Shown piece after piece: positions 1 to 64,000 of a DNA stretch of 64,000 nt. The position numbers and the translations under genes were made by a program. The DNA is from Oikopleura dioica (Eukaryota > Animalia > Chordata): the NCBI GenBank assembly GCA_907165135.1, contig OU015567.1, forward strand, positions 13,392,001 through 13,456,000, in the 5' to 3' direction. The notes under the pieces were generated by a model. The model was not told the origin of the DNA. It worked only from the letters and a program-made list of their open reading frames with translations, and ran no database searches. Within the stretch, counting starts at the first letter, position 1. The number at the start of each line of letters is the position of its first letter.

Positions 1-656
1 TCAAGAAGTTTAAGAATCGGTACGCACTTTGAATCTATCTGAAACTCATAACAAAATTCAGCTTGAAGATGCAAAAGAAGATTGCAAAAGATGAGCCACC
101 TGATTTGACTCCATTCAAAGAGCCTGAATTCGGTAAATTAACTTTTTCGGTGGGATTCTTGGTGCGACGGTGTCGGATTTTTAACGGACCCTAACCGGGT
201 ATTAAATTAGATTTAGCGGAGATTGGAACTGAGCGACTTGAAAACGGCGAAAAGTTTGAGAAAAAGACGGCGAACAAGAGGAGTAGAGGGGACAAAAGCC
301 GTAGAATGCAAGCTCTGGTCAAGATGGAAAAAGAAAATGGCCACGTAAAGCAAGGTACGAACAATGCTTATCTTTTTATTTCCATTGATTTCAGAGAAAA
401 ACGACGAGCGGTATCTTCCGGAAGAAGAGTTCTCAGATGACGAGATTCCAGCGGAGGACGACGACTTCAAGAAAGAACCCTCGCCACCGCCGAAAAAACA
501 CGCTCCGGAGAAACACACCAAGGTATCTTTTACTTTATTCTGCACTTTCGAAACACAAATTTTTAGGTGAAGAAGAAAAGTTCTCGGAAAAAGACGGCTG
601 CTCAAGTCAAAGGAGAAAGATTTGCATCTCACTGTAAAAAACTAAAACAGAAATAA
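1..656 (+). CDS. 3' part of a multi-exon, highly charged (K/E/D-rich) protein of unknown function; 5' end is outside the window
   Basis: Hand splicing through short GT-AG introns gives a continuous frame ...KMQKKIAKDEPPDLTPFKEPEF/DLAEIG...KQ/EKNDERYLPEEEFSDDEIP...HTK/VKKKSSRKK...KLKQK* ending at TAA 654-656. No recognisable domain. Confidence 0.55.
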
Positions 657-992
657 CAGTGCCTTACTGCCCGTTCCACTGCCAACAATTTATCGACCAT
701 TTTTTCCAAAAATCCACTTTAGTACAACAGTGCATTTAATACTGTCTCTAAATTAGCACAAAAACATTCAGGTCAAAATATTGAAAAACAGCCTAGAAAA
801 TACCTCTCCTGACCTGGCTTGCTCCACATAACTCCACATTTCATGAAGCTTTGACTATTTTACTGCTCTTTCTTGACTTCTCTGAACAAGATTATTTATC
901 AAAAATTTTCACCTTGCTATATGCAATCAATTATAGCAAGTCTTCTTTGTTTTATTTTGCAGGGCAAAACTAAAAGATTATTTTGAATAAGA

Positions 993-3591
993 ATGCTCAA
1001 ATGTTCTCATATCTTGGGAAGAGTCCTGCGTAAATCGAGTTGGAAGTATCCGAAAGATAAAATCCGCAATTTTTCTATCATCGCTCATGTTGGTATGAAT
1101 AACGCTAGTACTTTTATATGGGTATTGTTTGTAGACCATGGCAAGAGCACATTAGCAGACAGAATCTTGCAGATATGCGGCCACCAAGTTGATCGAAAGC
1201 AGACCCTGGACACGCTTGATGTTGAGCGCGAGCGAGGCATAACAGTAAAGTCAGTTGTTGCATCGGTCAAACATACGGTGAACGGAGAAGACTATTTGCT
1301 CAATCTAATTGATACTCCTGGCCATGTTGATTTCAGTTGGGAGGTGCAGAGATCATTGACAGCTTGTGAAGGCGTTCTTCTTGTGGTGGATGCGTCTCAG
1401 GGAGTCCAAGGAATGGTTCGTGAGATTATAGAGTTCTTTGCGAGGTTTTATTTTCTAAAAACCAAAATGAGCTCAGACAATGGCAAATTTCTATGTCGCG
1501 TTCGATCTTGGCCTATCCGTTATTCCAGTGTTAAATAAAGTGGATCTCCCGCATGCAGATGTTGACAAAACGATGATGGAGTTGAATCAGATGTTCGACA
1601 TTGAATTTGAAGAATGCCTCTCAATATCTGCAAAAAGTGGCATGGGTGTTACAGAAGTGCTGGACGAGATTGTCAATAGAATACCTCCTCCACTGCCAAT
1701 TGACGTAAGTGGGGGTGCTCTCTGGTGTTTTGATGCATCAATCGGCGGTCACTCAGGATCAGAATTAAAAATTTATACCAAATGCATGTATCAATCGTAT
1801 GTCTGCTTGTTTGTTTAATATTGAAAAGGGAGAATCAACTATGTAAAAATATTGGACGCGTTCCTATCCTCCCTGGCGATCGTTTCTTCCCCTGCAGTGA
1901 TAAATCTGATTTGATGAGTATCAAAGATGTCGGACGCTGCTTTCCGGATTTACAGCCAGATCCTGAGGGATTACTTCCTGGACAAATTGGCTACTTCTCA
2001 ACATTAAAAGCCAAGTCTCGTGTCACCGGAAAAGTTCTTGTGACAGATGAGAGGGCCGGAACAAAATTAACGGAAGACCCGAGCCTACCATTCAACCAAT
2101 TGAAAAACTCGACTCCTTCAGTATTTGCTTCATTCTTCCCTCATACTGACAACAAAGGCAGAATCAAAGAATTCGAAAAGTCAGTCGACTCGTTGATCCT
2201 CAACGACCCTGCGGTGACATCAACAAGGACTGCCTCGCCTGCTTTTGGATCAGGGCTGCGTTTGGGATTCCTCGGACAGCTTCATTTGGAAGTTTTCTCT
2301 CAGCGACTGAGGGATGATTTTGAAACGGATGTTATCGTTACTTCTCCATCAACAGCCTTCAGAGCGCGAGTCGACGAAAGTTTAAAAGATAAAAATTACA
2401 ACGCGATTCGACAAAATAGAACACTCGTAAGTTACTCGCGCTCTCATAAATAAATTATTGGCAATAACTAATTAAATTAAAGGTTGATCCAGAAGATCCC
2501 TATATCTTTGAATTCGAAGTTGCCGAAGAATTTATTCCGAGAAAATTTGTGACTGAATATCAAGAACTCTACTCGTTACTGACAGTTATCAGCCCCGTCG
2601 AATACTCTCCAGCAATTTTGAGTGCGGTTGAAGAAAGAAGAGGGTCTTATGTGAGTTCTGAAGAGATAGGGGACGGAAGGCTGATACAGTTTGTTGCCAA
2701 ATTTCCGGAGTCCAAATTTCCGGACACTTTTCAGATTTTAAGGGGTTTTAGTGGGACACTAACAAATTGACGATGACCCAAATTTCCGGAATTTTTTTTC
2801 AAATTAAGAAAAAAAATTGACGGTAGCTCATATTTTTTCTTCGAAATAAGGTACAAGAGGTTTAATACATCGACTTTCTTGTGTTTATCCTTGAGTTCTC
2901 CTATCAAACCCACTTTGTCGTCGTCTTTTTTGCGCTTAGACGACTTCTACACGGGTAAGTGACCATGTTTCGAAAAATTTTAAGGATGCTTGGTGGGACA
3001 TTATTTTTTCATAGGAAGGCCAAATTTCCGGACATTTTTCGGAAATCTGGGGACAAAATTAGTCCGGAAATTTGGAAACATACTGTATTCAAATACGAAA
3101 TTCCACATTCTGAAACGATCAGAAATTTTCACGGGGTTCTTAAAGGCGCGACTAGCGGATTCGGCTCGTTTGAGCTTGAAGAGCTCGACTGGCGCCCCGC
3201 TGAGCTCGTGGTTCTTTCAATTTCAATCAACTCGAAGGTAGTTCCAGAACTGCAAATGATAACGCACAAGCACTCAGCTGAAGCTCTCGGAAGAAAATTG
3301 ACGAAAGAATTTGTCGAGTTACTACCGATGCAAGATCATAAAGCCTCCGTCTCAGCGCACATAACCGCAGACCCTGATCAGCAGCGTGGTTTTTGGGGAA
3401 GCTCGTTTGGAACCCGACATACGAATTATAGACGCGAAGATACCACAAGATCAAAAGCTAACAAAAAGATTGACCTGCAAAGAAGACAAAAGAAAATTAA
3501 AGCGGAGAAAGATCGTCTTGAAAAGCTGAGGCAAATTGGAAACGTAAAGGTTCCAAAAGACGCTATAACATCTTTGTTCTCGCTGATATGA
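993..3591 (+). CDS. GUF1: Mitochondrial translation factor GUF1 (LepA/EF4 GTPase), multi-exon
   Basis: [66 protein letters not shown] and C-terminal [14 protein letters not shown]. Introns 1093-1134 (GT-AG), 1411-1471 (GA-AG), 1757-1828 (GA-AG, inferred), 2427-2482 (GT-AG). Apparent 1-nt frameshift near 1858 and a MITE insertion at 2687-3085. Confidence 0.93.
2687..3085. mobile_element. 399 bp Tc1/mariner-type MITE inserted in a GUF1 exon
   Basis: TA on both sides (2685-86, 3086-87). Termini CAGT...ACTG. About 23 bp TIR: CAGTTTGTTGCCAAATTTCCGGA versus reverse complement CAGTATGTTTCCAAATTTCCGGA. Internal copies of CCAAATTTCCGGA. Removing the element and one TA restores GRL-I-FKYEIP. Confidence 0.88.
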
Positions 3592-3698
3592 TGCAAATAA
3601 AATACAATGATTCTATGTTTAGGCTTTTAATACCGCATTCAAAACAGTATAATAATCAAATAGATACAGTCATCAGAAAATAAGTTGTAAAGGTTCGT

Positions 3699-6600
3699 TT
3701 AGCCGAAACCGTTGAATGATAGAACGGAGCCGTTGCGCTTGGGCTTCTGCATTGGAAGAGGAGGACGAGTTGTCAAAGGGGGAGGCGCGAGTTGCTTTGG
3801 TTTCGCACTTGCGGGAGGCGGCGGTGGAGGCACCTTTTTGGGCGTGGAAGTTATACTGGGAGAAGCTTGTGGCGAGGCGGAAGGAACGGGCGGAACTGGG
3901 ACAGGAGTAGGAACCAGTCCGCGGCGTAGTGGACTGGAAGCAGAGGATGATGGAGTCCGGCGAATAGTTGCCAGGCCATTCGTGATTTCTAAAAACGGTT
4001 TGTTACATTCATCGGCTTTTCAGAATAGGTGGGAGCATGTAAATTTATGTGAACATGAGTGATACCTCTACGTGGTGGTTGATAATCGTCTGTGAAACCA
4101 CTAGGATTTGCCATGAATGGGGAGAGTGGTGCGGAGCTCATTGAGCTTATGCTGCGAGCCTGCTCACTATTCGCGCTGTTGTCGGTTGTATTCACTTGGA
4201 GCTCATTGAATTGGCTGCTGAGCACTGAAACAACAAGTTAAGTCAAGTTCATTCAGAGTTGTCACTGCGAAAGACTTGGTGGTCTCTGAACAAATCAGAC
4301 AGAAGGATTAATAAAATTTCTCATCTGACGATGGATTATCGAAATTACGAGTACGATATTCGTTAAAGTAAAATATTTATTTGACGTAGACTGCCAGCCA
4401 GACATGCTTAGGCCATCATTTTTACGGTAATTTGTTTTTAAGGTTAGTGTTTTTATTCTCACGTTCTGGTGGTGGCGGCGGCAAGACAAATCCATCTGGG
4501 AGCGTGTTGTTGAACTGATCTTGAACATTTGTTGAGTTTGTCTTGGTGGGTGATCCGGGGCAAGAAGCGTTGCGAGATGTGTTTTTGTTCTCATCGTAGG
4601 GCCCGGGTTTAGGCCAGTTGCGCCATGAATTTGTCCTGTTTGCGGCGAATGTAGCGGTTGGCGAATTCGACGTGTTGGTTGGGCAGCTGGTGTCAATCGG
4701 GAGCATCTCGGGGAGGTCGTTGTCGAGCGCTTGGGAAGTGAAACCAGAATCGTGTGATGTCGAGGAAAGTCGGTACTCAGAAGTTTGGCGTAAAAGTGTC
4801 TGTCGCAAGTCAGAAGGCGGTTCGGTTCTACCCGACGAATTTGAGTCTGATTTCGAACTGCTAATTGAATTCATCGAGCTGAAAAGATCTTTCAATTCTG
4901 ATTCTTTTATAACACTGAGCAATTTATGGCTTTATGATTATGGTGCTTTACAAACCTGACCGAGGACTTCCTAGCGTGGCTTCCGTTTCTTAGACTTCCA
5001 TTTGCCATCGCGATTTGTTCATCCAGCCAGCTATGAATTTGGTAAGACTTGACAGTCGTCACAGTTCCAAGGCTGCCACCAGATCGCTGCATTTTAGCGA
5101 GTTGAGCTCCAAAGGTAACTTGCGAGGCAACATAAGGAGAAAGTGAACGAACGAAGGTAGACATTCGCGCGCGATGTTCCACCAGTGCGTTGGCTACAGT
5201 ATCTTTGTTCACGTGGCGGAGTATTGGCGATTCGGACTGCTGATCCTGAAATTAATTTTTAAGGCGATTGGCTTTTTGAACACTTAATTCTTCGTGGCGT
5301 GAATGTTTTCATAACTAATTGGCTGGCTCAGACGAACTGTATATATCTGATCAATACTTCTATCGTCTACAATTTCATGGCTGAAAGGATTTCATTTATC
5401 CATATTTGCGCTAATAGAATAAGACAGTTTTACATGGAGGCGTGTTTTCTGTCACCAGCCACACACTAAATAATGCAAAAACAAGGGCAGGGAGCACAAA
5501 CTGTATTCAAAAACACACATCACTGCCAACATAAAACTATCATCGATGGAATACTTGGCAGGTGCGAAATAATAATCAGAGTCGATGCCAAATCGACGTG
5601 TACACGATGCTCACCTTTTGTCCTTGGGGTTTGGAGGATGATCCACGTCGAGAGCGACGGGACAAGGTCATTGCTGCCCGATTGAATATGTTTTCTGAAG
5701 ATCCCTTCGACAGCGATTTTGTGGAGCCATTCAGCTTCGAGGAGGAGCTTGAGTCGAGGCTCTTGTTCCACTCTTGTACTCGTTCACGAAGTGGCGAGAG
5801 GACGCTATCAGCAAGCTGTCTGAAATTTATCGATAAATACAGAACAAGTCATAGATGAATATCGATTTAAAACTCGAAAACTCTTGAGAGCTAAGGGGAT
5901 AAGACGCTGAGCCCCATAATCGCCCTCCCCGGAAGGGCTTCAATCTAGCACTTATCGAGGCGAATACGTTTTAGATGAAATACCATCTGTTCTATTATCG
6001 TAAATACGAGACGGGACTTACTTGACTGAGGCTTCTCGGAGCTCATCTGCGCAGCGTTGTTCGTCAACCAGTTGGCACAACAAAGCTCCGACTTCATCCC
6101 TTCCAGCCGAAGAGCGTGATGAGAAGTTTCCGACTTTGTTGAGCACTTCGAGGAACTGAGAGTGGGCTGCAATTGCCGTCCTATAAAATGTTGATTTGAG
6201 CATGTAATTTTGTTAAAGGAAGTAATAACAATGAAGACAACTTTCTTCCGCGTTTGATTCTTGTAGAAAATAATCGCATTTTGAACTTGTTTTGACCAAA
6301 AACGACTACGTATTTGTAGGGGCTCATAAAGATGAGGCAAGTGTGAAAGCGCATATACAGTTACCACGGGTGGTTTGTCAAAATGAAAGAATAAAGAAGT
6401 AGTGCGGCACGAAACGCGTGAACCGGAACGCTTCTTATTCAGAAGAAAAATCAATGGATCAACAATTAGACGCGTTTCATCTTTGGCCAGATTTTAAGAA
6501 ATCTCGTAATTGCTCAAAACAGACTCTGATAGATATAAAACGGGACACAATAACAGCAATCGGCCTGTGGAAAATTAACGCCTGATTGATTAACAAAAGG

Positions 6601-9600
6601 AGCGGGATAAAAATATGGGGATGATTAAAAGGGCAGGTTAAATTCTACTAAGCGGCTTTACCTGACGGCTGAGACGTAGCGCAGTCCAGATGAGATGAGC
6701 TCTTCCCAGATGACGTTCCCGGACTGAAATTGTGTTTTAGATAAAGAAGTGTATTGCGTCTTAGAATTGACAATCGTAAAATTCAATAAATTAAAGGCTT
6801 TATAAACGAGAAATAGGATTTTGAAAAACTCTCCGCGTCATGTTCAATTTGAAAAAAAAATAATCGATCATGCCATCTGGCCGGAGAGTACTTCCTCGGA
6901 CATTCGCTTCATCTAATCTTCAGGCTGTCCAAAAGAAGAGTAATGAAGGCTTTTGAAGCAGACTGTTGCGGAAGCACTTAATACTGACCCGCTCGGTGCG
7001 GCGCAATTTTCAACAAATATGCTCACAAAGTAGCTTCAGAGGGCACTTTCTGGCCGCTTGCCAAATTGCAATTGACTGACTTAGGCGCCCCTTCTATTTT
7101 GATTCCAAAGGCCGATTTCAATCAGCAGCGACCAGTGTTATTAGAATATTAATGAACTGGCTTACCATAAAAAGAGAGGAAAGAGAAACATTTCTTTTGG
7201 CCATTCTTTTGCTCAATTAGCTTTTTTCAATTTGAAGTGTGTTGTGTATCGATTATACGGATGCACGAGGGTTGATTACGCTCGACATTGACCTACAGTC
7301 TCTCTTCAATCTACTAATTAGCCCATCGACTGTGTTTTGGGCAGCTGAATTCTGTTCTGGACACAGTGCATTGATTTAAAAGAATTAACCCATAAATCAC
7401 TCGCCCGGGGGCAGACCAGTTATCAGGGCCAAGAAGTTTCGGATTAACAGACAGCAGGGGATAATCCGCTTATTCAAAAAGATCAAATCAATTTTGAACT
7501 GACCACAGCTGCTCCAATTCAACATCGTCGACCGACACGCGAGACGGGATTAATCGCCTTCCGCTTCCAGGATACACACAGAAGGCACAATGACTCTGGT
7601 CACAGACCGGACACCACGATTAACACGTCACTAAGAATTGGTCAAACTCAGCAGACTCTTTTAGATGACGACAGAGGTAGTAATGGTCCTTGAAAGCTAC
7701 TTATACGGCATTTATAAAGAAAAAAGTGGCTTCGTAAAATTTAATGCTGACTTTCATGAAATATTTATTGGATCTTTATGGTTGTGGTCTTTTTATGATT
7801 GTTTTGAACATTCGTTGTATCTAAAGTGCCTGGCTAAAGCCGTGATAATAAGATATTTAAATGTTCAGCGAGGCAAAACGGGAGCGGATCCGATTTTGAC
7901 GTGACGCCACAATGCGCCGACGACAGCAATGATATCCCCCAAACAAGTACCATTTTGTAGGGCTGATCCTTTCGAGTCCTCTCGAGGAAGCGCGCGCCCG
8001 AGCGTATAAATTTCGTCGGATGCGTTTGTAGCTAAACATCGCTGCTGGCGGAAATTTGGTTTCGCACCAAACATCCACAGCTCGAGCAAATTTGCCAAAT
8101 CATAAACGAAAATTCATGAGGCGCAGCTGTTTCCTGTTTGCGTAAGCAAGTCTGTGCACCTTAAATATAATGGCAGTTCCTTAAATTCGACCTTTTTGAA
8201 CGTTTATTGCTTCCTAAGGCACATAAAACCATCTTAACAATTCAAAAACTCTTGGCCAGCTTTCTGAATGCTATTTGCATACTTCAAATCATTAAACAGG
8301 AATTGAATAAGTATCCTGTTACGACCGTGAGAACTTAAGGGTAATCCTATACATCGGCGCGGCGCTGCTCGCTCGATCCGCGCTCCGCCAGAACCTATTT
8401 TTCACTCGGCCCTAAAATCCGAACGGAGTGAGATTTTTTCAAAATTTAAAAAGATTCGTAATCTATATACCCTCTTCTATTGCTCTAGCAAAAATGAAAA
8501 AAATCGGCAACGAGGAACTATCTGAAAACCGCCGGTTCCTTCAAAAGACATTTCCCGCCACATTTCTCATTCAAATTTCACGAAAATTAGATGGTCTTGT
8601 AGAGAATCGTCTGTTCTACAATTCCTCTGATTTAGATTTTCTTTTTGTGCTCTCAATAATTCTCTACGATAGTTTGAAGAGAGTGCCATTCTTTTCTGCG
8701 CGAGCGCGCCGTGAGAAATAGGAAGCAAAGAGGCGCGACAAAGAATAGCGCTCTTTTCAAATGACCATATAAAATTATTGAGAGCACAGAATCAAAATCT
8801 AAGAAACAGGAATTGTAGAGCAGACGATTCTCTACAAGACCATCTGATTTACGTGAAATTTGAATGAGAAATGTGGCGGGAAATGTCTTTTGAAGGAAAC
8901 CGGCGGTTTTCAGATGGTTCCTCGTTGCCGATTTTTTCATTTTTGCTAGAGCAATAGAAAAGGGTTTATGGATTACGAATCTTTTGAATTTTGAAAATCT
9001 CACTCCGTTCGGATTTTAGGCCGAGTGAAAATAGGTTCTGGCGGAGCGCGGATCGAGCGAGCAGCGCCGCGCCGATGTATAGGATTACCCTTAAATATTC
9101 ATCGAGAGGTAGTTGTAGAAATTCCCGAAAAATATGCATGCACAAGAGTCTGCTGGTCGGTTGCTGCATCCACGCAGAAGACACGGTGTATGGATTGGAA
9201 CATGCTGCCTCAACAAAACATCCACCCAAGTTTGAGGTGTCACGAGTTTGTTTCTTTGCGCCTAAATCGCCCTGCAGCTCCTTATCATTGGGTTCCTCCC
9301 GAAACTGCATCTGCTTTATTTTTAAGCCGCGTCTAGACTTATCGATTTCTCATCAAAAGGTTGAGTTTTGCATTATTCCTTATCGAATATAAGGCGGTTT
9401 CGCTTTCTTTGTGTCGACATAAGGGTCTCAAGTGGACAATACCCATACGCGCCCTTTGAACACCACTTCCCGTATTGTCTAATGCCTTTCATCCCTCGAT
9501 AAACTTCTCAATCTGCCTCGCAAATTTGAATCAAAGTCCTAAAAATGTCGCACAGGAAGTCCAAACAAACCCTCCCGCCCGCCCTTTACAATTCACTGAC

Positions 9601-11510
9601 CTATTGCAAATTAAAATTCCGCCGGCAATTATATAAATAGTTCACTCTCTTTTATGAAAACAAATGCTTTCAGAGCGGAAAAGCCATGTAATCTCTCAGG
9701 CAATTTAGAAGCTAATTACCATCTGACTCAGAAAGTCATCCGGCAAAGTCAATAACTAGTCAGCGGAAAGGACCTTCCTTAGCGTTCACATTTTTTGAGA
9801 ATCAAAAGAGGTTGACACAAAACAACTTCCTAAATTCCGTCCGTGGAACTAATAAGTTTACCAAATAAATGGTTTGAGGTCCAGTGCTTGCGAGTCCAAC
9901 TTGAGCGACACAAAGCGATTCCATGGTATGTTGTCCACGCGCGAAATGGGCCCCGCTAAATTCCATCCCGACAAGTATTGTCTTGAATACTCAAGTGGAC
10001 ATGTCACGTGTTCGCTTCTTTGTCGAATTTTTCAAAAATTAAAACCGAGCTAGTCCGGAATCTCGGTGTTACTCTGTTGATAAACATCCCCTTTCGCTAA
10101 GGGTCTAACAATTTTTAAAATCTGAAAAATCTAAGTCAATTTGCCGGGGATCAAAGATGCTCCTCAAAATTGAATTTCACCCACCGCTTTGGAAATTTTT
10201 CCTGGTAGGAGCCAGGTGACCTTTTTTGAGGCGGCCTGCGGGACAAGGTCGGGTGAAATCGAAAATGCCTCCCGCTGAGCATTCATCACATACTTAGCTG
10301 GAAACTTTCAAAATGAGCTGTCAATTGTTGCCCCTTACCAAAAAAGACTCACTATTGGAAATGACGATAAGGCCTAATTTGCCGCGAAATCGGCGAATTT
10401 TCCATAATGTTGCGCAATTATTGCTATGGGCCCTAATCCCCGTGCGAGAGCACCTGCAAGCTCTTTTTTCAACCCTTTGTCGAAGAAATTGGCCACTTTG
10501 AAAACTCGATCAAAAAGTGCAAAGTCTTTCTGAGGAGAGATTGAAAATCGCTTTTCAATTATTGACTTGATTTAGATAAAAATCGTGGAATCATAAACTT
10601 GTTGATTCTTTTCGGCAAATTTGACTTGCTCAAGTTTTATGTTGATTTTACACTTTTTAAAAGTTCGCGAAAAAGAGGCGATTTAGACAATGAAGCCGGG
10701 ATTGTTGCTCTCATGGGCGACAAGTGGGGTTTAAAAATAAATCACAAGTAAAATTTTGAAGCGTGGGAAGCGAAGAGAAGGGGACTTATTTTTAGTTTGA
10801 CGATTTTAATCAGCTCAAACAAACCGCAGACTTTGCTCAAGTCGGCTGAGTAGGAAGCGATGAGCTCGAGCTTTTGAGGACGATTTCCGATATGGGAAAA
10901 TAAAAAATGGGACGAGGCCAAATAAGGGCGCTTTTCAGAGGCGGCGACTTTTTAAAAAGTTTGAGTGAACAAAGAGCGGATTTACAGAAAAGTAGTTTTT
11001 GTGTTTATTAGTTACGGGATTTAGGAGTTGATAAGTCCTCCTGACTCTTGCGCGGAAATTATAAAGAGCGCGAAACCTTGTTTACAAAAGCTCAAGGCCA
11101 AAACCCTTAAAAATCGATAACCACTTTAAGTCTTTTGCAAGTGCTTCTCGCATCAATTTCTCATTTTCCGCGGCCGGAGCGGAAAAACCGATCACCGTTT
11201 GAGATCCCTTTCACCCCTGAAAATTCTAGCTGCGAAATTTCACGGGAATCGTCGATCAATAACGATAGAAATTTTTGGAACGGTTTCAAAAGATACTAAT
11301 TTGAAAGTTTAGTACATTATCAATAATCACATTGATTGGCTGTAAAAACATCGGGTAAATTATTATCCGCGGCTGTCAACTTTATTGGATTCGGGTCGGA
11401 AATTGAATGGAATTTTACGATGCGATAAATTGCGATCCTTTTTGCTCATTTACCTTCATCTCATGTCGCACAGAAGTGAATATATCGTTGAGGACTCTTT
11501 CTTCCATCAT
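3699..11510 (-). CDS. MTSS1: MTSS1/MIM-like I-BAR (IMD) domain protein with Pro-rich C-terminus; first intron about 4.7 kb
   Basis: Exon 1 11454-11510 MMEERVLNDIFTSVRHEMK, exon 2 6662-6723 SGNVIWEELISSGLRYVSAVR, then TAIAAHSQFLEVLNKVGNFSSRSSAGRDEVGALL... and QLADSVLSPLRERVQEWNK, matching the IMD helices. The MIM motif SSTSHDSGFTSQ lies in ORF 4422-4922. Pro-rich tail ends at TAA 3699-3701. No clear WH2 motif seen. Confidence 0.82.
8339..9090. mobile_element. 752 bp foldback (long inverted repeat) non-autonomous DNA transposon with TTAA flanks; Kolobok-like termini
   Basis: TTAA 8335-38 | GGGTAATCCTATACATCGG ... CCGATGTATAGGATTACCC | TTAA 9091-94. Arms of about 340 bp are near-perfect reverse complements around a short spacer. 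Lies in MTSS1 intron 1. Confidence 0.9.
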
Positions 11511-12561
11511 TTTCGTAAATTTATTTTCATCAACTCTCTTTTTTAGTTTTATCTTGTCGTTTATCCTCTTCTGGAAAGTCTTCTGTTTAATTAACTCTCT
11601 CGTTTGGCGGCGTATCTGACTCCGTTTTCAGTTAATTGTCTTGGGTGAAGGCCAAAATTTTTGGGCGAATTTGAGAAAATTTTCAATTCGGTTCCTCAGC
11701 GTTCGAACGTGTTACTGCTTCGAGTAGCGGGATAATAGGGAGGGCGGCGCGCGTCGTGGGCGCCACGCGCATCGTGCGTCCGAGCTCAGCGCGCAGCCGA
11801 TCCGCCCGCCAGGTGTCGCCACCTTTTACCGCAACAAAACAACCCGCGGTATCCTGCCAAGATCACTGATAACCCAAATTTGGGTGAAATTGATGCTGCG
11901 TTTTGAAATATGCAAATAGATAATGCGGGACATGCATCCTACTAACCTACCTTTTTAAATTCCCTGCTGGGTTCTGAACCAACAATACAGTAAAAGTAGA
12001 AATCACCCGTTGGGTAAATACTCTTATCTTATCGCTTATCTGGTTGTTCACAGATTCTCATGAAAACACACAAAGGTTCTTATTCATAAAAATTCCAAGA
12101 CAGAGAGTAACTTTTCTATTGTCCAAATAAAAGGTCGGAAATCTCATCTTTCCGTTAGCTTTGACTTACTGTTTGTTAACAGAGCAATTCTAGACGTCAA
12201 ACAGTAGTTGTTCACCCGTAAATCCATTCATGAATTCCAGTTTCAAAGGGGTCTATTTTATCCCAAGATCTATGCGATATTGATTTTGAGAAGAAGAGGC
12301 ACCTCGTAAAATGAAAATTAGGAAATGTCAAGATAGTTGCGAGCGATATTCAAGAATCGCGTGTAGAATTATGATCCTCGTTGTAAATTATGGCTATTGT
12401 TCTGTCAAGACTGGTGAGAAGCAATATTAAGTCGTTCTTTTTTGAAAGTTCTGAATTTCTGAAATGATGAAGTTAATATATTCACTGAGAAGATACCTTC
12501 TGTCAAATCTGCAACCAATTTTTATGACGAAAGAAACAGAATTCTGAAAGCTGAAGCTGAA

Positions 12562-13904
12562 ATGAAGCTTTCTATTGCTCTTGCAAGTGCTGTATTTGCG
12601 GATACGCAGTGTACCTCGAAAGGAGGAACTTGCACTGACTATCGATACACGACATGTTACGCTGGTTACGAGAGATATATTTGTAATGGTGACAGCAACC
12701 GTCAGTGCTGTCTTTACTGCTCGCCAACTTGTGAAGCTAAAGAGGAACTTGACTCAGCCGGCGATTCGAGGTAAGACTAAAATTTTTGAGAACTGAAATC
12801 AACGAGGACTCACCCTTCTTCTTACAACCTTCAAAATTGAATAAGGTGCACAGCAGCTGGTGGCGAGTGTAAGCACAATACGAACTACTGCAACGGAACC
12901 TACCAATCTGGTCTTTGCGGTGGCGGTGCTTCTAGACAGTGCTGCACCGGAAAGGTAAGAGAAGATCTCATTTTGCAGTTGTTACTCTTCCAGGAGGATC
13001 CAGATCCACCAGTTGACGTTGGAGGTGATTATTTCAATCGTTACTACGGTTACAAGCTGGGTGGAAAAATCAGTGGTGAAGATTTTTCGTCATTGAGCTC
13101 AGCGAAGAATAGATGCTCGACCCTTGGCTCCAGCTGTTCTGGAGTTGTGAATGACTACGCAGGACACTATTATTTGTCAACGAGCTATACATTCAGTTCG
13201 GCAAGTGGACAGACCACTTACGAAAAAGGCGAGAAGGAACGCGTCATTACTGTTTTGAAATTGCTCTAAAATAGATTCAAAGCAGCGTTCATCTCATAAA
13301 AGTGGTCGGCAAGATTCGTCCCTCGAGTAGAATGGGAAGCCAGAAGCCCAACTGGTGTAACTAACTTCCAACTTCCAGCACGGCATGGACTGATTGGTCA
13401 TCACACTGCTGGTTCTCACTGTAGCGACAAGGCTTCCTGTATCAGCAATATGAAGGGCACTCAAAACTATCACATGGACTCTTTAGGATGGTCCGATATT
13501 GGATACCAGTTCCTCATTGGAGAAGACGGTCGCATCTATGAGGTAAATTTTCTATCATTTTCGATCATTCTATGAGACAGGGGCGAGGTCAATGGCGACA
13601 AGGAGCTCACTGTAGCAACTGGAACTCGAACACAATTGGCTTCTCGGTCATGGGCAACTTCAGCAACCGTCTTCCGAACCAAAACGCTCTTGATGCTGTG
13701 GATGAGCTCATTGCCTGGCTAGAGCGAAAGAATTATGTGAACAAGAACTGCTACGAGTTCGCCGGTCACCGAGACAAGAATGCAACTGTGTGTCCAGGAG
13801 ATCCTCTCTATGGTAATTTTTAATGCTGATATAGAAGTAATATTCGAACCGTTTTAGCTCACTGGGGATCTGGAAAATATCCATTTTGGCATAGAAAGTG
13901 CTAA
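12562..13904 (+). CDS. PGRP: Secreted peptidoglycan recognition protein (predicted Zn-amidase) with two N-terminal six-Cys defensin-like repeats and a small Cys module
   Basis: Signal peptide MKLSIALASAVFA. Amidase_2 motifs FVPRVEWEAR, HHTAG, WSDIGYQFLIGEDGRIYE/GRG, GAHC, IGFSVMGNF, GHRD, TVCPG with Zn ligands H/H/C and the catalytic Tyr present. Last exon AHWGSGKYPFWHRKC* ends at 13904. Confidence 0.9.
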
Positions 13905-14035
13905 ATCGAATGAAATTAAGAATAAAATATTTTGTCTTTGGAACGAGTAAGGATTTATTCTTTCATGTACGGACAAAACATTTGAAACAAAATATAAAAA
14001 TGGTGAAGTACAGGTAAAGAGGGATGGGTCGATTT

Positions 14036-15036
14036 CTAATGCTGCTTGACTTTGTTCTTCTGTTCTAAAAATTGCTCCAATGAGCGAATTATGCTCTTGT
14101 TCATTCTGCCGTCGAGGTGTTTGACGCGGTAGCCGTTGTCGATTAAAAGTTGTTGCAGAACGATTGTGGTCTTGTATCCCCATCGACCTTGATTGAAGTT
14201 TAGAGACACGAAATGCATTGGATAGCTACCTGGCTTGGAGTTATATTTGTCGTTGAAGTCACGAGTGAACGCAACCCGCGCGTCTTGGTCGTGGAGGAAC
14301 TGTCGGAAAGCTAAAGATACAATGTCAAATTGAATAATTAACAAGGCCGTCTAGGTAGACATTAATTTGATGTAAGAAAAGCTTTGATGTACTTTCTCAC
14401 CTTTGATGACGGCTGAGGACCATCCGCCTGAAACTGAACTTGGTGATAGATAACCTTCGTCCTTCAAGAAGTCTTGCAAGAGTCCTATCGAATTGTAGCC
14501 GAATCTAAAGCAAATTGACGATTTAAAACTTTGCTTTATTTTACCTCGAGCCTGGCGTAACGCGGTGCTTAGATTTCCTCGCGGAATCTTGCATCATCAA
14601 GAACCTTTGTAGCGACTCCCTTGTGTTGGTGCCAAAGATACCGCATGGCTTCGCGTCGGGGTAGATTCTGAGGTCGTACATGAAGTTTTGAAGAGTTCCA
14701 ATCATCAGCGAGTTGAAAAGATCGTTGACTGGAAGTCGTCCCTTCTCAGAAAGAAATTCTTTCAACGAGTTGATAGAGCGCCAGTCGAATTCATCTGATG
14801 ATGGTTTCGTTTTAATTGTTCTTATGGTAGAATAATATTTTGATAAAATTGTTCATCGCTTACCCTAATTCATATTCTCTGTCGAGGAAAATTGTCAAAC
14901 TGTTCTTCAATTCTCTACTGAGCTGCAGCTCTGGATCGAAACTCGTACTTCGGATTCTTCTGGAGCTTCTTCGTTTGCTTCTGCTTCTGCTCGCCTCAAC
15001 AGAAAACAGCAAAACGCAAAGTTTATAAAAAATCAT
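14036..15036 (-). CDS. Secreted 275 aa protein built from about 7 peptidoglycan-binding-domain-like (PGBD) repeats
   Basis: Four exons (15036-14864, 14820-14545, 14504-14401, 14310-14036) joined by GT-AG introns, 828 nt in frame. Signal peptide MIFYKLCVLLFSVEA. Repeats include FGTNTRESLQRFL, FGYNSIGLLQDFL, WSSAVIKAFRQFL, WGYKTTIVLQQLL and MNKSIIRSLEQFL. The PGBD assignment is by motif resemblance only. Confidence 0.75.
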
Positions 15037-15599
15037 AATTGTTGTATTTAAAATAGCCTAGAGAAAAACTGTAACCAAGAGGAAAATTAAATTTCAAAAT
15101 TTCTATTCCTTCGGGATCAGTTTTGAGGAGAGCTTCCTGCCTGCCCCGTCTATTATACCGGCGCCCTCGGAGAAAGAGAAAAGAAAAATAAACAAAAAAT
15201 CTGAGGGGCACGATGAACTTTGTCCGTTAGACGTAAATTCAATTCAAGGGCACGGTTCAAACTAGAATTCGCCGCACAAAAGTGAAGAATCCGTCGAGAG
15301 TTCCATAGAAACAATGAAACGACGAGTTAAATGCGCGTAAAACGACGGAGAATCTGTGAAATATTTCGTCATGCGGCGCTGGAAATTTGTTCTGATTGGT
15401 GTTTGAGAAGGCCAGCGCTCCGAAAAAAGGGTTGGGCTGCATTCGTAAAAACTTCTTACGATATAACGCCTTTCAACTGAATAGCCGATGAATTATTTTT
15501 GGCGAGACATTTTACAAGCTTTCAAAATGCCCTGATCATAAGAATATTTATTTATCATCTTCAGATCCTAAATCTGACGTATTCCTACGAAAGACTCTT

Positions 15600-16720
15600 G
15601 TACCTCCATCAATCAAAATAAAAGTAATATTTCAGCAGTATTTCTAAAGAGAGATCTAAAAATAAACTCAACCTAAGGTGATACTTCCTCACCATCGATC
15701 AACCGATTTTAGCATCACAAGTTCATGCCGCAGGTTCTCAACCCTCATTTGGTAATTGATCGAGGGTCTATCTTCGTGGTCTAATGTGTACTGAGAGTCT
15801 CAGTCTGAGAGACAGTAGTGTTTCGCCTTCAAGCTGTTATTTTCATAAAATCTTGCCGTCAGAAGTTCTGGCCCAAGAGTATCCTGAACTTCTTCGTCAG
15901 ATAAAAGTTCTATCCTCACCAAAGCTGTCTAATTCCCTGACAGGGACATCTAACTAATGGACTTTCATTGAATATGCAAGCATCATTTATAAGACTATAA
16001 AGCAGCTGTGCACTATGGTTCTCTTTCAAGCCCGGATTTGAAATGTGCTCGTTCAAAAGTACGGTTATAAAATTTTTGATCGGCAGCTTTCTTTTTGAGC
16101 TTACCATTGGAAACATGCACGACTTAGGACAATCTGACCATGTGGGAGTACTTGATAAGTTTTTCACAAAATTCAAAGAATGTGAAGACGGTAGATTGCT
16201 ATCTTCTCTTCCTTGATTTCGAATCAATTTTCAGAGGCGCTAGAATTCCACGAGAATAAAATAATCCCGTCCACATACAACCAGATAATCGAAGAGTGCG
16301 ATGAGCTTGCCCGAAACTATGCTATCGGAGAGGAACACGTTTTTGTTATGGGCAAACGTCAGAGAAAAGAGAAAATCAACGATTAATACTATTGACTCTT
16401 AGAACTGTATCCTCACACTTTAGATCCATCACCCCCAGTGTTGACAATAAAGAAAAGGTTTACGATCTCGCTTGATCCTTTCTGTTTTCCTTCCGGCTGT
16501 GCGTCTACATCATATTTTGCTCGACTACAGAATACTCGCAGAAGAAACAGAGTCACAGTAGTCGTTTCCACAGCTCGTATATTGCGAGAAAATTGGTAGT
16601 GCGAGCGGAGTTTTTGATGGAGATGATTTGATGAACGTATTTCATGTCTTCGCGCGGCATGAATCTCTTTCTCACTTGTTCTGCCTGGATGAGTCTGGTG
16701 TTCGCCAGGTCTACTCACGA
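15600..16720 (-). CDS. Possible unidentified multi-exon gene; boundaries approximate
   Basis: Several protein-like open segments (e.g. LVRIELLSDEEVQDTLGPELLTARFYENNSLK, NVFLSDSIVSGKLIALFDYLV) and GT donors, but no complete model could be assembled. Confidence 0.25.
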
Positions 16721-17208
16721 CCGAGGTGAACTTTTATTGAAATGTCGATGTTTTAAGGGGTGCATTGTGATTTTTGCGAAAATATGCGCTCTACGAATCT
16801 TTGCCGAAAATTTTATTATTTTTTAATTTGTCGGAATCAAGGAAGACTCCCTAGTAGGTAGTCCTAAGCATAGGCAAATCATAGTTAGATTTAAGCCCTG
16901 ATGAAATGTGTAGATTCCACTTCTGAAGTTCACCTATGATCCCCTTTAACTTTGCTTTCGTCAGTTTTCGCGAGGTCAGCTTTTTGAGCCGTTCGCTGGG
17001 CTGGGCTAGCCATTAATGAAGGTGTTAGCTATAATCTATCACTGTGGTGACATTGAGCTATTAGTTGGTGCCTTATCTTTGCAAGTGTTCTCCTGATCAT
17101 TCGAGGATCCGCACTTTTGACTCTGAGGGGCCAGCATTTTTTTAATCAAAAGAGAGAAGTGAATACTGAATAAAATGAGCGATAATAAACTCGGAATCTT
17201 CTCATATT

Positions 17209-19990
17209 TTGCAGAAATCGATGCTGATGGTTCTGGATTACTTGATAGAGAAGAAGTCCGAGGTAAAATATACAGTTTATTACAGTATATGCTTCCTAAG
17301 TTTGTCGTTGATAAAATTCACTATAATGATCCTTGTGATAAATTTTATCCTTAGGATTGGCAAAGAATTTTTATGGCGAGAGCTTCGAGAAACTAGGCGA
17401 CAAAGTCGACAAAATCTTTGACATCTATGATGTCGATGAAAGTGGAGAGCTGAGCTACCAAGAAGCACGCTGCTTTTTGAAGGGCATTCAAGAATTCCTC
17501 GAAGATGATCCCGATATAAGCGAAGAACAGAAAGAAAAAATAGCAAAGGAAGCGGTCATCTCTTAAGCTTTTTAGGGACATAAACACCTCTATTTCTTAG
17601 ATAAGTTATAAGTTAAGTTAAGTTATTTTTATTGCATCAGGCTATTAGCACGATTCTTGCGGTAGGTCCTTTTAGAACTGTCTAGCCAAGATCTTTTTTA
17701 AAATTATGTGATACCGTCGAAGTGCTTGGAATTGGGGAGCATCATGTGCGATGATCCAGAAGGTGAACTGGAGAAAAAAGCTGCCAAGGCAAGATCTGAG
17801 CTTTCTCGACTCGTGAAGCTCGAACAAAATTCGCTGGGAGAAAATGGAGAAGTTTTCGGCCCTGATGGAAAACCTATGCTCGGTCCGGATGGAAAACCAA
17901 TTCGCGTTGTTGATGGTATCATTGTTGATGAGAATGGAAACGTAAAAAGATATCTTTGAAAATATATTTTATGAGATTATTAAGCCAGTGCTTGGAGCTG
18001 ATGGAAAACCGCTTCGATTCGTGAAGCCTGGGGTTCTTGTGGATTCATCGGGGCGACTTATGGGTCCAGATGGACAGCCGAAGCTGGGGCCAAATGGCGA
18101 GGCGTTGGAAATTGTCGATGGACTTGCGATCCGCGCAGATGGAGTAGTCCTTGGCGCTGATGGAAAACCAATGCTTGATGAATTCGGAAATCCTATTCGA
18201 TATATAAATGGACAATTTGTTCGGTCCGATGGCACTGTTGTCAATGCTGATGGATCAGTTAAACTTGGCGAAGATGGGCAACCACTAAAGGCGGAATATA
18301 TTGTCAAACCCTGCTCAAATGACAAAGGAGAACTGATAGGATTGGACGGAAGAGTTATTCTAGGAAAAGATGGGCATCCACTCAAGAATAGGGATATCAA
18401 GATGAAAGTAGAAACTAGAGCCAATTTTTATGCCTCGATCGCTGTAGAATCTATAAATATATATGAAGCTAATTATCCCGTCATAGGTAGTGGACGGCAT
18501 AGTCGTTGATTCAGAAGGAAATCTCTATGACGCATTTGGTAAGCCTCTGCTTTCTCCCGATGGAAAAGAACTCAAACTCCTGGACGGCATTATAGTTGAT
18601 TCTGACGGATTTGTTTATGATGCTAGTGGGAAACCAATGCTTTCTTGTGATGGAAAACGACTGAGATTCATGAACGGAATGTATGTTGACGAAAATGGAA
18701 TGCTTTATGATAACGAAGGCAATCCAATCCTTGGTCCAGATGGCAAACAATGCCGCTTGGTGGATGGAAAGATCCTTGACTCGAGCGGAAATCCCCTGTT
18801 AGGACCAGACGGAGGACCCCTTCAATTCGTTAATGGCAAGCTAGTGTCTGGTTCAATGGTCTCTGCTGTCTCAAATGAATCCAATTCTTCCTCTCAAGCA
18901 CGAAGATGCAGTACAGTCTCTGGATTCCCCCCTGAAGTTGAACTATCCAGCATTCTTGCTCTGGCGAAAATGGGAGCAGATGGAAAACCTATGCTCGGCC
19001 CTAATGGAGAGCTCCTCGATGCAAATGGATTCCCGATTCTAGGACCTAATGGAGAGCTTCTTGGTGCTGATGGAAAGCCGATTTTGGGCGCTGATGGTCA
19101 ACCTTTGACCAGGGTTAGCGATTATTAAACAGTCTTGATGTAAAGTTTATTTAAACAACCCTGTTCGGACATTCGCTAGTGTGTATGAAAGTGAAGAAGG
19201 CCAGGCTAAACTTGCAGCGATGCAAGAAAACTTTTTACGTAGGTGCCAGGAAGTATCCAAACTTGAAAACTCTCAAGAATCCGCGTCCGAGTCCGACTCG
19301 GAACTTGACGTTATCGTGCATGAGCCTGAAATTGTTGTTGAAACTGTTAAAACCGTGGAAATTACTCCTCCACCCGAAAGCACTGTTCAATCAGTGAAAA
19401 TCGACGACTTTGGTAAGTCGCAAAAAAAGGATTTGATGAATTCTAAATGCTGCCTTCGAGTCTTCATCGCTGCTTTATTTCCATTCTAGCGTGGTCTAGA
19501 ATGTAGAAATACGCCATCGCAGCGTAAGAAGAAACCTTATCAAGACTTGGCGTAACCGTGAAGTCTTGGTAAGAAGCCCTCAAAAGATAAAAATCAATAT
19601 TAGTAATGTGTAACTTTGATGTTACCGGGGACAACAGAGCGGTTCGAAAAAAGCTCTGATCATGCAAATTTTGAAGAATAAAAATATAATCAATTAGTCA
19701 GCCATGATTTAAACATGCACGCGTTTTTGAAATCATGGAAGAGATCATGGAACAAACTTGTTTCTTGAAAAGTTAAATGAATATTCGAGGGAAAAACAAT
19801 CAAATATTCAAATAATAATATGCTTTCTTTCTCACTAATGCTTGATTTGAATTAATGATTGAAGCAATATTCTACCAAATAGTTTCTAACAAGAAACATG
19901 TTTTTTAGAAGTTGACGTGGAAGAACTGATGCGACGCCAACAAGCGGGTCGTTCAAAATCTACAGTTGGATTGTCTGCTTTCGATAAACT
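17209..19990 (+). CDS. EF-hand protein with a long array of G[PA]DG[KQ]P-type repeats; ends approximate
   Basis: EF-hand loops DADGSGLLDREE and DVDESGELSYQE. ORFs 17708-17959, 17988-18509 and 18490-19128 contain more than 20 GxDGxP motifs, followed by an acidic Ser-rich region. Confidence 0.7.
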
Positions 19991-20131
19991 CAAAGTATCA
20001 GTATTCTTGTTCGGCCAATTTCAATAAGAAGTTGAAAACTTAAAACCAAAAACCCCCCTTTTTTTAGCTCATTGGAAAGAGCATGAAAAGTTATTCCAGA
20101 AAAAATAGTTTTGTATGCTGAGTCATGTCCG

Positions 20132-20477
20132 ATGACGTCACAGACATTGATTGAAGTTCCAAAAGTCCCAAAACTTTCGGACGCTCTCATTTTTATTCTA
20201 CTGAAGGAAAATTAGAGCTCGAAGATGAAAAATGATCGTCTTACGCTCCTTTATGCAGGCCTGCAAAAATAAATCTTATCAATAATGTAAAACTATTTTT
20301 TCTAGAGATGTAAAAATTTTTTCGACTCAAATTTTTTTCATTTTTGGTTGCCTGCGTAGAGTGGCCTAAGACGGTCAAAACCCTGTATCTAATGTTTTTT
20401 TCCGAAAAATATTTTAGGAATAAGAGCGTCCGAAAGTTTAGAAAATCTGGGACTTTAGTCATCGATAATGACGTCAT
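20132..20477. repeat. Degenerate inverted repeat, possible old MITE
   Basis: AAACTTTCGGACGCTCT (20171-87) pairs with AGAGCGTCCGAAAGTTT (20423-39). AAAGTCCCA pairs with TGGGACTTT, and ATGACGTCA pairs with TGACGTCAT at the outer ends. Confidence 0.55.
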
Positions 20478-20631
20478 AATCTATGACTAAGTCACTTTAC
20501 CTAATGTTTTCTAGTGTAACTTTTTATGGGGATTCCAATCAGACAATAAAAAGGGGGGCTTAGGATTTGAAATTTCTACTCCTTATTAAAATTGGCCTTC
20601 ATATTTTTATGTATATTTTAATTAGAAAAAG

Positions 20632-20854
20632 ATGGAAATGAAAGAAGATGTCAACGATGGATTCTCAAAAATCTTGGGTATTTTCCGACCCAGACCAACA
20701 ATTACCGAAAGACCCAACACGAAAGACAAGTGGTTCCGAGATCCAAATACATTGGTAAACAGTTGACGAGTAATGATCTGAAAAAATATATTTTCAGCAA
20801 TGGGTCTCCATTCAACAAGTCGATGCACTCGCTGCTGCTACTGCTACTGCTTAA
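20632..20854 (+). CDS. Possible 59 aa two-exon protein of unknown function
   Basis: ATG 20632, GT-AG intron 20755-20797 (43 nt) joins in frame to QWVSIQQVDALAAATATA*. Confidence 0.35.
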
Positions 20855-20945
20855 ACATTACCACAAACTACGCATACTACAGTATTATTTGTTGGTTGTA
20901 TATTTCAACAGCATTTTCAATACACAAAACTGTACAGGTCAAACA

Positions 20946-21176
20946 TCAAATTCTCATGACTTTGCATTTGCCGTCGATAACGAGCGACGAGCAGCCGATT
21001 TGAATCGTCGACGGGAGCGTACCGAGCTTGGTAGACAAGTCCATGCAAAATGCGCACATTTTCTTGTTTTCCTCCACTTTTTGAATCAAGCCTCTGTGTC
21101 CTTTGAAGAATCTATGACGGTTGAACGACAGCGAGTCGCAGAAAACAGGGAGTAGAAAAAGTGCGAAGAGATTCAT
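20946..21176 (-). CDS. Small secreted cationic 4-Cys peptide (paralog 1, 76 aa)
   Basis: Signal MNLFALFLLPVFCDS; core KMCAFCM...LPS...GCSSLVIDGKC shared with the neighbouring ORF. Confidence 0.65.
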   Translation of the reverse strand: MNLFALFLLPVFCDSLSFNRHRFFKGHRGLIQKVEENKKMCAFCMDLSTKLGTLPSTIQIGCSSLVIDGKCKVMRI

Positions 21177-21369
21177 TTTAAATTTTATTGACGAAAAAAG
21201 GGACGAGAAGCACATTATATTTGGGTTTTTCGAGGCGCTAAAGGGAATAGACATTGTTAAAGACAAGATGATCTTGTATCGTCAGCATCGAAAAAGATAA
21301 ACTCGATGCATTAAAAATAAGATGAAGTGACCATGTTCCCAGAAATATTTTGGAGCAGCCGACCGATTT

Positions 21370-21648
21370 TCAGTAGCGAGACAGTCTCAATTTCAATCTT
21401 GAATTCTGCATGCATCTTCCATCGTCAAATACTCTTGCACAACTTCGTTTTAGAATACTCGGCATCATCGTTCTATTGTTGCTCATGCAGAAGCCACACA
21501 GTTTTTGAGCTTCTCGTCTTCTAGCGATGAAGCGTTTGTGAGCTGCAGTGAATTTAGCTGAAGAATAAGATCGCCTTTTCAAGTAAAAACCGCTCCTTCT
21601 TGCTTCTACAAGAGAGAAAAAAAGGCTAATTAAAATTATGAATTTCAT
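21370..21648 (-). CDS. Small secreted cationic 4-Cys peptide (paralog 2, 92 aa)
   Basis: Signal MKFIILISLFFSLVEA; Arg/Lys-rich segment; core KLCGFCM...MPS...SCARVFDDGRC. Confidence 0.7.
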   Translation of the reverse strand: MKFIILISLFFSLVEARRSGFYLKRRSYSSAKFTAAHKRFIARRREAQKLCGFCMSNNRTMMPSILKRSCARVFDDGRCMQNSRLKLRLSRY

Positions 21649-22145
21649 ATTTTGATGAAAAATGTGAGTAAAACATTCTTTTATGCTGCTTATTTGTGGC
21701 GCTCAAGAGTTTCGGCCTCAGAAAAATGAATCCTGTGAAATGTAATTTACGGTGAAATGATGATCGTTTGGGATCTTTAAGCACTGGCTTAAAAATTGTG
21801 GAAATACTAGTTGGCTCCTGGTTCATGTCAATGGTGCTCCGTTTTTTTGATTCCTTGATGGAAAAATTATTAAAACGAATCATCAAATTCAATTTCCTCA
21901 ATAAAATAAAAGCAGTTTTATCCTAAAACGGGTAGGTTTTTATCAGAGTGCAATAAATTTTTGTTTGCATGTCGTTTTAGAATTTTATTTTTGTAGCTTC
22001 TCTAAATACTCGCAGATAAGGCAGCGTGCGCAAATGTCAGCTCGGTAAAGCAAGAAAATGTGAACGAGCATGTTTTCCAGATTCTTATTCATCAATTCAA
22101 AGAGAAAGAAATAAAGTTGTAAAACAAAAATTTTCAACAAAGTCG

Positions 22146-25100
22146 ATGACTCTGTCCGACACTCTGGATGTTCAGGAGGATGGGAAGCAAAGATTACCTT
22201 CTTCGTCGTCAGAGATAAAGAGCTCAGATGCAGAAAGAAGATCAATTTTGAAAACACCGACAGTTACTAGGTCTGGTTTAGAAAATTTGATATTTTTGGA
22301 AATAATTTTTTTCTGATCAATAATGAACCATGAGCAGTGAAACGGGCGAATACCCAAGTATTCAGTACGACACATATCTGCCTCCTGACGTCCAGACAGA
22401 GCTAGAAGAAGCACTGAAGGATAATCCAGAGGGGTATTCGCAGGACCCTGACAGCATTCACATTGAAGTGGTGGAAGATGCGCCCGTGGAAACAAATAAT
22501 CCTGGCCACGAAGCTCCTCTTGGCAGCTTGAGCGAGCTGGCAGATGCGCACGATGATGTTTTTGATGAAAGCGAAGAAGTCAAGGATGAAATAAAAATTG
22601 AGCAAAAGAAGTCGCTAGAAGAAATAATATCGGCAAAGGAGAAGCGGAGGCGAAATTTACGATTCATCGGAATCAGTATTTTCGGAATTATCGTCGTCTT
22701 AGCTTCGATCGTTTCCGGGGTTTTACTCGGTCGTCAAGGATGTTTGGAAATCACTTCGATGAGCAATCCTATCATCCAGCTTCGAAATGGTCTCCAGCTG
22801 ATCGGCAAGCAGCACGAAAAATACGAAAATGTTTTTGCTTTTTACAGGTAACTCGTGAAACTGTTACGAAATGATTTCATAACATGAGCAGACGAGCGTA
22901 AAATGTGGGTTTTCTAACGGAAGTCTATGGAAACTTTGATGGCGTGAATATTTAGAGAGCAATTGAGTGCGGCTTTGTACAGGGTGACCCTTGAAATTCT
23001 AACAATACAATCTCTAGTGTGCCTTACGCGATGCCTCCAACTGGGGATGGTCGCTTCAAACCCCCTTCTCAAATTCCTTACGTCCAGTGGTTCGATCTTC
23101 ACATTGTTTGGAACGCTACACAATTCATCCATACTTGCTTCCAGCCGAAAATGTCTGAGGACGCTCTTGACTACTTGGAAAGTGAGAGCTGTCTATTCGT
23201 CAATATCTTTACACCGGGTATGATGAAGGGGAATTAATCCGATTACACTTGGCATTGAGCTTAGGTGATAAGAAAATAGCTGAACTCGAGCACGATTATT
23301 ACGTCACGTTAACTAGATAAATTAAATTTCATGAATATTCATATTTTTGTAGCAATGCTGAGCGATGGAACTTCAAACGAAAGCACTGCCAAAAGAAAAT
23401 ATCCAGTTCTTATCGACCTCCACGGCGGGGGATTCATGTCCGGCTCAAGCATGAACAACAATGGGGCTCATCTGGCTAACAAACATCAAATGGTAGTGGT
23501 TCACGCAAACTATCGCTTGGCAGAATTCGGCTATTGGTACTCTGATAATGAGCCGGACGCAGCAAATGCGGGATTTCTGGATCAACAATTGGCTATTGAG
23601 TGGGTAAGATACTGTCTTGGCTATTCAATAATTTGCGTGAACCCTTGTCAAACAAAGTTTCACCGAAATCAAGGGTTTTAATTGTAAACTTTACAAAGTG
23701 ATTATTCCCCTTTTTAATTAATCAAAAGCGTTTGAGCTTTTTTGACCCATAACAAGATAGCACTCAATATTAGGTACATCAACAAATAGACGCTTTTGGT
23801 GGAGAGAGTACAGTGTCTTTTTTGACCAGCCTCTTCCAGCCGGAGCGTCATCTTCCTCGACCGATTCTTTCTGCGAAAAAGAAACTTGCCATTGCAGCGG
23901 AAACTGGTGGCTGTTTTCGAAAAACATCATTCCCCTTTTTAATTAATCAAAAGTGTTTGAGCTTTTTGACCCATAACAAGATAGCACTCAATACTAGGTA
24001 CATCAACAAATTGATGCATTTGGTGGAGATCGTGAAAGAATAACTCTCCTCGGATGCTCTTCCGGTGGCCAATCTGTGCTGGATCATTTATATAACGAGC
24101 GATCTTCAAAAGCCTTTTCACAAGCAATCGTTCTTTCCGCGCCTTCTGGAATTCCCTATCTCAAGAAAGCGCAAGCGAATTCGCAGGTTAGCAAAAATAA
24201 ATAGGGTTGAACGTCTTCGCGTCAAATTTTATCGCAACTTGGAAAAAAAGACAAGTAATAGGTGCAATAAAATCAAACAAGACCCCGCTATGTTAATATT
24301 AGCCCTAAAAATTTTTGTAACGATTTTTTTTCTTCAGTACTCCGTTATTGCCGCTAACGTGTCCTGCTGCAATAATGGGAGAACGCTAAGTTCGGAGCTG
24401 AATATCACATCAGAGTACGATCGATGTTTAAATTTTCCGACGGATACAAGTGGTCAGAATATGACGTGTCTCCGGCGGAAAAGTCCATACGTACTTCGAG
24501 ACGCATCGTTCACTGCTTCCACGATTCTAGGAGGACTTCTTCATTCACTGCGTCAATCAATCTTTGAGCCGTTTCTTCCGGTTTTGCACAGTGAGACGAT
24601 CAGGGATAATTCATACACACTTCTCAAAAACGAAGAATTTCCATCAAAGAAGAGCGTTATCTTCGAAGTAACAGCGGAAGAATCTCAACCCTTCCTCAAC
24701 AAATTCGTGCATGAAATTTTCCCATCTGACAATTTGACACTTTTGGCGGAACTATGGCCCGAGCGAATTCTTAGAAGTTATTTCGACGACAATTGGGCGG
24801 CTGTTGCTGATATCTATAGGTAAAGTAGCAATAGGAAAAGTTTACTGGACTGTTAAACAGTTTTATTTTTACAGCAAACACTGTGGTTACGGTTCTGTCT
24901 CGGAGAAAAGTGCGTGTTCGTTAATGGATCAGGCAAAACAATTTTACACGGACTATTTGTTCACTTGCAACCAAAGGTCTTTTATGAACCAATTGGCTTC
25001 GCGTAACAATCCAAGTAAGGCAGAGCTAAAAAAGAAACTCTCAAAGCCCTCCACTAGAGTTGACGTACAGTGTCTTTTTCGACCAGCCTCTTCCAGCCGG

Positions 25101-25511
25101 AGCGTCATCTTCCTCGACCGATTCTTTCTGCGAAAAAGAAACTTGCCATTGCAGCGGAAACTGGTGGCTGTTTTCAAAAAACATAGACGAGTCGTGTGAT
25201 CTGACGCAAGAGCAGATCAAGATTCAAAAATCGTATCAGAATTTGTATGCAAATTTCATACACACAGGAAATCCAAATTCCTACATTGAGAATCTTAACG
25301 AGCAGCTTGATCACGAGGCAATGTTAGATTGGCAGCGCTCAAAGAGCTGGTTCTATATTGGAAAACAAGGAATAAAACAGGTAAATAGGCTCTTTTTTAA
25401 AAATAATTTACACTGAAAATTAAGACCGACTGGAACCTGCCAGGATCAAATTCACAATTGAAGAGCCGATGTGATCTTCTTGACTCGTTAGATAAATACC
25501 TTCAATTTTAA
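22146..25511 (+). CDS. Type-B carboxylesterase with acidic N-terminal tail and a single N-terminal transmembrane anchor
   Basis: TM FIGISIFGIIVVLASIVSGVLL; VPYAMPPTGDGRFKPP; ESCLFVNIFTP; PVLIDLHGGGFMSGS; NYRL; NAGFLDQQLAIEW/VHQQIDAFGGD; nucleophile elbow GCSSG. Start codon uncertain. Confidence 0.87.
23701..23926 (+). pseudogene. Internally deleted duplicate fragment of the carboxylesterase gene inside its own intron
   Basis: 23701-23808 copies 23927-24029 (intron end and exon start). About 23810-23926 copies about 25067-25185 (late exon). Confidence 0.85.
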
Positions 25512-25639
25512 AGTTGTGTAAATTTCTGTATATAATTGAATATCAATGAACATACATGTAACATGTTATTGTATTTGAGTCTTTTTATTCACAAATAATG
25601 GGCATAATATGAGCAAGAGGGTAAGAGAGGCTAAAGAGG

Positions 25640-27339
25640 TTAATTTCTTCTGAACCAATTAAGGAATTGGCTTATAAGGTCGTTTTGATTGAACAGTCGT
25701 TTTCCATCTTTAATTATATACCGCATTCCTCGGTAAACTTGAGGGGCTTCGGTCGAGATGATTTGAATCCGGCTCTGGCTTCTGAACCTGTTCTCTTTCG
25801 GCTCCTCTTCTTTTTCTTCGGGTTCTTCGGACTCTTCTGGCTCTTCTATTTTCTGAGCATCAAGTAGCATTGTCGCCAGCGAAGTTGTTTCTTCTACATT
25901 TGGACGCGTTGCTTTACATGTAGTTTCTACCGGATGAGTCCATTTGCATACACCCTAAATAGGCGTCAATTATCACTCGTAACTCATCATCAGACAAAAT
26001 GTGTCTATACAACAATATCAACAACATCTTGACTGTAATGACGTTTCTCTTTGTTATTGCCGTTCTCGCTTTACCTGAATACAAAAACATCTGTTCGAAA
26101 TCGTCTTTTCCCCTCTGCAAGGAAGTCTACATTTTGCCCGGTGCTTTCGGACGAGATCACACTTCCAGCGTTTCGAATCGGCGAGGGATTGACAATTGCT
26201 GAAGGTTTCATCTTTCTTTGGTTGTGGCTTCGTTGTAGTCGTCGAAGCAGATTTCATCGCTCTTGTCGATGTTGTTGGGTCTGTTGCTTGTGTATCAGCA
26301 GCGCAAGATTTTTGATTCTCGTCAATTTCCCACTTGCAGCCAGTGAAGAATTTCAACGGACCCATTCTAGTGTAGCATGAACACTTCTGTTTGCGAGCAA
26401 GAGCGTGGCTTTCGAAACATCGTGCTTCACAGAGAAGCTCATCTCCCTTTTCAGAGCACTCCCACGTTGGACAGTTCTCTCCATTTTCGCACAATAATGG
26501 TTCAGGAAGCTGACATTCCTAATCCAAAACATAACTTCCGTATTCATTAAATTAGTTTACCTCAAGTTTGACGCTGATTGACTTCTCTTCGACGATTCCT
26601 CCTTCAGCGCACTCAAAAAACGCTAAAAATTATTGTTAGTTTTTTCTCTTCTCAAATTTTCTTCGTAAAATCTCTATCTTTGACGCTCTTTGGACTTTGT
26701 AAAATTACCTTGAGCAATAATGAGCCCTTTAATATCGGTGAAATATTTCATAATAAAATGACTACCATCTTGGTGAACCCTTTTTATTCCTTGAGCATGA
26801 ATTTTGAGGGCGCTCTCGCGCCACCCGAGCGCTCAAGAAACCCTTTTCAAAGCGTCTGGCATAACCTGAATTCCAAATTCTTGGAGCTGAGTGCCTTCGA
26901 GGAAATGACGACATCGTCAAAAGTTTAACTACCATACCTTCTATAAGAAAATTTAAGATATGTTACGTTGCTTATTGATAAAAAAGCAATAAAGGACATG
27001 ATTTTTCGGACATTAATTTAATTTTTTCTCATCAAAAATCATTCTGAAATAGCCAGCCTTTAGTCAATACCAACCAACACTTATTTAGGTGAGTTTCTCC
27101 CAATATTATAAGCTTCGAAATACAAGCTACCTGGTAAAGGACAAGTCAAGAGCAAAACAATCTCAAAGGGGATTTCTCAAGTATTCCCTTTCATATAGAC
27201 ACTAAGTTCACAGCAGCTCTTTCATCCCGTAAAATCGCGAGGAATGAGAAGAGTGATTGATTTTCCCGCCGAAAAACTTGACTTTGAATAAACCCCGTGA
27301 ACATAAAGAACAATACTTGTACATCCGGGGTATCTATCA
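25640..27339 (-). CDS. Multi-exon Cys-rich, probably secreted protein with small W-C-C modules and Thr-rich linkers; 5' boundary uncertain
   Basis: ECQLPEPLLCENGENCPTWECSEKGDELLCEARC...CSC...CKWE and a second module CQSLADSKRWKCDLVRKHRAKCRLPC...CFC, joined by GT-AG introns; acidic tail ends at 25640. Confidence 0.55.
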
Positions 27340-27389
27340 TTTGAGATAATTCTTAAGCGCTGTTTTCACTGCATGTTATCTTTCCGGTT

Positions 27390-30300
27390 TTATATTTTAT
27401 TTAACTTATCAACAGATAAAAACATCCGACTCAGCATTGTCTTCGAGGACTTGTGCGCAGCGCGGGTTGACACGCAATCCGAATGCTGCTTCGTCGAAAG
27501 ATTAGAAGGGCACGATTTCGGATGCCAAGGATGGAACAGCCCCGGATCAATCGCTCGGGCAACGGAAGCCCCTTTCTTGACTAGATTCTCGAAGAAAGCG
27601 ATGTCTTCTCCTCCCCATCCTTTCAAAAACTTGTCGAAACCGACCGTCTTCGAGAAGGTTCTTTTGCTCATCGCTGCCATGCCGAACGAAAATGATCTCC
27701 AAAATCCATTCTCTTCCATCTGCGCCGTTGAATTACCATTTTCATATTGAGAGAAGAAAATTGGAAAATATGCATTGTCTAAAATTGATTCGAATCGAAT
27801 TAATTCTTTCATCAAAAATAACCTTTTGCAAGGAATCTAATCCTTCTTATAGATTCTCTGTTTACGACGAGATCAACATCGCAGATGAAGAAAACATCCT
27901 CTTCCTTGAGGAGATTGATTCCATGATTGAGGCAGCGGCCACGTGCGAATGGCTCACCACATTCAATTACGGAAATTCGTCTTTCAAACAGCTCTCAAGC
28001 ATGATTTTACAATACTGATCTTGTTTTTGTCTAGAGCGTTTCCTTGGGCCAAGAGTATCCAGGCCGAAAAAGCCAAGATTTTGTCGTATTTTTGCCACTG
28101 TGTCTTGGATAAAAAGCAGCATCGTAATTTACTATAACTAGCTTTCTATTAATAAAAAAGTTCGTTCTAAAGTGCCTCCTCAGAAAAAGAGACACGTCTG
28201 ACATTTATCCCATTACTTCGCTCTGATTTCCCCCCACTGCTATGATCAGATTAAGATTCTTCTCATCTTTCACCAGCTCGCTCCAGTTCTCCAGAAACCT
28301 GTTTAAATTTTCCGCTCTTCCGCTGACTGGCGTAATGAACGTCAGCTTCTTTTGGTAATCAACCGTCACGTGACGTGCAATCAGATCTGCTGCCTTCATT
28401 TTCAGAATGAGGTGGCTTCCCCTTGAAGTTGCTTGCATGAGCATTTTTCCAGCGCTAGAAAATGAACGCTGTGATTTTGAGAGAGTTCAATTTACAACAC
28501 CATGAGCTTTAGAACTCATGAATTTGATCACAAGACCTGCTCTGAGCTGATGACATCAGACCAGATTTCACGGATTACGCAAAAATGGAATTCAATTATT
28601 CGCTTACGGCCTTCTTCAAAGATAAAGAATTTTCAAAGAAAAAATCGACTTCTTGTACTTTTTTAGAGATTTTATAATAAACTTTCTTAAATTTTCAGAA
28701 AATTACTAAAAATCTATTTTTGATGAATTTGATGAAACATGAAAAGGATGAATAGTTCTCAAAATATTATTTCAAATTTTTTTCTAAAATATTAAAAAAG
28801 TCGAAATAGAGCTTCATTTGCCCAAGAGCTTCATCTCCCCAAGAGCTTCATTTGCCCAGGCTGGGGAGATGAAGCTCTTGGGGAGATGAAGCTCTGGGGA
28901 GATGAAGCTCTTGGGCAAATGAAGCCTACCCAATTTTTCGCTACCTTGATGTGCAAACGGCGATTGAACGCTCTCCAGATTTCGCTCGATAACGACCAAG
29001 TGCTTTTCGGAAAGCAAGAATTTCTTCTTTTTCAGCAGAACTCAACGCCGTTCTAGGTTTGCCCTCCTGCCATGTATATTTGCTTACAGACAAGATCGTT
29101 TCCCACTTGCAATTGTTCATTTTCGCGATCGTGTCTTTCGTAGAAATAGTAAACACGTTTTCTTTCAGCTTTCTTTTGGATCGAATTGCGCGTTTTTGAG
29201 GTAAATTAAAGTAATGATAAGCAATTTTAGAGACCCAAAACGAAGATTTTAACAGGTCGATTTTCTTCTTGAGCGCCAGGATTTTGGCTTTCTGCGCTTT
29301 TAGCCGGATTTTGTACTGGATATCGGGAACCTTAAACATTGATAAGATAAAGATAGTCATACTTATTTTCGGTGAACTTTACCTTGACAGAGTGCATTGT
29401 GAGCGACTTCGAAACGATGATATTGTTTAGCTCGTTCTCAGGATCAGTAATTGGCTTTCGGGTCTCCTAACATGGTACTGTCAATAATTTTTTTATTGAA
29501 ACAGTTAGCATGGACATGAATGGGAACCCAATTTGGAAAAATTGAAAAGCAATATTTTTTTTTGAAAAAACTGATTCAACAATTTTGAGACGTTCCTCGG
29601 ATCCGCTTTCAACGTTTCGTCGCTGCTTAGACCAGTTTTGGAAGAAATACACCTGCAGGTCTTTCGAATTCTAGCGTCTTCATTAGTTGTTAATCAAATT
29701 TGAACCAACCGTGCAACTTATTCCCAAGTGCTTCCAAACGCATCTTCCGATCTCCACATCTTCATGCTCCGTCAGTAGCTCCTTCACACACGTCGTCAGA
29801 AAAGGTCGGACTTTCCTTATCAGCTCATTTGAAAACAGAACACCGGGCCCTCCCATGCAGTAAACCATCGAATCAGCGACATAATCAAGCGCGTTTCGTC
29901 CAAATCCTGCCCTCAAGTCCAGAACGGTACCTGCGGATAAAACGCGCCCTGGGAGACTGATAAGGCGAGCTTATCGAAAAAATATGCTCCGGCTGGAAAA
30001 TTGATAAAGAAAAGGTTTTTAGAAGGATAAAGATATAATTATAAGAATCAGCTGAATAAGAAATAGTTAAGATTAGAATAGACCACTGTACTAAATGAGT
30101 TTTTCTTCAAAATATTTTTAATCATGTAAAATGTTCAAATTATCTCTTATCGCTGGATTAATCTTAATTCTTGGGCCAGGATGAGCCGTTTTTCTTTATC
30201 TTATCAATCTAGTATTAATTGGTCGCTTATCAGAATTTTCAAAAAGACACGTCGAATGACGTAAATGTTCAAGTGGAACCAATGTCGTTGTTTTCGCTCA

Positions 30301-31237
30301 TCACACGCGAAAATTCGGAATTTACCGTGGCAAAGAATATTTTTTTGAAGATTGATCGTACTACTAAGTTCAAGACTGATTGCCTGGGTTGCCGATCATC
30401 AAGGGCTTGGTTGAGTTGAGACGCGCCTTCGAAAAGACAAATTAATCACGTGCTCGAGTCTTTGATTTTTTCCTACCAGAAACAAGTTGAGGTTCTCCCA
30501 CTGAATTACAGTGTCATCGTCAAGGCGGAGAAACCACTCATATTGATCGATGAGTTTGTCGTGGAAAAAAGCTTTCAAAGCGGATCTTAAACTTTTTCCA
30601 TCCTTTTTTTCATCCTCCCGCTTTTCAGTCAATCAATAATTGATAATTATCCGATCCTAACATTTTGAATGATTTTTTCTGAGGCGGATAGACGTGGTCA
30701 TCCACATCTGCCATCGAAATTGTATTGAAGCCGGGTTCCGGTTTGGAAAAGAAAAGTACATCCACGTCATTTCTATCTTAAAATATATGCGTTAAAATCT
30801 TAGAAAACGGCCCACCAAAGCAGTTTAAAACAACCCAGACGATGCTTATCAGTCGACAATCTCCTTACCTAAATCCCTAAGCCAAGTGTCGCTAAAGGCC
30901 TTCACTCGCGTACGCAAGAATTCTGGCGTCGTCATAATTCCAATAACTGCACGTTTTTTCTTCGTTTCATCTGGTCTTTTGCTGATTTGCGAGACATTGC
31001 CAGGATAGAGTTTTTCACCGGAAATATTTGGCTTTGGTTGATTTTGCTTTAAATAATTTTCGACGCAGGCACTTTGGAAAAATAACAAATTGCCTTTCTT
31101 AGGTGAAGAAAACGTGGCTACGCAGTTTTAAAAATGCCTTGCAAAAGTACTGATAAGGCTTAATTCTAGCTTTTCACCTCTCCTAGCGCATAACCAAGTA
31201 TAATGCCAATAAAGAAATTCGCTTCTCTGAAAACCAT
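27390..31237 (-). CDS. CHSY1: Chondroitin sulfate synthase (CHSY1-like), multi-exon
   Basis: Signal anchor FFIGIILGYAL; AVIGIMTT...TRVKAFSDTW; YEWFLRLDDDT; YCMGGPGVLFS...HEDVEIGRC; YFPIFFSQY...GFWRSFSFG...KGWGGEDIAFF...HPWHPKSC. Confidence 0.9.
28808..28925. repeat. Foldback minisatellite: three 17 bp units followed by four inverted units
   Basis: AGAGCTTCAT(T/C)T(G/C)CCCA x3 (28808-28858), GGC spacer, then TGGG(G/C)A(G/A)ATGAAGCTCT x4 (28862-28925, last unit partial). Lies in a CHSY1 intron. Confidence 0.9.
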
Positions 31238-31294
31238 TTTTTCTTTCTTCAATGCAGCAATAAAAAACAGCCAGGTACTATTTTTTTCGCGAGT

Positions 31295-34200
31295 TTATTT
31301 TTCGAGTGCTTTATTTATTTTATTCAAACTTTGGCGCCTTTTCAGAAAGATTAACAGCTTGAATGAAAAGATCAAAAAATGTGTCTTTTTTCTCAATTTT
31401 TTTTTCTCATAAAATGAACTTTGCTTTTGAGTCGGAAGTTTCGAGCTTTGATTTTCTGTTGGACTTGGAGGAGGCTGGAAGAGGCTTGTACTAGAGTTGT
31501 ATTTCGGTAAAGAGGTTAATGTCAAAATTATCAGGTACCTTTTTGGCTGAACTAATCGCTAGTGCGCTTTGAACATGCTTCACTCTCCCGGAAGTCTTCC
31601 ACCTGCATCGCTGGAAAACATCACATGAAAGTTTTACAAGCGCGAACAGATTCAACCCGAGAAATAATCCCACAGTGCCGCCTAAATCCGAGAGGAAATC
31701 GACGACAGTATATGTTGCTTTTTCAACGAGAATCATGTCTTGCTCGGCTAGTTGAATGATCATTGTGGCGTGCTCGGTGATTGTTTTTTGCTCGCCGGCG
31801 TGAATGTCAGCGTACTAAGTTTTCGAGTTCTGAATGGGTTAGTAGAAGTCTTTGTGTTCTCGACGAACTCTTTCCTGGATTGATTTCTGATGAAACTGAT
31901 TCTGCAAGCATTGCGGTAAGCACTCTTTATTGTAGTTTTTTAAGCTATTGGGAAGAAGATTGTTTTGTTAATTGAACCATTCCTGATCCCATTCGAGGCA
32001 CTTCCCGCCAGACGTCAATGTGCTTCGCCGCGCAAGTCGCATGAGCTAGGAAATTGCACGGCTTGCTTTCGCAAGGATTTTACGTCAATGAGCGTTGTTA
32101 ATTTAGAAAATACAATTAACAGGGCTCTGGGTGGAATCCTTGCCATTTAGTGTAATTTGAAAGGAGTCTCGTGACTGAAATAAGCCCGCCGATGTAATCT
32201 CATTTCGGTTGTGAAATGTCTTCTGTGAACTTTGAACAGCAGCTGGTGAATAAACCAGCTCAGTTCTTTTAATGCAATTTTGTTATTTAATCAAGGCTTT
32301 CTTTGTTTTCTCGCTCAAAAATAAACTGAAATTCTTCGAAAATTACGCGAGCAGTGAAAATTGAATTTACCTTCTTTTAATTTATCCCTTTTCTCCCCCG
32401 ATAGGATTGAATAAAAAATTCAATTTACAATGAAAATTTTTAAGAGGACATTTTCCTGGATAGCATTCGCATTCGCGGCAGAGAGTTTTAACCAGAGAGG
32501 CATACTGGCATTTGACCATACTGTAAGGATTTTGAGGAGTGTTCGGAATGCATTTTGTGTGCTTAAATTATCATTATTGCTATTTTGATAAATGAATTTT
32601 TAGACAGATAATTCATCACTTTAATGGTGGCCTCGAAAAGTGTGCGTTGGAAATGGTCAACAATCCCTTGGGATAGATAACAGAGCAGATAAAAGAAGAA
32701 AGAACTTTTTTTCTATGAAAAAAATGAAAGTTTTTACTTTGAATATTTTTTCTGCCAGTTTTGCTAACGGATTCATTATGAGGTAACGATATTTTGAGAA
32801 TCTCTACATTCTGTGTTCTAGTACTCCTCCTGAAGACATTGTCGACTACTGGGACAAGAATAACCTCTTCGACGACAGGCACCCTTTTGAGTTCGGGGAA
32901 ATGCCGACCAAACTGCACTCGTTGCTTCATTTTAAGGATTTTGTCGATAGAAAAGGAACCGAGCTAGACAACCCTGCATACTTCTTTTTCAACATCTGAG
33001 TATGAATAAACTCACCGGATCTCCGAGAAATGTCTGTTGAACATTTTGAACTGAAATAATTGGCGTCAATCTGGAGCTGAGGTAGACTGAGTGGCCGGGA
33101 ATGAACATTTCCGTCTCTGGGTGCTGGTAGTGAACGTTGAAGCCTTGCATAACGCCGTTCCATCCAAAAGTGGCGTCCGACTCATTTTGCGCTAGAATCG
33201 TTGAGTGATGTAGAGACAACAGTAGATTTACCAAATGTTATGCTGAGACGAGCTCGTCCCTGGCTGTTAATTTGCTCCGAACTGTTGTACATCAGACAGT
33301 AGCCATAAAGAGTTGACTTGAAAAGATTTGAATATAGCATTATGTACCGGTTATCGGAACGTACCACGAATTTCCATGTAAATTTGCAGTCAGCATAATT
33401 AAAATCGCATCCGAGAATGCTGTACCGCGGCCTCGTTTTTCGGAAAAAGTCGGACAATCTCAAACTTGCGAGTTCAGTCCTAAACGAATCCAGGTTAATT
33501 GGCAATATATTTCAAACATAATTTAAGAAATCAGATTGCTTGCCTTAATAGAATTTAGCTCGATTGGATTAACTAGTAGCTTTCGTTTTTACCGCGCGTT
33601 CATGTCGCTCCTCAAATCATCCTTTCTTTTCGTCGTTTAGGTTAATTACAAACGAAATTATTTACGAGAAGACAAAACAAAATTAAATAACGCGTCAATA
33701 TAAAAAGTAGCTGCGTATAGTTAGAAGCCTCACTCATACCCAGTTTCATGCTATACTTCATTTAAAAATCAATTTTTGAACGGTTGCTATTACAGAAAAT
33801 AGGACTCCTTATTCTGTGAAATGAAATAATTAAGCGGTAATAGCTCGAATCGACAAAAAAATCGACAAATAATTAAAATTTTTGGTATATTTTTTTTCTG
33901 AAATCTGATTGGCCGAATGCGGACATCTGATTGGTGGAAAATTAGACCAAAATTTAGGTCGTTATTGTCGCAAATTTGTCGATTTCTGCCTCTTCCCAAA
34001 TATACCAAATATGGTAGGTATAATTCCCAGGGAGAAAATATTGACTTTTACCCCGAAAGATAATTTTTACAAGAAAAGTGAGTGGAATTCCAACTCTCTT
34101 ATAACACGCTTACCACACTTCAGTCTCATTCAAACGTAGGGATTTTTCAACATCTTCTTTTTGCTCCTGTTTGCTTAAATAAGGGGCATAAATAGAGACA

Positions 34201-35647
34201 TGCAAATGTACGTATACTTGGATCTCCCGTCGACTTTTTGAAAACCGCCGTAAAATATTCTGATCCAAGCAGGAGAAATCGCCGGAAAGTTTTTCTGCAA
34301 TCTATTTGCGGGTCATTTTTGGCAAGTTCAAAGTTGGTTTGACAAATTGAAAGACCCGTAATTAGAAAGTGAGTGCTGAGATTGACTGCAAACGTAGATA
34401 TTGGGAAAGCGACGACTTCCGGTTTTAGTTTTCTGCTCTTGAACGATCTTTTCAAAGGTTTTTTCGTGATCAAGTAAGATTCTTAATTTTCAAAGCGTTT
34501 TATGGGGAAGTGGCTCGAATCGACAAAATAATTGCGACAAATAATTCGAATTCTGCAAAAAAAATTTTTCAAAAATCTGATTGGCCTACCGACCGAATGC
34601 GGACATTTCCAAAGTTTTACCAAAATTTCGGATGAAATTGTCGCATTTTTTGACGATTCGTGCCTCCTCTTATTTGCTTATTCTTTCCAGGGAACAGCAT
34701 TTTAAACCCTTGTCGAAGGATAATTTGTATACTTAAGGATATAGCCTATGAAATTGAACTTTCATAGCGCCTAAATGCGACGTCGGATCATTTTGTTTCA
34801 AGCGCAATCCTATCTAAACATGTACGCAGAACTTGATTCTGGTACTTTTTTAAAAATTTTCATTTGAATTTTTCTCTGTAGAGCGTTTTGAAATCTTACG
34901 ATCGCGATTCCTCGAAATTTTTACATTAAATCGGTCGAGTTTTTTTGATAGAAAAGTAATCTAGACCCTTATCTACAATATTGTGGGTTCGGTTTTCTCT
35001 TATCCCGTCAAAAACCGATTTTAGAGCTATTTCCGTGAGGCTTCCTCGGCGCGTGAATAGTGTAAAAAGCGCTGCGCTGGGTGCTCAATCTTTCGACTCC
35101 TCTTTCCCGAGAGAGTGCGCGCGTTTGAAAGAGCGCTCTGATTGGTTGGACCCAAAAAAGCGCGCATGGAAGAAAAACAGTAGCAAGAAAGAGGAAAACA
35201 CTAGAATGAAAATTTGGCCGAGTTTGATAATTTTTCAGCCACAATATTCTAGTTTAGCATCATGCTAATGCAGTCATTGGTTTAGTTTTAGCGATTTAAT
35301 GTAAATATTTCGAGAAATCGCGATCGTAAGATTTCAAAACGCTCTACAGAGAAAAACTAAAATGATTTTTTTTTTAAATACCAGAATCGAGTTCTGCGTA
35401 CATTTTTAGATAGGATTGCGTTTGAAATAAAATCATCCGACGTCGCATTTAGGCGCTATGAAAGTTCAATTTCATAGGCTATATCCTTAACATAATCGCT
35501 CCATCCAGAATAAAATGTGACGATGAAACCCTAAAAATTTAAAGGCATTCCAAAATCGTTCAATAAAGAATTAATTCATACAGCGATCCAAACTCCTGCG
35601 ATGAAGCTCTTTTTTGAAAAGCTGCCAATACTCGACCCCTCTAACAT
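31295..35647 (-). CDS. DEG/ENaC (ASIC-like) ion channel subunit, multi-exon; ends approximate
   Basis: TM1 and post-TM1 VWIA/GFIVTFYSGWSDYVK/YTNYPSTR; RRFPNIYVCS; CDFNYADC...YGYCLMYN; TM2 YTVVDFLSDLGGTVGLFLGLNLFALV. Confidence 0.85.
33841..34665. repeat. Two degenerate copies (about 33841-33990 and 34510-34665) of an internally palindromic ~150 bp repeat in DEG/ENaC introns
   Basis: Shared GCTCGAATCGACAAAA...CGACAAATAATT and AAATCTGATTGGCC...GAATGCGGACAT; each copy ends with TTGTCG motifs inverted relative to its start. Confidence 0.6.
34737..35486. mobile_element. 750 bp TTAA-flanked TIR element (Kolobok-like MITE) coinciding with a GA-AG intron of the DEG/ENaC gene
   Basis: TTAA 34733-36 | GGATATAGCCTATGAAATTGAAC ... 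GTTCAATTTCATAGGCTATATCC | TTAA 35487-90. Inverted arms of about 200 bp. Confidence 0.92.
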
Positions 35648-36486
35648 TTCTTCTTTTACAAATAAAAATGGTGAATCGTCAAGAAAGAAAAAAAAGTTTG
35701 AATAAAAAAGGAGGGTTTGCTCATCTAGTCGCCCTTTTACTGAATAATAAATAGCCTTGTGTCAGAAAAGCCAGGAACTATCAAAAGACTGCTAATGATA
35801 TTAGCCATTTATTTTCCTTCTGTAAGCCACAATCAGCATTTTCTGGAAGTCTAAAAACGTCGATAAACAGGTTCTTACAGGCAGAAAACGGGACTTCTAT
35901 TCAACCAACGTGTTGACGGCGAAACATGCTTGCATGTACATTGGTTGTGGTGATGTTTCCAGAGCCAGACACGGTTTTGTAAATTCAGACAGGCAGATTA
36001 TCCTCATCAACTTATGTTAAACTAGCACGAGTTGTTTCACATGGACGTTTTCTTTTTCAATTTTTGACTGAGCTTAACCCTGTCTCGAGCAAAACACCAG
36101 TGGTAGACCATGAAACAGGGACTCTTTCGCCAAATATCATGACCGTTGAAATAGAGACCTCTAAGAAGTATTTCCGCCTAAAAATAAGCCCCCCTTATTT
36201 TCTTATATTTGATATTATTTCTGTTTTTAGATCATCTGAATCGCTAGACCTGGTTGGTTCCTTAACGACTTTTTTCCCGTAAGGCAATTCGTCAAACAGA
36301 ACTAAAATAAATATTGTCTTTTTCGGGAGAAAAAATAATGATAGAGATAACCACGAATTGTTCGGCCGAGTTGACTAAATTTCTTGGTAGCCCCAAGGAA
36401 CTTGAATCGTGCGCTGGAAAGACGTGTTGGATCGCTGTTTCTAAAGATGGCGGTGGTGTTATAAACGGAGCCATTGTTTTTGGTTC

Positions 36487-36865
36487 CGTTGAACTTTCCC
36501 TGCTATAGATACAGAAACTCGAGATTCGGTCCGGGTTTCCCCGTTTATTATGCGTGCACAGTTTCCAAGGGTACAGTCGAGCGGTCCAAGCGGTCTTCTG
36601 CGGATGGATTGGCTAACGGGCGGTACTGAACCTAAAGTTCCGTTAGTACTGGTCGGGACAGTTCTCTTTAATCAAGGTCGGGCCTAGCCTCAGGATTCCT
36701 GAGCTCCTACCTCGCCGGATCTCGGTGCGAGTCTGGCGAATCCAAACTGCACCTGGTCAGCGCGATAGTGGCCTTTCCTAAGGGCGAGTCGCCGACTCCC
36801 CTATTACTCGTCAAGGGACCGCTGTCCTTGGCAGCTGTCTCCGAGACTGGGTATCACCCTTAACG
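36487..36865 (-). repeat. 3' LTR (379 bp)
   Basis: CGTTGAAC...CCTTAACG on the plus strand; AATAAA on the minus strand near 36544-36549; direct repeat of 50017-50395. Confidence 0.95.
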
Positions 36866-36890
36866 TCCCCCTTCTTTACCTGAAATGCCA

Positions 36891-38233
36891 TTATCGTCGA
36901 TGGCCGCCTCTGTGGCCCCATCGTTTCTTTGCTCGTGGTTCGTCCCCTCTTCGGTCTTGGGCTTGTCTTTTGTACCCTGGGTGGTCAGGCGTGGTCGAGA
37001 ACCCGTTCTGCCGATACTCGATGTTAGAGCGTCCTCCGGTCATTACTGACCAGTCTCGCATGAAGTTTGGAAGTCGGTTGCTGCGACGGACTTCCCCGTT
37101 ATCCATGGTGAAGGCACGCAACCGGCCATTGTCCCCGACGGTGACGAGGTTGGTTCGTTGATAGTTGTCGAAGGTGGCTATGCGCGAGATTCGCTTCAAA
37201 TCCGATTCTCTCGTGAGAAAATCGTAAAGGCTATTAAGCCTCCATCGGTCTACTGTGAGTAGGGCGTCGCGATAGTTCTTCATTTTCTCCGCGTTCTCGT
37301 TAATCGCGTCACGGGTGGCTTCCGCCCATTCCAATACTTCAGCTGTTCCGCCCTCGGTTGGATAGTTATCGACCTGAAACACAAGGTAAATCAGCTGTGA
37401 CCAACTTGGTTCGTTTTACCTTCCCATTTAAGGACATCTCCGCGAGAAAATTGTCATAAGCGTCCACTGCAAACTGTGCGATTTGCGAACAGGTCACTTC
37501 CGAGCTTTTTCCTTGATAAGCTTTTCGACTGCCGCGAGAGAGTCCATATCTTGGAATACGACTCTTGTGCCCGTCTCTCCGGTGAAGCCGACTGCGTAGA
37601 CGAATCGTACGTGGAGGACAAATCCCTGCATTTCCGGCGGCCCCTTCAGCGTCAAGGCGAACAACTCCTTCTGCGCCCAGTTCAGGAGAGCAGCGAATGG
37701 AGGCGAAACAGGCAAATGCACTCGCTATAATTGCAAGGTAAAATTAAGTCCGTTTTTGCCAAACTTACGTTCTCTGGTAGAGCGCATACTCCTCTGTCCA
37801 CTTCGCTCATTCTAGTCATCCATCGGTCTAGATATTCGAGGAATTCTTTAACCTCCGGTTTCGATCTAACTTTGCCGACGAAGCTGAGTTGTTCAAATTC
37901 TCGCATGAAGCTTCCGGGTCGGATTCCCGCTTTTAACTTGAGGATGATCGCGTCGTCCTTCGAGTCGGAGCGTTGTTGTTCCAATTCGGCAATCTGAGAT
38001 TTAGATGCCAATTTATTTTCGTCGATTTGATCCTCGACTTCGAGAAAGCTTGGCAGGAAGCCAGCTTTCGAGGCCGAGCCGTTATTGGCTGCGGTGGATG
38101 ACTCATCCATTTTTTGCGACTCATCCTTGTCGGGAGTTTCTGGAGCTCCGGAGTTTTCTTCGGCGATTTTTACGTCGCTCATTTTAGCCGCCAGTGATTG
38201 GTTCGCTGTGGTTGGTTTCCCGACAAAGACCAT
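36891..38233 (-). CDS. Retrotransposon cargo gene S1 (sense strand, intron-containing), unknown function
   Basis: ORFs 37682-38233, 37494-37721 and 36891-37382 are linked by GT-AG introns 37725-37768 and 37374-37419. The junction near 37475-37530 is unresolved (short GA-AG or GT-AG intron, or frameshift). Confidence 0.6.
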
Positions 38234-38304
38234 GATTCAACCGTCTAAAAGTGATATTTTTTAGAGAAGCTGAGGAGCTGAGGCATGTCCGCACGAATTC
38301 TGCA

Positions 38305-39287
38305 ATGCTTGCCTTACAGGCGAATGCAGCTGGTAGAAATTACGATTACAGTCAATTTGAATATAATCTACAATCGCCACACATGCGAAGATCTCAACGT
38401 GTGCCCGGCTACAAAGCTAGATTTAACAATATTGGTTTACTCCGCAGGGCATTCGATTCGCCTGGTCTTACTGAGGCGGTTCTTTTTACTGGCACTTTCA
38501 CCGCCAACGCGACTTTTAGAGGTAGTTACGAAACAGTATAAGTTTTAGGAATCTAAATGTATTACTAGATCTCGACCACCCGGAGGGTTTACGACTGCCT
38601 GTACAAGTGAAAGTTATTGGCATGGACACGCACAACTCAGTGGATTTCCGCGACATGTTCGACGCCTTCTGTGAAGCTGTTTTCGATCTGAAGGCGGAAA
38701 TGGACGAAAACCCTCACATTCGGTTAAAGATTACGCCTGATATGCACACTTACGCGTTGAGGTGACATTTCTTATTCTTAGCGCGAACATAATATCATTT
38801 TTATATAGAAATCTATTAAACCGAGCCCTGACGTGCTTGACCATGACATCTGACGAAGCGCTGGACTGCCTCGAGCGAACAGGTGAACAAAACGAGTCGA
38901 GGGGTGGTCGAACTAAATTCTTTTTTAGGGTTCTACTCGTTCGAAACTGCCATCCAGACTGGATCCTTTTCCACGTTTGGCTTCGACAAATACGCTATGC
39001 TTTACCTTTTTGTCTACTCGTTCGTGAAGGTGTGACCGGGTTCGTTCTCGTGGATCACTAAATGTTGATTTTAGAACATGCATCCCTCGCGATCTGGTGT
39101 CTCTCGTCGCCATATTCCCGCTCTACTTGTGTTCAAAGCCGAAGCAGGGGACAACGAAGCGTTTCTTACCCGGTTGCAAAATTGCGTAAGAATTTTCGGC
39201 GATCCCAGCCAGCTCCTCAATTTGACTAGCGTCTCCCGAGCTAATCGTGATTACGGTATTGTCCAACTCATTGTGACCATCTCCTGA
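38305..39287 (+). CDS. Retrotransposon cargo gene B1 (antisense, 5 exons, about 265 aa), unknown function
   Basis: GT-AG introns 38522-38568, 38762-38808, 38883-38928 and 39030-39074 (45-47 nt) all preserve one reading frame. Start codon uncertain. Confidence 0.72.
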
Positions 39288-39305
39288 AAGATTCTTTTAG
39301 TTGCC

Positions 39306-39942
39306 ATGCGATTTCGACCCGACCAGAAGTTCTGGACGCAGCATCAACTTGACGCTCTGCGATTTTTCGCCATGTATCTGTTTCTCAACAACGAGGTTCA
39401 CCAGTTCTTGGGCAACGTAAGTACCTTGAGCGTAGACGGCGCACAATTCATCCAGCATGGAATTTCCTGACGTTGACGATTCGTTAAGGACGAAATCACC
39501 GCCAACCTCTGCCTCGTTATCCACTGGATGGTCAGCCATCCTGAATCCCGAAGACTCGTCCTAAAATATGGTTTTTACCGATTATTGGTACGATATGTTT
39601 CGGGAGCCTCTGCTATTCCACTACCTTTCCGCACTGTAAAGTACCAAGGGGTAATCTACACGGCTTTCCCCTATGATTGCTTCCAGATGGAACGTAAGTA
39701 ATTACTTGATTGACGATAGCTAAGATTTAATTTTAGGGATGTGTAAGCTCGTCCCTCAAGGTTTGGGCGAGTTGTGGGTTGGAACGCTGTTAGTACAACG
39801 CTATCCTAATGGTTTGCCACGTGATGGGAAGATTCCCGAGTTCCCTATTCCCGAGATCGACGGTCGTCAGCCCGCTGGCAACGCCTGCCTACCGATACAT
39901 CCCGATACGTTGGACCTTGCTCGCTTATCTTTCCAGAATTAA
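39306..39942 (+). CDS. Retrotransposon cargo gene B2 (antisense, 3 exons, 173 aa), unknown function
   Basis: ATG 39306; GT-AG introns 39417-39488 and 39694-39736 in frame; preceded by TTCTTTTAG 5 nt before the ATG. Confidence 0.72.
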
Positions 39943-40072
39943 CGATTACCTTTACATTCCAAGCTCGCTGCTGTTCTGCGTTAAATTTCTGCATTCTGCG
40001 TACTTCTCTTGCTAATTGTATGCATTCGAAGGCTTTTTCCGATTTCAATGTTTCTCGTGCTAAAATACATTC

Positions 40073-40354
40073 CTACGAATTCGACTCTATAAAATAAACT
40101 CTGAAAATTAATGAAATCGTTCCTGAACTTCCGTCCTTTGTTAGTTCTTCCATTATCGCTTTTGCCAAGCCGGCTTGGCCAATTGCGCCGGCTTCTTTCA
40201 CGGTCGCCATGAGATAGTCCACGCCTTTGTTGAAGAAGAAAGATTGCTTCGATGCAAATCTTTCCGTTTGCGCGAGAGGCTTCAGGCGCTTTGGGGTCGA
40301 AAAGCAGAAACCGTTGCAGTCCTCTTCGCGGCTGCGCTTTTTGAAACTCTCCAT
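40073..40354 (-). CDS. Possible cargo gene C1 (MESFKKRSREE...TPKRLKP); may splice further to ORF 39845-40048
   Basis: ATG directly after CCTTAG-A; basic NLS-like N-terminus; downstream splicing not resolved. Confidence 0.4.
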   Translation of the reverse strand: MESFKKRSREEDCNGFCFSTPKRLKPLAQTERFASKQSFFFNKGVDYLMATVKEAGAIGQAGLAKAIMEELTKDGSSGTISLIFRVYFIESNS

Positions 40355-40718
40355 TCTAAGGGCGTAAATGTTTACGTAAACCGTTTTAGTTTTACAGAGA
40401 ACGAAAAATTTCAGCGAAGATTATGTTTTGACTATGTTTTGCGCGCTTCTTTTTCGGTCTGCGACCTCTTTTCGCTATCTGAATTCCCACTTTTAGAATG
40501 CATTTCCGTTTAAGTGCTTACCAGTTTTTAAATTCGGTTACGCCATCGCCTGCGACGTCCATTTCGTTTAGGAGCGCGTTTATTTCCGCTTCCGCCTTCT
40601 TTCGCTCTTGGTAGTTCCGTTGGAGATTATATAGAGCCACGATCAATCGCTGGCGGAGGTGAGCCTCATTCGACGGGTTTTCCAGCGCTCTCTAAAGTAA
40701 AAATTTTTTAAGTTCTTC

Positions 40719-40988
40719 CTAAATCTTTGACTCATTTATACATACCACGTCATGAAACGAGAGTTTCTCTCCACATGTCGGGCAAGGAACCTCTTTGTCG
40801 TCAATGATCGCACCGATCCGTTCTCGGAGGCATGGAAAACATGCGTCCAAGCATCGCTGGTGATTGTTCGTTCCGACCAGTTGCGGCTGCTTCTTGTCAT
40901 CAAACGGCTCGTGGCATTCTTTACAGAAGTCCGATTTTAGCAGCAAGTTTTTCCATGGTTCTGAGACGAGTTTCGGTTTCTCTGACAT
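40719..40988 (-). CDS. Cargo RING-finger-like small protein (89 aa from first ATG)
   Basis: CKEC-x-P-x-L-x-H-x2-C-x3-C-x2-C-x15-CPTC, a degenerate RING arrangement. Confidence 0.6.
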   Translation of the reverse strand: MSEKPKLVSEPWKNLLLKSDFCKECHEPFDDKKQPQLVGTNNHQRCLDACFPCLRERIGAIIDDKEVPCPTCGEKLSFHDVVCINESKI

Positions 40989-41102
40989 CTTCTCCGACTT
41001 CGAGAATGAATTGAGCGAGAGTAACCGTTTATTAGTTTTAGACGGTCGCCTGATTTTTCGATCCACGCAACTGCCGCCTCCGTTTTAATTTCTTCGAGGC
41101 TA

Positions 41103-42234
41103 ATGCCGCGCGCGAAGCCAGCTTCCCGTGGGTCGCCTATTCCGACCCGTGGTCGTCTCAAAAGGAAAGGGCTTCACGATTCTACCGACCCCCTGATGAC
41201 TTCTAGCGCTCCAGAACGGAAACGAGTCAAACAAGCACTTGGTAAGTCGCATATCTTGACTTTTCTAAGCGTATCCCAGCAAATTCGCGGAATACCCTTG
41301 CTCTCAAGGCCTGCAAACGGAAACTTCATGAGCTCGAACACACTATTTCTCAGTCCCCAAACGCTAAACGACCATTTTCGAAGAAGACGGATTCTCCCGG
41401 CGAGTACAGTCCCATTCCCGCAGATCCAACCCCATCGGAAAGCGGGTATATGGATTTATCTCTTTCCTCCGGGTGCAGTGACCCTCTTCTTGGCTACATC
41501 GATCAAGCGTTTCGCATCGCCAAAAGTGCCTCTAGATCACGGTCTTTCACGCAACCGGAGTTGACTTGCTCTCCAACGAACTTTCGTCCTGACTTTGGCG
41601 ACATTACACCATATGGGTAATGAAAGACCATTTTCCGTGTCTAAACTTCTAACGTATTTAGGCGCAAACTATCATCTGTCGCTGCGTTTTTCCCCGAATT
41701 TGACCACACTCTTCTCTGCCTCTTCCGGCCCGAAAATGACTTGTACGTTCCCCACAAGCTCTACGATTTACGAAAGCAGTTCTGTGGTCCGTATTCTTCG
41801 ACCGAAGTAGAACAGGCCCGGGCTAATCAACCGTATTCTTGTTTCGAGCCACTATTCCGGTAATTGACTTTACGCTTGCCTGGAAACTAATGGTATTCTT
41901 AAGCTATCTTGGACAGTGCTTGGAAGCCATGGAGATGGGCATATTCCTCGAGTTTGAACTCAAGGTTCCGCCTCGCGCTCTGTTTCACCCGCCGTCTGAT
42001 TTCACAGAAGAGCAGGTCGTGTTTGGCAAGCAGCTTGCCACAACCGTAACCGTCTTTATGGAGCATCTCCAACGGTATTTCATGGTCGAGCAGCTGATAG
42101 CCGCATTTGATAGCGGTGTGATACGCGCGAACCATTCTGAAATATCCTCTGCTGCCACCCGCCTTGTTCATCTGTTTTACGATCTGCATTTCCAGGGCGA
42201 GCGCCCTCCTTTTTCGCTTTATAAATCGCTCTGA
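41103..42234 (+). CDS. Retrotransposon cargo gene A1 (antisense, 5 exons, 323 aa) with basic N-terminus
   Basis: GT-AG introns 41242-41279, 41446-41478, 41617-41661 and 41860-41903 give 972 nt in one frame. Confidence 0.72.
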
Positions 42235-42251
42235 CTGTCCGTTACCATCAA

Positions 42252-43955
42252 ATGTCCTTGTTTTATTTACCACAGTTCATCCGCTCATATTACAAAATGC
42301 GCAAAGCCGAAATTGAAGAAGAAACTTTAGAATTCAACTCTCCGAATGGTGCTTTTCTGCCGAATTCCGTTGCGACCTACCGCGACGAAATCCGCGACAT
42401 CGAAGCTCAACTCGACCAACTCTCTTACGGAAAAGGACCGAACTTGCCCGGGATACCAGCAATCGACCGCATCATCATCCGCCGCACTGAGAAGAGGCTC
42501 CAGCACCGACTGAAGAAGGTCCGCAAGCGTGCCGCTGAGTGGAAACCCCTTCCGAGGCCCAAATGTAACGCCAGCCCTGTCAAATCCGCTCTCGTCTCTA
42601 CCTGCTTCGACCTTTTCGGCCGCATCTTGTGGCTTGGCCTCTGGGTTGGGCTCCTTTTCTGGCTGCTCAAGGTCACCGGCCTGTGGTATCTTCTCGTGTG
42701 GATATATCAAGCCTTCTGTTTTCTCGTCGATGGAGTGGTAAGTGTTCATTTTATTCACCGGTGATAAGCGTTTTTCCAGCTCTGGTGCGTCTCCTGGCTT
42801 GGAGGCGATGATGGAATTGAGGAACAGCCTCACGTCTCGTCTTTCAATGTCACTTCCTTAACGGAGGAAACCGTTGCCACTGTCAGTGAATCCGCCGTTG
42901 GCCAGTACGTCTCTGCGATCGATTTCTCCCAGTTGAAGAAGAAGTTTGTTCCTGAATGGTTGACTTCCTTCTTCGATCGGTTCTTCGGGGATTCCGCCGA
43001 ATATTCTTTCTTCCCGACTGCCGAGGAAGTCTCTAAACATGTACGAGTGCCGGTCCGAGAACGGCGATGGATAAACGACGAATTCGAAGATGTTCCTACT
43101 TTGTACAATCCTCCCCGACGATATCCACCCAATCGATACGATGTGTGGCGGCCCGATTCTCAGTCCGACAACAATCCCGTCGACGACCCTGAGTGGCGAT
43201 TCGGAGGGGCAAAGCCTATCGTTTGGTAAATATCCATCATAAATTTTCATTAAAAACATTTTTTATTGTATTGGTAAAACGATAAACGTATTCTTTAGGT
43301 TCGGGTGCATCTTCGGATTCATATGTTTGCTCACTATCGGAATTTGCTGGCGTTTTGAGGAATGTTGCGAAGCGATGGCTGGATGCTTCCCTAAAGCCGA
43401 TGAGAGCAATCGAGCACGAATGAGACGCGAAGAGAGAAAGAACGCCAAATCGAAACACAAGCTTGATAAGCTTACCGCAGCTGCTGAAATCCGCTTCAAC
43501 GAGCTCAATACGAAACAACAGATTTACAACACCCAAGCTTCCTTTCTCATGGACAATCTCACCAACGCTCAGGCCGTCGTGCACCAGCAAACAGTCTCCG
43601 GGGGCCAAGTTTCCCCTCAAGCGCTAGCCCAAGTACAGAGTGCCTTTGACGCGCTCCAAAAATTCCAGGCAAATGGTCCCGAAGACCTCGTTCCTGAGGA
43701 AGAAGAGAAAACAGGCCTACTGGCCCGAATTAAACGAGTTGATCCACTAAAGGTAACGATTCCAATTAATCTCTAATTTCTGACCAAGATGTTCAGCGCG
43801 TATCGGCCAAGAAAACTTCGAAAGACGACCAGATTACTGTCGCAGTAACTACCAACGCCCCTACTCCATCATCGAGTGCTACTGTCGTGACAAACGAGCC
43901 TACTGCTCCAGTTAATGCTAACGGTGGGCAACTTCCCCCTGCATGGGGCAACTAA
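42252..43955 (+). CDS. Retrotransposon cargo gene A2 (antisense, 4 exons, about 500 aa) with two hydrophobic segments and a coiled-coil-like region
   Basis: GT-AG introns 42738-42779, 43226-43298 and 43753-43796 join ORFs 42252, 42933 and 43327. Hydrophobic ILWLGLWVGLLFWLLKVTGLWYLLVWIYQAFCFLV and IVWFGCIFGFICLLTIGICW. Start is ATG 42252 or 42297. Confidence 0.72.
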
Positions 43956-44136
43956 CTTATCGGATACCTTTTCCTGCGCCTTCTCTCGTTAACACTTACC
44001 CTGCCTGTACATATGCTTATTGCGAAATACATGCGAAATTACAAACTCGTTAGACTACTGCATTTTCGACAAGTGTGAGCTACAACGATTAAGCGAGATT
44101 TTGATTTTTTATTTTTGAGGAACTGAGGAAATGGGG

Positions 44137-47100
44137 TTACACGTAAGGGTCTGGCATGTTTTTTCCATATGGCCATATTTTCTTATCCGTAACTGTGCTT
44201 CTCGGCTTCAGATGTTCCACCATCGACAACTCTTCTACTTCGTTCAGAAATACCAGCATCGCCTTTGTGTACTCGTTCATGTCGTCTTCGTTCCTGTTGT
44301 CGCCATCTACCACCGCTTTTATGCTTTTGAAGCACCAGGTATAATGCTTAATATTCTCGAGCCCCATTCGCTTCGTACCTATCTGACCCGACATCCAATC
44401 TATACCATTCGGAATTTCCGCTGTTTTTGTGATCTTAAACCATGGGTGCCTTTTATTTTTGTCGTAATTACCTTCTATTAATACGAAGTCACCCAATTTG
44501 ATCGGACTTACCACTTCTCCGCCGTACTTATCCCCTTTTTCGAATGGCTTCAGAACAAGAGGGTCCCTGATTCTGCCGGGCGTTTTCAGTCTCGTCTCCG
44601 CATTCCTTGATCTGTTTCTAGCTTTGCTAACGAATTCCCGTATCTTTGCCAGATCCACGTTTATCGATTTGCCGTCAGATGTCCTTCTATCGGTCCAGAC
44701 TTCCATTGGCGAGTATCCATGGGCACTCACTGTCCGATTCACCGAATCCGCTACCGTAAGTTCCATTATGTTTGGACTTCTTTTATTCCAAATTTCGGCT
44801 TGAAGCGTTGGGCTCAGCTTCGCAATCCGGCTGTCGAGCGGCGCGAGGTAGTTCTTCGAAGTGCTCGGTTTGCTTGGAAGCACGAATTCGACGTTCAAAT
44901 CTTTCCAGAACTCCCGATTTCTGATGCTCTTATTTACGGAGCTTCCGTCCATGATCACTTTTACCTTACCGTTTAAACGAAGGCCTCTGTCGAAATCGTT
45001 TATTGCTTTCAGCATAATTTCCGAGCCCTTCACACTATTGTTTTCTGAATTTTTTACATTGTATATTCGTGAGTAGCCTGACAGAATGCAGGAGACTATG
45101 TAAAACTTCATTGTAGATTCGTCATGATTTCTGTGTGCGTTCCTCGTGATAACGTCGGCCAGCAGCACCTCTCCGACATGTTTTGCATCCAGGTCATCGT
45201 ATTCGAGTTCCTCTGTCACGATTTTCTTCCGATTTCTCTGGTAAGTGCATGAGAGGCAATTGTTGACGACGTTGGCGGCTATCGCATCCAGTTTCGGAAA
45301 CCAGACTTCGCTCTTCATGAGGTTTTTCAATCTTGTGATTGTTCCGCAGTTACCTCGGTGGAAGGCTTTCGCCACCGCCGGTCCCAAAGCTTCCGGAATA
45401 ACAATCGGGTTGCAGATTCTTGTGCCCACCATTATTTTTCTTTTTCGTAGAATCTTTGGTTCCCCATCGCTATCCAAGGTTGTGCTCCCTCGCAGGCTTT
45501 CCGCGCGTCTGTCTTTTGGTCCTGGCATTTTTCCTTTCGGACTCTTGGACTCGATCACCCTGCTGAGAATCGGATCCCCATCTTGGATACGCCTGATCAA
45601 GTGGCGATCCCGAAGGAATCCTACTCCATCGAATGCCAGTATCTCTTTTTCGAAGTCTTGCTCAGTCTTCCGGCTCTTCTGCGACTTCCTGACGTCTCTT
45701 TTAACTTTGCTTCGCGTGACAATTGCGTCGACTTCTGCCGCTCTTCTTTTCCAGCTGCTAACTAAACGTGTTTTCAGGGATCCTTGAAGGGCCCGGAACG
45801 CCAATTCGTCCTCGAGCGCGAAGACCTCCTCGAATCGCTCAAAATCCACCGCTGGAATCGATACGAAGCTGCTAATATCCAACCCTTCTTCGAACAAGCA
45901 GTTCAATGAATCGCTGGACGAGCAGATCGCGCAGTTGTTGTCACAGTCCTTCAACAGGTAATCCGTGCGTGAGATAAAGTCCGCTAAATCAATCTGGGTA
46001 GACTCACCTTTTTCGTACACCACCTCGACGTCGAAATTTAATAGTTTGACGATTTGGTCGTTTATTCGTTTATCGAGGCTCAGCTCCTTTCCCATGCGGG
46101 CTCTATCGAAAAGCTTCTTCACGCTGAGAGAGTCAGTAATGATTACCACCGGTTTATCCACAAAATCGATTTCCCAGCAAAATGCGAGAGTTGCCGACAA
46201 GATTCCATGGAGTTCCAACTGGCAAGAGCTCCACTGCGTTTTTAGTTGCGCATCCCCTCTCTTTCGTGACCAGAGTTTCACGATTTGCGTTTTATCCCCC
46301 TTCTTTTGATAGAGATAACCTCCTGACCCTAGATTCGAGCTGTCCACGACTAAATACGTATCTAGGTCTTTTTCAATTGGATATAAGCTAATCATCTGGT
46401 CATTAATTGCTCTTGCCAACTTGTTGTAACACTCCTTCAGCTCGACAGTCCACGCTACCGCATCGCTCAACTTCTTCTGGCCGGAAGCTGCTTCGTTCAA
46501 CTTCCACATCAACTCCGTCCGTCTTGGCAGGCCTATAGATAGGTAATTTATGATGCCGATGTAGCGTTTTAGCTGTTTTACTGTCCTAATTGTGTCTGGG
46601 TTCTCCGCTAGCGCTTTCTTCAAAACGTGATTCGACGGGCAAATCTGACCATTCTTGACCTTTCTACCTAGAAGTACTATTTCTTTGGACGCGATGACGC
46701 ATTTAGAGCCTTTGAGCCGCAAATTTCTATACATTAATGTCTTGAAAACCTTTCTTAGTCGGTCTTTTAGTTCTTCGAAATTACCCGCTACTATTAAAAA
46801 ATCGTCCATGTAAATGCTAGTGTATTCTAGGTGATCGTACATAATTCTAGTAATCATCTCGCGGGCCAGGACTGGGCTTGAGACCCAGCCCATCGGAAGT
46901 CTTCGATATGCTAATTCACCGACTTTCGGATGAAGGATGACGAAGTGCTTCCAGAGCTCCTCCTCAATGTCAAAACAGTGGAACATCGAACTAATATCCA
47001 CCTGTACTACGTAACCCTTCCTCGTAAACGGAGCAGATAATTGCAAGATCCGTTCAATACTGTCTGTCTGTCTTGCCACGTGTTCCGTCTTGTCATTAAT

Positions 47101-49923
47101 GCCACTTCTAGCGCAGTCTCCGACTACCCTGACGTTCGACGCGGTTAATTCGACATTCGCCTCGCCGTTGGGACCTTTCTTCGAGACTCCGAAGAAACTC
47201 ATGTAGTTTGCAGCGGTCATGTGCTTCGGCAACCTTACCAGCACGCCCTCCGCCGCTTCTTGATCCAGTTTTTCTTCGATAGCTCGTGTTACGCTCTCTG
47301 GTAAGTTCTTCCCATAACCGATTGGTGCCGCTTTCGGGCTTCTGTCCGAATTACCCTCGTCAATTTTAGCATGTACTGTAAAGTCTCTGTCGGCAACGTG
47401 TCCGATCGTGCCTTCGAACAAAGGTGTGAACTCATCCAACAGCGCGTTCATCTCTTTCTTTTCGGAATCGTTCAAGACGTTTCCAAAAGGGTCAATTTGT
47501 ACATCTTTCCGTGAGTTTTTCTCCCTATTCTCCGCGTGAATTCGTTCGAGCTTTCTAGCCCAAGCGCGGTTCCCATCTGGGTCGTATGCCTTTGTTGGTT
47601 CCATGCCTGCGAACGAGCTTCGATCAAAAATATGGTCGTGCAAGGTAGGGTTCCGTTCCACCGATTCCATGAGCATTAAATCCTGGCTGTTTATAGGGGT
47701 TTTATTAGAATTCACCCAGACATCTCGTATATTCTTATTTCTGACCTCGACTATTAAGTCGTCGTCATTCCTGCCGCCTATCTTCACTTCAACTCTGTTT
47801 CGAACGAATCCATCAACGCCGAGGATGATCGTGTTGCCTTTGCCTGCGTAGACCCTGCAATTTTCAAATTCTAATTTTAGATTTTCATTGAACTCTATGT
47901 CGAAATCTGCAAGATAGTTCTCGAAATGCATCCTGCCGCCGCTTGCTACTTTAGCGCTTGCCGGGCTGCAATCTGTAAGTTTAACGTTTCGGCTGCATCT
48001 ATGCATTAAAATTTCCACGAAACTTTCTGGAACTACTGATATCGTGGCGCCAGAGTCTATTAAGACTTTATAGCTTTCTAACTCGTTCGATTTATTCGCA
48101 ATTTTAAAGTGGATGTCGAATCGACCTCTATTTGTAGTCGTTGCCGCTCTGCACTCATCTATTCTAGAAAAATTTGTTAATGAATTCTCTTCAGTGATCG
48201 CCTTACTGATGCCGCATGAAGAGTATTCGTCGACTACGTGAACTTCCTCCAGTGATTCTTCATCCGTCTCTTCTTCCATGTCGTTCCTAAGTAAGTCTTC
48301 CATCAGCGCTACGAGAACCGAGCTTTCTCCGTCGTCCTGGTCTAAAACAAATGCCCGGTAATCCTGGCCTTTTCCCCGCACTTTATGTGACCGGTCGAAC
48401 GCCTTTTTAAACGCATTCTTTGTCTGCCTAACTCTATTATTTCGGTTACCTTGGTTCCTCGGTCTTGGGAACAAATGGAAGCATTTCTTCGTGAGCTTCT
48501 CGTTCGCATACTTGAGTTCACTAGCGGTGAGGGTAAGGCTTGTTTTCGAGTAAACCTCCCCCGTTTTTGTGTCTACGATGAACTTACTGTTATTTAGGGC
48601 GAACTTTGAATCCAGCTTCTTGGTGCGGTTGGGCAACACGGCATTAACTTCCTCCTCGTCTGATCCGAAGACTGACGAAGTGCTGCTGAGATCCTCTAAG
48701 ACGTTTACTTTGTCGTACTTTTCTTTCTTCCGTGAAACCCTTTTCCATTCTGAATAAACCGATTCTAAAGCTTTCCCCATATCTCCACCGTCACTGATGT
48801 CAGCCGCCAAGCGGATGTGTTCCAGCATCACGTGGCCTTTGGCATTCGTGATTTTATCCATTTCATCAAACACTAAACGCTTATTGCATAAGAAGTCTCT
48901 TAGGCCTACCTCGGCGAAGTCTATGCCGGCTTTCTTCGCAAGCTTCTGTGTAATCTCATCGAGATTCTTCTTACCAATGAAGCTAATCGTAAAGAAAACT
49001 GCTAATGTATCCATGAACGGCGTCCATTTTTCTGAAGGTGATCCTTCCACATTATAATAAGCATTTAAACGAGTTGATGTGGTGTTTCCGAGTGTCGTCC
49101 CTTTAGGGAAACGTTCACTTCTTTCATGCCGGACTATAAACTCTGCCAGGCACGATTTTATGTTATCAAAACAATTCGAAGCCTTGGCGCCACTGAACTT
49201 GCCGAAACAGAAGCTGCGTAAGATCTCAATGTTTCGCACGAAGGTATTAACGCTCGTATCCTCGCAGTTTAGTTCCAATTGGCACCGTAAGTATTCCCGC
49301 AAATTGACTTGTTCCCCGTCACACACCCCCTTGCGGCTGTTCGGCTCAACCGCCACGAGTATTATCTTTCCAACGCATCTTACGACATCTCTCATGTGTT
49401 CAGTTGGTGTTTTATTTCCATCCGTTGCTGGCTTGAACACGTTCGAGAAGTCCGACACGGCGAGATATGGAAAAAATGTTCCCATGAACCATTCTTTCTG
49501 CTTTTGCACGGTAAAATCCTTCTCATCGTAGTGTTTGCTTTTTACAAACCCTTTTTTATCGTCACTAACTTTTATATTCTCTAAGCAATCCAGCCCGACA
49601 TATCTTCCTTCCTTTTGGAACGATTCAAACTCTTCCAGATTTATCGGGATGCCAAGGTCTCCCGACCAATTTGGCCCCGTGACTGAGTCAGAAACTCCCC
49701 AGAGCAGCGGTACTTTATCTTCGTGTCCTAGCATCGGGGACTTTGGGAGCTGTTTTCTTACGGTCTCATTTAGATGGAGGGTCAACTCCCTGTACCAGTC
49801 TTTGGCCTTTCTCGCCCTTGTGTGTCCATCTGAATCCACAAAGGCGAGGCGAGGGATTTTGCTGTCCCCCGCACAAAACCCGAAGGGTTTTACATCTTCG
49901 AAGATGCGCGACGAGAAGCTCAT
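44137..49923 (-). CDS. pol: Gag-Pol polyprotein (1928 aa, single ORF)
   Basis: Protease VLIDSGATISVV; RT VQVDISSMF...LPMGWVSSP...YMDDFL; RNase H LVVDSS...LELHGI...ITDSLSV; integrase H..C..CLSC, LADVIT, IMDGSS. Confidence 0.96.
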   Translation of the reverse strand: MSFSSRIFEDVKPFGFCAGDSKIPRLAFVDSDGHTRARKAKDWYRELTLHLNETVRKQLPKSPMLGHEDKVPLLWGVSDSVTGPNWSGDLGIPINLEEFESFQKEGRYVGLDCLENIKVSDDKKGFVKSKHYDEKDFTVQKQKEWFMGTFFPYLAVSDFSNVFKPATDGNKTPTEHMRDVVRCVGKIILVAVEPNSRKGVCDGEQVNLREYLRCQLELNCEDTSVNTFVRNIEILRSFCFGKFSGAKASNCFDNIKSCLAEFIVRHERSERFPKGTTLGNTTSTRLNAYYNVEGSPSEKWTPFMDTLAVFFTISFIGKKNLDEITQKLAKKAGIDFAEVGLRDFLCNKRLVFDEMDKITNAKGHVMLEHIRLAADISDGGDMGKALESVYSEWKRVSRKKEKYDKVNVLEDLSSTSSVFGSDEEEVNAVLPNRTKKLDSKFALNNSKFIVDTKTGEVYSKTSLTLTASELKYANEKLTKKCFHLFPRPRNQGNRNNRVRQTKNAFKKAFDRSHKVRGKGQDYRAFVLDQDDGESSVLVALMEDLLRNDMEEETDEESLEEVHVVDEYSSCGISKAITEENSLTNFSRIDECRAATTTNRGRFDIHFKIANKSNELESYKVLIDSGATISVVPESFVEILMHRCSRNVKLTDCSPASAKVASGGRMHFENYLADFDIEFNENLKLEFENCRVYAGKGNTIILGVDGFVRNRVEVKIGGRNDDDLIVEVRNKNIRDVWVNSNKTPINSQDLMLMESVERNPTLHDHIFDRSSFAGMEPTKAYDPDGNRAWARKLERIHAENREKNSRKDVQIDPFGNVLNDSEKKEMNALLDEFTPLFEGTIGHVADRDFTVHAKIDEGNSDRSPKAAPIGYGKNLPESVTRAIEEKLDQEAAEGVLVRLPKHMTAANYMSFFGVSKKGPNGEANVELTASNVRVVGDCARSGINDKTEHVARQTDSIERILQLSAPFTRKGYVVQVDISSMFHCFDIEEELWKHFVILHPKVGELAYRRLPMGWVSSPVLAREMITRIMYDHLEYTSIYMDDFLIVAGNFEELKDRLRKVFKTLMYRNLRLKGSKCVIASKEIVLLGRKVKNGQICPSNHVLKKALAENPDTIRTVKQLKRYIGIINYLSIGLPRRTELMWKLNEAASGQKKLSDAVAWTVELKECYNKLARAINDQMISLYPIEKDLDTYLVVDSSNLGSGGYLYQKKGDKTQIVKLWSRKRGDAQLKTQWSSCQLELHGILSATLAFCWEIDFVDKPVVIITDSLSVKKLFDRARMGKELSLDKRINDQIVKLLNFDVEVVYEKGESTQIDLADFISRTDYLLKDCDNNCAICSSSDSLNCLFEEGLDISSFVSIPAVDFERFEEVFALEDELAFRALQGSLKTRLVSSWKRRAAEVDAIVTRSKVKRDVRKSQKSRKTEQDFEKEILAFDGVGFLRDRHLIRRIQDGDPILSRVIESKSPKGKMPGPKDRRAESLRGSTTLDSDGEPKILRKRKIMVGTRICNPIVIPEALGPAVAKAFHRGNCGTITRLKNLMKSEVWFPKLDAIAANVVNNCLSCTYQRNRKKIVTEELEYDDLDAKHVGEVLLADVITRNAHRNHDESTMKFYIVSCILSGYSRIYNVKNSENNSVKGSEIMLKAINDFDRGLRLNGKVKVIMDGSSVNKSIRNREFWKDLNVEFVLPSKPSTSKNYLAPLDSRIAKLSPTLQAEIWNKRSPNIMELTVADSVNRTVSAHGYSPMEVWTDRRTSDGKSINVDLAKIREFVSKARNRSRNAETRLKTPGRIRDPLVLKPFEKGDKYGGEVVSPIKLGDFVLIEGNYDKNKRHPWFKITKTAEIPNGIDWMSGQIGTKRMGLENIKHYTWCFKSIKAVVDGDNRNEDDMNEYTKAMLVFLNEVEELSMVEHLKPRSTVTDKKIWPYGKNMPDPYV

Positions 49924-50016
49924 CGCATATGCTCAGGAAAACGTCCTAGCAGACGAGGTTCAGTACGCAGGGGGAAGTAAGGTTCGTGCCGCTCAGTAAC
50001 TGAGCTTCAGTCACCA

Positions 50017-50395
50017 CGTTGAACTTTCCCTGCTATAGATACAGAAACTCGAGATTCGGTCCGGGTTTCCCCGTTTATTATGCGTGCACAGTTTCCAAGG
50101 GTACAGTCGAGCGGTCCAAGCGGTCTTCTGCGGATGGATTGGCTAACGGGCGGTACTGAACCTAAAGTTCCGTTAGTACTGGTCGGGACAGTTCTCTTTA
50201 ATCAAGGTCGGGCCTAGCCTCAGGATTCCTGAGCTCCTACCTCGCCGGATCTCGGTGCGAGTCTGGCGAATCCAAACTGCACCTGGTCAGCGCGATAGTG
50301 GCCTTTCCTAAGGGCGAGTCGCCGACTCCCCTATTACTCGTCAAGGGACCGCTGTCCTTGGCAGCTGTCTCCGAGACTGGGTATCACCCTTAACG
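50017..50395 (-). repeat. 5' LTR (379 bp)
   Basis: Direct repeat of 36487-36865; on the minus strand it is followed immediately by the TGG-initiated PBS. Confidence 0.95.
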
Positions 50396-50897
50396 TTCAA
50401 CAATCAACGGTTAATCGAGAACTAGAAAACTATTCAAACTAAACACTTCTAATTGTTAAATTCGTGTGTCTAAAATTGGAGTCTTCTTGAAACATAGTTT
50501 TGGACAACCAAAAATAAGTTTTCTCGTTCATGTACTCAACCTGGACCCGCTACAATGCCTTCATAGAACTGGCTATTGGAGAATCTAATGTGCTCAAAGA
50601 AATCGTCAAATTTCTTGCCAAAGAACTACCTAAGGTCGGTCATTCTTGCATTTGAGTCAGAACATGGTGAATAATGAACAAAGCCACTTTTGGTTGAGCT
50701 AGGGCTCACGCAAACGGCCAAGGATAATGAAAATGCCGATTATATCAATGAGAACTTAATTTACTTTTCAATATTAATTATCGTCATGACGCAAATAAAA
50801 ATGGCCAAAAAGAATACACTCTTCCGCGGACGCGTTACAAATCCATCAACAAATGATCAAATGTAAATTGCCTTTTTTTCATCGCAACTTATATTTT

Positions 50898-51594
50898 AGC
50901 CTATCCCTCGAGCCTTGTAACTTGACAAAAGACGAGGACTGGGTTTGGCTGAGACTGAACCGACCTGAACTGCTTCAAGAAGGGGCCGCACGTGGCAGTG
51001 AAAAATTAGCGAAGACAGGTCGAAAATTAGAAATTTCGCAGGTCGAGTCAAGCGATGTTTCCAATATTCTGGCGATGATCCAGGAGTTGGCGATTTACGA
51101 AGATATGCTCGACCAATGTAAAATGACGAAAGAGTGGCTGGATGAGGATTTTTCCGCTGGGCCTAAGTTTGGCAAGTTTGATGGGAATCTGTGCGTTGCT
51201 ACGATCGCCAAGTTGGACGGGCAAGTAGTTGGATACACCGTCAGCATCGGTCAGTTTCTAACAAGTTCGCTGAGGTTCAACTTGTTTCAGACTTTTTCAC
51301 GACTTCGCATGGGAAAGAAACCTATCTCGAAGATTTATACGTCAAAGAAGCGTTCCGCGGACAGGGAATTGGTTCGATTCTGTTAAATTCAGTTTCCGAA
51401 TCTTCACAGTCTCGAGGAGCGGCGGGGGTGTACTGGGTTTGTTTAGGTAATCGAATTTGCTATCTAGGCGTTTTAGGTTCTTTTTAGCCTGGAATAAAAA
51501 ATCGCTGTGCTTTTACGAGAAAATGGGCGCCAACCCTCTCGACGTTACATTTTTCCGATTCGAGCCAGAGATTCAAAAATGGATGCTTGAATGA
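50898..51594 (+). CDS. GNAT-family diamine (spermidine/spermine) N-acetyltransferase-like protein; 5' end uncertain
   Basis: DVSNILAMIQELAIYE; YLEDLYVKEAFRGQGIGSILL; AWNKKSLCFYEKMGA; two in-frame GT-AG introns. Confidence 0.85.
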
Positions 51595-51616
51595 ACTGCT
51601 GTTGAATAAATTAGAT

Positions 51617-52626
51617 TTATTGAATTTTGATATGCAGGCTAGAAAAAGAACTGACTTTGATTCCACATATCTGGATCAAGGGCAGCGTCGATTGTGTCTC
51701 CCGATAGATCTAAAGAGTCTTTAGGAAATTGACTCGAATATAAATCTAATACCGTCAGATCTTCTTTCGCGTTTCCATTTCATACGTCGATTTTGAAACC
51801 ATATTTTCACCTAAATATTTAAATAAGAGTTTATAAGTTTACTCATGAATAAAGAAGTTTGAACTCATCTAATAATGCACAATTTGACGTACCTGCCGAT
51901 CTGTTAGATTAACCAAATTAGCAAGCTCTTGTCTGCGATCTCGAGATAGCTAAAATACTGTTGCTTTGATGAGTTCAGAAGGAGTGCATACATATTGATT
52001 GAAGCGAAATTCCTTCTCGAGCTCAAGAAGTTGGTTCCTTGAATATGGCACGCGTTTTTTTCGCTGCGCAGTTGATTTGAGCCAGCTTTTGGTTGGGTCT
52101 TCCTTGTCTTCAGTCTCGTCCTAAAATTAACATTCACTTGTTATCACTGAATTAAAACTACCTCTTTTGTCGACTTTTCTTCTTCTTTTTTGTCCTCGTT
52201 TCCCTCGTCATCCTTTTTTGAAGTCTTCTCCGTCGTCTGCTTTTTTCTTTGTCTGCTTCGTTCGCCCTTCTTTGCAATTGTATTCGTATATCTCGCAACA
52301 TCAGGCCGCAGTCGAAAAATCCCTGGACCATACGTACCGGGGTACTGCTTTTGGTATTCATTAGATTACTATCCTCTTTTTGTACGTACTGGATAAGGCC
52401 AATTTGAGTAGAAAGATGACTGCATAAGAGGATTTGGCGCTTGCAATGATGAATTCAGAGGCGGCAGAGTTGAACGAAAAGGAAAAGGCTTTAAATATTA
52501 TTATCTTGGAAGTCAGAAGGGGAAATTTACCTGTATAACATTTCCAGAATAGAAAGCATTTGATTTCGGCGCGTGACTATAATTAGTCTGCTCCGGCAGG
52601 TGCTCCTTGGCAAGTAGGTTCTCCAT
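51617..52626 (-). CDS. Posterior (AbdB-class) Hox homeobox protein, most like tunicate Hox10
   Basis: Spliced homeodomain SWLKSTAQ-RKKRVPYSRNQLLELEKEFRFNQY/LSRDRRQELANLVNLTDRQ/VKIWFQNRRMKWKRERR; introns 51950-51991 and 51811-51892 lie inside the homeobox. Upstream exons splice in frame to ATG 52626. Paralog group (9 or 10) is inferred. Confidence 0.9.
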
Positions 52627-53318
52627 AAACGGAGATTACACGATAACAATAAAAAACAATAAAAAGCAATCAATTTTTAATTGACTTTTATCTCTTTGCA
52701 ATAAAGAATTGTGGAGTGCAAATGGGCCAACTTCCCTCAATGCAACGGAAGATTCGCACGTTTTACGACTCCGAATCCTTTTTAGCGCCTCGAAAAAAAA
52801 GGTTGCGGATTAGGAGTACTGTAATTTCAATATCAAAAGGAAAGCCGCGCAGTTGGTTATCAAGGGCATTTCAGAAATTCATCCAAGGTTTTGTACAGCT
52901 CAATTTTTTATAAGATTTAACTTATGATCATGATGATCAGATCATCTTGAATTGGCTAGATAATTGATACAAAAGCCGTCATTACTCATATAAAATGTGA
53001 TTTTTACCGTCAGTCTATTGATTAGCCAGACATAACTGATATATACCACGTGATAAAGGGCCGAATAAATATCTGCCAATTCCGGTCGAGGTGAAGAACG
53101 ACTGTTTTCCGCTCTTGACACGAGAGAAATAACTCACTTCTCCCAGATTCATAGAGACGAAAGAATAGTCGTTGTCACTTTTCAAGACACGAAATCTTCG
53201 CGCTTATTTCTCATGCCTAGTGCAAAACTGTTTCAATAGTTAAACCCAGTCAATGAAATTTTGCATTGATTTATTGAAGGAAAGAATGATTCTACAGGTT
53301 TTCAGAAGTTTTCAGAGG

Positions 53319-54248
53319 TTATTTACCAAGACGACTTCTTGGCATTTCCGACTGGCTCATTGTCGCTCGAGTTGTGCGTTTTGGTTTTTGAGTTGTTTCT
53401 TCGGGACCATCCACTTGTTTCAAACTCTCTAAAAATTCGAAGTAATCTTCGCTTGAAATTTTTCGGATGATTTTGGTATCCAGCGCGTGGTATTTTTTCG
53501 GAAAGATTTGAATCTTGATGATGGAGTTGTGCTCTGGCGTCATTGAGGCACGAAGAATAAGATGATCATCTTCGTTGAGGAAGGCCTCCTTCTTCTTCTT
53601 GAAAATTTTACGAGACAGTCGATTGTGGTTGTGATAGAGCATGTAGCCAGGTCCTGTTGCAAGACTGTCGACATCTCGAGGACACAGGTTCTTTTCTCCT
53701 GTTTTCTTGCAGAGCATGGTTGCCAGAACGTTACTGTAAAAGTTGAAATTGTACGGAAGATCGAACATAATGTCCAAATAAGAGAGGTCGTTCTTAGAGC
53801 AAACAGTTAGATCGACATCATTGGAGGTAGCTTCGCAAGGGTCGAAGAAATACTTGAGCTGAATCTGGGCGCCATAGAGACCCCATTTTTTCTTTGCCGA
53901 AATGAATGACGCGCTACCTGGATTGAGATTTCCGGAATCAGATGTAAGACGACCGGACACGCGGAAGTGGCCGAGATTGTGGATAGTCCAGTGAGAGTAA
54001 TTTTCGAGGGAAATCGCGGCCGATACTCTCGTTGAGCGATCCAAGAATGAAGAGAACTTCTTCTTTGGCACATCAAGGGCTGAGAAGAGGGAGTCCAAGC
54101 TAACGGGAGTCGCAGTTGTGGTCGTTGTAGTGGTAGTTGTCGTAGTAGCCGTCGATGTCGTTGTAGTAGAGGTCGTGTTCTCGACCTCCTTCCTGTCCTT
54201 TATCACGGCAACTGCGAAGTGGAGAAGAATAATTTTGAAGAAAACCAT
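53319..54248 (-). CDS. Actinoporin-like protein with signal peptide and Thr-rich stalk (309 aa, single ORF)
   Basis: RVSAAISLENYSHW...FRVSG...LNPG...KK..G..G...Y and LDIMFDLPYNFNFYSNVL resemble the actinoporin core and its P-Y-x-x-N-x-Y-S-N signature. Confidence 0.7.
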   Translation of the reverse strand: MVFFKIILLHFAVAVIKDRKEVENTTSTTTTSTATTTTTTTTTTTATPVSLDSLFSALDVPKKKFSSFLDRSTRVSAAISLENYSHWTIHNLGHFRVSGRLTSDSGNLNPGSASFISAKKKWGLYGAQIQLKYFFDPCEATSNDVDLTVCSKNDLSYLDIMFDLPYNFNFYSNVLATMLCKKTGEKNLCPRDVDSLATGPGYMLYHNHNRLSRKIFKKKKEAFLNEDDHLILRASMTPEHNSIIKIQIFPKKYHALDTKIIRKISSEDYFEFLESLKQVDGPEETTQKPKRTTRATMSQSEMPRSRLGK

Positions 54249-54689
54249 TTTCTGTTTATATTTTTGTTCTGGTGAGAAGAAGTGCAGCTCGACTTTTATA
54301 CGGTAAAAACAGGTGCGAAGGTGTTATCAACTGAATCTAAGGTACCTTAAATGCAGGTGTCCATCGCACGATCGAAATCTAATAGTCGATATGAGAAAAA
54401 ATATTAAAAGCGCTATTTTCAATGGAAAATAGTTTGATTTTTGTGACGCAAGCTATTAAATCTCAAGCTTTAACGATGTGCGTAATTTTGCCCCCTATAT
54501 AAAGAAGTTTCCGTTTTTAGAAAAATCACTTTTCTTTTCTCTCAGAAATGAAAATACGACAAGATAGAGTTTCTGGCGCCTTCTGATATTCTTTTTCAAG
54601 AAGAGAACGCGTTAGAGATATTTGTTCTGGAAAAATATTACTAAAAAATTTGACAATATAATATTGTCAATATTAAACGTTTCTGAATT

Positions 54690-55759
54690 AAGCTTTCACA
54701 ACTACAACGACGACGACAACAACAGAAGCTACTACAACCAAAACGACAACAACTTCGCCAACTACAACAACGACGAGTACAACAACAACTACAACAACAA
54801 CAGAAGCTACCACAACTTCCACATCAAAAACGACAACAACGACACAAGCGACAAGTACAACGACTACGACAACGGAGGCTACAACAACTACGACGACAAC
54901 AACAACAACGACAACAACCTCGTCCTCTTCCCCAACATGTCCGCCCCTGACTTCTAGCTTCGGATTAACAAACGGTTCTTGGAGCTGTGATGGAAATGAA
55001 GAAGATGACAACTGTCGATGGATTTGCGACTATGGAATCCCCACTGGAGCTCGTTCAAAATGCCTCGCTGAAAAAACAGGCGACTGGAAAGCTCCGAGCG
55101 ATAAAGTAAAGGCTAAAGCTGACTGCTCGCTCTGTGAAGAAGTTGGACCCGATTTGACACCTACCGATGGAAGTAAGTAACATCGCTAGATAATTTTTAA
55201 ATTAGTTCATTAGCTTGGACCTGTCAAAACAAGAAGGCAAAACGAATTTGCCAGTTAAACTGCCCAGACCGAAAACGAGCTGTTTTCGCAGAGTGCATCG
55301 TTGCTAAGAACCAAGCATTCGCGATCAACACGAAGATTTCGCAAGAAGAAAATACATGCGAGCCGGTGGTCGGACCTTGTGACGTCTCCCTTGTCACGGT
55401 AATTCATGCGCTCAATCGTAATTGAATCTTGGTTTTGTATACGTAATTATACCAATTCAAGTTTTATTGCTCTATCGTTTCCTAGCACAGCGTGGTTATT
55501 AGTTAACTCTAGCCATCAATCAAATGCGGAAAATTATTTATCTCAGGAAAACGCACCCGACAACGCTAAATGGAATGGCATCGACTTCTCGGCTGCATTT
55601 GACTTCTCGCAGACAAGCTCTGATCCAAAGATCGTTCTTTGGGGAAGACGAAAGTGCAACTCTGGCGACGGCTTCCACCCCAAGACTCAAATCATGTGCA
55701 AAATTACTAAAAAGGGAGCAAAATGGATTTTCAAGGGCAACGCGCAGAAAAACTGTTGA
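54690..55759 (+). CDS. Mucin-like Thr-rich protein with three small Cys modules; 5' exon not resolved
   Basis: ACA/ACG/ACT-rich tract 54698-54920 encoding poly-Thr, then WSCDG...CRWIC, WTC...CQLNC and RKCNSG...MCK...W...C* joined by GT-AG introns. Confidence 0.7.
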
Positions 55760-56329
55760 AACGACTGATCGATTCTATTTCTCAATAAACAAATTATTCT
55801 TTATGAATGTCTTCTGCTTTAATTTTATTTGACCTCATCTCATGGAAATTCGTGGCCGCCTATAATTATGAGTTCGAGTTCGTAAAAAGGCCTTCAGAAC
55901 AGATTATACTCATCTCTTTGGCCTCGTAAAAAAACTCACCAGTCAGAGTTTGTTTCCTTTGTCCTACGAAAAGAAAGACTTTTCCCATTCCTACTTATGT
56001 GTATTTTAAGATAACTTCAGTAGGCTTCATGCTTGAGAGATTATTAATTTAATCTCAAGAACTCCCCGCTGTTCAAAGCGATTGAATAAAATAATTGATA
56101 TTTTTGCCGAAATGAAATCAGCGATGGTCAATACGTTTTATTGAGAAGTTTTCTTCTGGTTTTGCGTAAAACCAAACAACACAATTTTCACAAGTTTGCC
56201 GGGCGAATCGCCGCATAAACACACCGAGAGATAATAGAAGAAGACGAAAGAGAATCTCGTTACGAGATTAACAACGATATCATTAAAGACTCTCAGGGCC
56301 CCTGAGGTTCAAGGAGACGTTTGCTGAAT

Positions 56330-58302
56330 TCATTTTCATCTGAAATTTGTGAGGAAATGAGCGATTGTAGAGATTTTCGTCATCATAATCATACAGGTAG
56401 GTAACCAGATGATATGCCAAAAAAACTTTTGTAAGAATGGTGCAATTTCTCCCTGGCAGAACCATCATGCGATCAAGACGAAGGTTTCGTTGATTATATA
56501 ACAACCGGTTTCTGTGCATTTCCGACTACCGAATCTGCTAAATGGCTTGGTGGAGTTTATTTTATCTACATAATGTGGCTAATGTATCTTTTCGCGATGA
56601 TAGGGATATCTGCAGACTCCTTTTTTGTTCCTTGCTTAGATTGGATATCTAAAGCTCTGAAGATTTCGGAAAATATTGCCGGTGAGACATTCGTTAGAAA
56701 AGTCATAAGTGAGTTAAAAGGTGTCACTTTTGTTGCTCTCGGGAACGGAGCCCCTGATATTTTTGGAGCAATGGCTGCTTTTACTAGTGCAACTGCAGAA
56801 TCTTCTTCCTTAGCGATTGGAGCCCTCCTTGGTGCTGGAGCTTTTATCCGACTTTTGGTAACTGGAGCTTGTGTTTGGGAAAGTGTTTTTGCTTTTTAGC
56901 GATTCAAATCTTTTTGAGAATGAAAATAATTAAACATAAATAAAGATTGCGTCAGGATGTCGTCTCCCGCCGCTCGCAACTTTCCGCGACATCATTTTCA
57001 GTATATGGGCGATTTACTGGTTGTTTATTTGCCTCTGGAATCGTGAAATACGTCTTCTTGACTCTGTCGGATTCTTGTGTCTTTATGGGGTTTATATTCT
57101 GACGGTTATTGGCATGAGCGTGTGGAAGCGTAAACATGCGCCCGATCAGGAACAACTTGTTTGGAATGTTGATGACGAAGATGCAGAAATAGATGATGAC
57201 CAGGAAAGAATCGATGCGGGTAAGTTAATGTACAACTAACCTCCTCTGAGAGTAAACTTAGTGGAAATAAATGAAATCAACGAGGACAGCTCAGACGATG
57301 ACATCATTAGCGATATCATGGAGGTAACGTGGAAATCGGAAGCAATAGAAGCCCTCAAAGTTTTTCCCGCAGAGGAATGGAAAGAATTTTCTCTCATGCA
57401 GAAAATCTTCAACGGAGTGTGTTCCCCTGTTATTTGGCTGATGAAGATGACGACCCCGATTTTGGACGGCGATGACCTCAATAAAAGCTGGAATTTGCCC
57501 CTCACTCTGATGCAAACATTTTTGGTAAGATTTGATAAAGTAGCAATTTTTGAAAATTATTTTAGATTCCAATTTTCATCTGGCTCTTCACGTATCAATA
57601 TAAGACGGCTTTTGTTGGACCGATGCCTGTGATTGTGATAGTTTTACTTGTCTCGATTGTCTTAACAACTGCAGTCTTTTTCACTGCCAAGCTCGACACA
57701 GCTCCTGTCTATTATCCAATTTACTCTTTCATCGGCTTTGTGATGAGCATTCTTTGGATTTATGTAGAGGCAAATGAAAGTAAGTCCACAGTTTTGTCTC
57801 ATAAACTCTATGTTAACTTCTTTCTAGTCGTGAATATTTTGACTGCATTCGGCGTATTTTGGAATGTAAATACAACGATAATGGGTATTCTCATTCTCGC
57901 GCCAGCAAATTCGATCGGCGATTTTGTGGCCGATTTCGGACTCAGCAAAATTGGAAAGGTTGAGACAGCGATGGGTGCAATTTACGCAGGGCCCCTAATG
58001 AACCTCCTGATAGGTGTTGGTTTGAGGTATGCTTTTATTTGCTTTGAATTGCGCCTCACTATCATAGTTGCACCATCGCCAATCTGACGAACGGTGTACC
58101 AGTTCCACTCGATCTAACAGCGATCGAGCTTTCTATGGCAGCCGCGGTAGAATTATCTCTGTTTATGGGAATAGGTGTGCTAATCTGCTATAACTTCCGC
58201 TTCCCGAAGTGGGTTGGCCCAGTATTCGTTGGATGCTATTTAGTCGTTCTTGTTATCACAATCATCGCAGACACTGGTGCTTTTGGTACTGTTCCAAAAT
58301 AG
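56330..58302 (+). CDS. SLC8B1: Cation/Ca2+ exchanger, NCLX (SLC8B1)-like; 5' end uncertain
   Basis: CDQDEGFVDYITTGFCAFP; ADSFFVPCL...ISENIAG/VTFVALGNGAPDIF (alpha-1); GILILAPANSIGDFVAD...AMGAIYAGPLMNLLIGVG (alpha-2). Confidence 0.88.
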
Positions 58303-58853
58303 AATGTTATTTAAATTTCTGTAAATAAAGTGAAAATAAAAATGAAGAAAACTACAGTCTTTAACTATAAGTTCCTAAAAGGAAGTGTAATCAGCAAAAG
58401 CCTCTTTACCCGTGTTTAACTACGGATATCGAAGACGAGGGCATTTTTCGAAAGAAAGCCTTTTGTCAATATCAGAAGTGCTCGACTCTGATCCACGCGT
58501 GGTTTGCACAGCTAAGCGGACGAGTGTCATGGTCATTTTCGACCGCTTTTGTGAAAATTTCGGCTTTGTAAAGTGGCTGTGGGAAATGTGTGCGTTCATT
58601 GTTAGCCTGCCAAGCTCACCGAAACTGCCAACAGCGACCGCTGCGTCGATTTCGTCCTTCCAGAGACAAAAATCATCACTTTGCTTTACGAGCTCGCAGA
58701 AAGTGCATTTTACGAGAGCAGCTTTCCACGCGCCACCTACCGATTGCATTCAGCCGGCCAAGGTGAATTTTGTTTTGGCATTGCACTGCTTATAAACAAG
58801 GATTTCTGTAAGAGGCATTGGCATCAGGACGAAAGAGTTTGAACCGACGAAAG

Positions 58854-61800
58854 ATGAGGAAGTACGCGCTGCTTGCAGCTGTTGCAAGCTCGGCGAATGT
58901 TTTTGAAAGGATAAGCAGGAGAGCAAGAGTCGACTGGAAGGATCTCATTGATAAGGTATGAGAAATTACATCCATTAAATATAATTCATTTATAAGGGGC
59001 CGTATTGGGACCCATCTTTTATGGACTACCAGGGGGATGAGCCTCAGCGAGTCGGAAATTCTGAAGCATTTGTCTTCGACAGAGATGATTTTCTCAATGA
59101 TGCTCCATCTTATGATAATGACTTTTTCGGAGAGAGCGAGGTCAAGCCAATGTCTCTCGTCACTGGCGAAAGAAAAGATCTTGGAGACGACACTGATGTC
59201 TGTTGGGAGAGCTGTGATGCACCACCAGAGTGTCTTTGCAAAAACTGCTGTGTAGAGAAAAAAGTAACGTGTCCGGTCGACGTTGTCGTTGCTCTTGATG
59301 TCTGCCACTGTGATAACAGCCGATGGATCAAGACAATCGAGTTTGTCACGCACTTGACTGAAGAATTCCAAGAAAAGGTCGATGATTTCCGATTAAGCGT
59401 CGTGCTCTTCAATGAGGTCTCGGAAGTTGCATTTTCACTTGCTGATTGGGATCCGACATGGACGTTGGAGGATGTTTACCAAATATTGGACAATCACGAC
59501 CTCATCGACTTCTATGGGCGGGGAACTTTCCTCCATACCGGGGTAGAATTCGCGATGAAACAATTTGACCACGATCTGAAGAGAAGGGCATTGTTGGTTT
59601 TGTACTCGAATGGTCTTTCGCAATCCAGTGACACTGAAGTGCTTGACGTCGTGAACAAGTTCCCGGGGCCAAAAGTCGTTTCCGTCACAGCTGATGCTCT
59701 TTACGATAACTGCGACGGACCTCTCTGCCCCCACAAGCAGCTACTGAGTGACATGACTAACAATATGGTTCTTGATGGTAGTGGACGAAAACAGTTTTGG
59801 GCTGCAAAGGAAATCCGAAAAATTGTCCAAGAGTCTTTTGTCTGCCATGAGCGAGCTTGTGAATGGTGCGACTGTGACTGCGATTTCTCCTGTGAAAATA
59901 CAGAGGCTCTCGCAGGAGTTACCCGAGATGAGTGTCAGAACTGCCCGAAGATTCCTTGCCCAGTGGACATCATCTTTGCCATCGACATGTGCCACTGCGA
60001 CCCGCTCCGAATGGAGATATCCAAGGAGTTCATCGCTGCTACTGCTGACAAGCTCATTCCTGACTCTGACGCTCGCGGTCAAAAAGTCAGACTGTCTGTT
60101 GTTCAGGACAGTTTAATAAGATTCCTGACAAAATACTTTATTGCGTTTCTATCTTTAGCTAGGGCGTAATTTCCTACTTAGCGATAATTAAGTTGTCAGA
60201 ATTACTGTTAGACCGCACTTAGTTCAATGAAATTGCCGTGACATCTACTCATTTTGTCGAGTTCAACGGAGACGCAGCCGATAAAGTTAGGGAAGTGGAT
60301 TTATATGGCCACCTGCGGTAACCGGTCCGGGTCTTTTTGTGGTCACACCAATTATTTCCGTTGTGACCTTTCATCGACTAAGCTTATAAACACTCCCAAT
60401 AAAAGCCTCAATGACTTCAAGGAAAACCTTAAGAATTTGCCATTTGAACAGTTTAAGGGCATGGGCACAAAGTTAACTACTGGTATCGATGAAGCAAGAA
60501 AGACTTTTCAATTTGAATCGATGTCTCAGTCCGACCGTGATCGGCTTGGAATTTTCACCAATAAGGTTTTTACTTTTTTTATCCTGAAAATTAATAATTT
60601 GGTAGACGGAAAAAGTTCTCATCTTGCACTCTAATGGGCACTCAATGGACTCGCGAGTCGGAATCATGAAGACAATTGATGGAATCAAGCAAGACTTTGA
60701 AGTAAAAGTCATTCCTGTATCAGTGGATGCTCCAAGCTTCAAATCGCATGATCCTACTGCCCCTGACGCTGTTTTTTTGAACCGAATCAAGGATCAAAAA
60801 CTTTCTAACTTTGTGGATGGAACTCAATGTAATTAAAAACAAAATATCACGAGTTAAAAAATAATTTCAGTAGAACAAGCTGTCAATGCTATCGATTCTT
60901 TCATCATGGACATGGAGTGTGACGACATCAGATGCGAAAATCCTTGTCCTTTCGAAGAACGAGAGTTTGAAACTTCGCCAGAGCCTGCACTTTGCCCAAA
61001 TGTTTTCGGCGAGTTTAACCCGATCAACCCCGCTGAAATGGGGAGCGATTTTGATAGAACTGATGTCGATGGGCCAAATCCAAGCAACCCATCTGAAATT
61101 TACGATTCTCCGTGCAAGGCATTGAATCTGGCCTTTATTATTGATGGATCAGGTATAAAAAACAAGCATCTTCGTATCATGTTCTTTGTAGACTCCGTTA
61201 CGGGCCGACCAAATGGAGGAGAATGGAAAACTGTCCGAGACTGGGTTTCGGCGGTGATTGACGAGCTTGATCTTGAGTCGCGCCCCGGAATTTCCAACGT
61301 CGCTGTCATGCAGGTGCTTATTAAAGTCTTGGCGCTCGTTAACTATGATCCTTCAAGTATGCCGCGAATCACGAAATCGTTCAACAAAAATGGTGGCCGA
61401 TGGGATGTGATCCTCAAAGGCGATCCTCAACTGAGCTTCGAGACGAACTTGCTCGTTGGCGACAGTTCAACACCACAACTAATACATACAAGGTGAGGTT
61501 AGCGTTATACAGACATGCTCATGGGATGGTTCAGGCTACGACCGCAATGATGGATTTCCACGACGACAATCTCGCCCAGCTCTCCGAGAATCAATACAAT
61601 GTTCTTGTCTTGATTTCTGATGGCGAGCATCGTGATGCTTGGCGCAAGAAACAGGTAAAGTGACTTTTTATTTGAAAATATAGGTTCCATTTAGACGGAA
61701 ATCGACCGACTGAAGCAAACTTTCGACATGGTTCAAGTGGTCAAGATTCGGGAAAACCGCGAATTCCACAACCTCGAAGATTGGCAAGAAGATAGCACGA

Positions 61801-61999
61801 TGATCAAATCTCTCCGAACCAGACCAAACTGGGCTGCGGAAGAGCTCGATTTCCTCCAGGAATGCGAGCACAAATGCGGAATGGCCTACGATTCTTCATC
61901 GGTAAAATTGTTGATTTGAATTCTAAAAGAACTCTATTTTAGTCTTCATTCTCTTCATCTGATCCCTTCTCATCCTCGACAGACTTCTCTAACCCCTAA
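58854..61999 (+). CDS. Secreted protein with three von Willebrand A domains and Cys-rich linkers
   Basis: Signal MRKYALLAAVASSA with intron to GPYWDPSFMDY. VWA starts CPVDVVVALDVCHC, CPVDIIFAIDMCHC and LNLAFIIDGS/DS; GTFLHTGVEFA and GTKLTTGIDEA motifs. Confidence 0.85.
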
Positions 62000-62171
62000 C
62001 CTCAAAGAAGATAAATCCGTCTAACCTCAATCTGTGACCTACTCTGACAAGAAACTGCGAAGTTCAAAGACTGAATTCATATTCTAGACTCTAGCTGTTC
62101 GAACTCTCTCTCTCTCTTCTGAGGCGCGAATAAAAATCTACATTTAATATTTTTTTCATTTTTATAGATAT

Positions 62172-64000
62172 TTATTTATAAACCAAAGCATATAAGATAG
62201 CAAGAATGCAGCTCAGATATTTCGTTTTCAAGGATGAATTTCTTCGCAAAAATGGATCATCGAAGCTTTTTTGGGTTCCAAGTTTGAAATTTCAACAATA
62301 AAAAATCAGATTTTGCGAATTAAAATGAAACCAATCCTGATATTGTAATTGCATAAATCAGTAGTACAGCAATGAACGCAAATTTGACCATTGCCGGCGG
62401 AAGTTGCTCTGAAACAGTCACTTTGACTGTATTGTTGAACACAATCAGACTTTTGACATCCTAACTCGTCCCAAACATGGCCCTTTTTGTCGTCAAAATA
62501 GCTGATTGCCCAGCTTAAATTCATTTAGTAAATCTGTTTTGAGCTATGTTTTTACCAATTTCCATCGCAAATTTCCTTTGTAACATTCCCAAGAAGTCTA
62601 TCAGTGCCGCTGAAAGAGTAGCATTGCTTTGGATCCAGAAATGTTTCTTGAGTGACAACTGACGTTTCATTCGATATGATCAGATCATCAAAATATGTAA
62701 AATTTGCGTCATCAGAGCAACTTTTCCAGAGTTTAACTTGCACAGGCGGGCATGGATGACATGGAGCTTTTTGAGCACATCTGTATCCATCAGCCAGATT
62801 GCATGAAAACGACGGGTTGAATCCAGTTTGATCAAGGTCGCTAAGATCAGTTCCCGCTTGGTTGATGCAATTGATCCCTCTAAGAAATTTTAGCCTTGAT
62901 TCTAAATCCTCTGTTCTTAATTGGTCGAGTGAGGTAGTTTGCGGTGTGTCCCATCCTGCAGAACAAGATGTTGTATTTTCAAAAGTCGCTTGAACATCGC
63001 AAACGCAGAAGAAGCGAATCTCATGGTCATCGCATAGATTTCCGGCTAGATTTCTGTTGAGACAGAAGACACCTGATTTTGAGCATTGTACGGAATTATG
63101 AAGAGGGGATCCACTCTTCGCTCTGCACTCAACATTGATGATGTTCGAGGATGGACAAAAAGAATAATAATTCCGCAAGTTAGAAGTTGACTCCTCTTCT
63201 CCGCCGGAAACATAAACGCCAGCGAGTTGAATCCCTGTTGGAGTAACAGCGCTCATCCAGTTTGTCCAGCCTTCAGAAGGAACTCCAAGTGTGCAGTTCA
63301 CAAAATCCATGTTGAGAATAACGCTTTCAAATTGGCTTTGGAGAGATCTTCTTTTCACTTGATTTTCACTAACAGACGCTACAAAGAACCCAGTGTCATC
63401 AGGACAGCTACAAGTGACTCTACTTGCGCAGTCCGCAGCACAGCAATTGAGCTCGTTTTTCAAAACGAGAGACATGAATCTATCCATATCCGTGTTCCTC
63501 AAATCATATTTGCCAGGCCTGTCAGAAATAAGCAAAATTGTCGCCTGGCCGGACAAAATATCTATTTCAAAGTCCTCGCCTTCGCCACAGATGGTTTCAA
63601 CGAGTATTCCGTCATCGAAAACTAATAATTGGTCAACGCAAAATTCCGAATTTCCCCGGAATGATTTCACAGCTTCAATATTGTAGCGATTGAAGGACAA
63701 AGTAAATGATCGTGTTCTTTGAATGCTATAAAGATATGTTTTCCCGGATTCGTAGTTCATGATCTGATCAGTGAGTGAGTTTGTAAAGACATTATCGAGG
63801 ACGGTATAGCTCTCGTAAGTTTTGATTAGCTGAATATGCTCATGACCGTCTGAAGCAATGTCCAAAGATGTAATATTTCCGTTAACAAACAATAGGTTTT
63901 TATTCAAGCTCATATTTTGTCCGTCAATATTCAGCTCTCCAGTAGAATTGCTCGCTGAAAGATCAAAAAGGGCTAGCAGAATAAACTCGTTCTGTTGAGC
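62172..64000 (-). CDS. 3' part of an extracellular protein with Mucin2 WxxW-type module(s), C-terminal Ly6/uPAR-like motif and likely GPI signal; 5' end outside the window
   Basis: WTNWMSAVTP...GGEEES...C...VECR...VQCS...FCLN...CDDHEIRFFC; CVHCCTTDLCN; a GA-AG-spliced last exon ends in hydrophobic YLSCILAILYALVYK*. Confidence 0.72.

Follow-up and report, generated by a model that had tools for sequence, protein, structure and literature searches.

An Oikopleura dioica gene for a secreted-type protein of eight tandem PG_binding_1-like helix-loop units

Results

A five-exon gene lies tail to tail with a PGRP gene

The locus lies in a stretch of 64,000 nucleotides from the genome of the planktonic tunicate Oikopleura dioica (G000:C5:13392001-13456000, hereafter the window; coordinates without a prefix are window positions), and the own genome searched throughout this study comprises 64.28 Mb in 19 contigs. 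Sequence reading and translation placed a gene of five exons, hereafter the repeat gene, on the minus strand at 15036-14036, with its start codon (ATG) at 15036-15034 and its stop codon (TAG) at 14038-14036; both codons were confirmed in the sequence, and the extent of 14036-15036 given in the preliminary description of this DNA was therefore exact. In a script check, the five-exon splice translated exactly to P0004, a protein of 261 aa deposited as GenBank CAG5113669.1 (Oikopleura dioica OKI2018_I69, unnamed protein), for which the database record holds no functional name and no precomputed Pfam domain. Analyses at full length were based on P0004, those at exon level on the window sequence. 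The features of the locus are as follows.

12562..13904, plus strand: PGRP gene, with a signal peptide, a Cys-rich N-terminal part and an Amidase_2 domain
13905..14035, unstranded: spacer of 131 bp between the convergent stop codons, the PGRP stop codon TAA being at 13902-13904
13954..13959, minus strand: AATAAA, candidate polyadenylation signal of the repeat gene (sequence reading)
14036..14187, minus strand: exon 5, units 7 and 8 and the stop codon TAG (splice equals P0004)
14188..14229, minus strand: intron 4, 42 nt, in frame, GT..AG (P0004 and its orthologue P0089 both read KPG joined directly to RWGYK)
14230..14310, minus strand: exon 4, remainder of unit 6 and a linker (splice equals P0004)
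14311..14400, minus strand: intron 3, 90 nt, GT..AG (an RNA contig of run X1 joins 14310 to 14401; ends CT..AC on the plus strand)
14401..14504, minus strand: exon 3, unit 5 and the beginning of unit 6 (metatranscriptome; splice equals P0004)
14505..14544, minus strand: intron 2, 40 nt, GT..AG (sequence reading; splice equals P0004)
14545..14820, minus strand: exon 2, units 2-4 (part of the P0004 splice)
14821..14863, minus strand: intron 1, 43 nt, GT..AG (required to reproduce P0004; consistent with the transcript-derived orthologue P0089)
14864..15036, minus strand: exon 1, start codon, hydrophobic signal-peptide-like N-terminus, Arg/Ser-rich stretch and degenerate unit 1 (sequence reading, translation)

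Expression was seen in run X1, a marine plankton metatranscriptome whose contigs were 95-99% identical to the window. Besides the contig that joins the two sides of intron 3, contig 5 of this run spans 14545-14757 and stops exactly at the exon-2 boundary at 14545; the repeat gene is therefore real, and it is transcribed and spliced in a natural plankton sample. Intron 4, which a plain ORF reading and the preliminary description had both missed, is spliced out in the annotation, in the orthologous transcript and in one RNA contig, the last being an X1 loose end at 14228 that continues with sequence ending at about 14185. Read through, this intron adds 14 stop-free codons (SYPMHFVSLNFNQG), and its retention would give an isoform of 275 aa. 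Bulk RNA-seq runs X7-X9 are labelled with this species too, but none of their reads fell on the repeat gene, and those on parts of the PGRP gene matched at only 90-95%; the runs are thus probably from another lineage, and they are uninformative on expression.

The neighbouring gene was identified by its Amidase_2 (PF01510) matches, at 40.8 bits (E 3.5e-10, cut-off 26) for the exon at 13581-13811 and 21.4 bits (E 3.3e-4) for the exon at 13303-13542, with 37.7 bits for the locus in a six-frame genome search. Two of its introns (12955-12993 and 13543-13580) were seen as RNA joints in X1. Its Cys-rich N-terminal part occupies two exons within 12562-13270, and the 83-residue exon at 12994-13242 had no Pfam match. 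The AATAAA of the PGRP gene (13921-13926, plus strand) lies inside the 131-bp spacer, about 30 bp from that of the repeat gene, and the 3' ends of the two genes probably abut or overlap by a few bases. Coordinates and Amidase_2 exon matches together confirm the tail-to-tail arrangement with a PGRP amidase gene that had been described.

The product is a basic protein of eight units with one invariant cysteine

P0004 begins with a hydrophobic, signal-peptide-like N-terminus, which points to secretion, and continues with an Arg/Ser-rich stretch (SRSRSKRRSSRRIRSTS) that, in a family comparison, is common only to P0004 and its 85% orthologue. We read the RSKR/RRIR motifs of this O. dioica-specific stretch as resembling convertase sites. 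Without the signal peptide the protein has ~245 aa and a pI of about 10, and without the Arg/Ser stretch as well it has ~227 aa and a pI of about 9.6; the pI ranged from 9.4 to 10.1 in 4/4 full-length family members, and in these same four the mature part contains exactly one cysteine, which is invariant. No catalytic domain was found in P0004, which ends after unit 8.

The mature part is built from eight helix-loop units, seven of them clear (an aromatic-Gly lead and an LQxFL-type helix) and the eighth, a degenerate one, at the N-terminal end. All seven repeats that the preliminary description had placed after a signal peptide and an Arg/Ser-rich stretch were thus recovered, and the degenerate N-terminal unit was added to them. 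A long repeat motif occurred 5 times against 0.011 expected, a count reached in 0/20,000 shuffles, and a loose helix motif 9 times against 0.99 expected, with a maximum of 6 in 20,000 shuffles, both patterns having been picked after the sequence had been seen. The units are kept in orthologues of 85% (P0089) and 44% (P0067) identity and in the paralogue type (P0068). Exon 2 contains the most conserved block (GRLP ... IGTLQ ... KPCG.FG..T...LQ.FL) and holds the only cysteine of the mature protein (P0004 residue 117, window about 14644-14646). All orthologues and paralogues share this residue within a K-P-C-G motif, at the position of the Asp in canonical DG.FG.

Sequence profiles relate the units to PG_binding_1

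Against Pfam PG_binding_1 (PF01471, gathering cut-off 23 bits), the whole of P0004 scored 24.2 bits (E 3.9e-5); the margin is thin, and the score adds up several weak stretches that each fail to pass as an individual domain. The paralogue exon 1 scored 22.8 bits, and two sister-lineage fragments matched at the same place with E 6e-4 and 0.018. The four exon translations of our first, four-exon model matched no Pfam family even at E 10; exon-by-exon scans were empty because exons split the units. A Ribosomal_S18 match (E 0.0065) was rejected as chance.

A family profile made from window exon 2 and paralogue exon 1 was searched against 1.84 billion proteins and returned 64 matches, with PG_binding_1 present in 53/64, PG_binding_3 in 34 and PG_binding_2 in 30. 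When four full-length family members were aligned by hhalign with ten canonical copies from the bacterial protein P0024, the match reached 95.4% (E 2e-8) and placed residues 98-155 on template positions 5-53 of 57 (49 columns), a match that falls in exon 2; against a single bacterial PG_binding_1 copy it reached 81%. An HMM of the canonical copies found three helix1-loop-helix2 pairs in P0004, at residues 98-131, 154-187 and 221-243, and a weak fourth pair in orthologues, aligning only positions about 3-42 of 57 in each P0004 pair. On this reading the array consists of four such pairs, repeating every 55 residues or so, and all of its helices are full length. The canonical third helix does not appear to be kept, and the canonical Asp of DG.FG is substituted in most units. 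Two further searches gave weaker results: a sequence-profile search of the PDB with the repeat protein returned nothing significant (best, the SleB PG-binding domain at E 0.67), and a language-model search for look-alikes returned PG_binding_1 clusters at 0.82-0.84, under the tool's level for more than a lead.

The family profile also matched the helicase proteins P0016 and P0052. Matches in P0016 (8 stretches, profile positions 40-76) fall in its tandem repeats of the HA type (helicase-associated, PF03457). The HA repeat is accordingly similar to the unit '...LQ.FL...GRLP(V/I)N', and it is possible that HA and PG_binding_1-type units are distantly linked.

A predicted compact helical body has PG_binding_1 domains as structural neighbours

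AlphaFold2, run on a family alignment of 11 rows, gave a model with pLDDT 81.2 and pTM 0.76. Its first 33 residues lack order, and the remainder has eight main helices, one for each unit, which are predicted to come together as a single compact, all-helical body; they may do so as overlapping three-helix bundles or in another packing. Foldseek returned no match to the whole model in the PDB at E <= 0.001. In a shape search of the ESM Atlas, 8/10 rows were PG_binding_1 clusters, the best match being a bacterial protein superposed on residues 101-196 with TM 0.80 over all 87 target residues (rmsd 2.1 A). The top nine chains of an exhaustive PDB comparison included SltB3 (Z 5.8; 5anz), the Burkholderia phage AP3 endolysin (5.3; 5nm7), an L,D-transpeptidase (5.0; 4lpq) and SleB (4.7; N-terminal domain 6tci), as well as a Zn amidase (4.6), CtpB (4.3) and SleC (4.2). 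Most of these matches fall on about 50 aa of P0004 (residues 206-258, exon 5), and in these 7/9 top chains, for which the tool shows entry titles only, the matched stretch presumably lies in or at a peptidoglycan-binding domain. According to the tool, Z values of 4-6 are common for helical proteins, and weight comes only from the enrichment for one family, which is the family expected from the sequence. Calponin-homology domains, which recurred in the same comparison at Z 3.4-4.8, were set aside as a common helical arrangement with no sequence support.

The whole-protein Pfam score, the annotation of the profile matches, the hhalign result and the structural neighbours together bear out the earlier view of the repeats as PG_binding_1-like, and we consider it highly probable that the repeat protein is homologous to this family. 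With the PG_binding_1 domains of bacterial and phage wall hydrolases it shares the loop-helix signature G-x-[FW]-G-x-x-T ... L-Q-x-x-L; unlike them, it has no attached enzyme domain and is encoded by an intron-bearing animal gene. The canonical domains form separate three-helix bundles of about 57 residues (helix 1, DG.FG loop, helix 2, DG..G loop and a short helix 3), whereas all eight helix-loop units of the repeat protein are full length and share a single predicted body. Most of its units have lost the Asp of DG.FG, which in one place is replaced by the invariant Cys.

The repeat protein is distinct from the MMP prodomain

In animals, PF01471 includes the prodomain of MMPs, a domain without peptidoglycan-binding activity, and we know of PG_binding_1 being described in animals essentially only in this form. 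A six-frame genome search gave an MMP-like ORF on C4 as the best PF01471 match, and this is the sole other PF01471 context in this genome. Aligned by hhalign with the prodomain of this ORF, the family scored 0.13%, with no detectable profile similarity. In both proteins a Cys is flanked as K-P-(R)-C-G, which gives the repeat protein a superficial likeness to the PRCG cysteine switch. The MMP cysteine, however, is placed after the third helix, where it caps the catalytic zinc, whereas that of the repeat protein belongs to the loop connecting unit 3 with unit 4, and the repeat protein has no protease domain. As judged from these sequence comparisons, the view that the repeat protein is not derived from an MMP and appears to be of a non-MMP (bacterial/protist) type is supported.

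Relatives occur in larvacean-like, dinoflagellate and bacterial sequences

The own-genome search found two family loci only, the repeat gene and one paralogue with an unlike intron pattern:

C1:6996406-6997039: paralogue of the repeat gene

Word searches were sparse, exon 2 retrieving only two near-identical fragments and P0004 retrieving only itself, one 85% orthologue and a fragment. This orthologue, P0089, is represented by contigs of about 1 kb in the JGI and Logan sets, which we read as transcripts. Marine data in ENA, JGI and Logan supplied the close members of the family, all as unnamed ORFs or transcripts. Beyond this genome, we saw the family only in marine meta-omic sequences that are unnamed and larvacean in appearance. 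Among the 64 profile matches, for 30 of which names were looked up, we saw no animal-named source other than Oikopleura.

Next in line, with alignments across several units, come dinoflagellate proteins (Polykrikos kofoidii, Biecheleria cincta, Gymnodinium smaydae, a Cladocopium cluster and Dinoflagellata sp.), and after them bacterial and phage hydrolases with NlpC/P60, CHAP or Amidase_3 domains. In the dinoflagellate proteins, long tandem arrays of units are fused to PARP, EF-hand or HEAT modules, and unnamed RING-finger proteins bear tandem arrays of PG_binding_1-like units too. The uncharacterised proteins of Polykrikos kofoidii (EP00927_P085934) and Biecheleria cincta (EP00930_P002445) repeat the single-helix unit DG-x-[WF]-G-x-x-T-x-x-A-L-Q-x-[FWY]-L head to tail, as the repeat protein does, and BLASTP alignments between the repeat protein and the dinoflagellate arrays extend over 140-240 residues with E down to 2e-11. 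The dinoflagellate array proteins are long and multidomain and most have no signal peptide, whereas the larvacean proteins are short, secreted-type and stand-alone.

JGI transcripts of about 1 kb (P0029, P0105, P0064 and P0060) encode stand-alone proteins of 200-280 aa made of the same units; their alignments to the HMM of the larvacean family extend across 110-170 residues, and the start of at least P0029 is signal-peptide-like. Secreted stand-alone arrays may therefore exist outside larvaceans. Literature searches for Oikopleura with peptidoglycan or PGRP, and for dinoflagellates with PG_binding_1, returned nothing on the repeat protein; rusticalin belongs to a different tunicate protein family (PMC6339383).

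Such a distribution raises the question of origin, and one answer would be a horizontal transfer into larvaceans, from a bacterium or phage or from dinoflagellate-like protist prey, with introns gained later. The nearest outside relatives being dinoflagellate and bacterial or phage, the lack of other animal-named sources among the looked-up matches, the absence of similarity to the animal's own MMP prodomain and the different intron positions of the two paralogues all speak for this. Against it, the similarity rests on short, repeated, low-information units, so that E-values add up over copies, no sound tree results and no donor clade can be named. Most matches, moreover, have no taxon label, base composition is ordinary (GC 0.45 for the repeat gene, 0.42 for the window and 0.48 for the neighbouring gene), and fast larvacean evolution may mask a vertical ancestry. 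The pattern of relatives is compatible with horizontal acquisition, to which we assign a rather low probability.

Linkage to the PGRP gene is not conserved

The preliminary description proposed that the two convergent genes form a module for the binding and cleavage of peptidoglycan. In such a module the repeat protein would bind the wall, the adjoining PGRP amidase would cut it, and the pair would be co-regulated by way of its convergent arrangement. Several observations would suit such a module: the genes end only 131 bp apart, both are transcribed at similar low depth in the X1 metatranscriptome, and bacterial and phage PG_binding_1 domains are commonly fused to amidases or peptidases (Amidase_3, NLPC_P60 and CHAP partners). 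The amidase also appears to keep the His...Cys spacing expected of an active enzyme, as compared with T7 lysozyme. If the ligand suggested below is right, both secreted-type proteins would act on peptidoglycan, though they belong to unrelated folds and families.

The linkage itself, however, did not hold up outside this locus. On the sister-lineage contig L006 (91% protein identity), blastn similarity runs from the upstream region to 13953, at the AATAAA of the repeat gene, and then diverges; the downstream gene there (L006:2126-3058) encodes an RNA polymerase Rpb1 domain. In the present genome its best counterparts are found at C5:8.12 Mb, on the chromosome of the repeat gene but 5.3 Mb from it. 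These counterparts are near-identical tandem copies (C5:8116736-8118169 and 8122992-8124424, about 6 kb apart), and a 72% paralogue lies at C5:6276342. On contig L005, which carries the 44% orthologue P0067, no PGRP was found within 7 kb downstream, where Kelch, trypsin and SNF genes occur instead.

Within the genome, the three Amidase_2 loci are all on C5, whereas the paralogue of the repeat gene is on C1. The two further Amidase_2 (PGRP) loci are at C5:13640184-13640635, 235 kb from the PGRP of the window, and at C5:5576629-5577192; four stop codons interrupt the match at 5.58 Mb, a sign either of introns or of a broken gene. Since the own-genome search finds two family loci only, the other PGRP loci have no family neighbour.

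In Oikopleura, neighbouring genes are commonly separated by only about 100 bp, and lineages differ greatly in gene order. With the adjacency absent from both contigs and for the C1 paralogue, the proposal of a conserved two-gene module was not upheld, and a functional module of co-regulated convergent genes appears very improbable. In a genome as compact and scrambled as this one, the adjacency of the repeat gene and the PGRP gene is most plausibly incidental.

Candidate ligand and function

Taken as a whole, the evidence is best explained by a secreted, basic PG_binding_1-type repeat protein acting as a wall-binding factor, to which we assign a rough probability of 0.42. Such a protein would be secreted and have no enzyme activity of its own; outside the cell it would bind an anionic cell-wall polymer, by homology peptidoglycan. 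Its targets may be bacteria that are filtered or eaten, or that are kept off epithelia (filter, gut or body surface), and its role would be that of a binding or opsonising factor rather than an enzyme. Through the cysteine of the KPCG motif it may be linked covalently to itself, as a dimer, or to a partner, as an adduct. Peptidoglycan binding as such we put forward tentatively, at somewhat less than even odds.

A different ligand has to be weighed against this, because among multi-unit relatives the closest are dinoflagellate proteins in which PARP, EF-hand, RING or HEAT domains accompany the array, and these cannot all bind peptidoglycan. Such intracellular-type contexts make peptidoglycan an unlikely ligand there, and the unit may therefore serve for binding in a more general way. 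With its fold unchanged, the repeat protein could then act as a protein- or glycan-binding scaffold. It might, for instance, be built into the extracellular house or the gut mucus or assist their assembly, or it might regulate another secreted protein, its unpaired invariant cysteine being used for covalent cross-linking. The apparent loss of the canonical third helix and the loss of the Asp of DG.FG would fit such a role, as would the presence of one invariant cysteine in a secreted protein, and the MMP precedent together with the dinoflagellate contexts indicates that in eukaryotes the fold is not tied to peptidoglycan. Among animals, moreover, the family was seen in larvacean-like sequences only, a restriction that many house proteins share. 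Yet nothing connects the repeat protein to the house (a full-text literature search for Oikopleura and peptidoglycan returned no such report), and a small, basic protein with a single Cys is unlike the known house proteins. Profile and fold similarity, furthermore, point to the true wall-binding domains of lysins. A ligand other than peptidoglycan is accordingly a serious alternative, which we nonetheless place short of an even chance.

A more far-reaching version of the wall-binding proposal would hold that the eight units form a new compact fold, restricted to larvaceans and horizontally acquired from a bacterium or a protist of dinoflagellate type, and that the protein is a cationic bacteria-binding factor of the filter apparatus or gut. 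We consider this combination quite improbable. If it were true, such a bacteria binder would be an animal peptidoglycan sensor or binder unrelated to the PGRP, LysM and lectin families.

Discussion

The locus provides a chordate example of a stand-alone, secreted-type, non-MMP version of PG_binding_1, kept across divergent larvacean-like sequences and with its nearest relatives among protists and bacteria. The unnamed GenBank protein CAG5113669.1 could now be annotated, and the negative linkage result cautions against inferring function from adjacency in this compact genome.

What the protein would mean for the animal depends on its ligand. Oikopleura has a reduced immune repertoire, and if bacterial walls are bound, the family would represent a new class of pattern-binding protein in an animal that filters bacteria-sized particles. 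If walls are not bound, the helix-loop unit would, together with the dinoflagellate arrays, represent a general eukaryotic binding module mislabelled by its bacterial name.

Follow-up and report, generated by a model that had tools for sequence, protein, structure and literature searches.

The analysed window, a 64,000-nucleotide stretch of the Oikopleura dioica genome, contains on its minus strand a split gene that likely encodes a divergent DEG/ENaC channel and whose second exon is interrupted by a 750-nt foldback transposon. The parts of the gene, in reading direction, and those of the element are as follows.

35647–35582, minus strand: putative exon 1, with an ATG at 35647–35645, reading MLEGSSIGSFSKKSFIAGVWIA and placed from its open frame and GT donor.
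35581–35531, minus strand: intron 1, 51 nt, GT-AG.
35530–35486, minus strand: part of exon 2 before the element, reading GFIVTFYSGWSDYVK, the end of TM1.
34731–34708, minus strand: part of exon 2 after the element, reading YTNYPSTR, with a GT donor next to it at 34707.
34707–34448, minus strand: intron 2, 260 nt.
From 34447, minus strand: exon 3, with the motif FPNIYVCSQ.
33479–33365 and 33190–33016, minus strand: later exons, among others.
31814–31494, minus strand: final open frame, stop to stop, holding the last coding exon with TM2 and marking the 3′ end of the gene.
34737–35486, no strand assigned: foldback MITE, a non-autonomous DNA transposon of 750 nt, with termini GGATATAGCC...GGCTATATCC (GG...CC).
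34733–34736, on the 3′ side in the gene strand: copy 1 of the TTAA duplication, which with the G at 34732 forms a TTAAG acceptor; the empty site described below keeps one TTAA.
35487–35490, on the 5′ side in the gene strand: copy 2 of the TTAA duplication, which with the G at 35491 forms a canonical GT donor.
34737–34933, pairing with 35292–35486: inverted-repeat arms, 92% identical over approximately 197 nt, the outermost 52 nt being identical.

The assignment of the host gene was based on its last exon and on motif resemblance, with the exons searched singly. The last exon matched the Pfam family ASC (E 4.4e-5; profile positions 418–450 of 455) at 23.1 bits, slightly below the curated cut-off of 23.6, and its top 22 matches in PDB were all to DEG/ENaC TM2, each of them weak (E 0.004–0.15). 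Channel-like motifs were found in the exons, namely Y..YP then FP....C after TM1, and C....C....G.C..YN, and a Pfam search with six further exon pieces returned no family match. The DEG/ENaC identity proposed in a preliminary description of this DNA is likely, given the resemblance of the last exon to ASC and TM2 and the motifs, with a sub-threshold score and with the other exons unmatched.

Contigs from a DNA run carrying the same species label (X5) were placed on positions 31100–36100 of the window, from which they diverged by approximately 3%–8% in the flanks of the element. In the last exon, 11 of the 15 differences between the window and X5 were synonymous, and three of the four non-synonymous differences lay in the C-terminal tail. 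Two apparent lesions in X5, a premature stop (33319) and a 1-nt insertion (behind 33352), both fell within a 48-nt in-frame GT-AG intron (33363–33316), indicating that this segment is an intron even though it is open through 16 codons in the window. The other defined introns were intact, with GT-AG borders and lengths of 40–51 nt, and the GC content was about 40%. Given the mostly synonymous changes in the last exon, the intronic position of the X5 lesions and the intact introns, the host gene looks alive and functional. The preliminary description had also taken the segments on both sides of the element as exonic, and their coding nature is borne out by the last-exon matches in Pfam and PDB, the substitution pattern against X5 and the motifs after TM1.

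A search among 1.84 billion protein representatives found no full-length protein of the host gene; the matches were ORF fragments from related genomic contigs of 1.2–1.5 kb, which stop short of the insertion site. The gene belongs to a large, probably dispensable family, and such a family, together with the lack of a full-length protein in that search, means that a null allele could drift.

Several further features of the gene were observed. Two of the gene's introns each hold a direct copy (75%–82%) of a repeat of approximately 150 nt, at 33830–33977 and 34500–34650; one copy enlarges intron 2 to its 260 nt, and X5 contigs showed rearranged joints between these repeats (33943 to 34623 and 34504 to 34701). 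Between exons 3 and 4 (34295–34386), in-frame joining through a GT-AG intron costs 10 residues (the 92-nt option); the best short in-frame option is a 62-nt GG...AG intron at 34356–34295, and a 1-nt deletion in X5 at 34316, inside it, fits an intron. This interval is possibly a native non-canonical intron of the same channel gene. In a related lineage, represented by two ENA metagenome contigs (L116 and L117) and protein P0001, the orthologous intron (...KFV to STLYGYC...) is approximately 180 nt longer and open in frame throughout, which suggests another lineage-specific insertion in the channel gene.

The minus strand across the element reads ...GAT TAT GTT AAG | GATATAGCC ... ATATCCTTAAG | TAT ACA AAT TAT CCT. 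If the element were retained in a transcript, translation would meet a stop (TAG at 35458–35456) 10 codons into it. As RNA, the element interval folded into a single long hairpin with an energy of −375 kcal/mol, which corresponds to z = −36.5 relative to shuffled sequences. Of the features that mark a MITE, we observed the TTAA duplication, purine-purine (RR) termini, inverted repeats, the absence of a long ORF, multiple copies and an empty site. A piggyBac MITE was rejected, since it would be expected to have CCC...GGG termini and the element ends in GG...CC. The ends of piggyBac elements begin with CCC, and CCCTAGAAAGATA, a string that co-occurs with piggyBac and TTAA in the literature, is the piggyBac terminal repeat. 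The published signature of Kolobok and Kolobok MITEs is a TTAA target duplication with RR termini (PMC6004289). Because the element combines this duplication with GG...CC (RR...YY) ends, its assignment as Kolobok-like is supported on two of the defining features, and the earlier view that it is a TTAA-duplicating transposon of the Kolobok rather than the CCC-ended piggyBac type agrees with the TTAA on both of its sides and the single TTAA at the empty site. Kolobok MITEs such as the Xenopus T2-MITE share with it the TTAA duplication, purine-purine termini, long inverted repeats and high copy number (PMC6004289); the T2-MITE termini read AGGRR, whereas those of the Oikopleura element read GGATA, the sequences are unrelated, and the Oikopleura element could not be tied to a transposase.

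Neither a transposase nor a second copy of the element was found within the 64-kb window. A metagenome scan with a 17-nt terminus returned 115 single matches, including two on gut-metagenome contigs, none of which extended; all were chance matches. Two other elements were noted in the window. An unbiased scan for TTAA with inverted ends recovered a second, unrelated TTAA-flanked foldback MITE of 752 nt (8335–9094; termini GGGTAATCC...GGATTACCC). This MITE splits a minus-strand open frame (8966–9310) at a sense-strand TTAAG, where scarless removal would be GG...AG; the putative coding ORF had no match in Pfam. The other, at 2684–3088 inside a plus-strand open frame, is flanked by TA, has inverted ends of 26 nt (ATACAGTTTG...) and resembles a Tc1/mariner-like MITE; its inverted repeat was confirmed.

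In X5, two contigs joined position 34731 directly to 35486, skipping 754 nt, with a summed depth of 126, which falls within the depth of the flanks (mostly about 90–180). This is the site before insertion, with one TTAA, and probably on both haplotypes of that animal. The depth over the element was 4,000–14,500, with 5,500–7,400 in the centre and 13,000–14,600 in the arms, a figure inflated by the mapping of each arm to the other as well, and 287 pieces of the element from X5 were at least 99% alike. The depth excess of roughly 50-fold suggests roughly fifty copies of the family in X5, depth itself not being a copy number. Together, the exact empty site and the family excess indicate that the insertion is genuine, that its family has many copies and that a second individual lacks it. 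The preliminary description had proposed a presence/absence polymorphism as a check; the insertion is present in the window, and X5 carries an exact empty site. The insertion is recent, as another individual still carries the untouched site, and its absence from X5 means that selection has yet to vet it.

Donor and acceptor pairs that would leave an in-frame, stop-free message were enumerated. Three short-range solutions were obtained, all with the acceptor CCTTAAG|TAT at 34732.

34732–35485, minus strand: candidate GA-AG intron, 754 nt, with donor AAG|GATATA at 35485; scarless.
34732–35491, minus strand: rival canonical GT-AG intron, 760 nt, with donor TAT|GTTAAG; in frame, with the loss of Val-Lys (VK).
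Donor at 35479, minus strand: GC-AG option, 748 nt, 6 nt downstream of the GA; in frame, with the addition of Asp-Ile (DI).

Deletion of 35485–34732 (754 nt, GA...AG) in silico gave GFIVTFYSGWSDYVKYTNYPSTR, with the frame restored exactly and free of stops, and the same 754 nt are missing from the X5 DNA. The interval 34732–35485 given in the preliminary description is exactly this GA...AG interval, its sequence reads as described there, and the predicted restoration of the coding sequence is reproduced both in silico and by the natural empty site. The claim of a precise GA-AG intron held as regards this restoration but overlooked the canonical GT donor 6 nt upstream. This GT donor exists because the target was a sense-strand G-TTAA-G. 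Among the TTAA sites of the window, about 2%–3% have the G-TTAA-G context, and on either strand taken singly 13%–16% are followed by a G. The rarity of the former context is suggestive of survivorship, although the argument is post hoc, this very property having led to the choice of the finding.

PMC7072748 reports unusually many GA-AG introns in O. dioica, in which a conserved AG precedes the GA and a conserved A, at a position that the paper does not give, follows it. The abundance of such introns, which the preliminary description had stated, is thus documented, and the donor AAG|GA fits the reported AG|GA context. In the donor AAG|GAT, the upstream AG is present, position +3 holds a T and position +4 an A. 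Of the introns of O. dioica, about 11%–12% are non-GT/AG; in the Okinawa assembly the share is 11% and the median intron is 49 nt (PMC8008620). The 754-nt interval is approximately 15 times that median and would be atypical as an intron. The pyrimidine tract of the acceptor is poor. The 5′ splice region is locally unstructured before transcription reaches the distal arm, so that early donor recognition may be possible before the long stem forms.

Three runs of oligo-dT bulk RNA (X12–X14), with 1.5–1.8 billion letters read per run, were searched for transcripts of the locus. The numbers of reads placed were 6, 8 and 2, respectively; all were partly aligned and 90%–95% alike, and none lay at a junction. 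Six of the X13 reads, at 34109–34147, continued on both sides with diverged homology that included a 3-nt indel, which indicates that their source is a paralogue or an orthologue from a diverged lineage. The outcome of X12–X14 says nothing either way on splicing and is uninformative rather than negative.

The explanation that we propose, and to which we give somewhat less than an even chance, is that the insertion allele is rescued by in-frame splicing from either donor. A Kolobok-like, TTAA-targeting foldback MITE entered exon 2 recently, just after the first membrane helix, and the duplicated TTAA with the flanking G would form the AG acceptor (CCTTAAG|). The GA donor would derive from the element's own GGA end, its use being scarless, and the GT donor, 6 nt away, from the G before the first TTAA, its use dropping Val-Lys. 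The stem of approximately 197 bp formed by the inverted arms may draw donor and acceptor together. Given that either route would yield an in-frame mRNA, the element would act like an intron that has just arisen. This reading draws on the in-frame GA-AG, GT-AG and GC-AG solutions, the anatomy of the insertion, the X5 empty site with the family excess, the functional appearance of the gene and the lack of local structure in the 5′ splice region before the distal arm has been synthesised. It also fits the literature on GA-AG introns (PMC7072748), on the share of non-GT/AG introns (PMC8008620) and on transposon introns (PMC3443670, PMC11282704). Much of the evidence can also be read as that of a broken allele, in which the insertion disrupts the gene and transcripts either retain the element or are spliced wrongly, the survival of the allele being due to its youth, to recessiveness or to the dispensability of the paralogue. 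We regard such a broken allele as a serious possibility, slightly less probable than rescue. The long duplex of the −375 kcal/mol hairpin can sequester both splice sites, the interval is 754 nt long with a weak, pyrimidine-poor acceptor, X12–X14 contained no junction or other supporting read, and a full-length annotated or transcript-derived protein was not found among the 1.84 billion representatives. The insertion is absent from X5, where the empty joint has about flank depth, so that selection has yet to act, and in a large and probably dispensable family a null allele could drift. Moreover, the GA donor has T at +3 and would lack the conserved downstream A if that A belongs at +3, its own A being at +4. 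Simple disruption, however, leaves several in-frame splice solutions unexplained, as well as an insertion at a context as infrequent as G-TTAA-G (a post hoc consideration). It must also be set against a species that tolerates GA donors (PMC7072748) and a clade in which transposon-born introns have been reported (PMC11282704, PMC3443670).

Within the splicing explanation, a stricter version, with exact GA-AG splicing as the sole route of removal and the wild-type protein as its product, appears unlikely. It would account for the exact restoration, but a canonical GT lies 6 nt upstream with the same acceptor and in frame, and X12–X14 yielded no junction read. Spliceosomes normally prefer GT, which also weighs against exclusive use of the GA. 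The AAG|GA context does resemble that of O. dioica GA-AG introns (PMC7072748); the same paper cites the one human GA donor to have been studied, which depended on a GT 6 nt upstream, with both being used. Rescue at the DNA level, whereby a transposase would excise the element precisely in soma or germ line, as TTAA elements can do without a footprint, and revertant cells would supply the function, is very unlikely. The TTAA duplication is compatible with such excision, as is a multi-copy family in which many X5 pieces are at least 99% alike, but there is no transposase in the window and, to our knowledge, footprint-free excision is established for piggyBac and not for Kolobok-like elements. 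The X5 empty site is footprint-free, as a revertant would be, but it could equally be the ancestral state, and a haplotype that differs by 3%–8% in the flanks indicates an old empty allele, not a revertant. Least probable of all, and hardly credible, is an assembly artefact in which a repeat copy was misplaced into the exon; the family is indeed multi-copy, but the arms end precisely at a perfect TTAA duplication, beyond which the exon carries on in the flanks.

Introners are reportedly a general phenomenon, a view associated with Huff et al. in 2016 and Gozashti et al. in 2022. Like the Oikopleura element, the introners of Micromonas and Aureococcus are short, non-autonomous, exonic and multi-copy, with one splice site from the element and the other co-opted from the duplication. 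They differ in having a built-in canonical site and working at nearly every insertion, whereas the Oikopleura element would be scarless only where G follows TTAA (13%–16% of window TTAA sites, as above). The main text of Gozashti 2022 does not name Oikopleura. For Oikopleura, Table 1 of PMC3443670 (citing Denoeud 2010) already lists the gain of introns through transposon insertion, which agrees with the statement in the preliminary description that transposon-derived introns had been proposed there. TIRs and TSDs are present in the non-canonical introns of the larvacean Fritillaria borealis (Henriet et al. 2019, through the summary in PMC11282704). These MITE introns and the Oikopleura candidate come from the same animal class and share TIRs, a border TSD and non-GT dinucleotides that are part element and part duplication. 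The Fritillaria borders are mostly AG-AC or AG-AT after an exonic TAC and were demonstrated by transcriptome, whereas the Oikopleura candidate, predicted from sequence, would have GA-AG or GT-AG borders at TTAAG. The tandem donors recall those of human FGFR (Brackenridge et al. 2003, cited in PMC7072748), in which a GA also lies exactly 6 nt downstream of a GT and the choice amounts to two residues. The FGFR pair is conserved and regulated, whereas the Oikopleura pair was made by chance from a G, the TTAA and the GGA end. Given that transposon-born introns are already known in the clade, what is specific to the case at 34737–35486 is the combination of tandem GT/GA donors with a documented empty allele.

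A more general and rather speculative proposal, which we consider improbable as it stands, is that GG- or GGA-ended, TTAA-flanked Kolobok-like MITEs are a standing source of the unusually many G(A/G)-AG introns in Oikopleura. Exonic copies would be filtered by a one-base rule and later shrink to short non-canonical introns, and the present polymorphic copy would be one caught at birth. Under this rule, scarless removal would be open to any copy that lands at TTAAG on the sense strand, as GA-AG if GGA-ended and as GG-AG if GGG-ended. The simple TTAAG rule of the preliminary description is correct as sequence logic, but is represented by one case here and by a second, unvalidated case in the window.

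If the element is not spliced, the insertion would be no more than a segregating knock-out allele in one of the channel paralogues. If carriers do splice it, it would be an intron caught at birth, whose presence varies naturally between individuals and whose two donors compete, and would offer a direct test of how DNA transposons make non-canonical introns in a chordate with fast intron turnover.

Follow-up and report, generated by a model that had tools for sequence, protein, structure and literature searches.

A 13,908-bp LTR retrotransposon of the Ty3/gypsy type occupies positions 36487-50394 (minus strand) of the window, the 64,000-nt stretch of Oikopleura dioica DNA analysed here, as a single recent, polymorphic insertion. 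The region that separates pol from the 3' LTR carries a cargo of about seven predicted, intron-rich genes that lie on both strands; this cargo appears to be the new feature, while the Ty3/gypsy LTR type, extra or antisense ORFs, and single spliced genes are known from other elements. Comparison with a diverged sister element and with homologous proteins points to a cargo that is old and selected, and the element is likely a virus-like, unusually complex kind of retrotransposon. Taken as a whole, the observations are probably best explained by a recent element with conserved cargo genes, working in the manner proposed below.

Insertion, alleles and surroundings

Contigs joining position 36482 to 50395 were found in four of four DNA runs (three samples from one study, with run X1 possibly the source of the window), and share four letters at the joint, which fixes both the target site duplication (TSD) as GTTC (4 bp) and the element length of 13,908 bp. 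The empty allele is without both LTRs, gag-pol and cargo together; as the empty site lacks all 13.9 kb, the cargo is not a host locus, and the possibility raised in the first-pass annotation, that the LTRs belong to two separate insertions around host genes, is excluded at this locus in all four runs. In X1 and X2 the element itself is present in contigs (12,345 and 12,103 nt, respectively) that both run from the cargo into the 5' LTR and show no substitution, the former passing unbroken through gag-pol. With the empty joint and the element contigs both found, both alleles occur in the X1 and X2 samples, a state also known from Tor elements (PMC4402516). Differences between the window and the X1 contigs are limited to three one-base gaps, one of them at a frame break in the cargo gene S1.

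Two LTRs, a primer binding site (PBS), a polypurine tract (PPT) and a TSD within the 4-6 bp range of Ty3/gypsy elements were identified (Table 1), with an AATAAA in the 3' LTR ~60 nt before the LTR end. TG...CA ends are usual, although not universal, in Ty3/gypsy LTR retrotransposons; the termini here read GTT...AACG instead. The ends at 36487 and 50394 look unequally trimmed relative to internal LTR copies, and the LTR of a 7.3-kb marine metagenome contig (L001) likewise ends in ACG before its PBS (L001 630-640). The first 10 nt of the PBS are common to the window element and L001; no tRNA gene was found within the 64-kb window, and Rfam gave no match. The LTRs had been described as 379 bp without visible differences: their identity stands, as a run of 380 nt (36487-36866 versus 50017-50396, with two of its bases belonging to the TSD), and the element end is corrected from 50395 to 50394. 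The PBS and PPT are likewise upheld; the PBS immediately follows the 5' LTR, and the PPT abuts the 3' LTR. The label 'giant' was overstated, as the internal region is 13.2 kb against the threshold of over 20 kb for giant transposons in a passage of PMC6431247.

Table 1. Features of the element in window coordinates; exon counts and protein lengths in the cargo are those of gene models.
Feature	Position	Strand	Description
Left TSD copy GTTC	36483..36486		matched by the 4 shared letters at the empty-site joint
3' LTR	36487..36866	-	380 nt, identical to 5' LTR over whole length
Polypurine tract	36867..36877	-	abuts 3' LTR
S1	36891..38233	-	sense, 3 exons, ~415 aa; introns 37768-37725 and 37419-37374
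B1	38305..39470	+	antisense, modelled with 7 exons; 298 aa, no family assigned
B2	39528..39942	+	antisense gene model, 2 exons, ~123 aa; prediction only
C1	39845..40354	-	sense, modelled with 1 exon (93 aa) or 2 (146 aa); the weakest of the gene models
RING-like zinc finger and coiled region	40432..40988	-	sense gene model, 3 exons, 156 aa
Non-coding patch	41056..41080		25 nt between RING and A1 start codons, kept in sister element
A1	41103..42234	+	antisense, modelled with 4 exons; ~330 aa with a basic N-terminus, no family assigned
A2	42252..43955	+	antisense membrane-protein gene model, 4 exons, up to 514 aa
gag-pol	49920..44137	-	one open frame, 1,927 aa + stop, PR-RT-RH-IN
Primer binding site TGGTGACTGAAG	50005..50016	-	adjoins 5' LTR
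5' LTR	50017..50394	-	378 nt up to TSD
Right TSD copy GTTC	50395..50398		repeat and empty-site joint

At 50799-51600 is a spliced host gene, GNAT acetyltransferase-like by eye, that has the insertion ~400 nt upstream of it; one exon of this gene gave no Pfam match. Two MITE-like inverted-repeat elements were also noted in the window, at 8328-9101 and at 34733-35490, the latter high-copy and missing from one allele, which three runs contain (joint 34731-35486), together with a host coding repeat gene of the G-x-D-G-K-P type (17844-19110) and a host threonine-rich mucin-like stretch (54698-54949).

Cargo genes and their conservation

The interval of 7.2 kb that separates pol from the 3' LTR, and the prediction within it of at least 15 short GT-AG introns, were both upheld: the cargo spans 7,270 bp, of which 81% is exonic in seven gene models, three sense (S1, C1, RING-like) and four antisense (B1, B2, A1, A2), and hand modelling predicts 18 GT-AG introns, 13 in antisense and 5 in sense genes. 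Most of these introns (15 of 18) are 32-47 nt long, fitting the 47-nt peak of intron sizes in the host, where operons are also common (PMC4122922); mean GC is 0.34 in introns versus 0.51 in exons, a difference that is partly circular as the introns were picked by eye. Comparative support exists for five introns (two in S1, two in A2, one in B1), the other 13 standing as predictions, and was not found for the genes B2, C1 and RING among the compared elements and homologues. The RING-like ORF, rather than being a single exon, has two predicted introns and a coiled C-terminal part, and C1 may have one intron.

Start codons face outward in two pairs, separated by 72 nt in S1/B1 and by 115 nt in RING/A1, and several lie right behind an acceptor-like site; the members of each head-to-head pair are closely followed by a second gene (B2, C1, A2), an arrangement that suggests internal bidirectional promoters and operon-like processing. 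The patch conserved between the RING and A1 start codons is a candidate internal promoter element, and an alternative acceptor at 39488 may connect B1 with B2.

The first-pass annotation recognised no host-gene family in the cargo apart from the RING-like ORF, and searches of the cargo proteins against Pfam, PHROGs and PDB returned nothing above cut-off. The RING protein, with 8 cysteines, gave profile matches that were all below cut-off (zf-C3HC4_IRF-2BP1_2, E 0.03; zf-RING_5, E 0.16). AlphaFold2 models of cargo proteins reached pLDDT values of 46 and 35, with one row omitted from the alignment used for folding after MAFFT had twice misplaced S1 exon 1, and a fold search with one such low-pLDDT model had no match at E 0.001; the metagenome loci, searched by tblastn with the cargo models, yielded nothing below E 0.4. 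Within the earlier description of a mobile unit with virus-like accessory genes, mobility holds, as the cargo travels with related gag-pol, while 'virus-like' is best put conditionally, no viral family having been assigned to a cargo protein in family, atlas and fold searches.

Run X1 also contains a second, diverged element, with joints in X2 and partly in X3 as well, that shares nine colinear patches with the cargo over S1, B1 (38631-38707 and 39392-39426), the RING/A1 spacer, A1 (42173-42208) and A2 (43295-43388); none of these patches covers B2, C1 or RING. Between window and sister element, 28 of the 38 listed changes in S1 exon 2 (45 in all) hit third positions of the predicted frame (p=4e-7), so that 23 of the altered codons are synonymous and 10 non-synonymous; among the five other frames, four give at most three synonymous changes and the fifth gives 14 and holds three stops. 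The third-position bias shows S1 to be under purifying selection between the elements. In the sister element the donor of intron six of B1 is also retained, together with an acceptor at the same distance.

S1 features a basic Arg/Gly-rich tail, and its gene ends 24 nt from the PPT, an end common to the sister element. The reading frame breaks near 37.5 kb in the window; as the X1 contigs have a one-base gap difference there and four homologues read through the site, the break is probably an assembly error. A phmmer search of S1 exon 2 against 1.84 billion proteins returned three true homologues, 42-46% identical, and a fourth match (P0028) that was dropped as a repetitive protein. In the three homologues, which are gene calls made on unspliced DNA, the match ends at the predicted intron-2 donor, and a profile built from them led to CBY09614.1, an annotated O. 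dioica protein of 425 aa that aligns gap-free across both S1 junctions at 36-38% identity; two near-identical annotated copies read through intron 2 for 14 residues. A third intron, absent from the window S1, seems to be present in S1 homologues, the kind of difference that intron loss via RNA would give. S1 exon 3 alone found 0 of 453 candidates among longer proteins although a homologue exists, indicating that such searches are insensitive, and an atlas search with the same exon gave no usable match.

The annotated S1 homologues could be host genes, and a cargo captured once as a block of host genes and carried passively would account for its host-like intron sizes, its head-to-head, operon-like packing, the annotation of S1 homologues as O. 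dioica proteins and, since antisense capture would keep introns, the introns themselves. This origin is nevertheless improbable in the face of the purifying selection on S1 between elements, and of an A2 gene kept behind a pol that is only 48% identical in L001; the three annotated S1 homologues, spread over as many scaffolds, resemble one another at 87-95%, a pattern in keeping with mobile copies or alleles, and neither a cargo match elsewhere in the 64-kb window nor a host family was found.

A mechanical spliced-frame search, with thresholds set after the models had been seen, recovered 2,847 coding nt in four chains with five introns, against 148+/-258 in shuffled sequences (reached by 0 of 200), whereas the bare count of intron-like signals was 21 versus 14.1+/-4.4 and was reached by 15 of 200 shuffles. 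Reads on the cargo numbered 1, 0 and 1 in RNA runs X8, X5 and X10, a count made with no host control. The latter two results are in keeping with the block being non-coding filler or an assembly chimera with gene models arising by chance, an explanation that is hardly credible given contigs spanning cargo and pol unbroken in two runs, the third-position bias in S1, an independent full-length S1 protein and the A2 homologue, and one already refuted for S1 and A2.

gag-pol, A2 and their relatives

The intact gag-pol first reported at 1928 aa is confirmed as an open frame, with PR, RT, RH and IN motifs at residues 620, 975-1037, 1191-1313 and 1520-1705, the order of Ty3/gypsy elements. Pfam models for RVT_1 and two for RNase H matched above cut-off, and the integrase zinc domain below it; the integrase zinc site (residues 1520-1560) reads H-x3-C then C-x2-C, not HHCC, in the window and in protein P0001, and no CCHC knuckle was seen in gag. 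Among 19 matches to gag-pol, the closest is an unnamed protein (61% identity over the RT region), followed by O. dioica CBY15073.1 and its cluster (44% over the RT region, 34% overall), with the other 17 at most 26% identical. The nearest accessioned relatives are the unnamed O. dioica products CBY15073.1, CBY32411.1 and CBY13580.1, and no named Tor protein is among the 19. In an RT tree built from search matches only, including five metagenome loci, with no named references (Tor sequences among them) and no outgroup, the close relatives form a clade of seven rows (99/99) on a branch of 1.23; the related pol genes may already belong to a named Tor group. No relative of gag-pol or S1 was found among viral contigs, and none in prokaryote genomes. 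Several further diverged pol relatives occur in X1 and X2 over window positions 44182-46785, some at two- to four-fold higher contig depth, and the family is therefore larger than the one sister element with cargo patches.

L001, the only one of the five metagenome loci to extend beyond pol, encodes a pol 48% identical to that of the window, with a stop in the integrase, and right behind it an antisense gene, as A2 in the window, that was recognised as a homologue by reading the sequence. An intron interrupts the same Trp codon in both (69 nt in L001 versus 73), and the last intron of both genes has the same phase and a length of 44 nt. Over the TM helix, Cys cluster and basic tail the two proteins align with a score of 69, reached by 0 of 500 shuffles, while their ectodomains align no better than shuffles (105/500). 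A2 combines a hydrophobic region (118-166), a sequon, an RERR site, a TM helix (303-331), a Cys cluster and a basic coiled tail; sequons, an R-x-R-R site 42-53 residues before the TM helix, the Cys cluster and the basic tail are found in both proteins. An atlas lead assigning an L001 exon to phage minor capsid proteins, scored with high confidence, was rejected as it rested on only 132 shared features.

Two further sites of similarity between window and L001 were noted outside the coding regions: a leader motif, CTAGGACGTTTTC, just 5' of the gag start codon (window 49922-49945; L001 700-723), common to both although pol is only 48% identical, and a candidate packaging or translation signal; and, in the spacer on which pol and A2 converge, short motifs that resemble each other (window 43990-44045; L001 ~5800-5860), possible shared 3' end signals.

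The same layout in L001, pol followed by antisense A2, bears on whether the 7.3-kb block stems from another mobile element, or a virus, that landed within an ordinary Tor element. Mixed orientations, and genes unlike any Ty3/gypsy ORF3, are in keeping with such nesting, which is rendered very improbable by the layout of L001, by the absence of repeats of at least 40 nt within the block, and by the position of the S1 end, so close to the PPT and common to the sister element.

A more substantial alternative, possible if on balance unlikely, is that of an infectious retrovirus-like virus in which A2 is a true antisense-encoded envelope or fusion protein and the remaining genes are accessory factors as in complex retroviruses. 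The sequon, R-x-R-R site, TM helix, Cys cluster and basic tail of A2 and its L001 homologue, the position of A2 directly behind pol in both, and the recent, polymorphic state of the insertion are all consistent with this. Against it, A2 matches no family, and its agreement with the Env proteins of Tor3b/4b (sequons, furin site, TM helix) is at motif level only: the seven ectodomain cysteines and the sense orientation of those proteins are absent, with one Cys in A2 exon 2, two in L001 exon 2, and an antisense gene. A fusogen of the sORF2/FAST-like type, described as 60-210 aa with a single TM and an N-terminal myristoylation motif (part of 10.1101/2025.03.14.642691), was considered for A2 and rejected, as the protein departs from that description in size (~500 aa), in TM number (two hydrophobic regions) and in myristoylation. 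TM, sequon and furin motifs have, moreover, misled env calls before, according to a passage of PMC5408684. The boldest version, an old larvacean-specific lineage of complex retrovirus-like elements that spreads between cells or animals as a virus, with host-style intron-rich, operon-like genes on both strands, a new type of antisense envelope/fusion glycoprotein (A2), a Rev-like S1 and a ubiquitin ligase, is likewise regarded as doubtful.

Proposed working and comparison with known systems

Under the preferred reading, a recent element with conserved cargo genes, an unspliced 13.5-kb RNA from the 5' LTR would be packaged, tRNA-primed, reverse transcribed and integrated, in keeping with the established LTR copying cycle. 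Whatever is copied through RNA is expected to shed its introns; the 13 introns of antisense genes would be invisible to the spliceosome on genomic RNA, and so survive every round, while the five in sense genes would survive only if unspliced RNA were exported, for which a Rev/CERV-like factor would be needed. S1 is a candidate for this export factor on two features, its conservation and its Arg/Gly tail. The cargo would be read from the two internal head-to-head units (S1/B1; RING/A1) by bidirectional promoters, with the second genes B2, C1 and A2 expressed by operon-like processing, as in host operons. A2, a predicted cleaved membrane glycoprotein, would help particles pass between cells, and the RING protein would ubiquitinate host proteins, the functions of S1, A2 and RING all being inferred from sequence. 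Precedents include the internal promoters of Tor3b/4b (PMC4402516, in part) and Cer1 of Caenorhabditis elegans, which exports unspliced RNA via CERV, a spliced accessory gene behind pol (PMC10309623, in part).

Ty3/gypsy elements have been described with zero to two extra ORFs, and the tunicate lineage of the host is the sister group of vertebrates; if the proposed working is true, a complex-retrovirus organisation arose independently in that sister group. The element would offer a natural test of intron survival in sense versus antisense genes, with one S1 intron appearing to differ between lineages, and would be a source of new candidate proteins for fusion, RNA export and host interference; among the lineage-specific Oikopleura genes listed as 'unnamed', some may be cargo of transposons. 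No description of a both-strand block of about seven intron-rich genes in an Oikopleura LTR element was found in a literature search that covered sources other than Volff 2004, Denoeud 2010 and the Henriet 2015 supplement.

Complex retroviruses such as HIV and HTLV have spliced and antisense accessory genes, and resemble the window element in layout, with accessory genes behind pol, antisense genes and a genomic RNA that must stay unspliced, as far as the partial sources used here describe it; the window element differs in its Ty3/gypsy-type RT, the lack of a retroviral env, and host-like introns of 40-47 nt in nearly every gene. Cer1 with CERV is likewise an animal Ty3/gypsy element that expresses a non-env gene behind pol by splicing and must export unspliced RNA, whereas its accessory gene is single and sense, the likeness being one of layout rather than drawn from sequence comparison (sections of PMC10309623). 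In plants, Retand/Grande elements share a long region extending from pol to the 3' LTR (2.9-6.6 kb) and conserved antisense ORFs, mostly with TRP28 domains and accompanied by tandem repeats, in contrast to the 7.3-kb, both-strand, intron-rich region of the window element; the word 'intron' does not appear in the main text of PMC11963269. Extra coding capacity in animal LTR elements is known from bdelloid Vesta/Juno and planarian Burro, the latter with RING and ubiquitin-related motifs; these carry a single extra ORF3 or one huge polyprotein, Burro exceeding 30 kb, and no multi-gene spliced block is described in the sections of PMC5408684 and PMC6431247 used here.

Within the same host, Tor elements are also of the Ty3/gypsy type, with near-identical LTRs, a TSD of 4-5 bp, low copy number and hemizygous insertions, and Tor3b/4b further share internal promoters and a third, membrane-protein gene (PMC4402516). 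The coding content of Tor elements in the part of that paper drawn on here comprises gag, pol and at most one sense env, as against the seven genes of the window element, which are distributed over both strands and contain 18 short predicted introns, and the membrane-protein gene of the window element is antisense and without the Tor3b/4b cysteines. In Tor3a a single spliced gene is known.

What the first reader, a model, noticed from the sequence alone, without database searches (positions are those of the whole stretch)
41103..43955. Antisense spliced membrane protein (A2) and partner (A1) occupying the position where env is normally found
Seen: directly 3' of pol but on the opposite strand, A2 (about 500 aa) has two hydrophobic segments flanking a hydrophilic loop with an NVT sequon, then a coiled-coil-like tail. 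A1 ends 17 nt before the first A2 ATG, and TTACCACAG precedes the second ATG (42297). There is no sense-strand env ORF with signal peptide and fusion-protein features. Inference: A2 may be a non-canonical envelope, cell-to-cell movement or membrane-remodelling protein.
Basis: partly seen in the sequence, partly recalled or inferred. Interest (0 to 1): 0.72.

Follow-up and report, generated by a model that had tools for sequence, protein, structure and literature searches.

The report
Retrotransposon's backwards membrane exit gene
A very young jumping gene, likely from a planktonic sea squirt, has no envelope gene but carries six predicted intron-containing or trans-spliced extra genes, one of which points backwards and would make a membrane protein that likely helps the element's particles bud out of the cell.

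Summary
Window 36487-50396 (minus strand) is one intact Ty3/gypsy LTR element with identical 380-nt LTRs. Its closest named pol relative is from Oikopleura dioica. There is no sense-strand env. A blind splice-aware search recovers the A2 model (515 codons; 0 of 1000 shuffles under each of three rules) and the A1 model. They are two of six gene models that tile 6611 of the 7270 nt between pol and the 3' LTR, in two head-to-head pairs with 18 short introns. RNA runs gave no test, and only one copy could be seen.

A2 has no homolog in the searches run and fails the defining tests for Tor Env, F/gB-type Env and sORF2/FAST. It carries the element's only P(T/S)AP late-domain motif near its C-terminus, a Cys pair after the last membrane helix, and basic patches; Gag-Pol has no late domain. 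Best reading (0.35): an ESCRT-recruiting exit protein that works like orbivirus NS3. A furin-released FAST-like fusogen (0.2) and a tail-outside tether (0.2) remain open because topology is unsettled. The firm, unusual result is the six-gene cargo.

The parts
50017..50396 (-). 5' LTR, 380 nt
   Evidence: identical to 36487-36866 over 380 nt
49995..50016 (-). primer-binding-site position, starts TGG directly after the LTR; tRNA not identified
44137..49923 (-). single gag-pol ORF, 1928 aa, protease-RT-RNase H-integrase order
   Evidence: protease match is weak (E 0.067), integrase zinc finger below cut-off (E 0.0007)
42297..42737 (+). A2 exon 1 (alternative upstream ATG at 42252): basic N-terminal region and most of the long hydrophobic segment starting at 42624
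42780..43225 (+). A2 exon 2: end of hydrophobic segment 1, acidic Cys-free loop, NVT 42846-42854, furin-like RERR 43056-43067
43299..43752 (+). A2 exon 3: strong membrane helix, Cys pair at 43363, basic patch from 43417, predicted 70-residue helix
43797..43955 (+). A2 exon 4: T/S/P/A-rich end with PTAP at 43899-43910
42264..42275 (+). T-rich AG acceptor with no upstream donor needed; candidate trans-splice site for A2
   Evidence: inference from host operon biology (PMC11067885 passage)
41103..42234 (+). A1, about 334 aa, exons 41103-41241, 41280-41616, 41662-41859, 41904-42234; basic low-complexity N-half, helical C-half, no membrane segment
40432..40988 (-). gene D, about 151 aa, 2 introns; RING-like Cys/His pattern then helix; head to head with A1 (114 nt)
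   Evidence: (RING-family matches all below cut-off, E 0.03-0.75)
40073..40354 (-). gene E, 93 aa, single exon, AG acceptor 1 nt before ATG; downstream of D
   Evidence: weakest of the six models
38305..39942 (+). gene B, about 430 aa, 6-7 introns; exact junctions less certain
36891..38233 (-). gene C, about 405 aa, 3 introns (one predicted GA-AG, 37511-37474), Arg/Gly-rich basic end; head to head with B (71 nt)
36867..36879 (-). polypurine tract abutting the 3' LTR
36487..36866 (-). 3' LTR, 380 nt

Best explanation
A2 is an antisense, four-exon open gene model inside an env-less LTR retrotransposon, and its predicted membrane protein likely works as an exit adaptor: it would sit in a membrane with both ends in the cytosol and would use its C-terminal PTAP motif to recruit the host ESCRT machinery so that capsids bud into vesicles or out of the cell. 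Shown: the element's boundaries, the open spliced frame, the hydrophobic segments, the motifs, and the lack of env and of any late-domain motif in Gag-Pol. Inferred: transcription from a two-way promoter between D and A1, trans-splicing that splits A1 from A2, the topology, palmitoylation of the Cys pair, TSG101 binding, contact with capsids, and transfer between cells. The antisense orientation would let the introns survive reverse transcription of the genomic RNA.
For: The only P(T/S)AP among the seven element proteins is in A2's last 18 residues; Gag-Pol and five related Gag-Pol proteins have no P(T/S)AP, PPxY or LYPxL motif. Chance of P(T/S)AP in shuffled A2 is 1.9%. Charge around segment 1 fits N-inside: 14 K/R vs 2 D/E in the 43 residues tested before it, 0 K/R vs 7 D/E in the 35 after it; a Cys pair and a patch of 10 K/R follow the last helix. 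Orbivirus NS3 has two membrane helices, a glycosylated luminal loop, basic motifs before the first helix and a PSAP that binds TSG101 for non-lytic exit (PMC7409164 passages). The gene model is far beyond chance. Tor elements of this host are proposed to pass from soma to germline (PMC4402516).
Against: One four-letter motif, found among ten patterns scanned (three of them late domains), in a tail that is 50% T/S/P/A; corrected for that it is only suggestive. Its conservation could not be checked because no relative of A2 was found. Topology is unsettled: charges next to the last helix nearly tie (2 K/R and 4 D/E in the 20 residues before, 2 K/R and 3 D/E in the 15 after), and if the long first segment is a hairpin the PTAP tail would lie outside. 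The loop is 140 aa against 21 in NS3, there is no PPxY and no sequence likeness. An exit protein alone does not explain entry into a target cell.
Confidence: 0.35

Rival explanations
1. A2 is a precursor of a FAST-like cell-cell fusogen: furin would cut at RERR and free a C-terminal piece with an outer part of about 50 residues, one membrane helix, a Cys pair, a basic patch and a helical tail. This can coexist with the exit role.
For: RERR at 43056 in the loop, chance 5.8%. Layout after it matches the FAST plan of helix, palmitoylated Cys pair and basic motif, and a fish virus protein (PMCV p33) is described as processed to such a piece (PMC12945298 section 3.1 and passages). Env-less fly elements use a FAST-like protein (bioRxiv 2025.03.14.642691 abstract and passages). 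Rotifer Vesta4 ORF3 has two membrane segments, RXXR and a coiled coil (PMC5408684 passage).
Against: Fails the published sORF2 criteria tested: size, single helix, MGxxxS/T, and 3 K/R within 15 residues of the helix (2 here). No cystine loop: the loop has no Cys. Tail of about 185 aa exceeds the 150 aa limit used in that screen.
Confidence: 0.2
2. A2 has the other topology (first segment a hairpin, loop in the cytosol, tail outside) and acts as a stalked tether or attachment protein, or it shapes an internal membrane on which particles assemble; PTAP is then incidental.
For: First hydrophobic segment spans about 45-48 residues with a Lys near its middle. The tail is a 70-residue helix with an NLT sequon and a T/S/P-rich end, as in outer stalks. 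Charge tie at the last helix.
Against: Strong basic-to-acidic switch across segment 1 and the Cys pair directly after the last helix fit an odd number of crossings and a cytosolic tail.
Confidence: 0.2
3. The 7.3 kb block is recently captured host DNA whose genes ride along without a role in transposition.
For: Short introns, operon-like spacing and head-to-head pairs look like host genome; sense-strand genes C and D keep introns; the copy is so young (identical LTRs) that open frames alone do not show selection. A1 exon 4 has a weak feature-level likeness to a host gamma-tubulin complex domain.
Against: No homolog for A2 or A1 pieces although O. dioica proteins are in the collection and were found for pol. 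Cargo GC is 0.48, near gag-pol (0.46) and above the flanks (0.39, 0.42). Third positions of C, D and E are A-rich and T-poor like gag-pol and unlike 3 of 4 host frames; the fourth shows only a slight A excess.
Confidence: 0.17
4. A2 is not expressed as a protein; the antisense frames are a by-product.
For: No RNA support was obtained and no homolog was found.
Against: 0 of 1000 shuffles under three rules; AT-rich introns fall exactly at the frame breaks; six models tile 91% of the region without overlap.
Confidence: 0.05

Closest known systems
Tor elements of Oikopleura dioica and their Env (Henriet et al. 2015, PMC4402516; parts 1-3 and 5 of 6 read)
   Same: Ty3/gypsy LTR element in what is likely the same host; near-identical LTRs, 4-5 nt target duplication, third gene after pol for a membrane protein, internal promoter, GA donor introns known.
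   Different: Tor env is sense-strand with a C-terminal anchor and seven conserved Cys; A2 is antisense, has internal introns, a Cys-free loop and a long tail, and is one of six extra genes. Which Tor group this element belongs to was not tested.
Orbivirus NS3 (PMC7409164, passages)
   Same: Two-segment membrane protein of an env-less agent with glycosylation site in the loop, basic motifs before the first helix and a P(T/S)AP motif.
   Different: No sequence likeness; loop 140 vs 21 aa; no PPxY; A2's motif is in the C-terminal tail. A 'works like' comparison only.
sORF2/FAST-like proteins of MDG1-group elements (bioRxiv 2025.03.14.642691, abstract and passages)
   Same: Membrane protein in an env-less gypsy element; helix followed by basic and helical tail.
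   Different: 63-107 aa, one helix, often myristoylated; A2 is about 500 aa and fails four screen criteria.
Rotifer Vesta4 ORF3 (PMC5408684, passages)
   Same: No env homology; two hydrophobic segments, then RXXR and a coiled coil.
   Different: 220-230 aa with cysteines between the segments; A2 is twice as long with none in the loop, and is antisense.
Plant Retand, Grande and RIRE2 antisense ORFs (PMC7264820 part 1 of 3; PMC11963269 passages)
   Same: Long pol-to-3'LTR region (2.9-6.6 kb in Retand) with antisense ORFs.
   Different: Mostly TRP28, likely nuclear; the word 'intron' does not occur in the Retand paper. Here there are six genes on both strands with 18 introns and a membrane protein.

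Membership tests
Ty3/gypsy LTR retrotransposon | two LTRs, PBS, PPT, target duplication | tested here: met
   duplication is 4 nt exact or 5 nt with one mismatch
Ty3/gypsy LTR retrotransposon | protease-RT-RNase H-integrase order | tested here: met
   RT and RNase H above cut-off, protease and integrase zinc finger below
Tor group (Tor1-4b) | placement in the Pol tree with labelled Tor elements | not testable with these tools
   no labelled Tor sequences held; paper supplement too large to read; nearest named relative 45% over RT-RNase H
Tor3b/4b Env | third gene in sense orientation after pol | tested here: not met
Tor3b/4b Env | seven conserved Cys upstream of a C-terminal membrane anchor | tested here: not met
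   0 Cys in the 140-aa loop; about 185 aa follow the last helix; feature
Tor3b/4b Env | F-X-G tripeptide, furin site, N-glycosylation | tested here: inconclusive
   motifs present, but F-X-G also occurs in A1, B and C, and sequon chance is 57%
F-type or gB-type errantivirus Env | large structured ectodomain (with Cys bridges in gB type) behind a signal peptide or first helix | tested here: not met
   loop 140 aa, no Cys, 41% P/S/T/D/E; no Pfam match; features
sORF2/FAST | 60-210 aa with a single membrane helix | tested here: not met
sORF2/FAST | N-terminal MGxxxS/T | tested here: not met
sORF2/FAST | 3 or more K/R in the first 15 residues after the helix | tested here: not met
   2 K/R; the basic patch starts about 22 residues out
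sORF2/FAST | membrane-proximal Cys pair in the tail | tested here: met
   CC about 5 residues after the helix; acylation untested
sORF2/FAST | cell-cell fusion activity | not testable with these tools
   needs expression
Orbivirus NS3 (works-like) | two helices with both ends cytosolic | tested here: inconclusive
   hydropathy and charge only; no topology predictor available
Orbivirus NS3 (works-like) | P(T/S)AP late domain | tested here: met
   43899-43910; binding untested
Orbivirus NS3 (works-like) | PPxY late domain | tested here: not met
Orbivirus NS3 (membership) | sequence homology | tested here: not met
   no Pfam or sequence hit
Gamma-tubulin complex C-terminal domain PF04130 (for A1) | profile or sequence match | tested here: not met
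   no Pfam match at E up to 1, no relevant PDB sequence match
Gamma-tubulin complex C-terminal domain PF04130 (for A1) | feature or fold likeness | tested here: inconclusive
   29 of 30 Atlas hits share the family set, score 0.92, but recognition 1637 is below 2300; single-sequence model pLDDT 65 found no match at E 0.001

The most novel reading that the evidence does not exclude
This is a complex retrovirus-like element of a new build: an env-less chordate LTR retrotransposon with a small virus-like genome of six host-style spliced accessory genes, in which an antisense membrane protein drives ESCRT budding and, after furin cleavage, cell-to-cell fusion, giving a route to the germline unlike Env or sORF2; A1 may be a cut-down gamma-tubulin complex mimic that steers particles to the centrosome.
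Probability: 0.15. Interest if true: 0.88.

Novelty: new variant of a known kind. Interest (0 to 1): 0.64.

Why it matters
Known routes by which LTR retrotransposons leave a cell are captured viral Env proteins and the small sORF2/FAST proteins. A late-domain membrane protein in an env-less element would be a third route and is easy to test in cells and in Oikopleura embryos. Apart from mechanism, a recently mobile element that keeps six genes with 18 introns on both strands, including sense-strand introns that its genomic RNA must not lose, shows an LTR element using its host's operon and trans-splicing style, and raises the question how unspliced genomic RNA is exported. Automated annotation would probably call these host genes.

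Tried and rejected
RNA: no RNA holder was listed. Four RNA runs laid on the element gave 1 read. In a second lay host exons were covered mostly below 90% identity, so the runs come from another lineage; none of 4 runs covered A2, and 2 of 4 held short diverged pieces of pol. This is no test of expression. No whole genome is held, so copy number and conservation were not examined. Homologs: N-terminal half of A2, 0 of 680 candidates; exon 3 against 1.84 billion representatives, 1 hit, rejected as a 17-repeat scoring artefact; A1 exon 4, 0 of 159 longer candidates; PDB sequences 0, 0 and 1 irrelevant antibody hit; Atlas gave no usable hit for exon 3; PHROGs nothing for A1 or A2. The N-terminal half of A2 was not examined by Atlas, the exhaustive HMMER search or folding, so its relatives and fold remain open. 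Fold searches: 0 matches at E 0.001 for the A2 tail in the viral library and for A1 exon 4 in PDB; the wider structural comparison and a trimer test of the A2 tail never ran (queues full). Related loci: none in viral contigs; 52 in metagenomes, the 3 close ones at most 3.1 kb long and limited to pol; the six cargo proteins hit none of the 52 loci. No paralogy among the element's proteins. Class I fusogen reading (furin site, hydrophobic peptide, long helix) rejected because no membrane anchor follows the helices. Two separate elements flanking host DNA rejected because the PPT abuts the 3' LTR and the LTRs are identical. Earlier findings: nothing for this place or sequence.

Full report
The element. 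The window holds a 380-nt exact direct repeat at 36487-36866 and 50017-50396. On the minus strand a TGG-starting primer site follows the first copy and a purine tract abuts the second. One ORF of 1928 aa (44137-49923) carries RT and RNase H above Pfam cut-off, with weaker protease and integrase zinc-finger matches, in Ty3/gypsy order. Over residues 800-1300, 19 proteins matched; the best three are 61%, 45% and 32% identical, and the second is named Oikopleura dioica by its source. The host is therefore likely O. dioica or a cryptic relative; short introns fit this. Identical LTRs mark a very recent insertion. No whole genome was available, so this is one copy.

The observation. A2 reads as four exons with GT-AG introns of 42, 73 and 44 nt, 499 aa from ATG 42297. 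A blind search for the longest spliced path found the same exons under three splice rules, with 0 of 1000 dinucleotide shuffles reaching it each time; the opposite strand gave 141, 141 and 270 codons, and the antisense strand of gag-pol gave 157 and 124 under the strict rule. A1 was recovered whole under 2 of 3 rules. Introns are AT-rich relative to exons. The 17-nt gap and the acceptor before the second ATG are as described. No sense-strand env exists between pol and the 3' LTR.

The wider cargo. The 7270 nt after pol hold six open gene models covering 6611 nt: C(-), B(+), E(-), D(-), A1(+), A2(+), with 18 introns of 38-73 nt. C/B and D/A1 are head to head (71 and 114 nt); B/E and A2/gag-pol are tail to tail (130 and 181 nt); A1-A2 and D-E are tandem. 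T-rich AG acceptors lie 1-61 nt before 6 of the 8 start codons examined as separate candidates, plus one before the upstream A2 ATG; D has none. O. dioica processes operons by leader trans-splicing (PMC11067885 passage), so A1-A2 and D-E are likely operons. Gene C needs one GA-AG intron; GA donors are reported in Tor3a elements (PMC4402516). B was significant under 2 of 3 rules (53 of 1000 under the strictest) and its junctions vary between rules. C, D and E were modelled by hand and not shuffle-tested. Cargo GC is 0.48, gag-pol 0.46, flanks 0.39 and 0.42.

Anatomy of A2. A basic N-terminal region leads to a hydrophobic stretch of about 45-48 residues, then a 140-aa acidic loop without cysteine that holds NVT and RERR, then a strong 17-20 residue helix, a Cys pair, a basic patch, a predicted 70-residue helix and a T/S/P/A-rich end with PTAP. 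Charge across the first segment favours N-inside and loop-outside, but charge beside the last helix ties, and a hairpin first segment would flip the tail outside. I put the cytosolic tail at about 60-65%, by judgement; no topology predictor was available. The sequon is uninformative (57% by chance), the furin motif mildly so (5.8%), and PTAP has a 1.9% chance before correcting for ten patterns scanned. Gag-Pol here and five relatives lack P(T/S)AP, PPxY and LYPxL motifs. That P(T/S)AP binds TSG101 is stated for NS3.

Homology. None was found for A2 or A1: 0 of 680 candidates for the N-terminal half of A2, one repeat artefact for exon 3, 0 of 159 for A1 exon 4, no Pfam family above cut-off, no fold match. 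These searches used pieces and need shared words or single-sequence scores, so distant relatives can be missed. One lead: Atlas features of A1 exon 4 point to the gamma-tubulin complex C-terminal family in 29 of 30 hits, but recognition was below the tool's bar and three other tests did not back it. From memory, two short stretches of that exon recall conserved positions of that domain; this comes from no call.

RNA. The available runs gave no test; see Tried and rejected. Splicing is predicted, not shown.

How it likely works. The genomic RNA runs on the minus strand, so introns of A1, A2 and B are not seen by the spliceosome on it and would survive each round of copying (inference). The integrated element would make + strand RNA from the D/A1 gap, and trans-splicing would free A2 mRNA. 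A2 would enter the ER by its first hydrophobic segment, be acylated behind its last helix and present PTAP to ESCRT-I, supplying the budding signal that Gag lacks (0.35). Furin cleavage could in addition free a FAST-like piece (0.2). If the tail is outside, A2 is a stalked tether (0.2). Passive capture of host DNA (0.17) is not excluded because one young copy cannot show selection.

Against what is known. A2 is not a Tor Env, not an F- or gB-type Env and not an sORF2/FAST member by the features tested. It works most like NS3 in layout, and shares a loose plan with rotifer Vesta4 ORF3. Antisense ORFs after pol are common in plant elements. In six literature searches (listings only, except the papers named) I saw no title or abstract start describing an animal LTR element with several spliced genes on both strands. 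This is a limited claim: Volff et al. 2004, the first description of Tor, was seen only as a reference; the Henriet 2015 supplement could not be read; parts 4 and 6 of that paper were not read; PMC3760481 was not held. Papers seen: PMC4402516 parts 1-3 and 5; PMC13524379 abstract, passages and first part of section 6; bioRxiv 2025.03.14.642691 abstract and passages (supplements closed); PMC12945298 passages and section 3.1; PMC7264820 part 1; passages of PMC7409164, PMC5408684, PMC11067885, PMC11963269, PMC2774666 and PMC13326754 (the last two gave nothing used).

Verdict. A real and unusual feature: a new variant of LTR retrotransposon with extra genes. The architecture is well supported by sequence; the function of A2 rests on motifs. 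Interest 0.64.

Noticed in passing
window 36487-36500 and 50380-50396: The element's ends are not TG..CA: on its own strand the repeat starts ACGTT and ends AACG before the TGG primer site. Flanks fit a 4-nt duplication (GAAC) or a 5-nt one with a mismatch.
   Followed up: partly
window 36891-38233 and 40432-40988 (-): Genes C and D keep five predicted introns although they lie on the genomic RNA strand, so full-length RNA would have to escape splicing. C ends in an Arg/Gly-rich basic tail and is a candidate RNA-export factor (inference).
   Followed up: partly
window 40746-40988 (-): RING-like Cys/His pattern followed by a helix in gene D; Pfam RING matches are all below cut-off. Possible small ubiquitin ligase.
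   Followed up: partly
window 38305-39942 (+): Gene B, about 430 aa with 6-7 introns and no family match for the exons tested.
   Followed up: partly
window 41905-42231 (+): A1 exon 4 shows a weak Atlas likeness to the gamma-tubulin complex C-terminal domain, unsupported by Pfam, PDB sequence or fold search.
   Followed up: partly
window 44108-44113 (-): AATAAA lies 24 nt after the gag-pol stop, so gag-pol mRNA might end there while genomic RNA reads through; an AG acceptor also lies 22 nt before the gag-pol ATG.
   Followed up: no
window 44436-47927: Contigs of runs X7 and X8 hold short diverged pieces matching pol, so related elements exist in another lineage.
   Followed up: no
window 8328-9101 and 34733-35490: Two nested sets of long inverted repeats (85-96% complementary), like small fold-back DNA elements.
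   Followed up: no
window 1734-3591, 17844-19110, 24044-24823, 54698-54949, 58985-60169: Host genes: LepA-like GTPase exons, a Gly/Pro/Asp/Lys repeat protein, a carboxylesterase-like exon, a Thr-rich repeat and a VWA domain.
   Followed up: no
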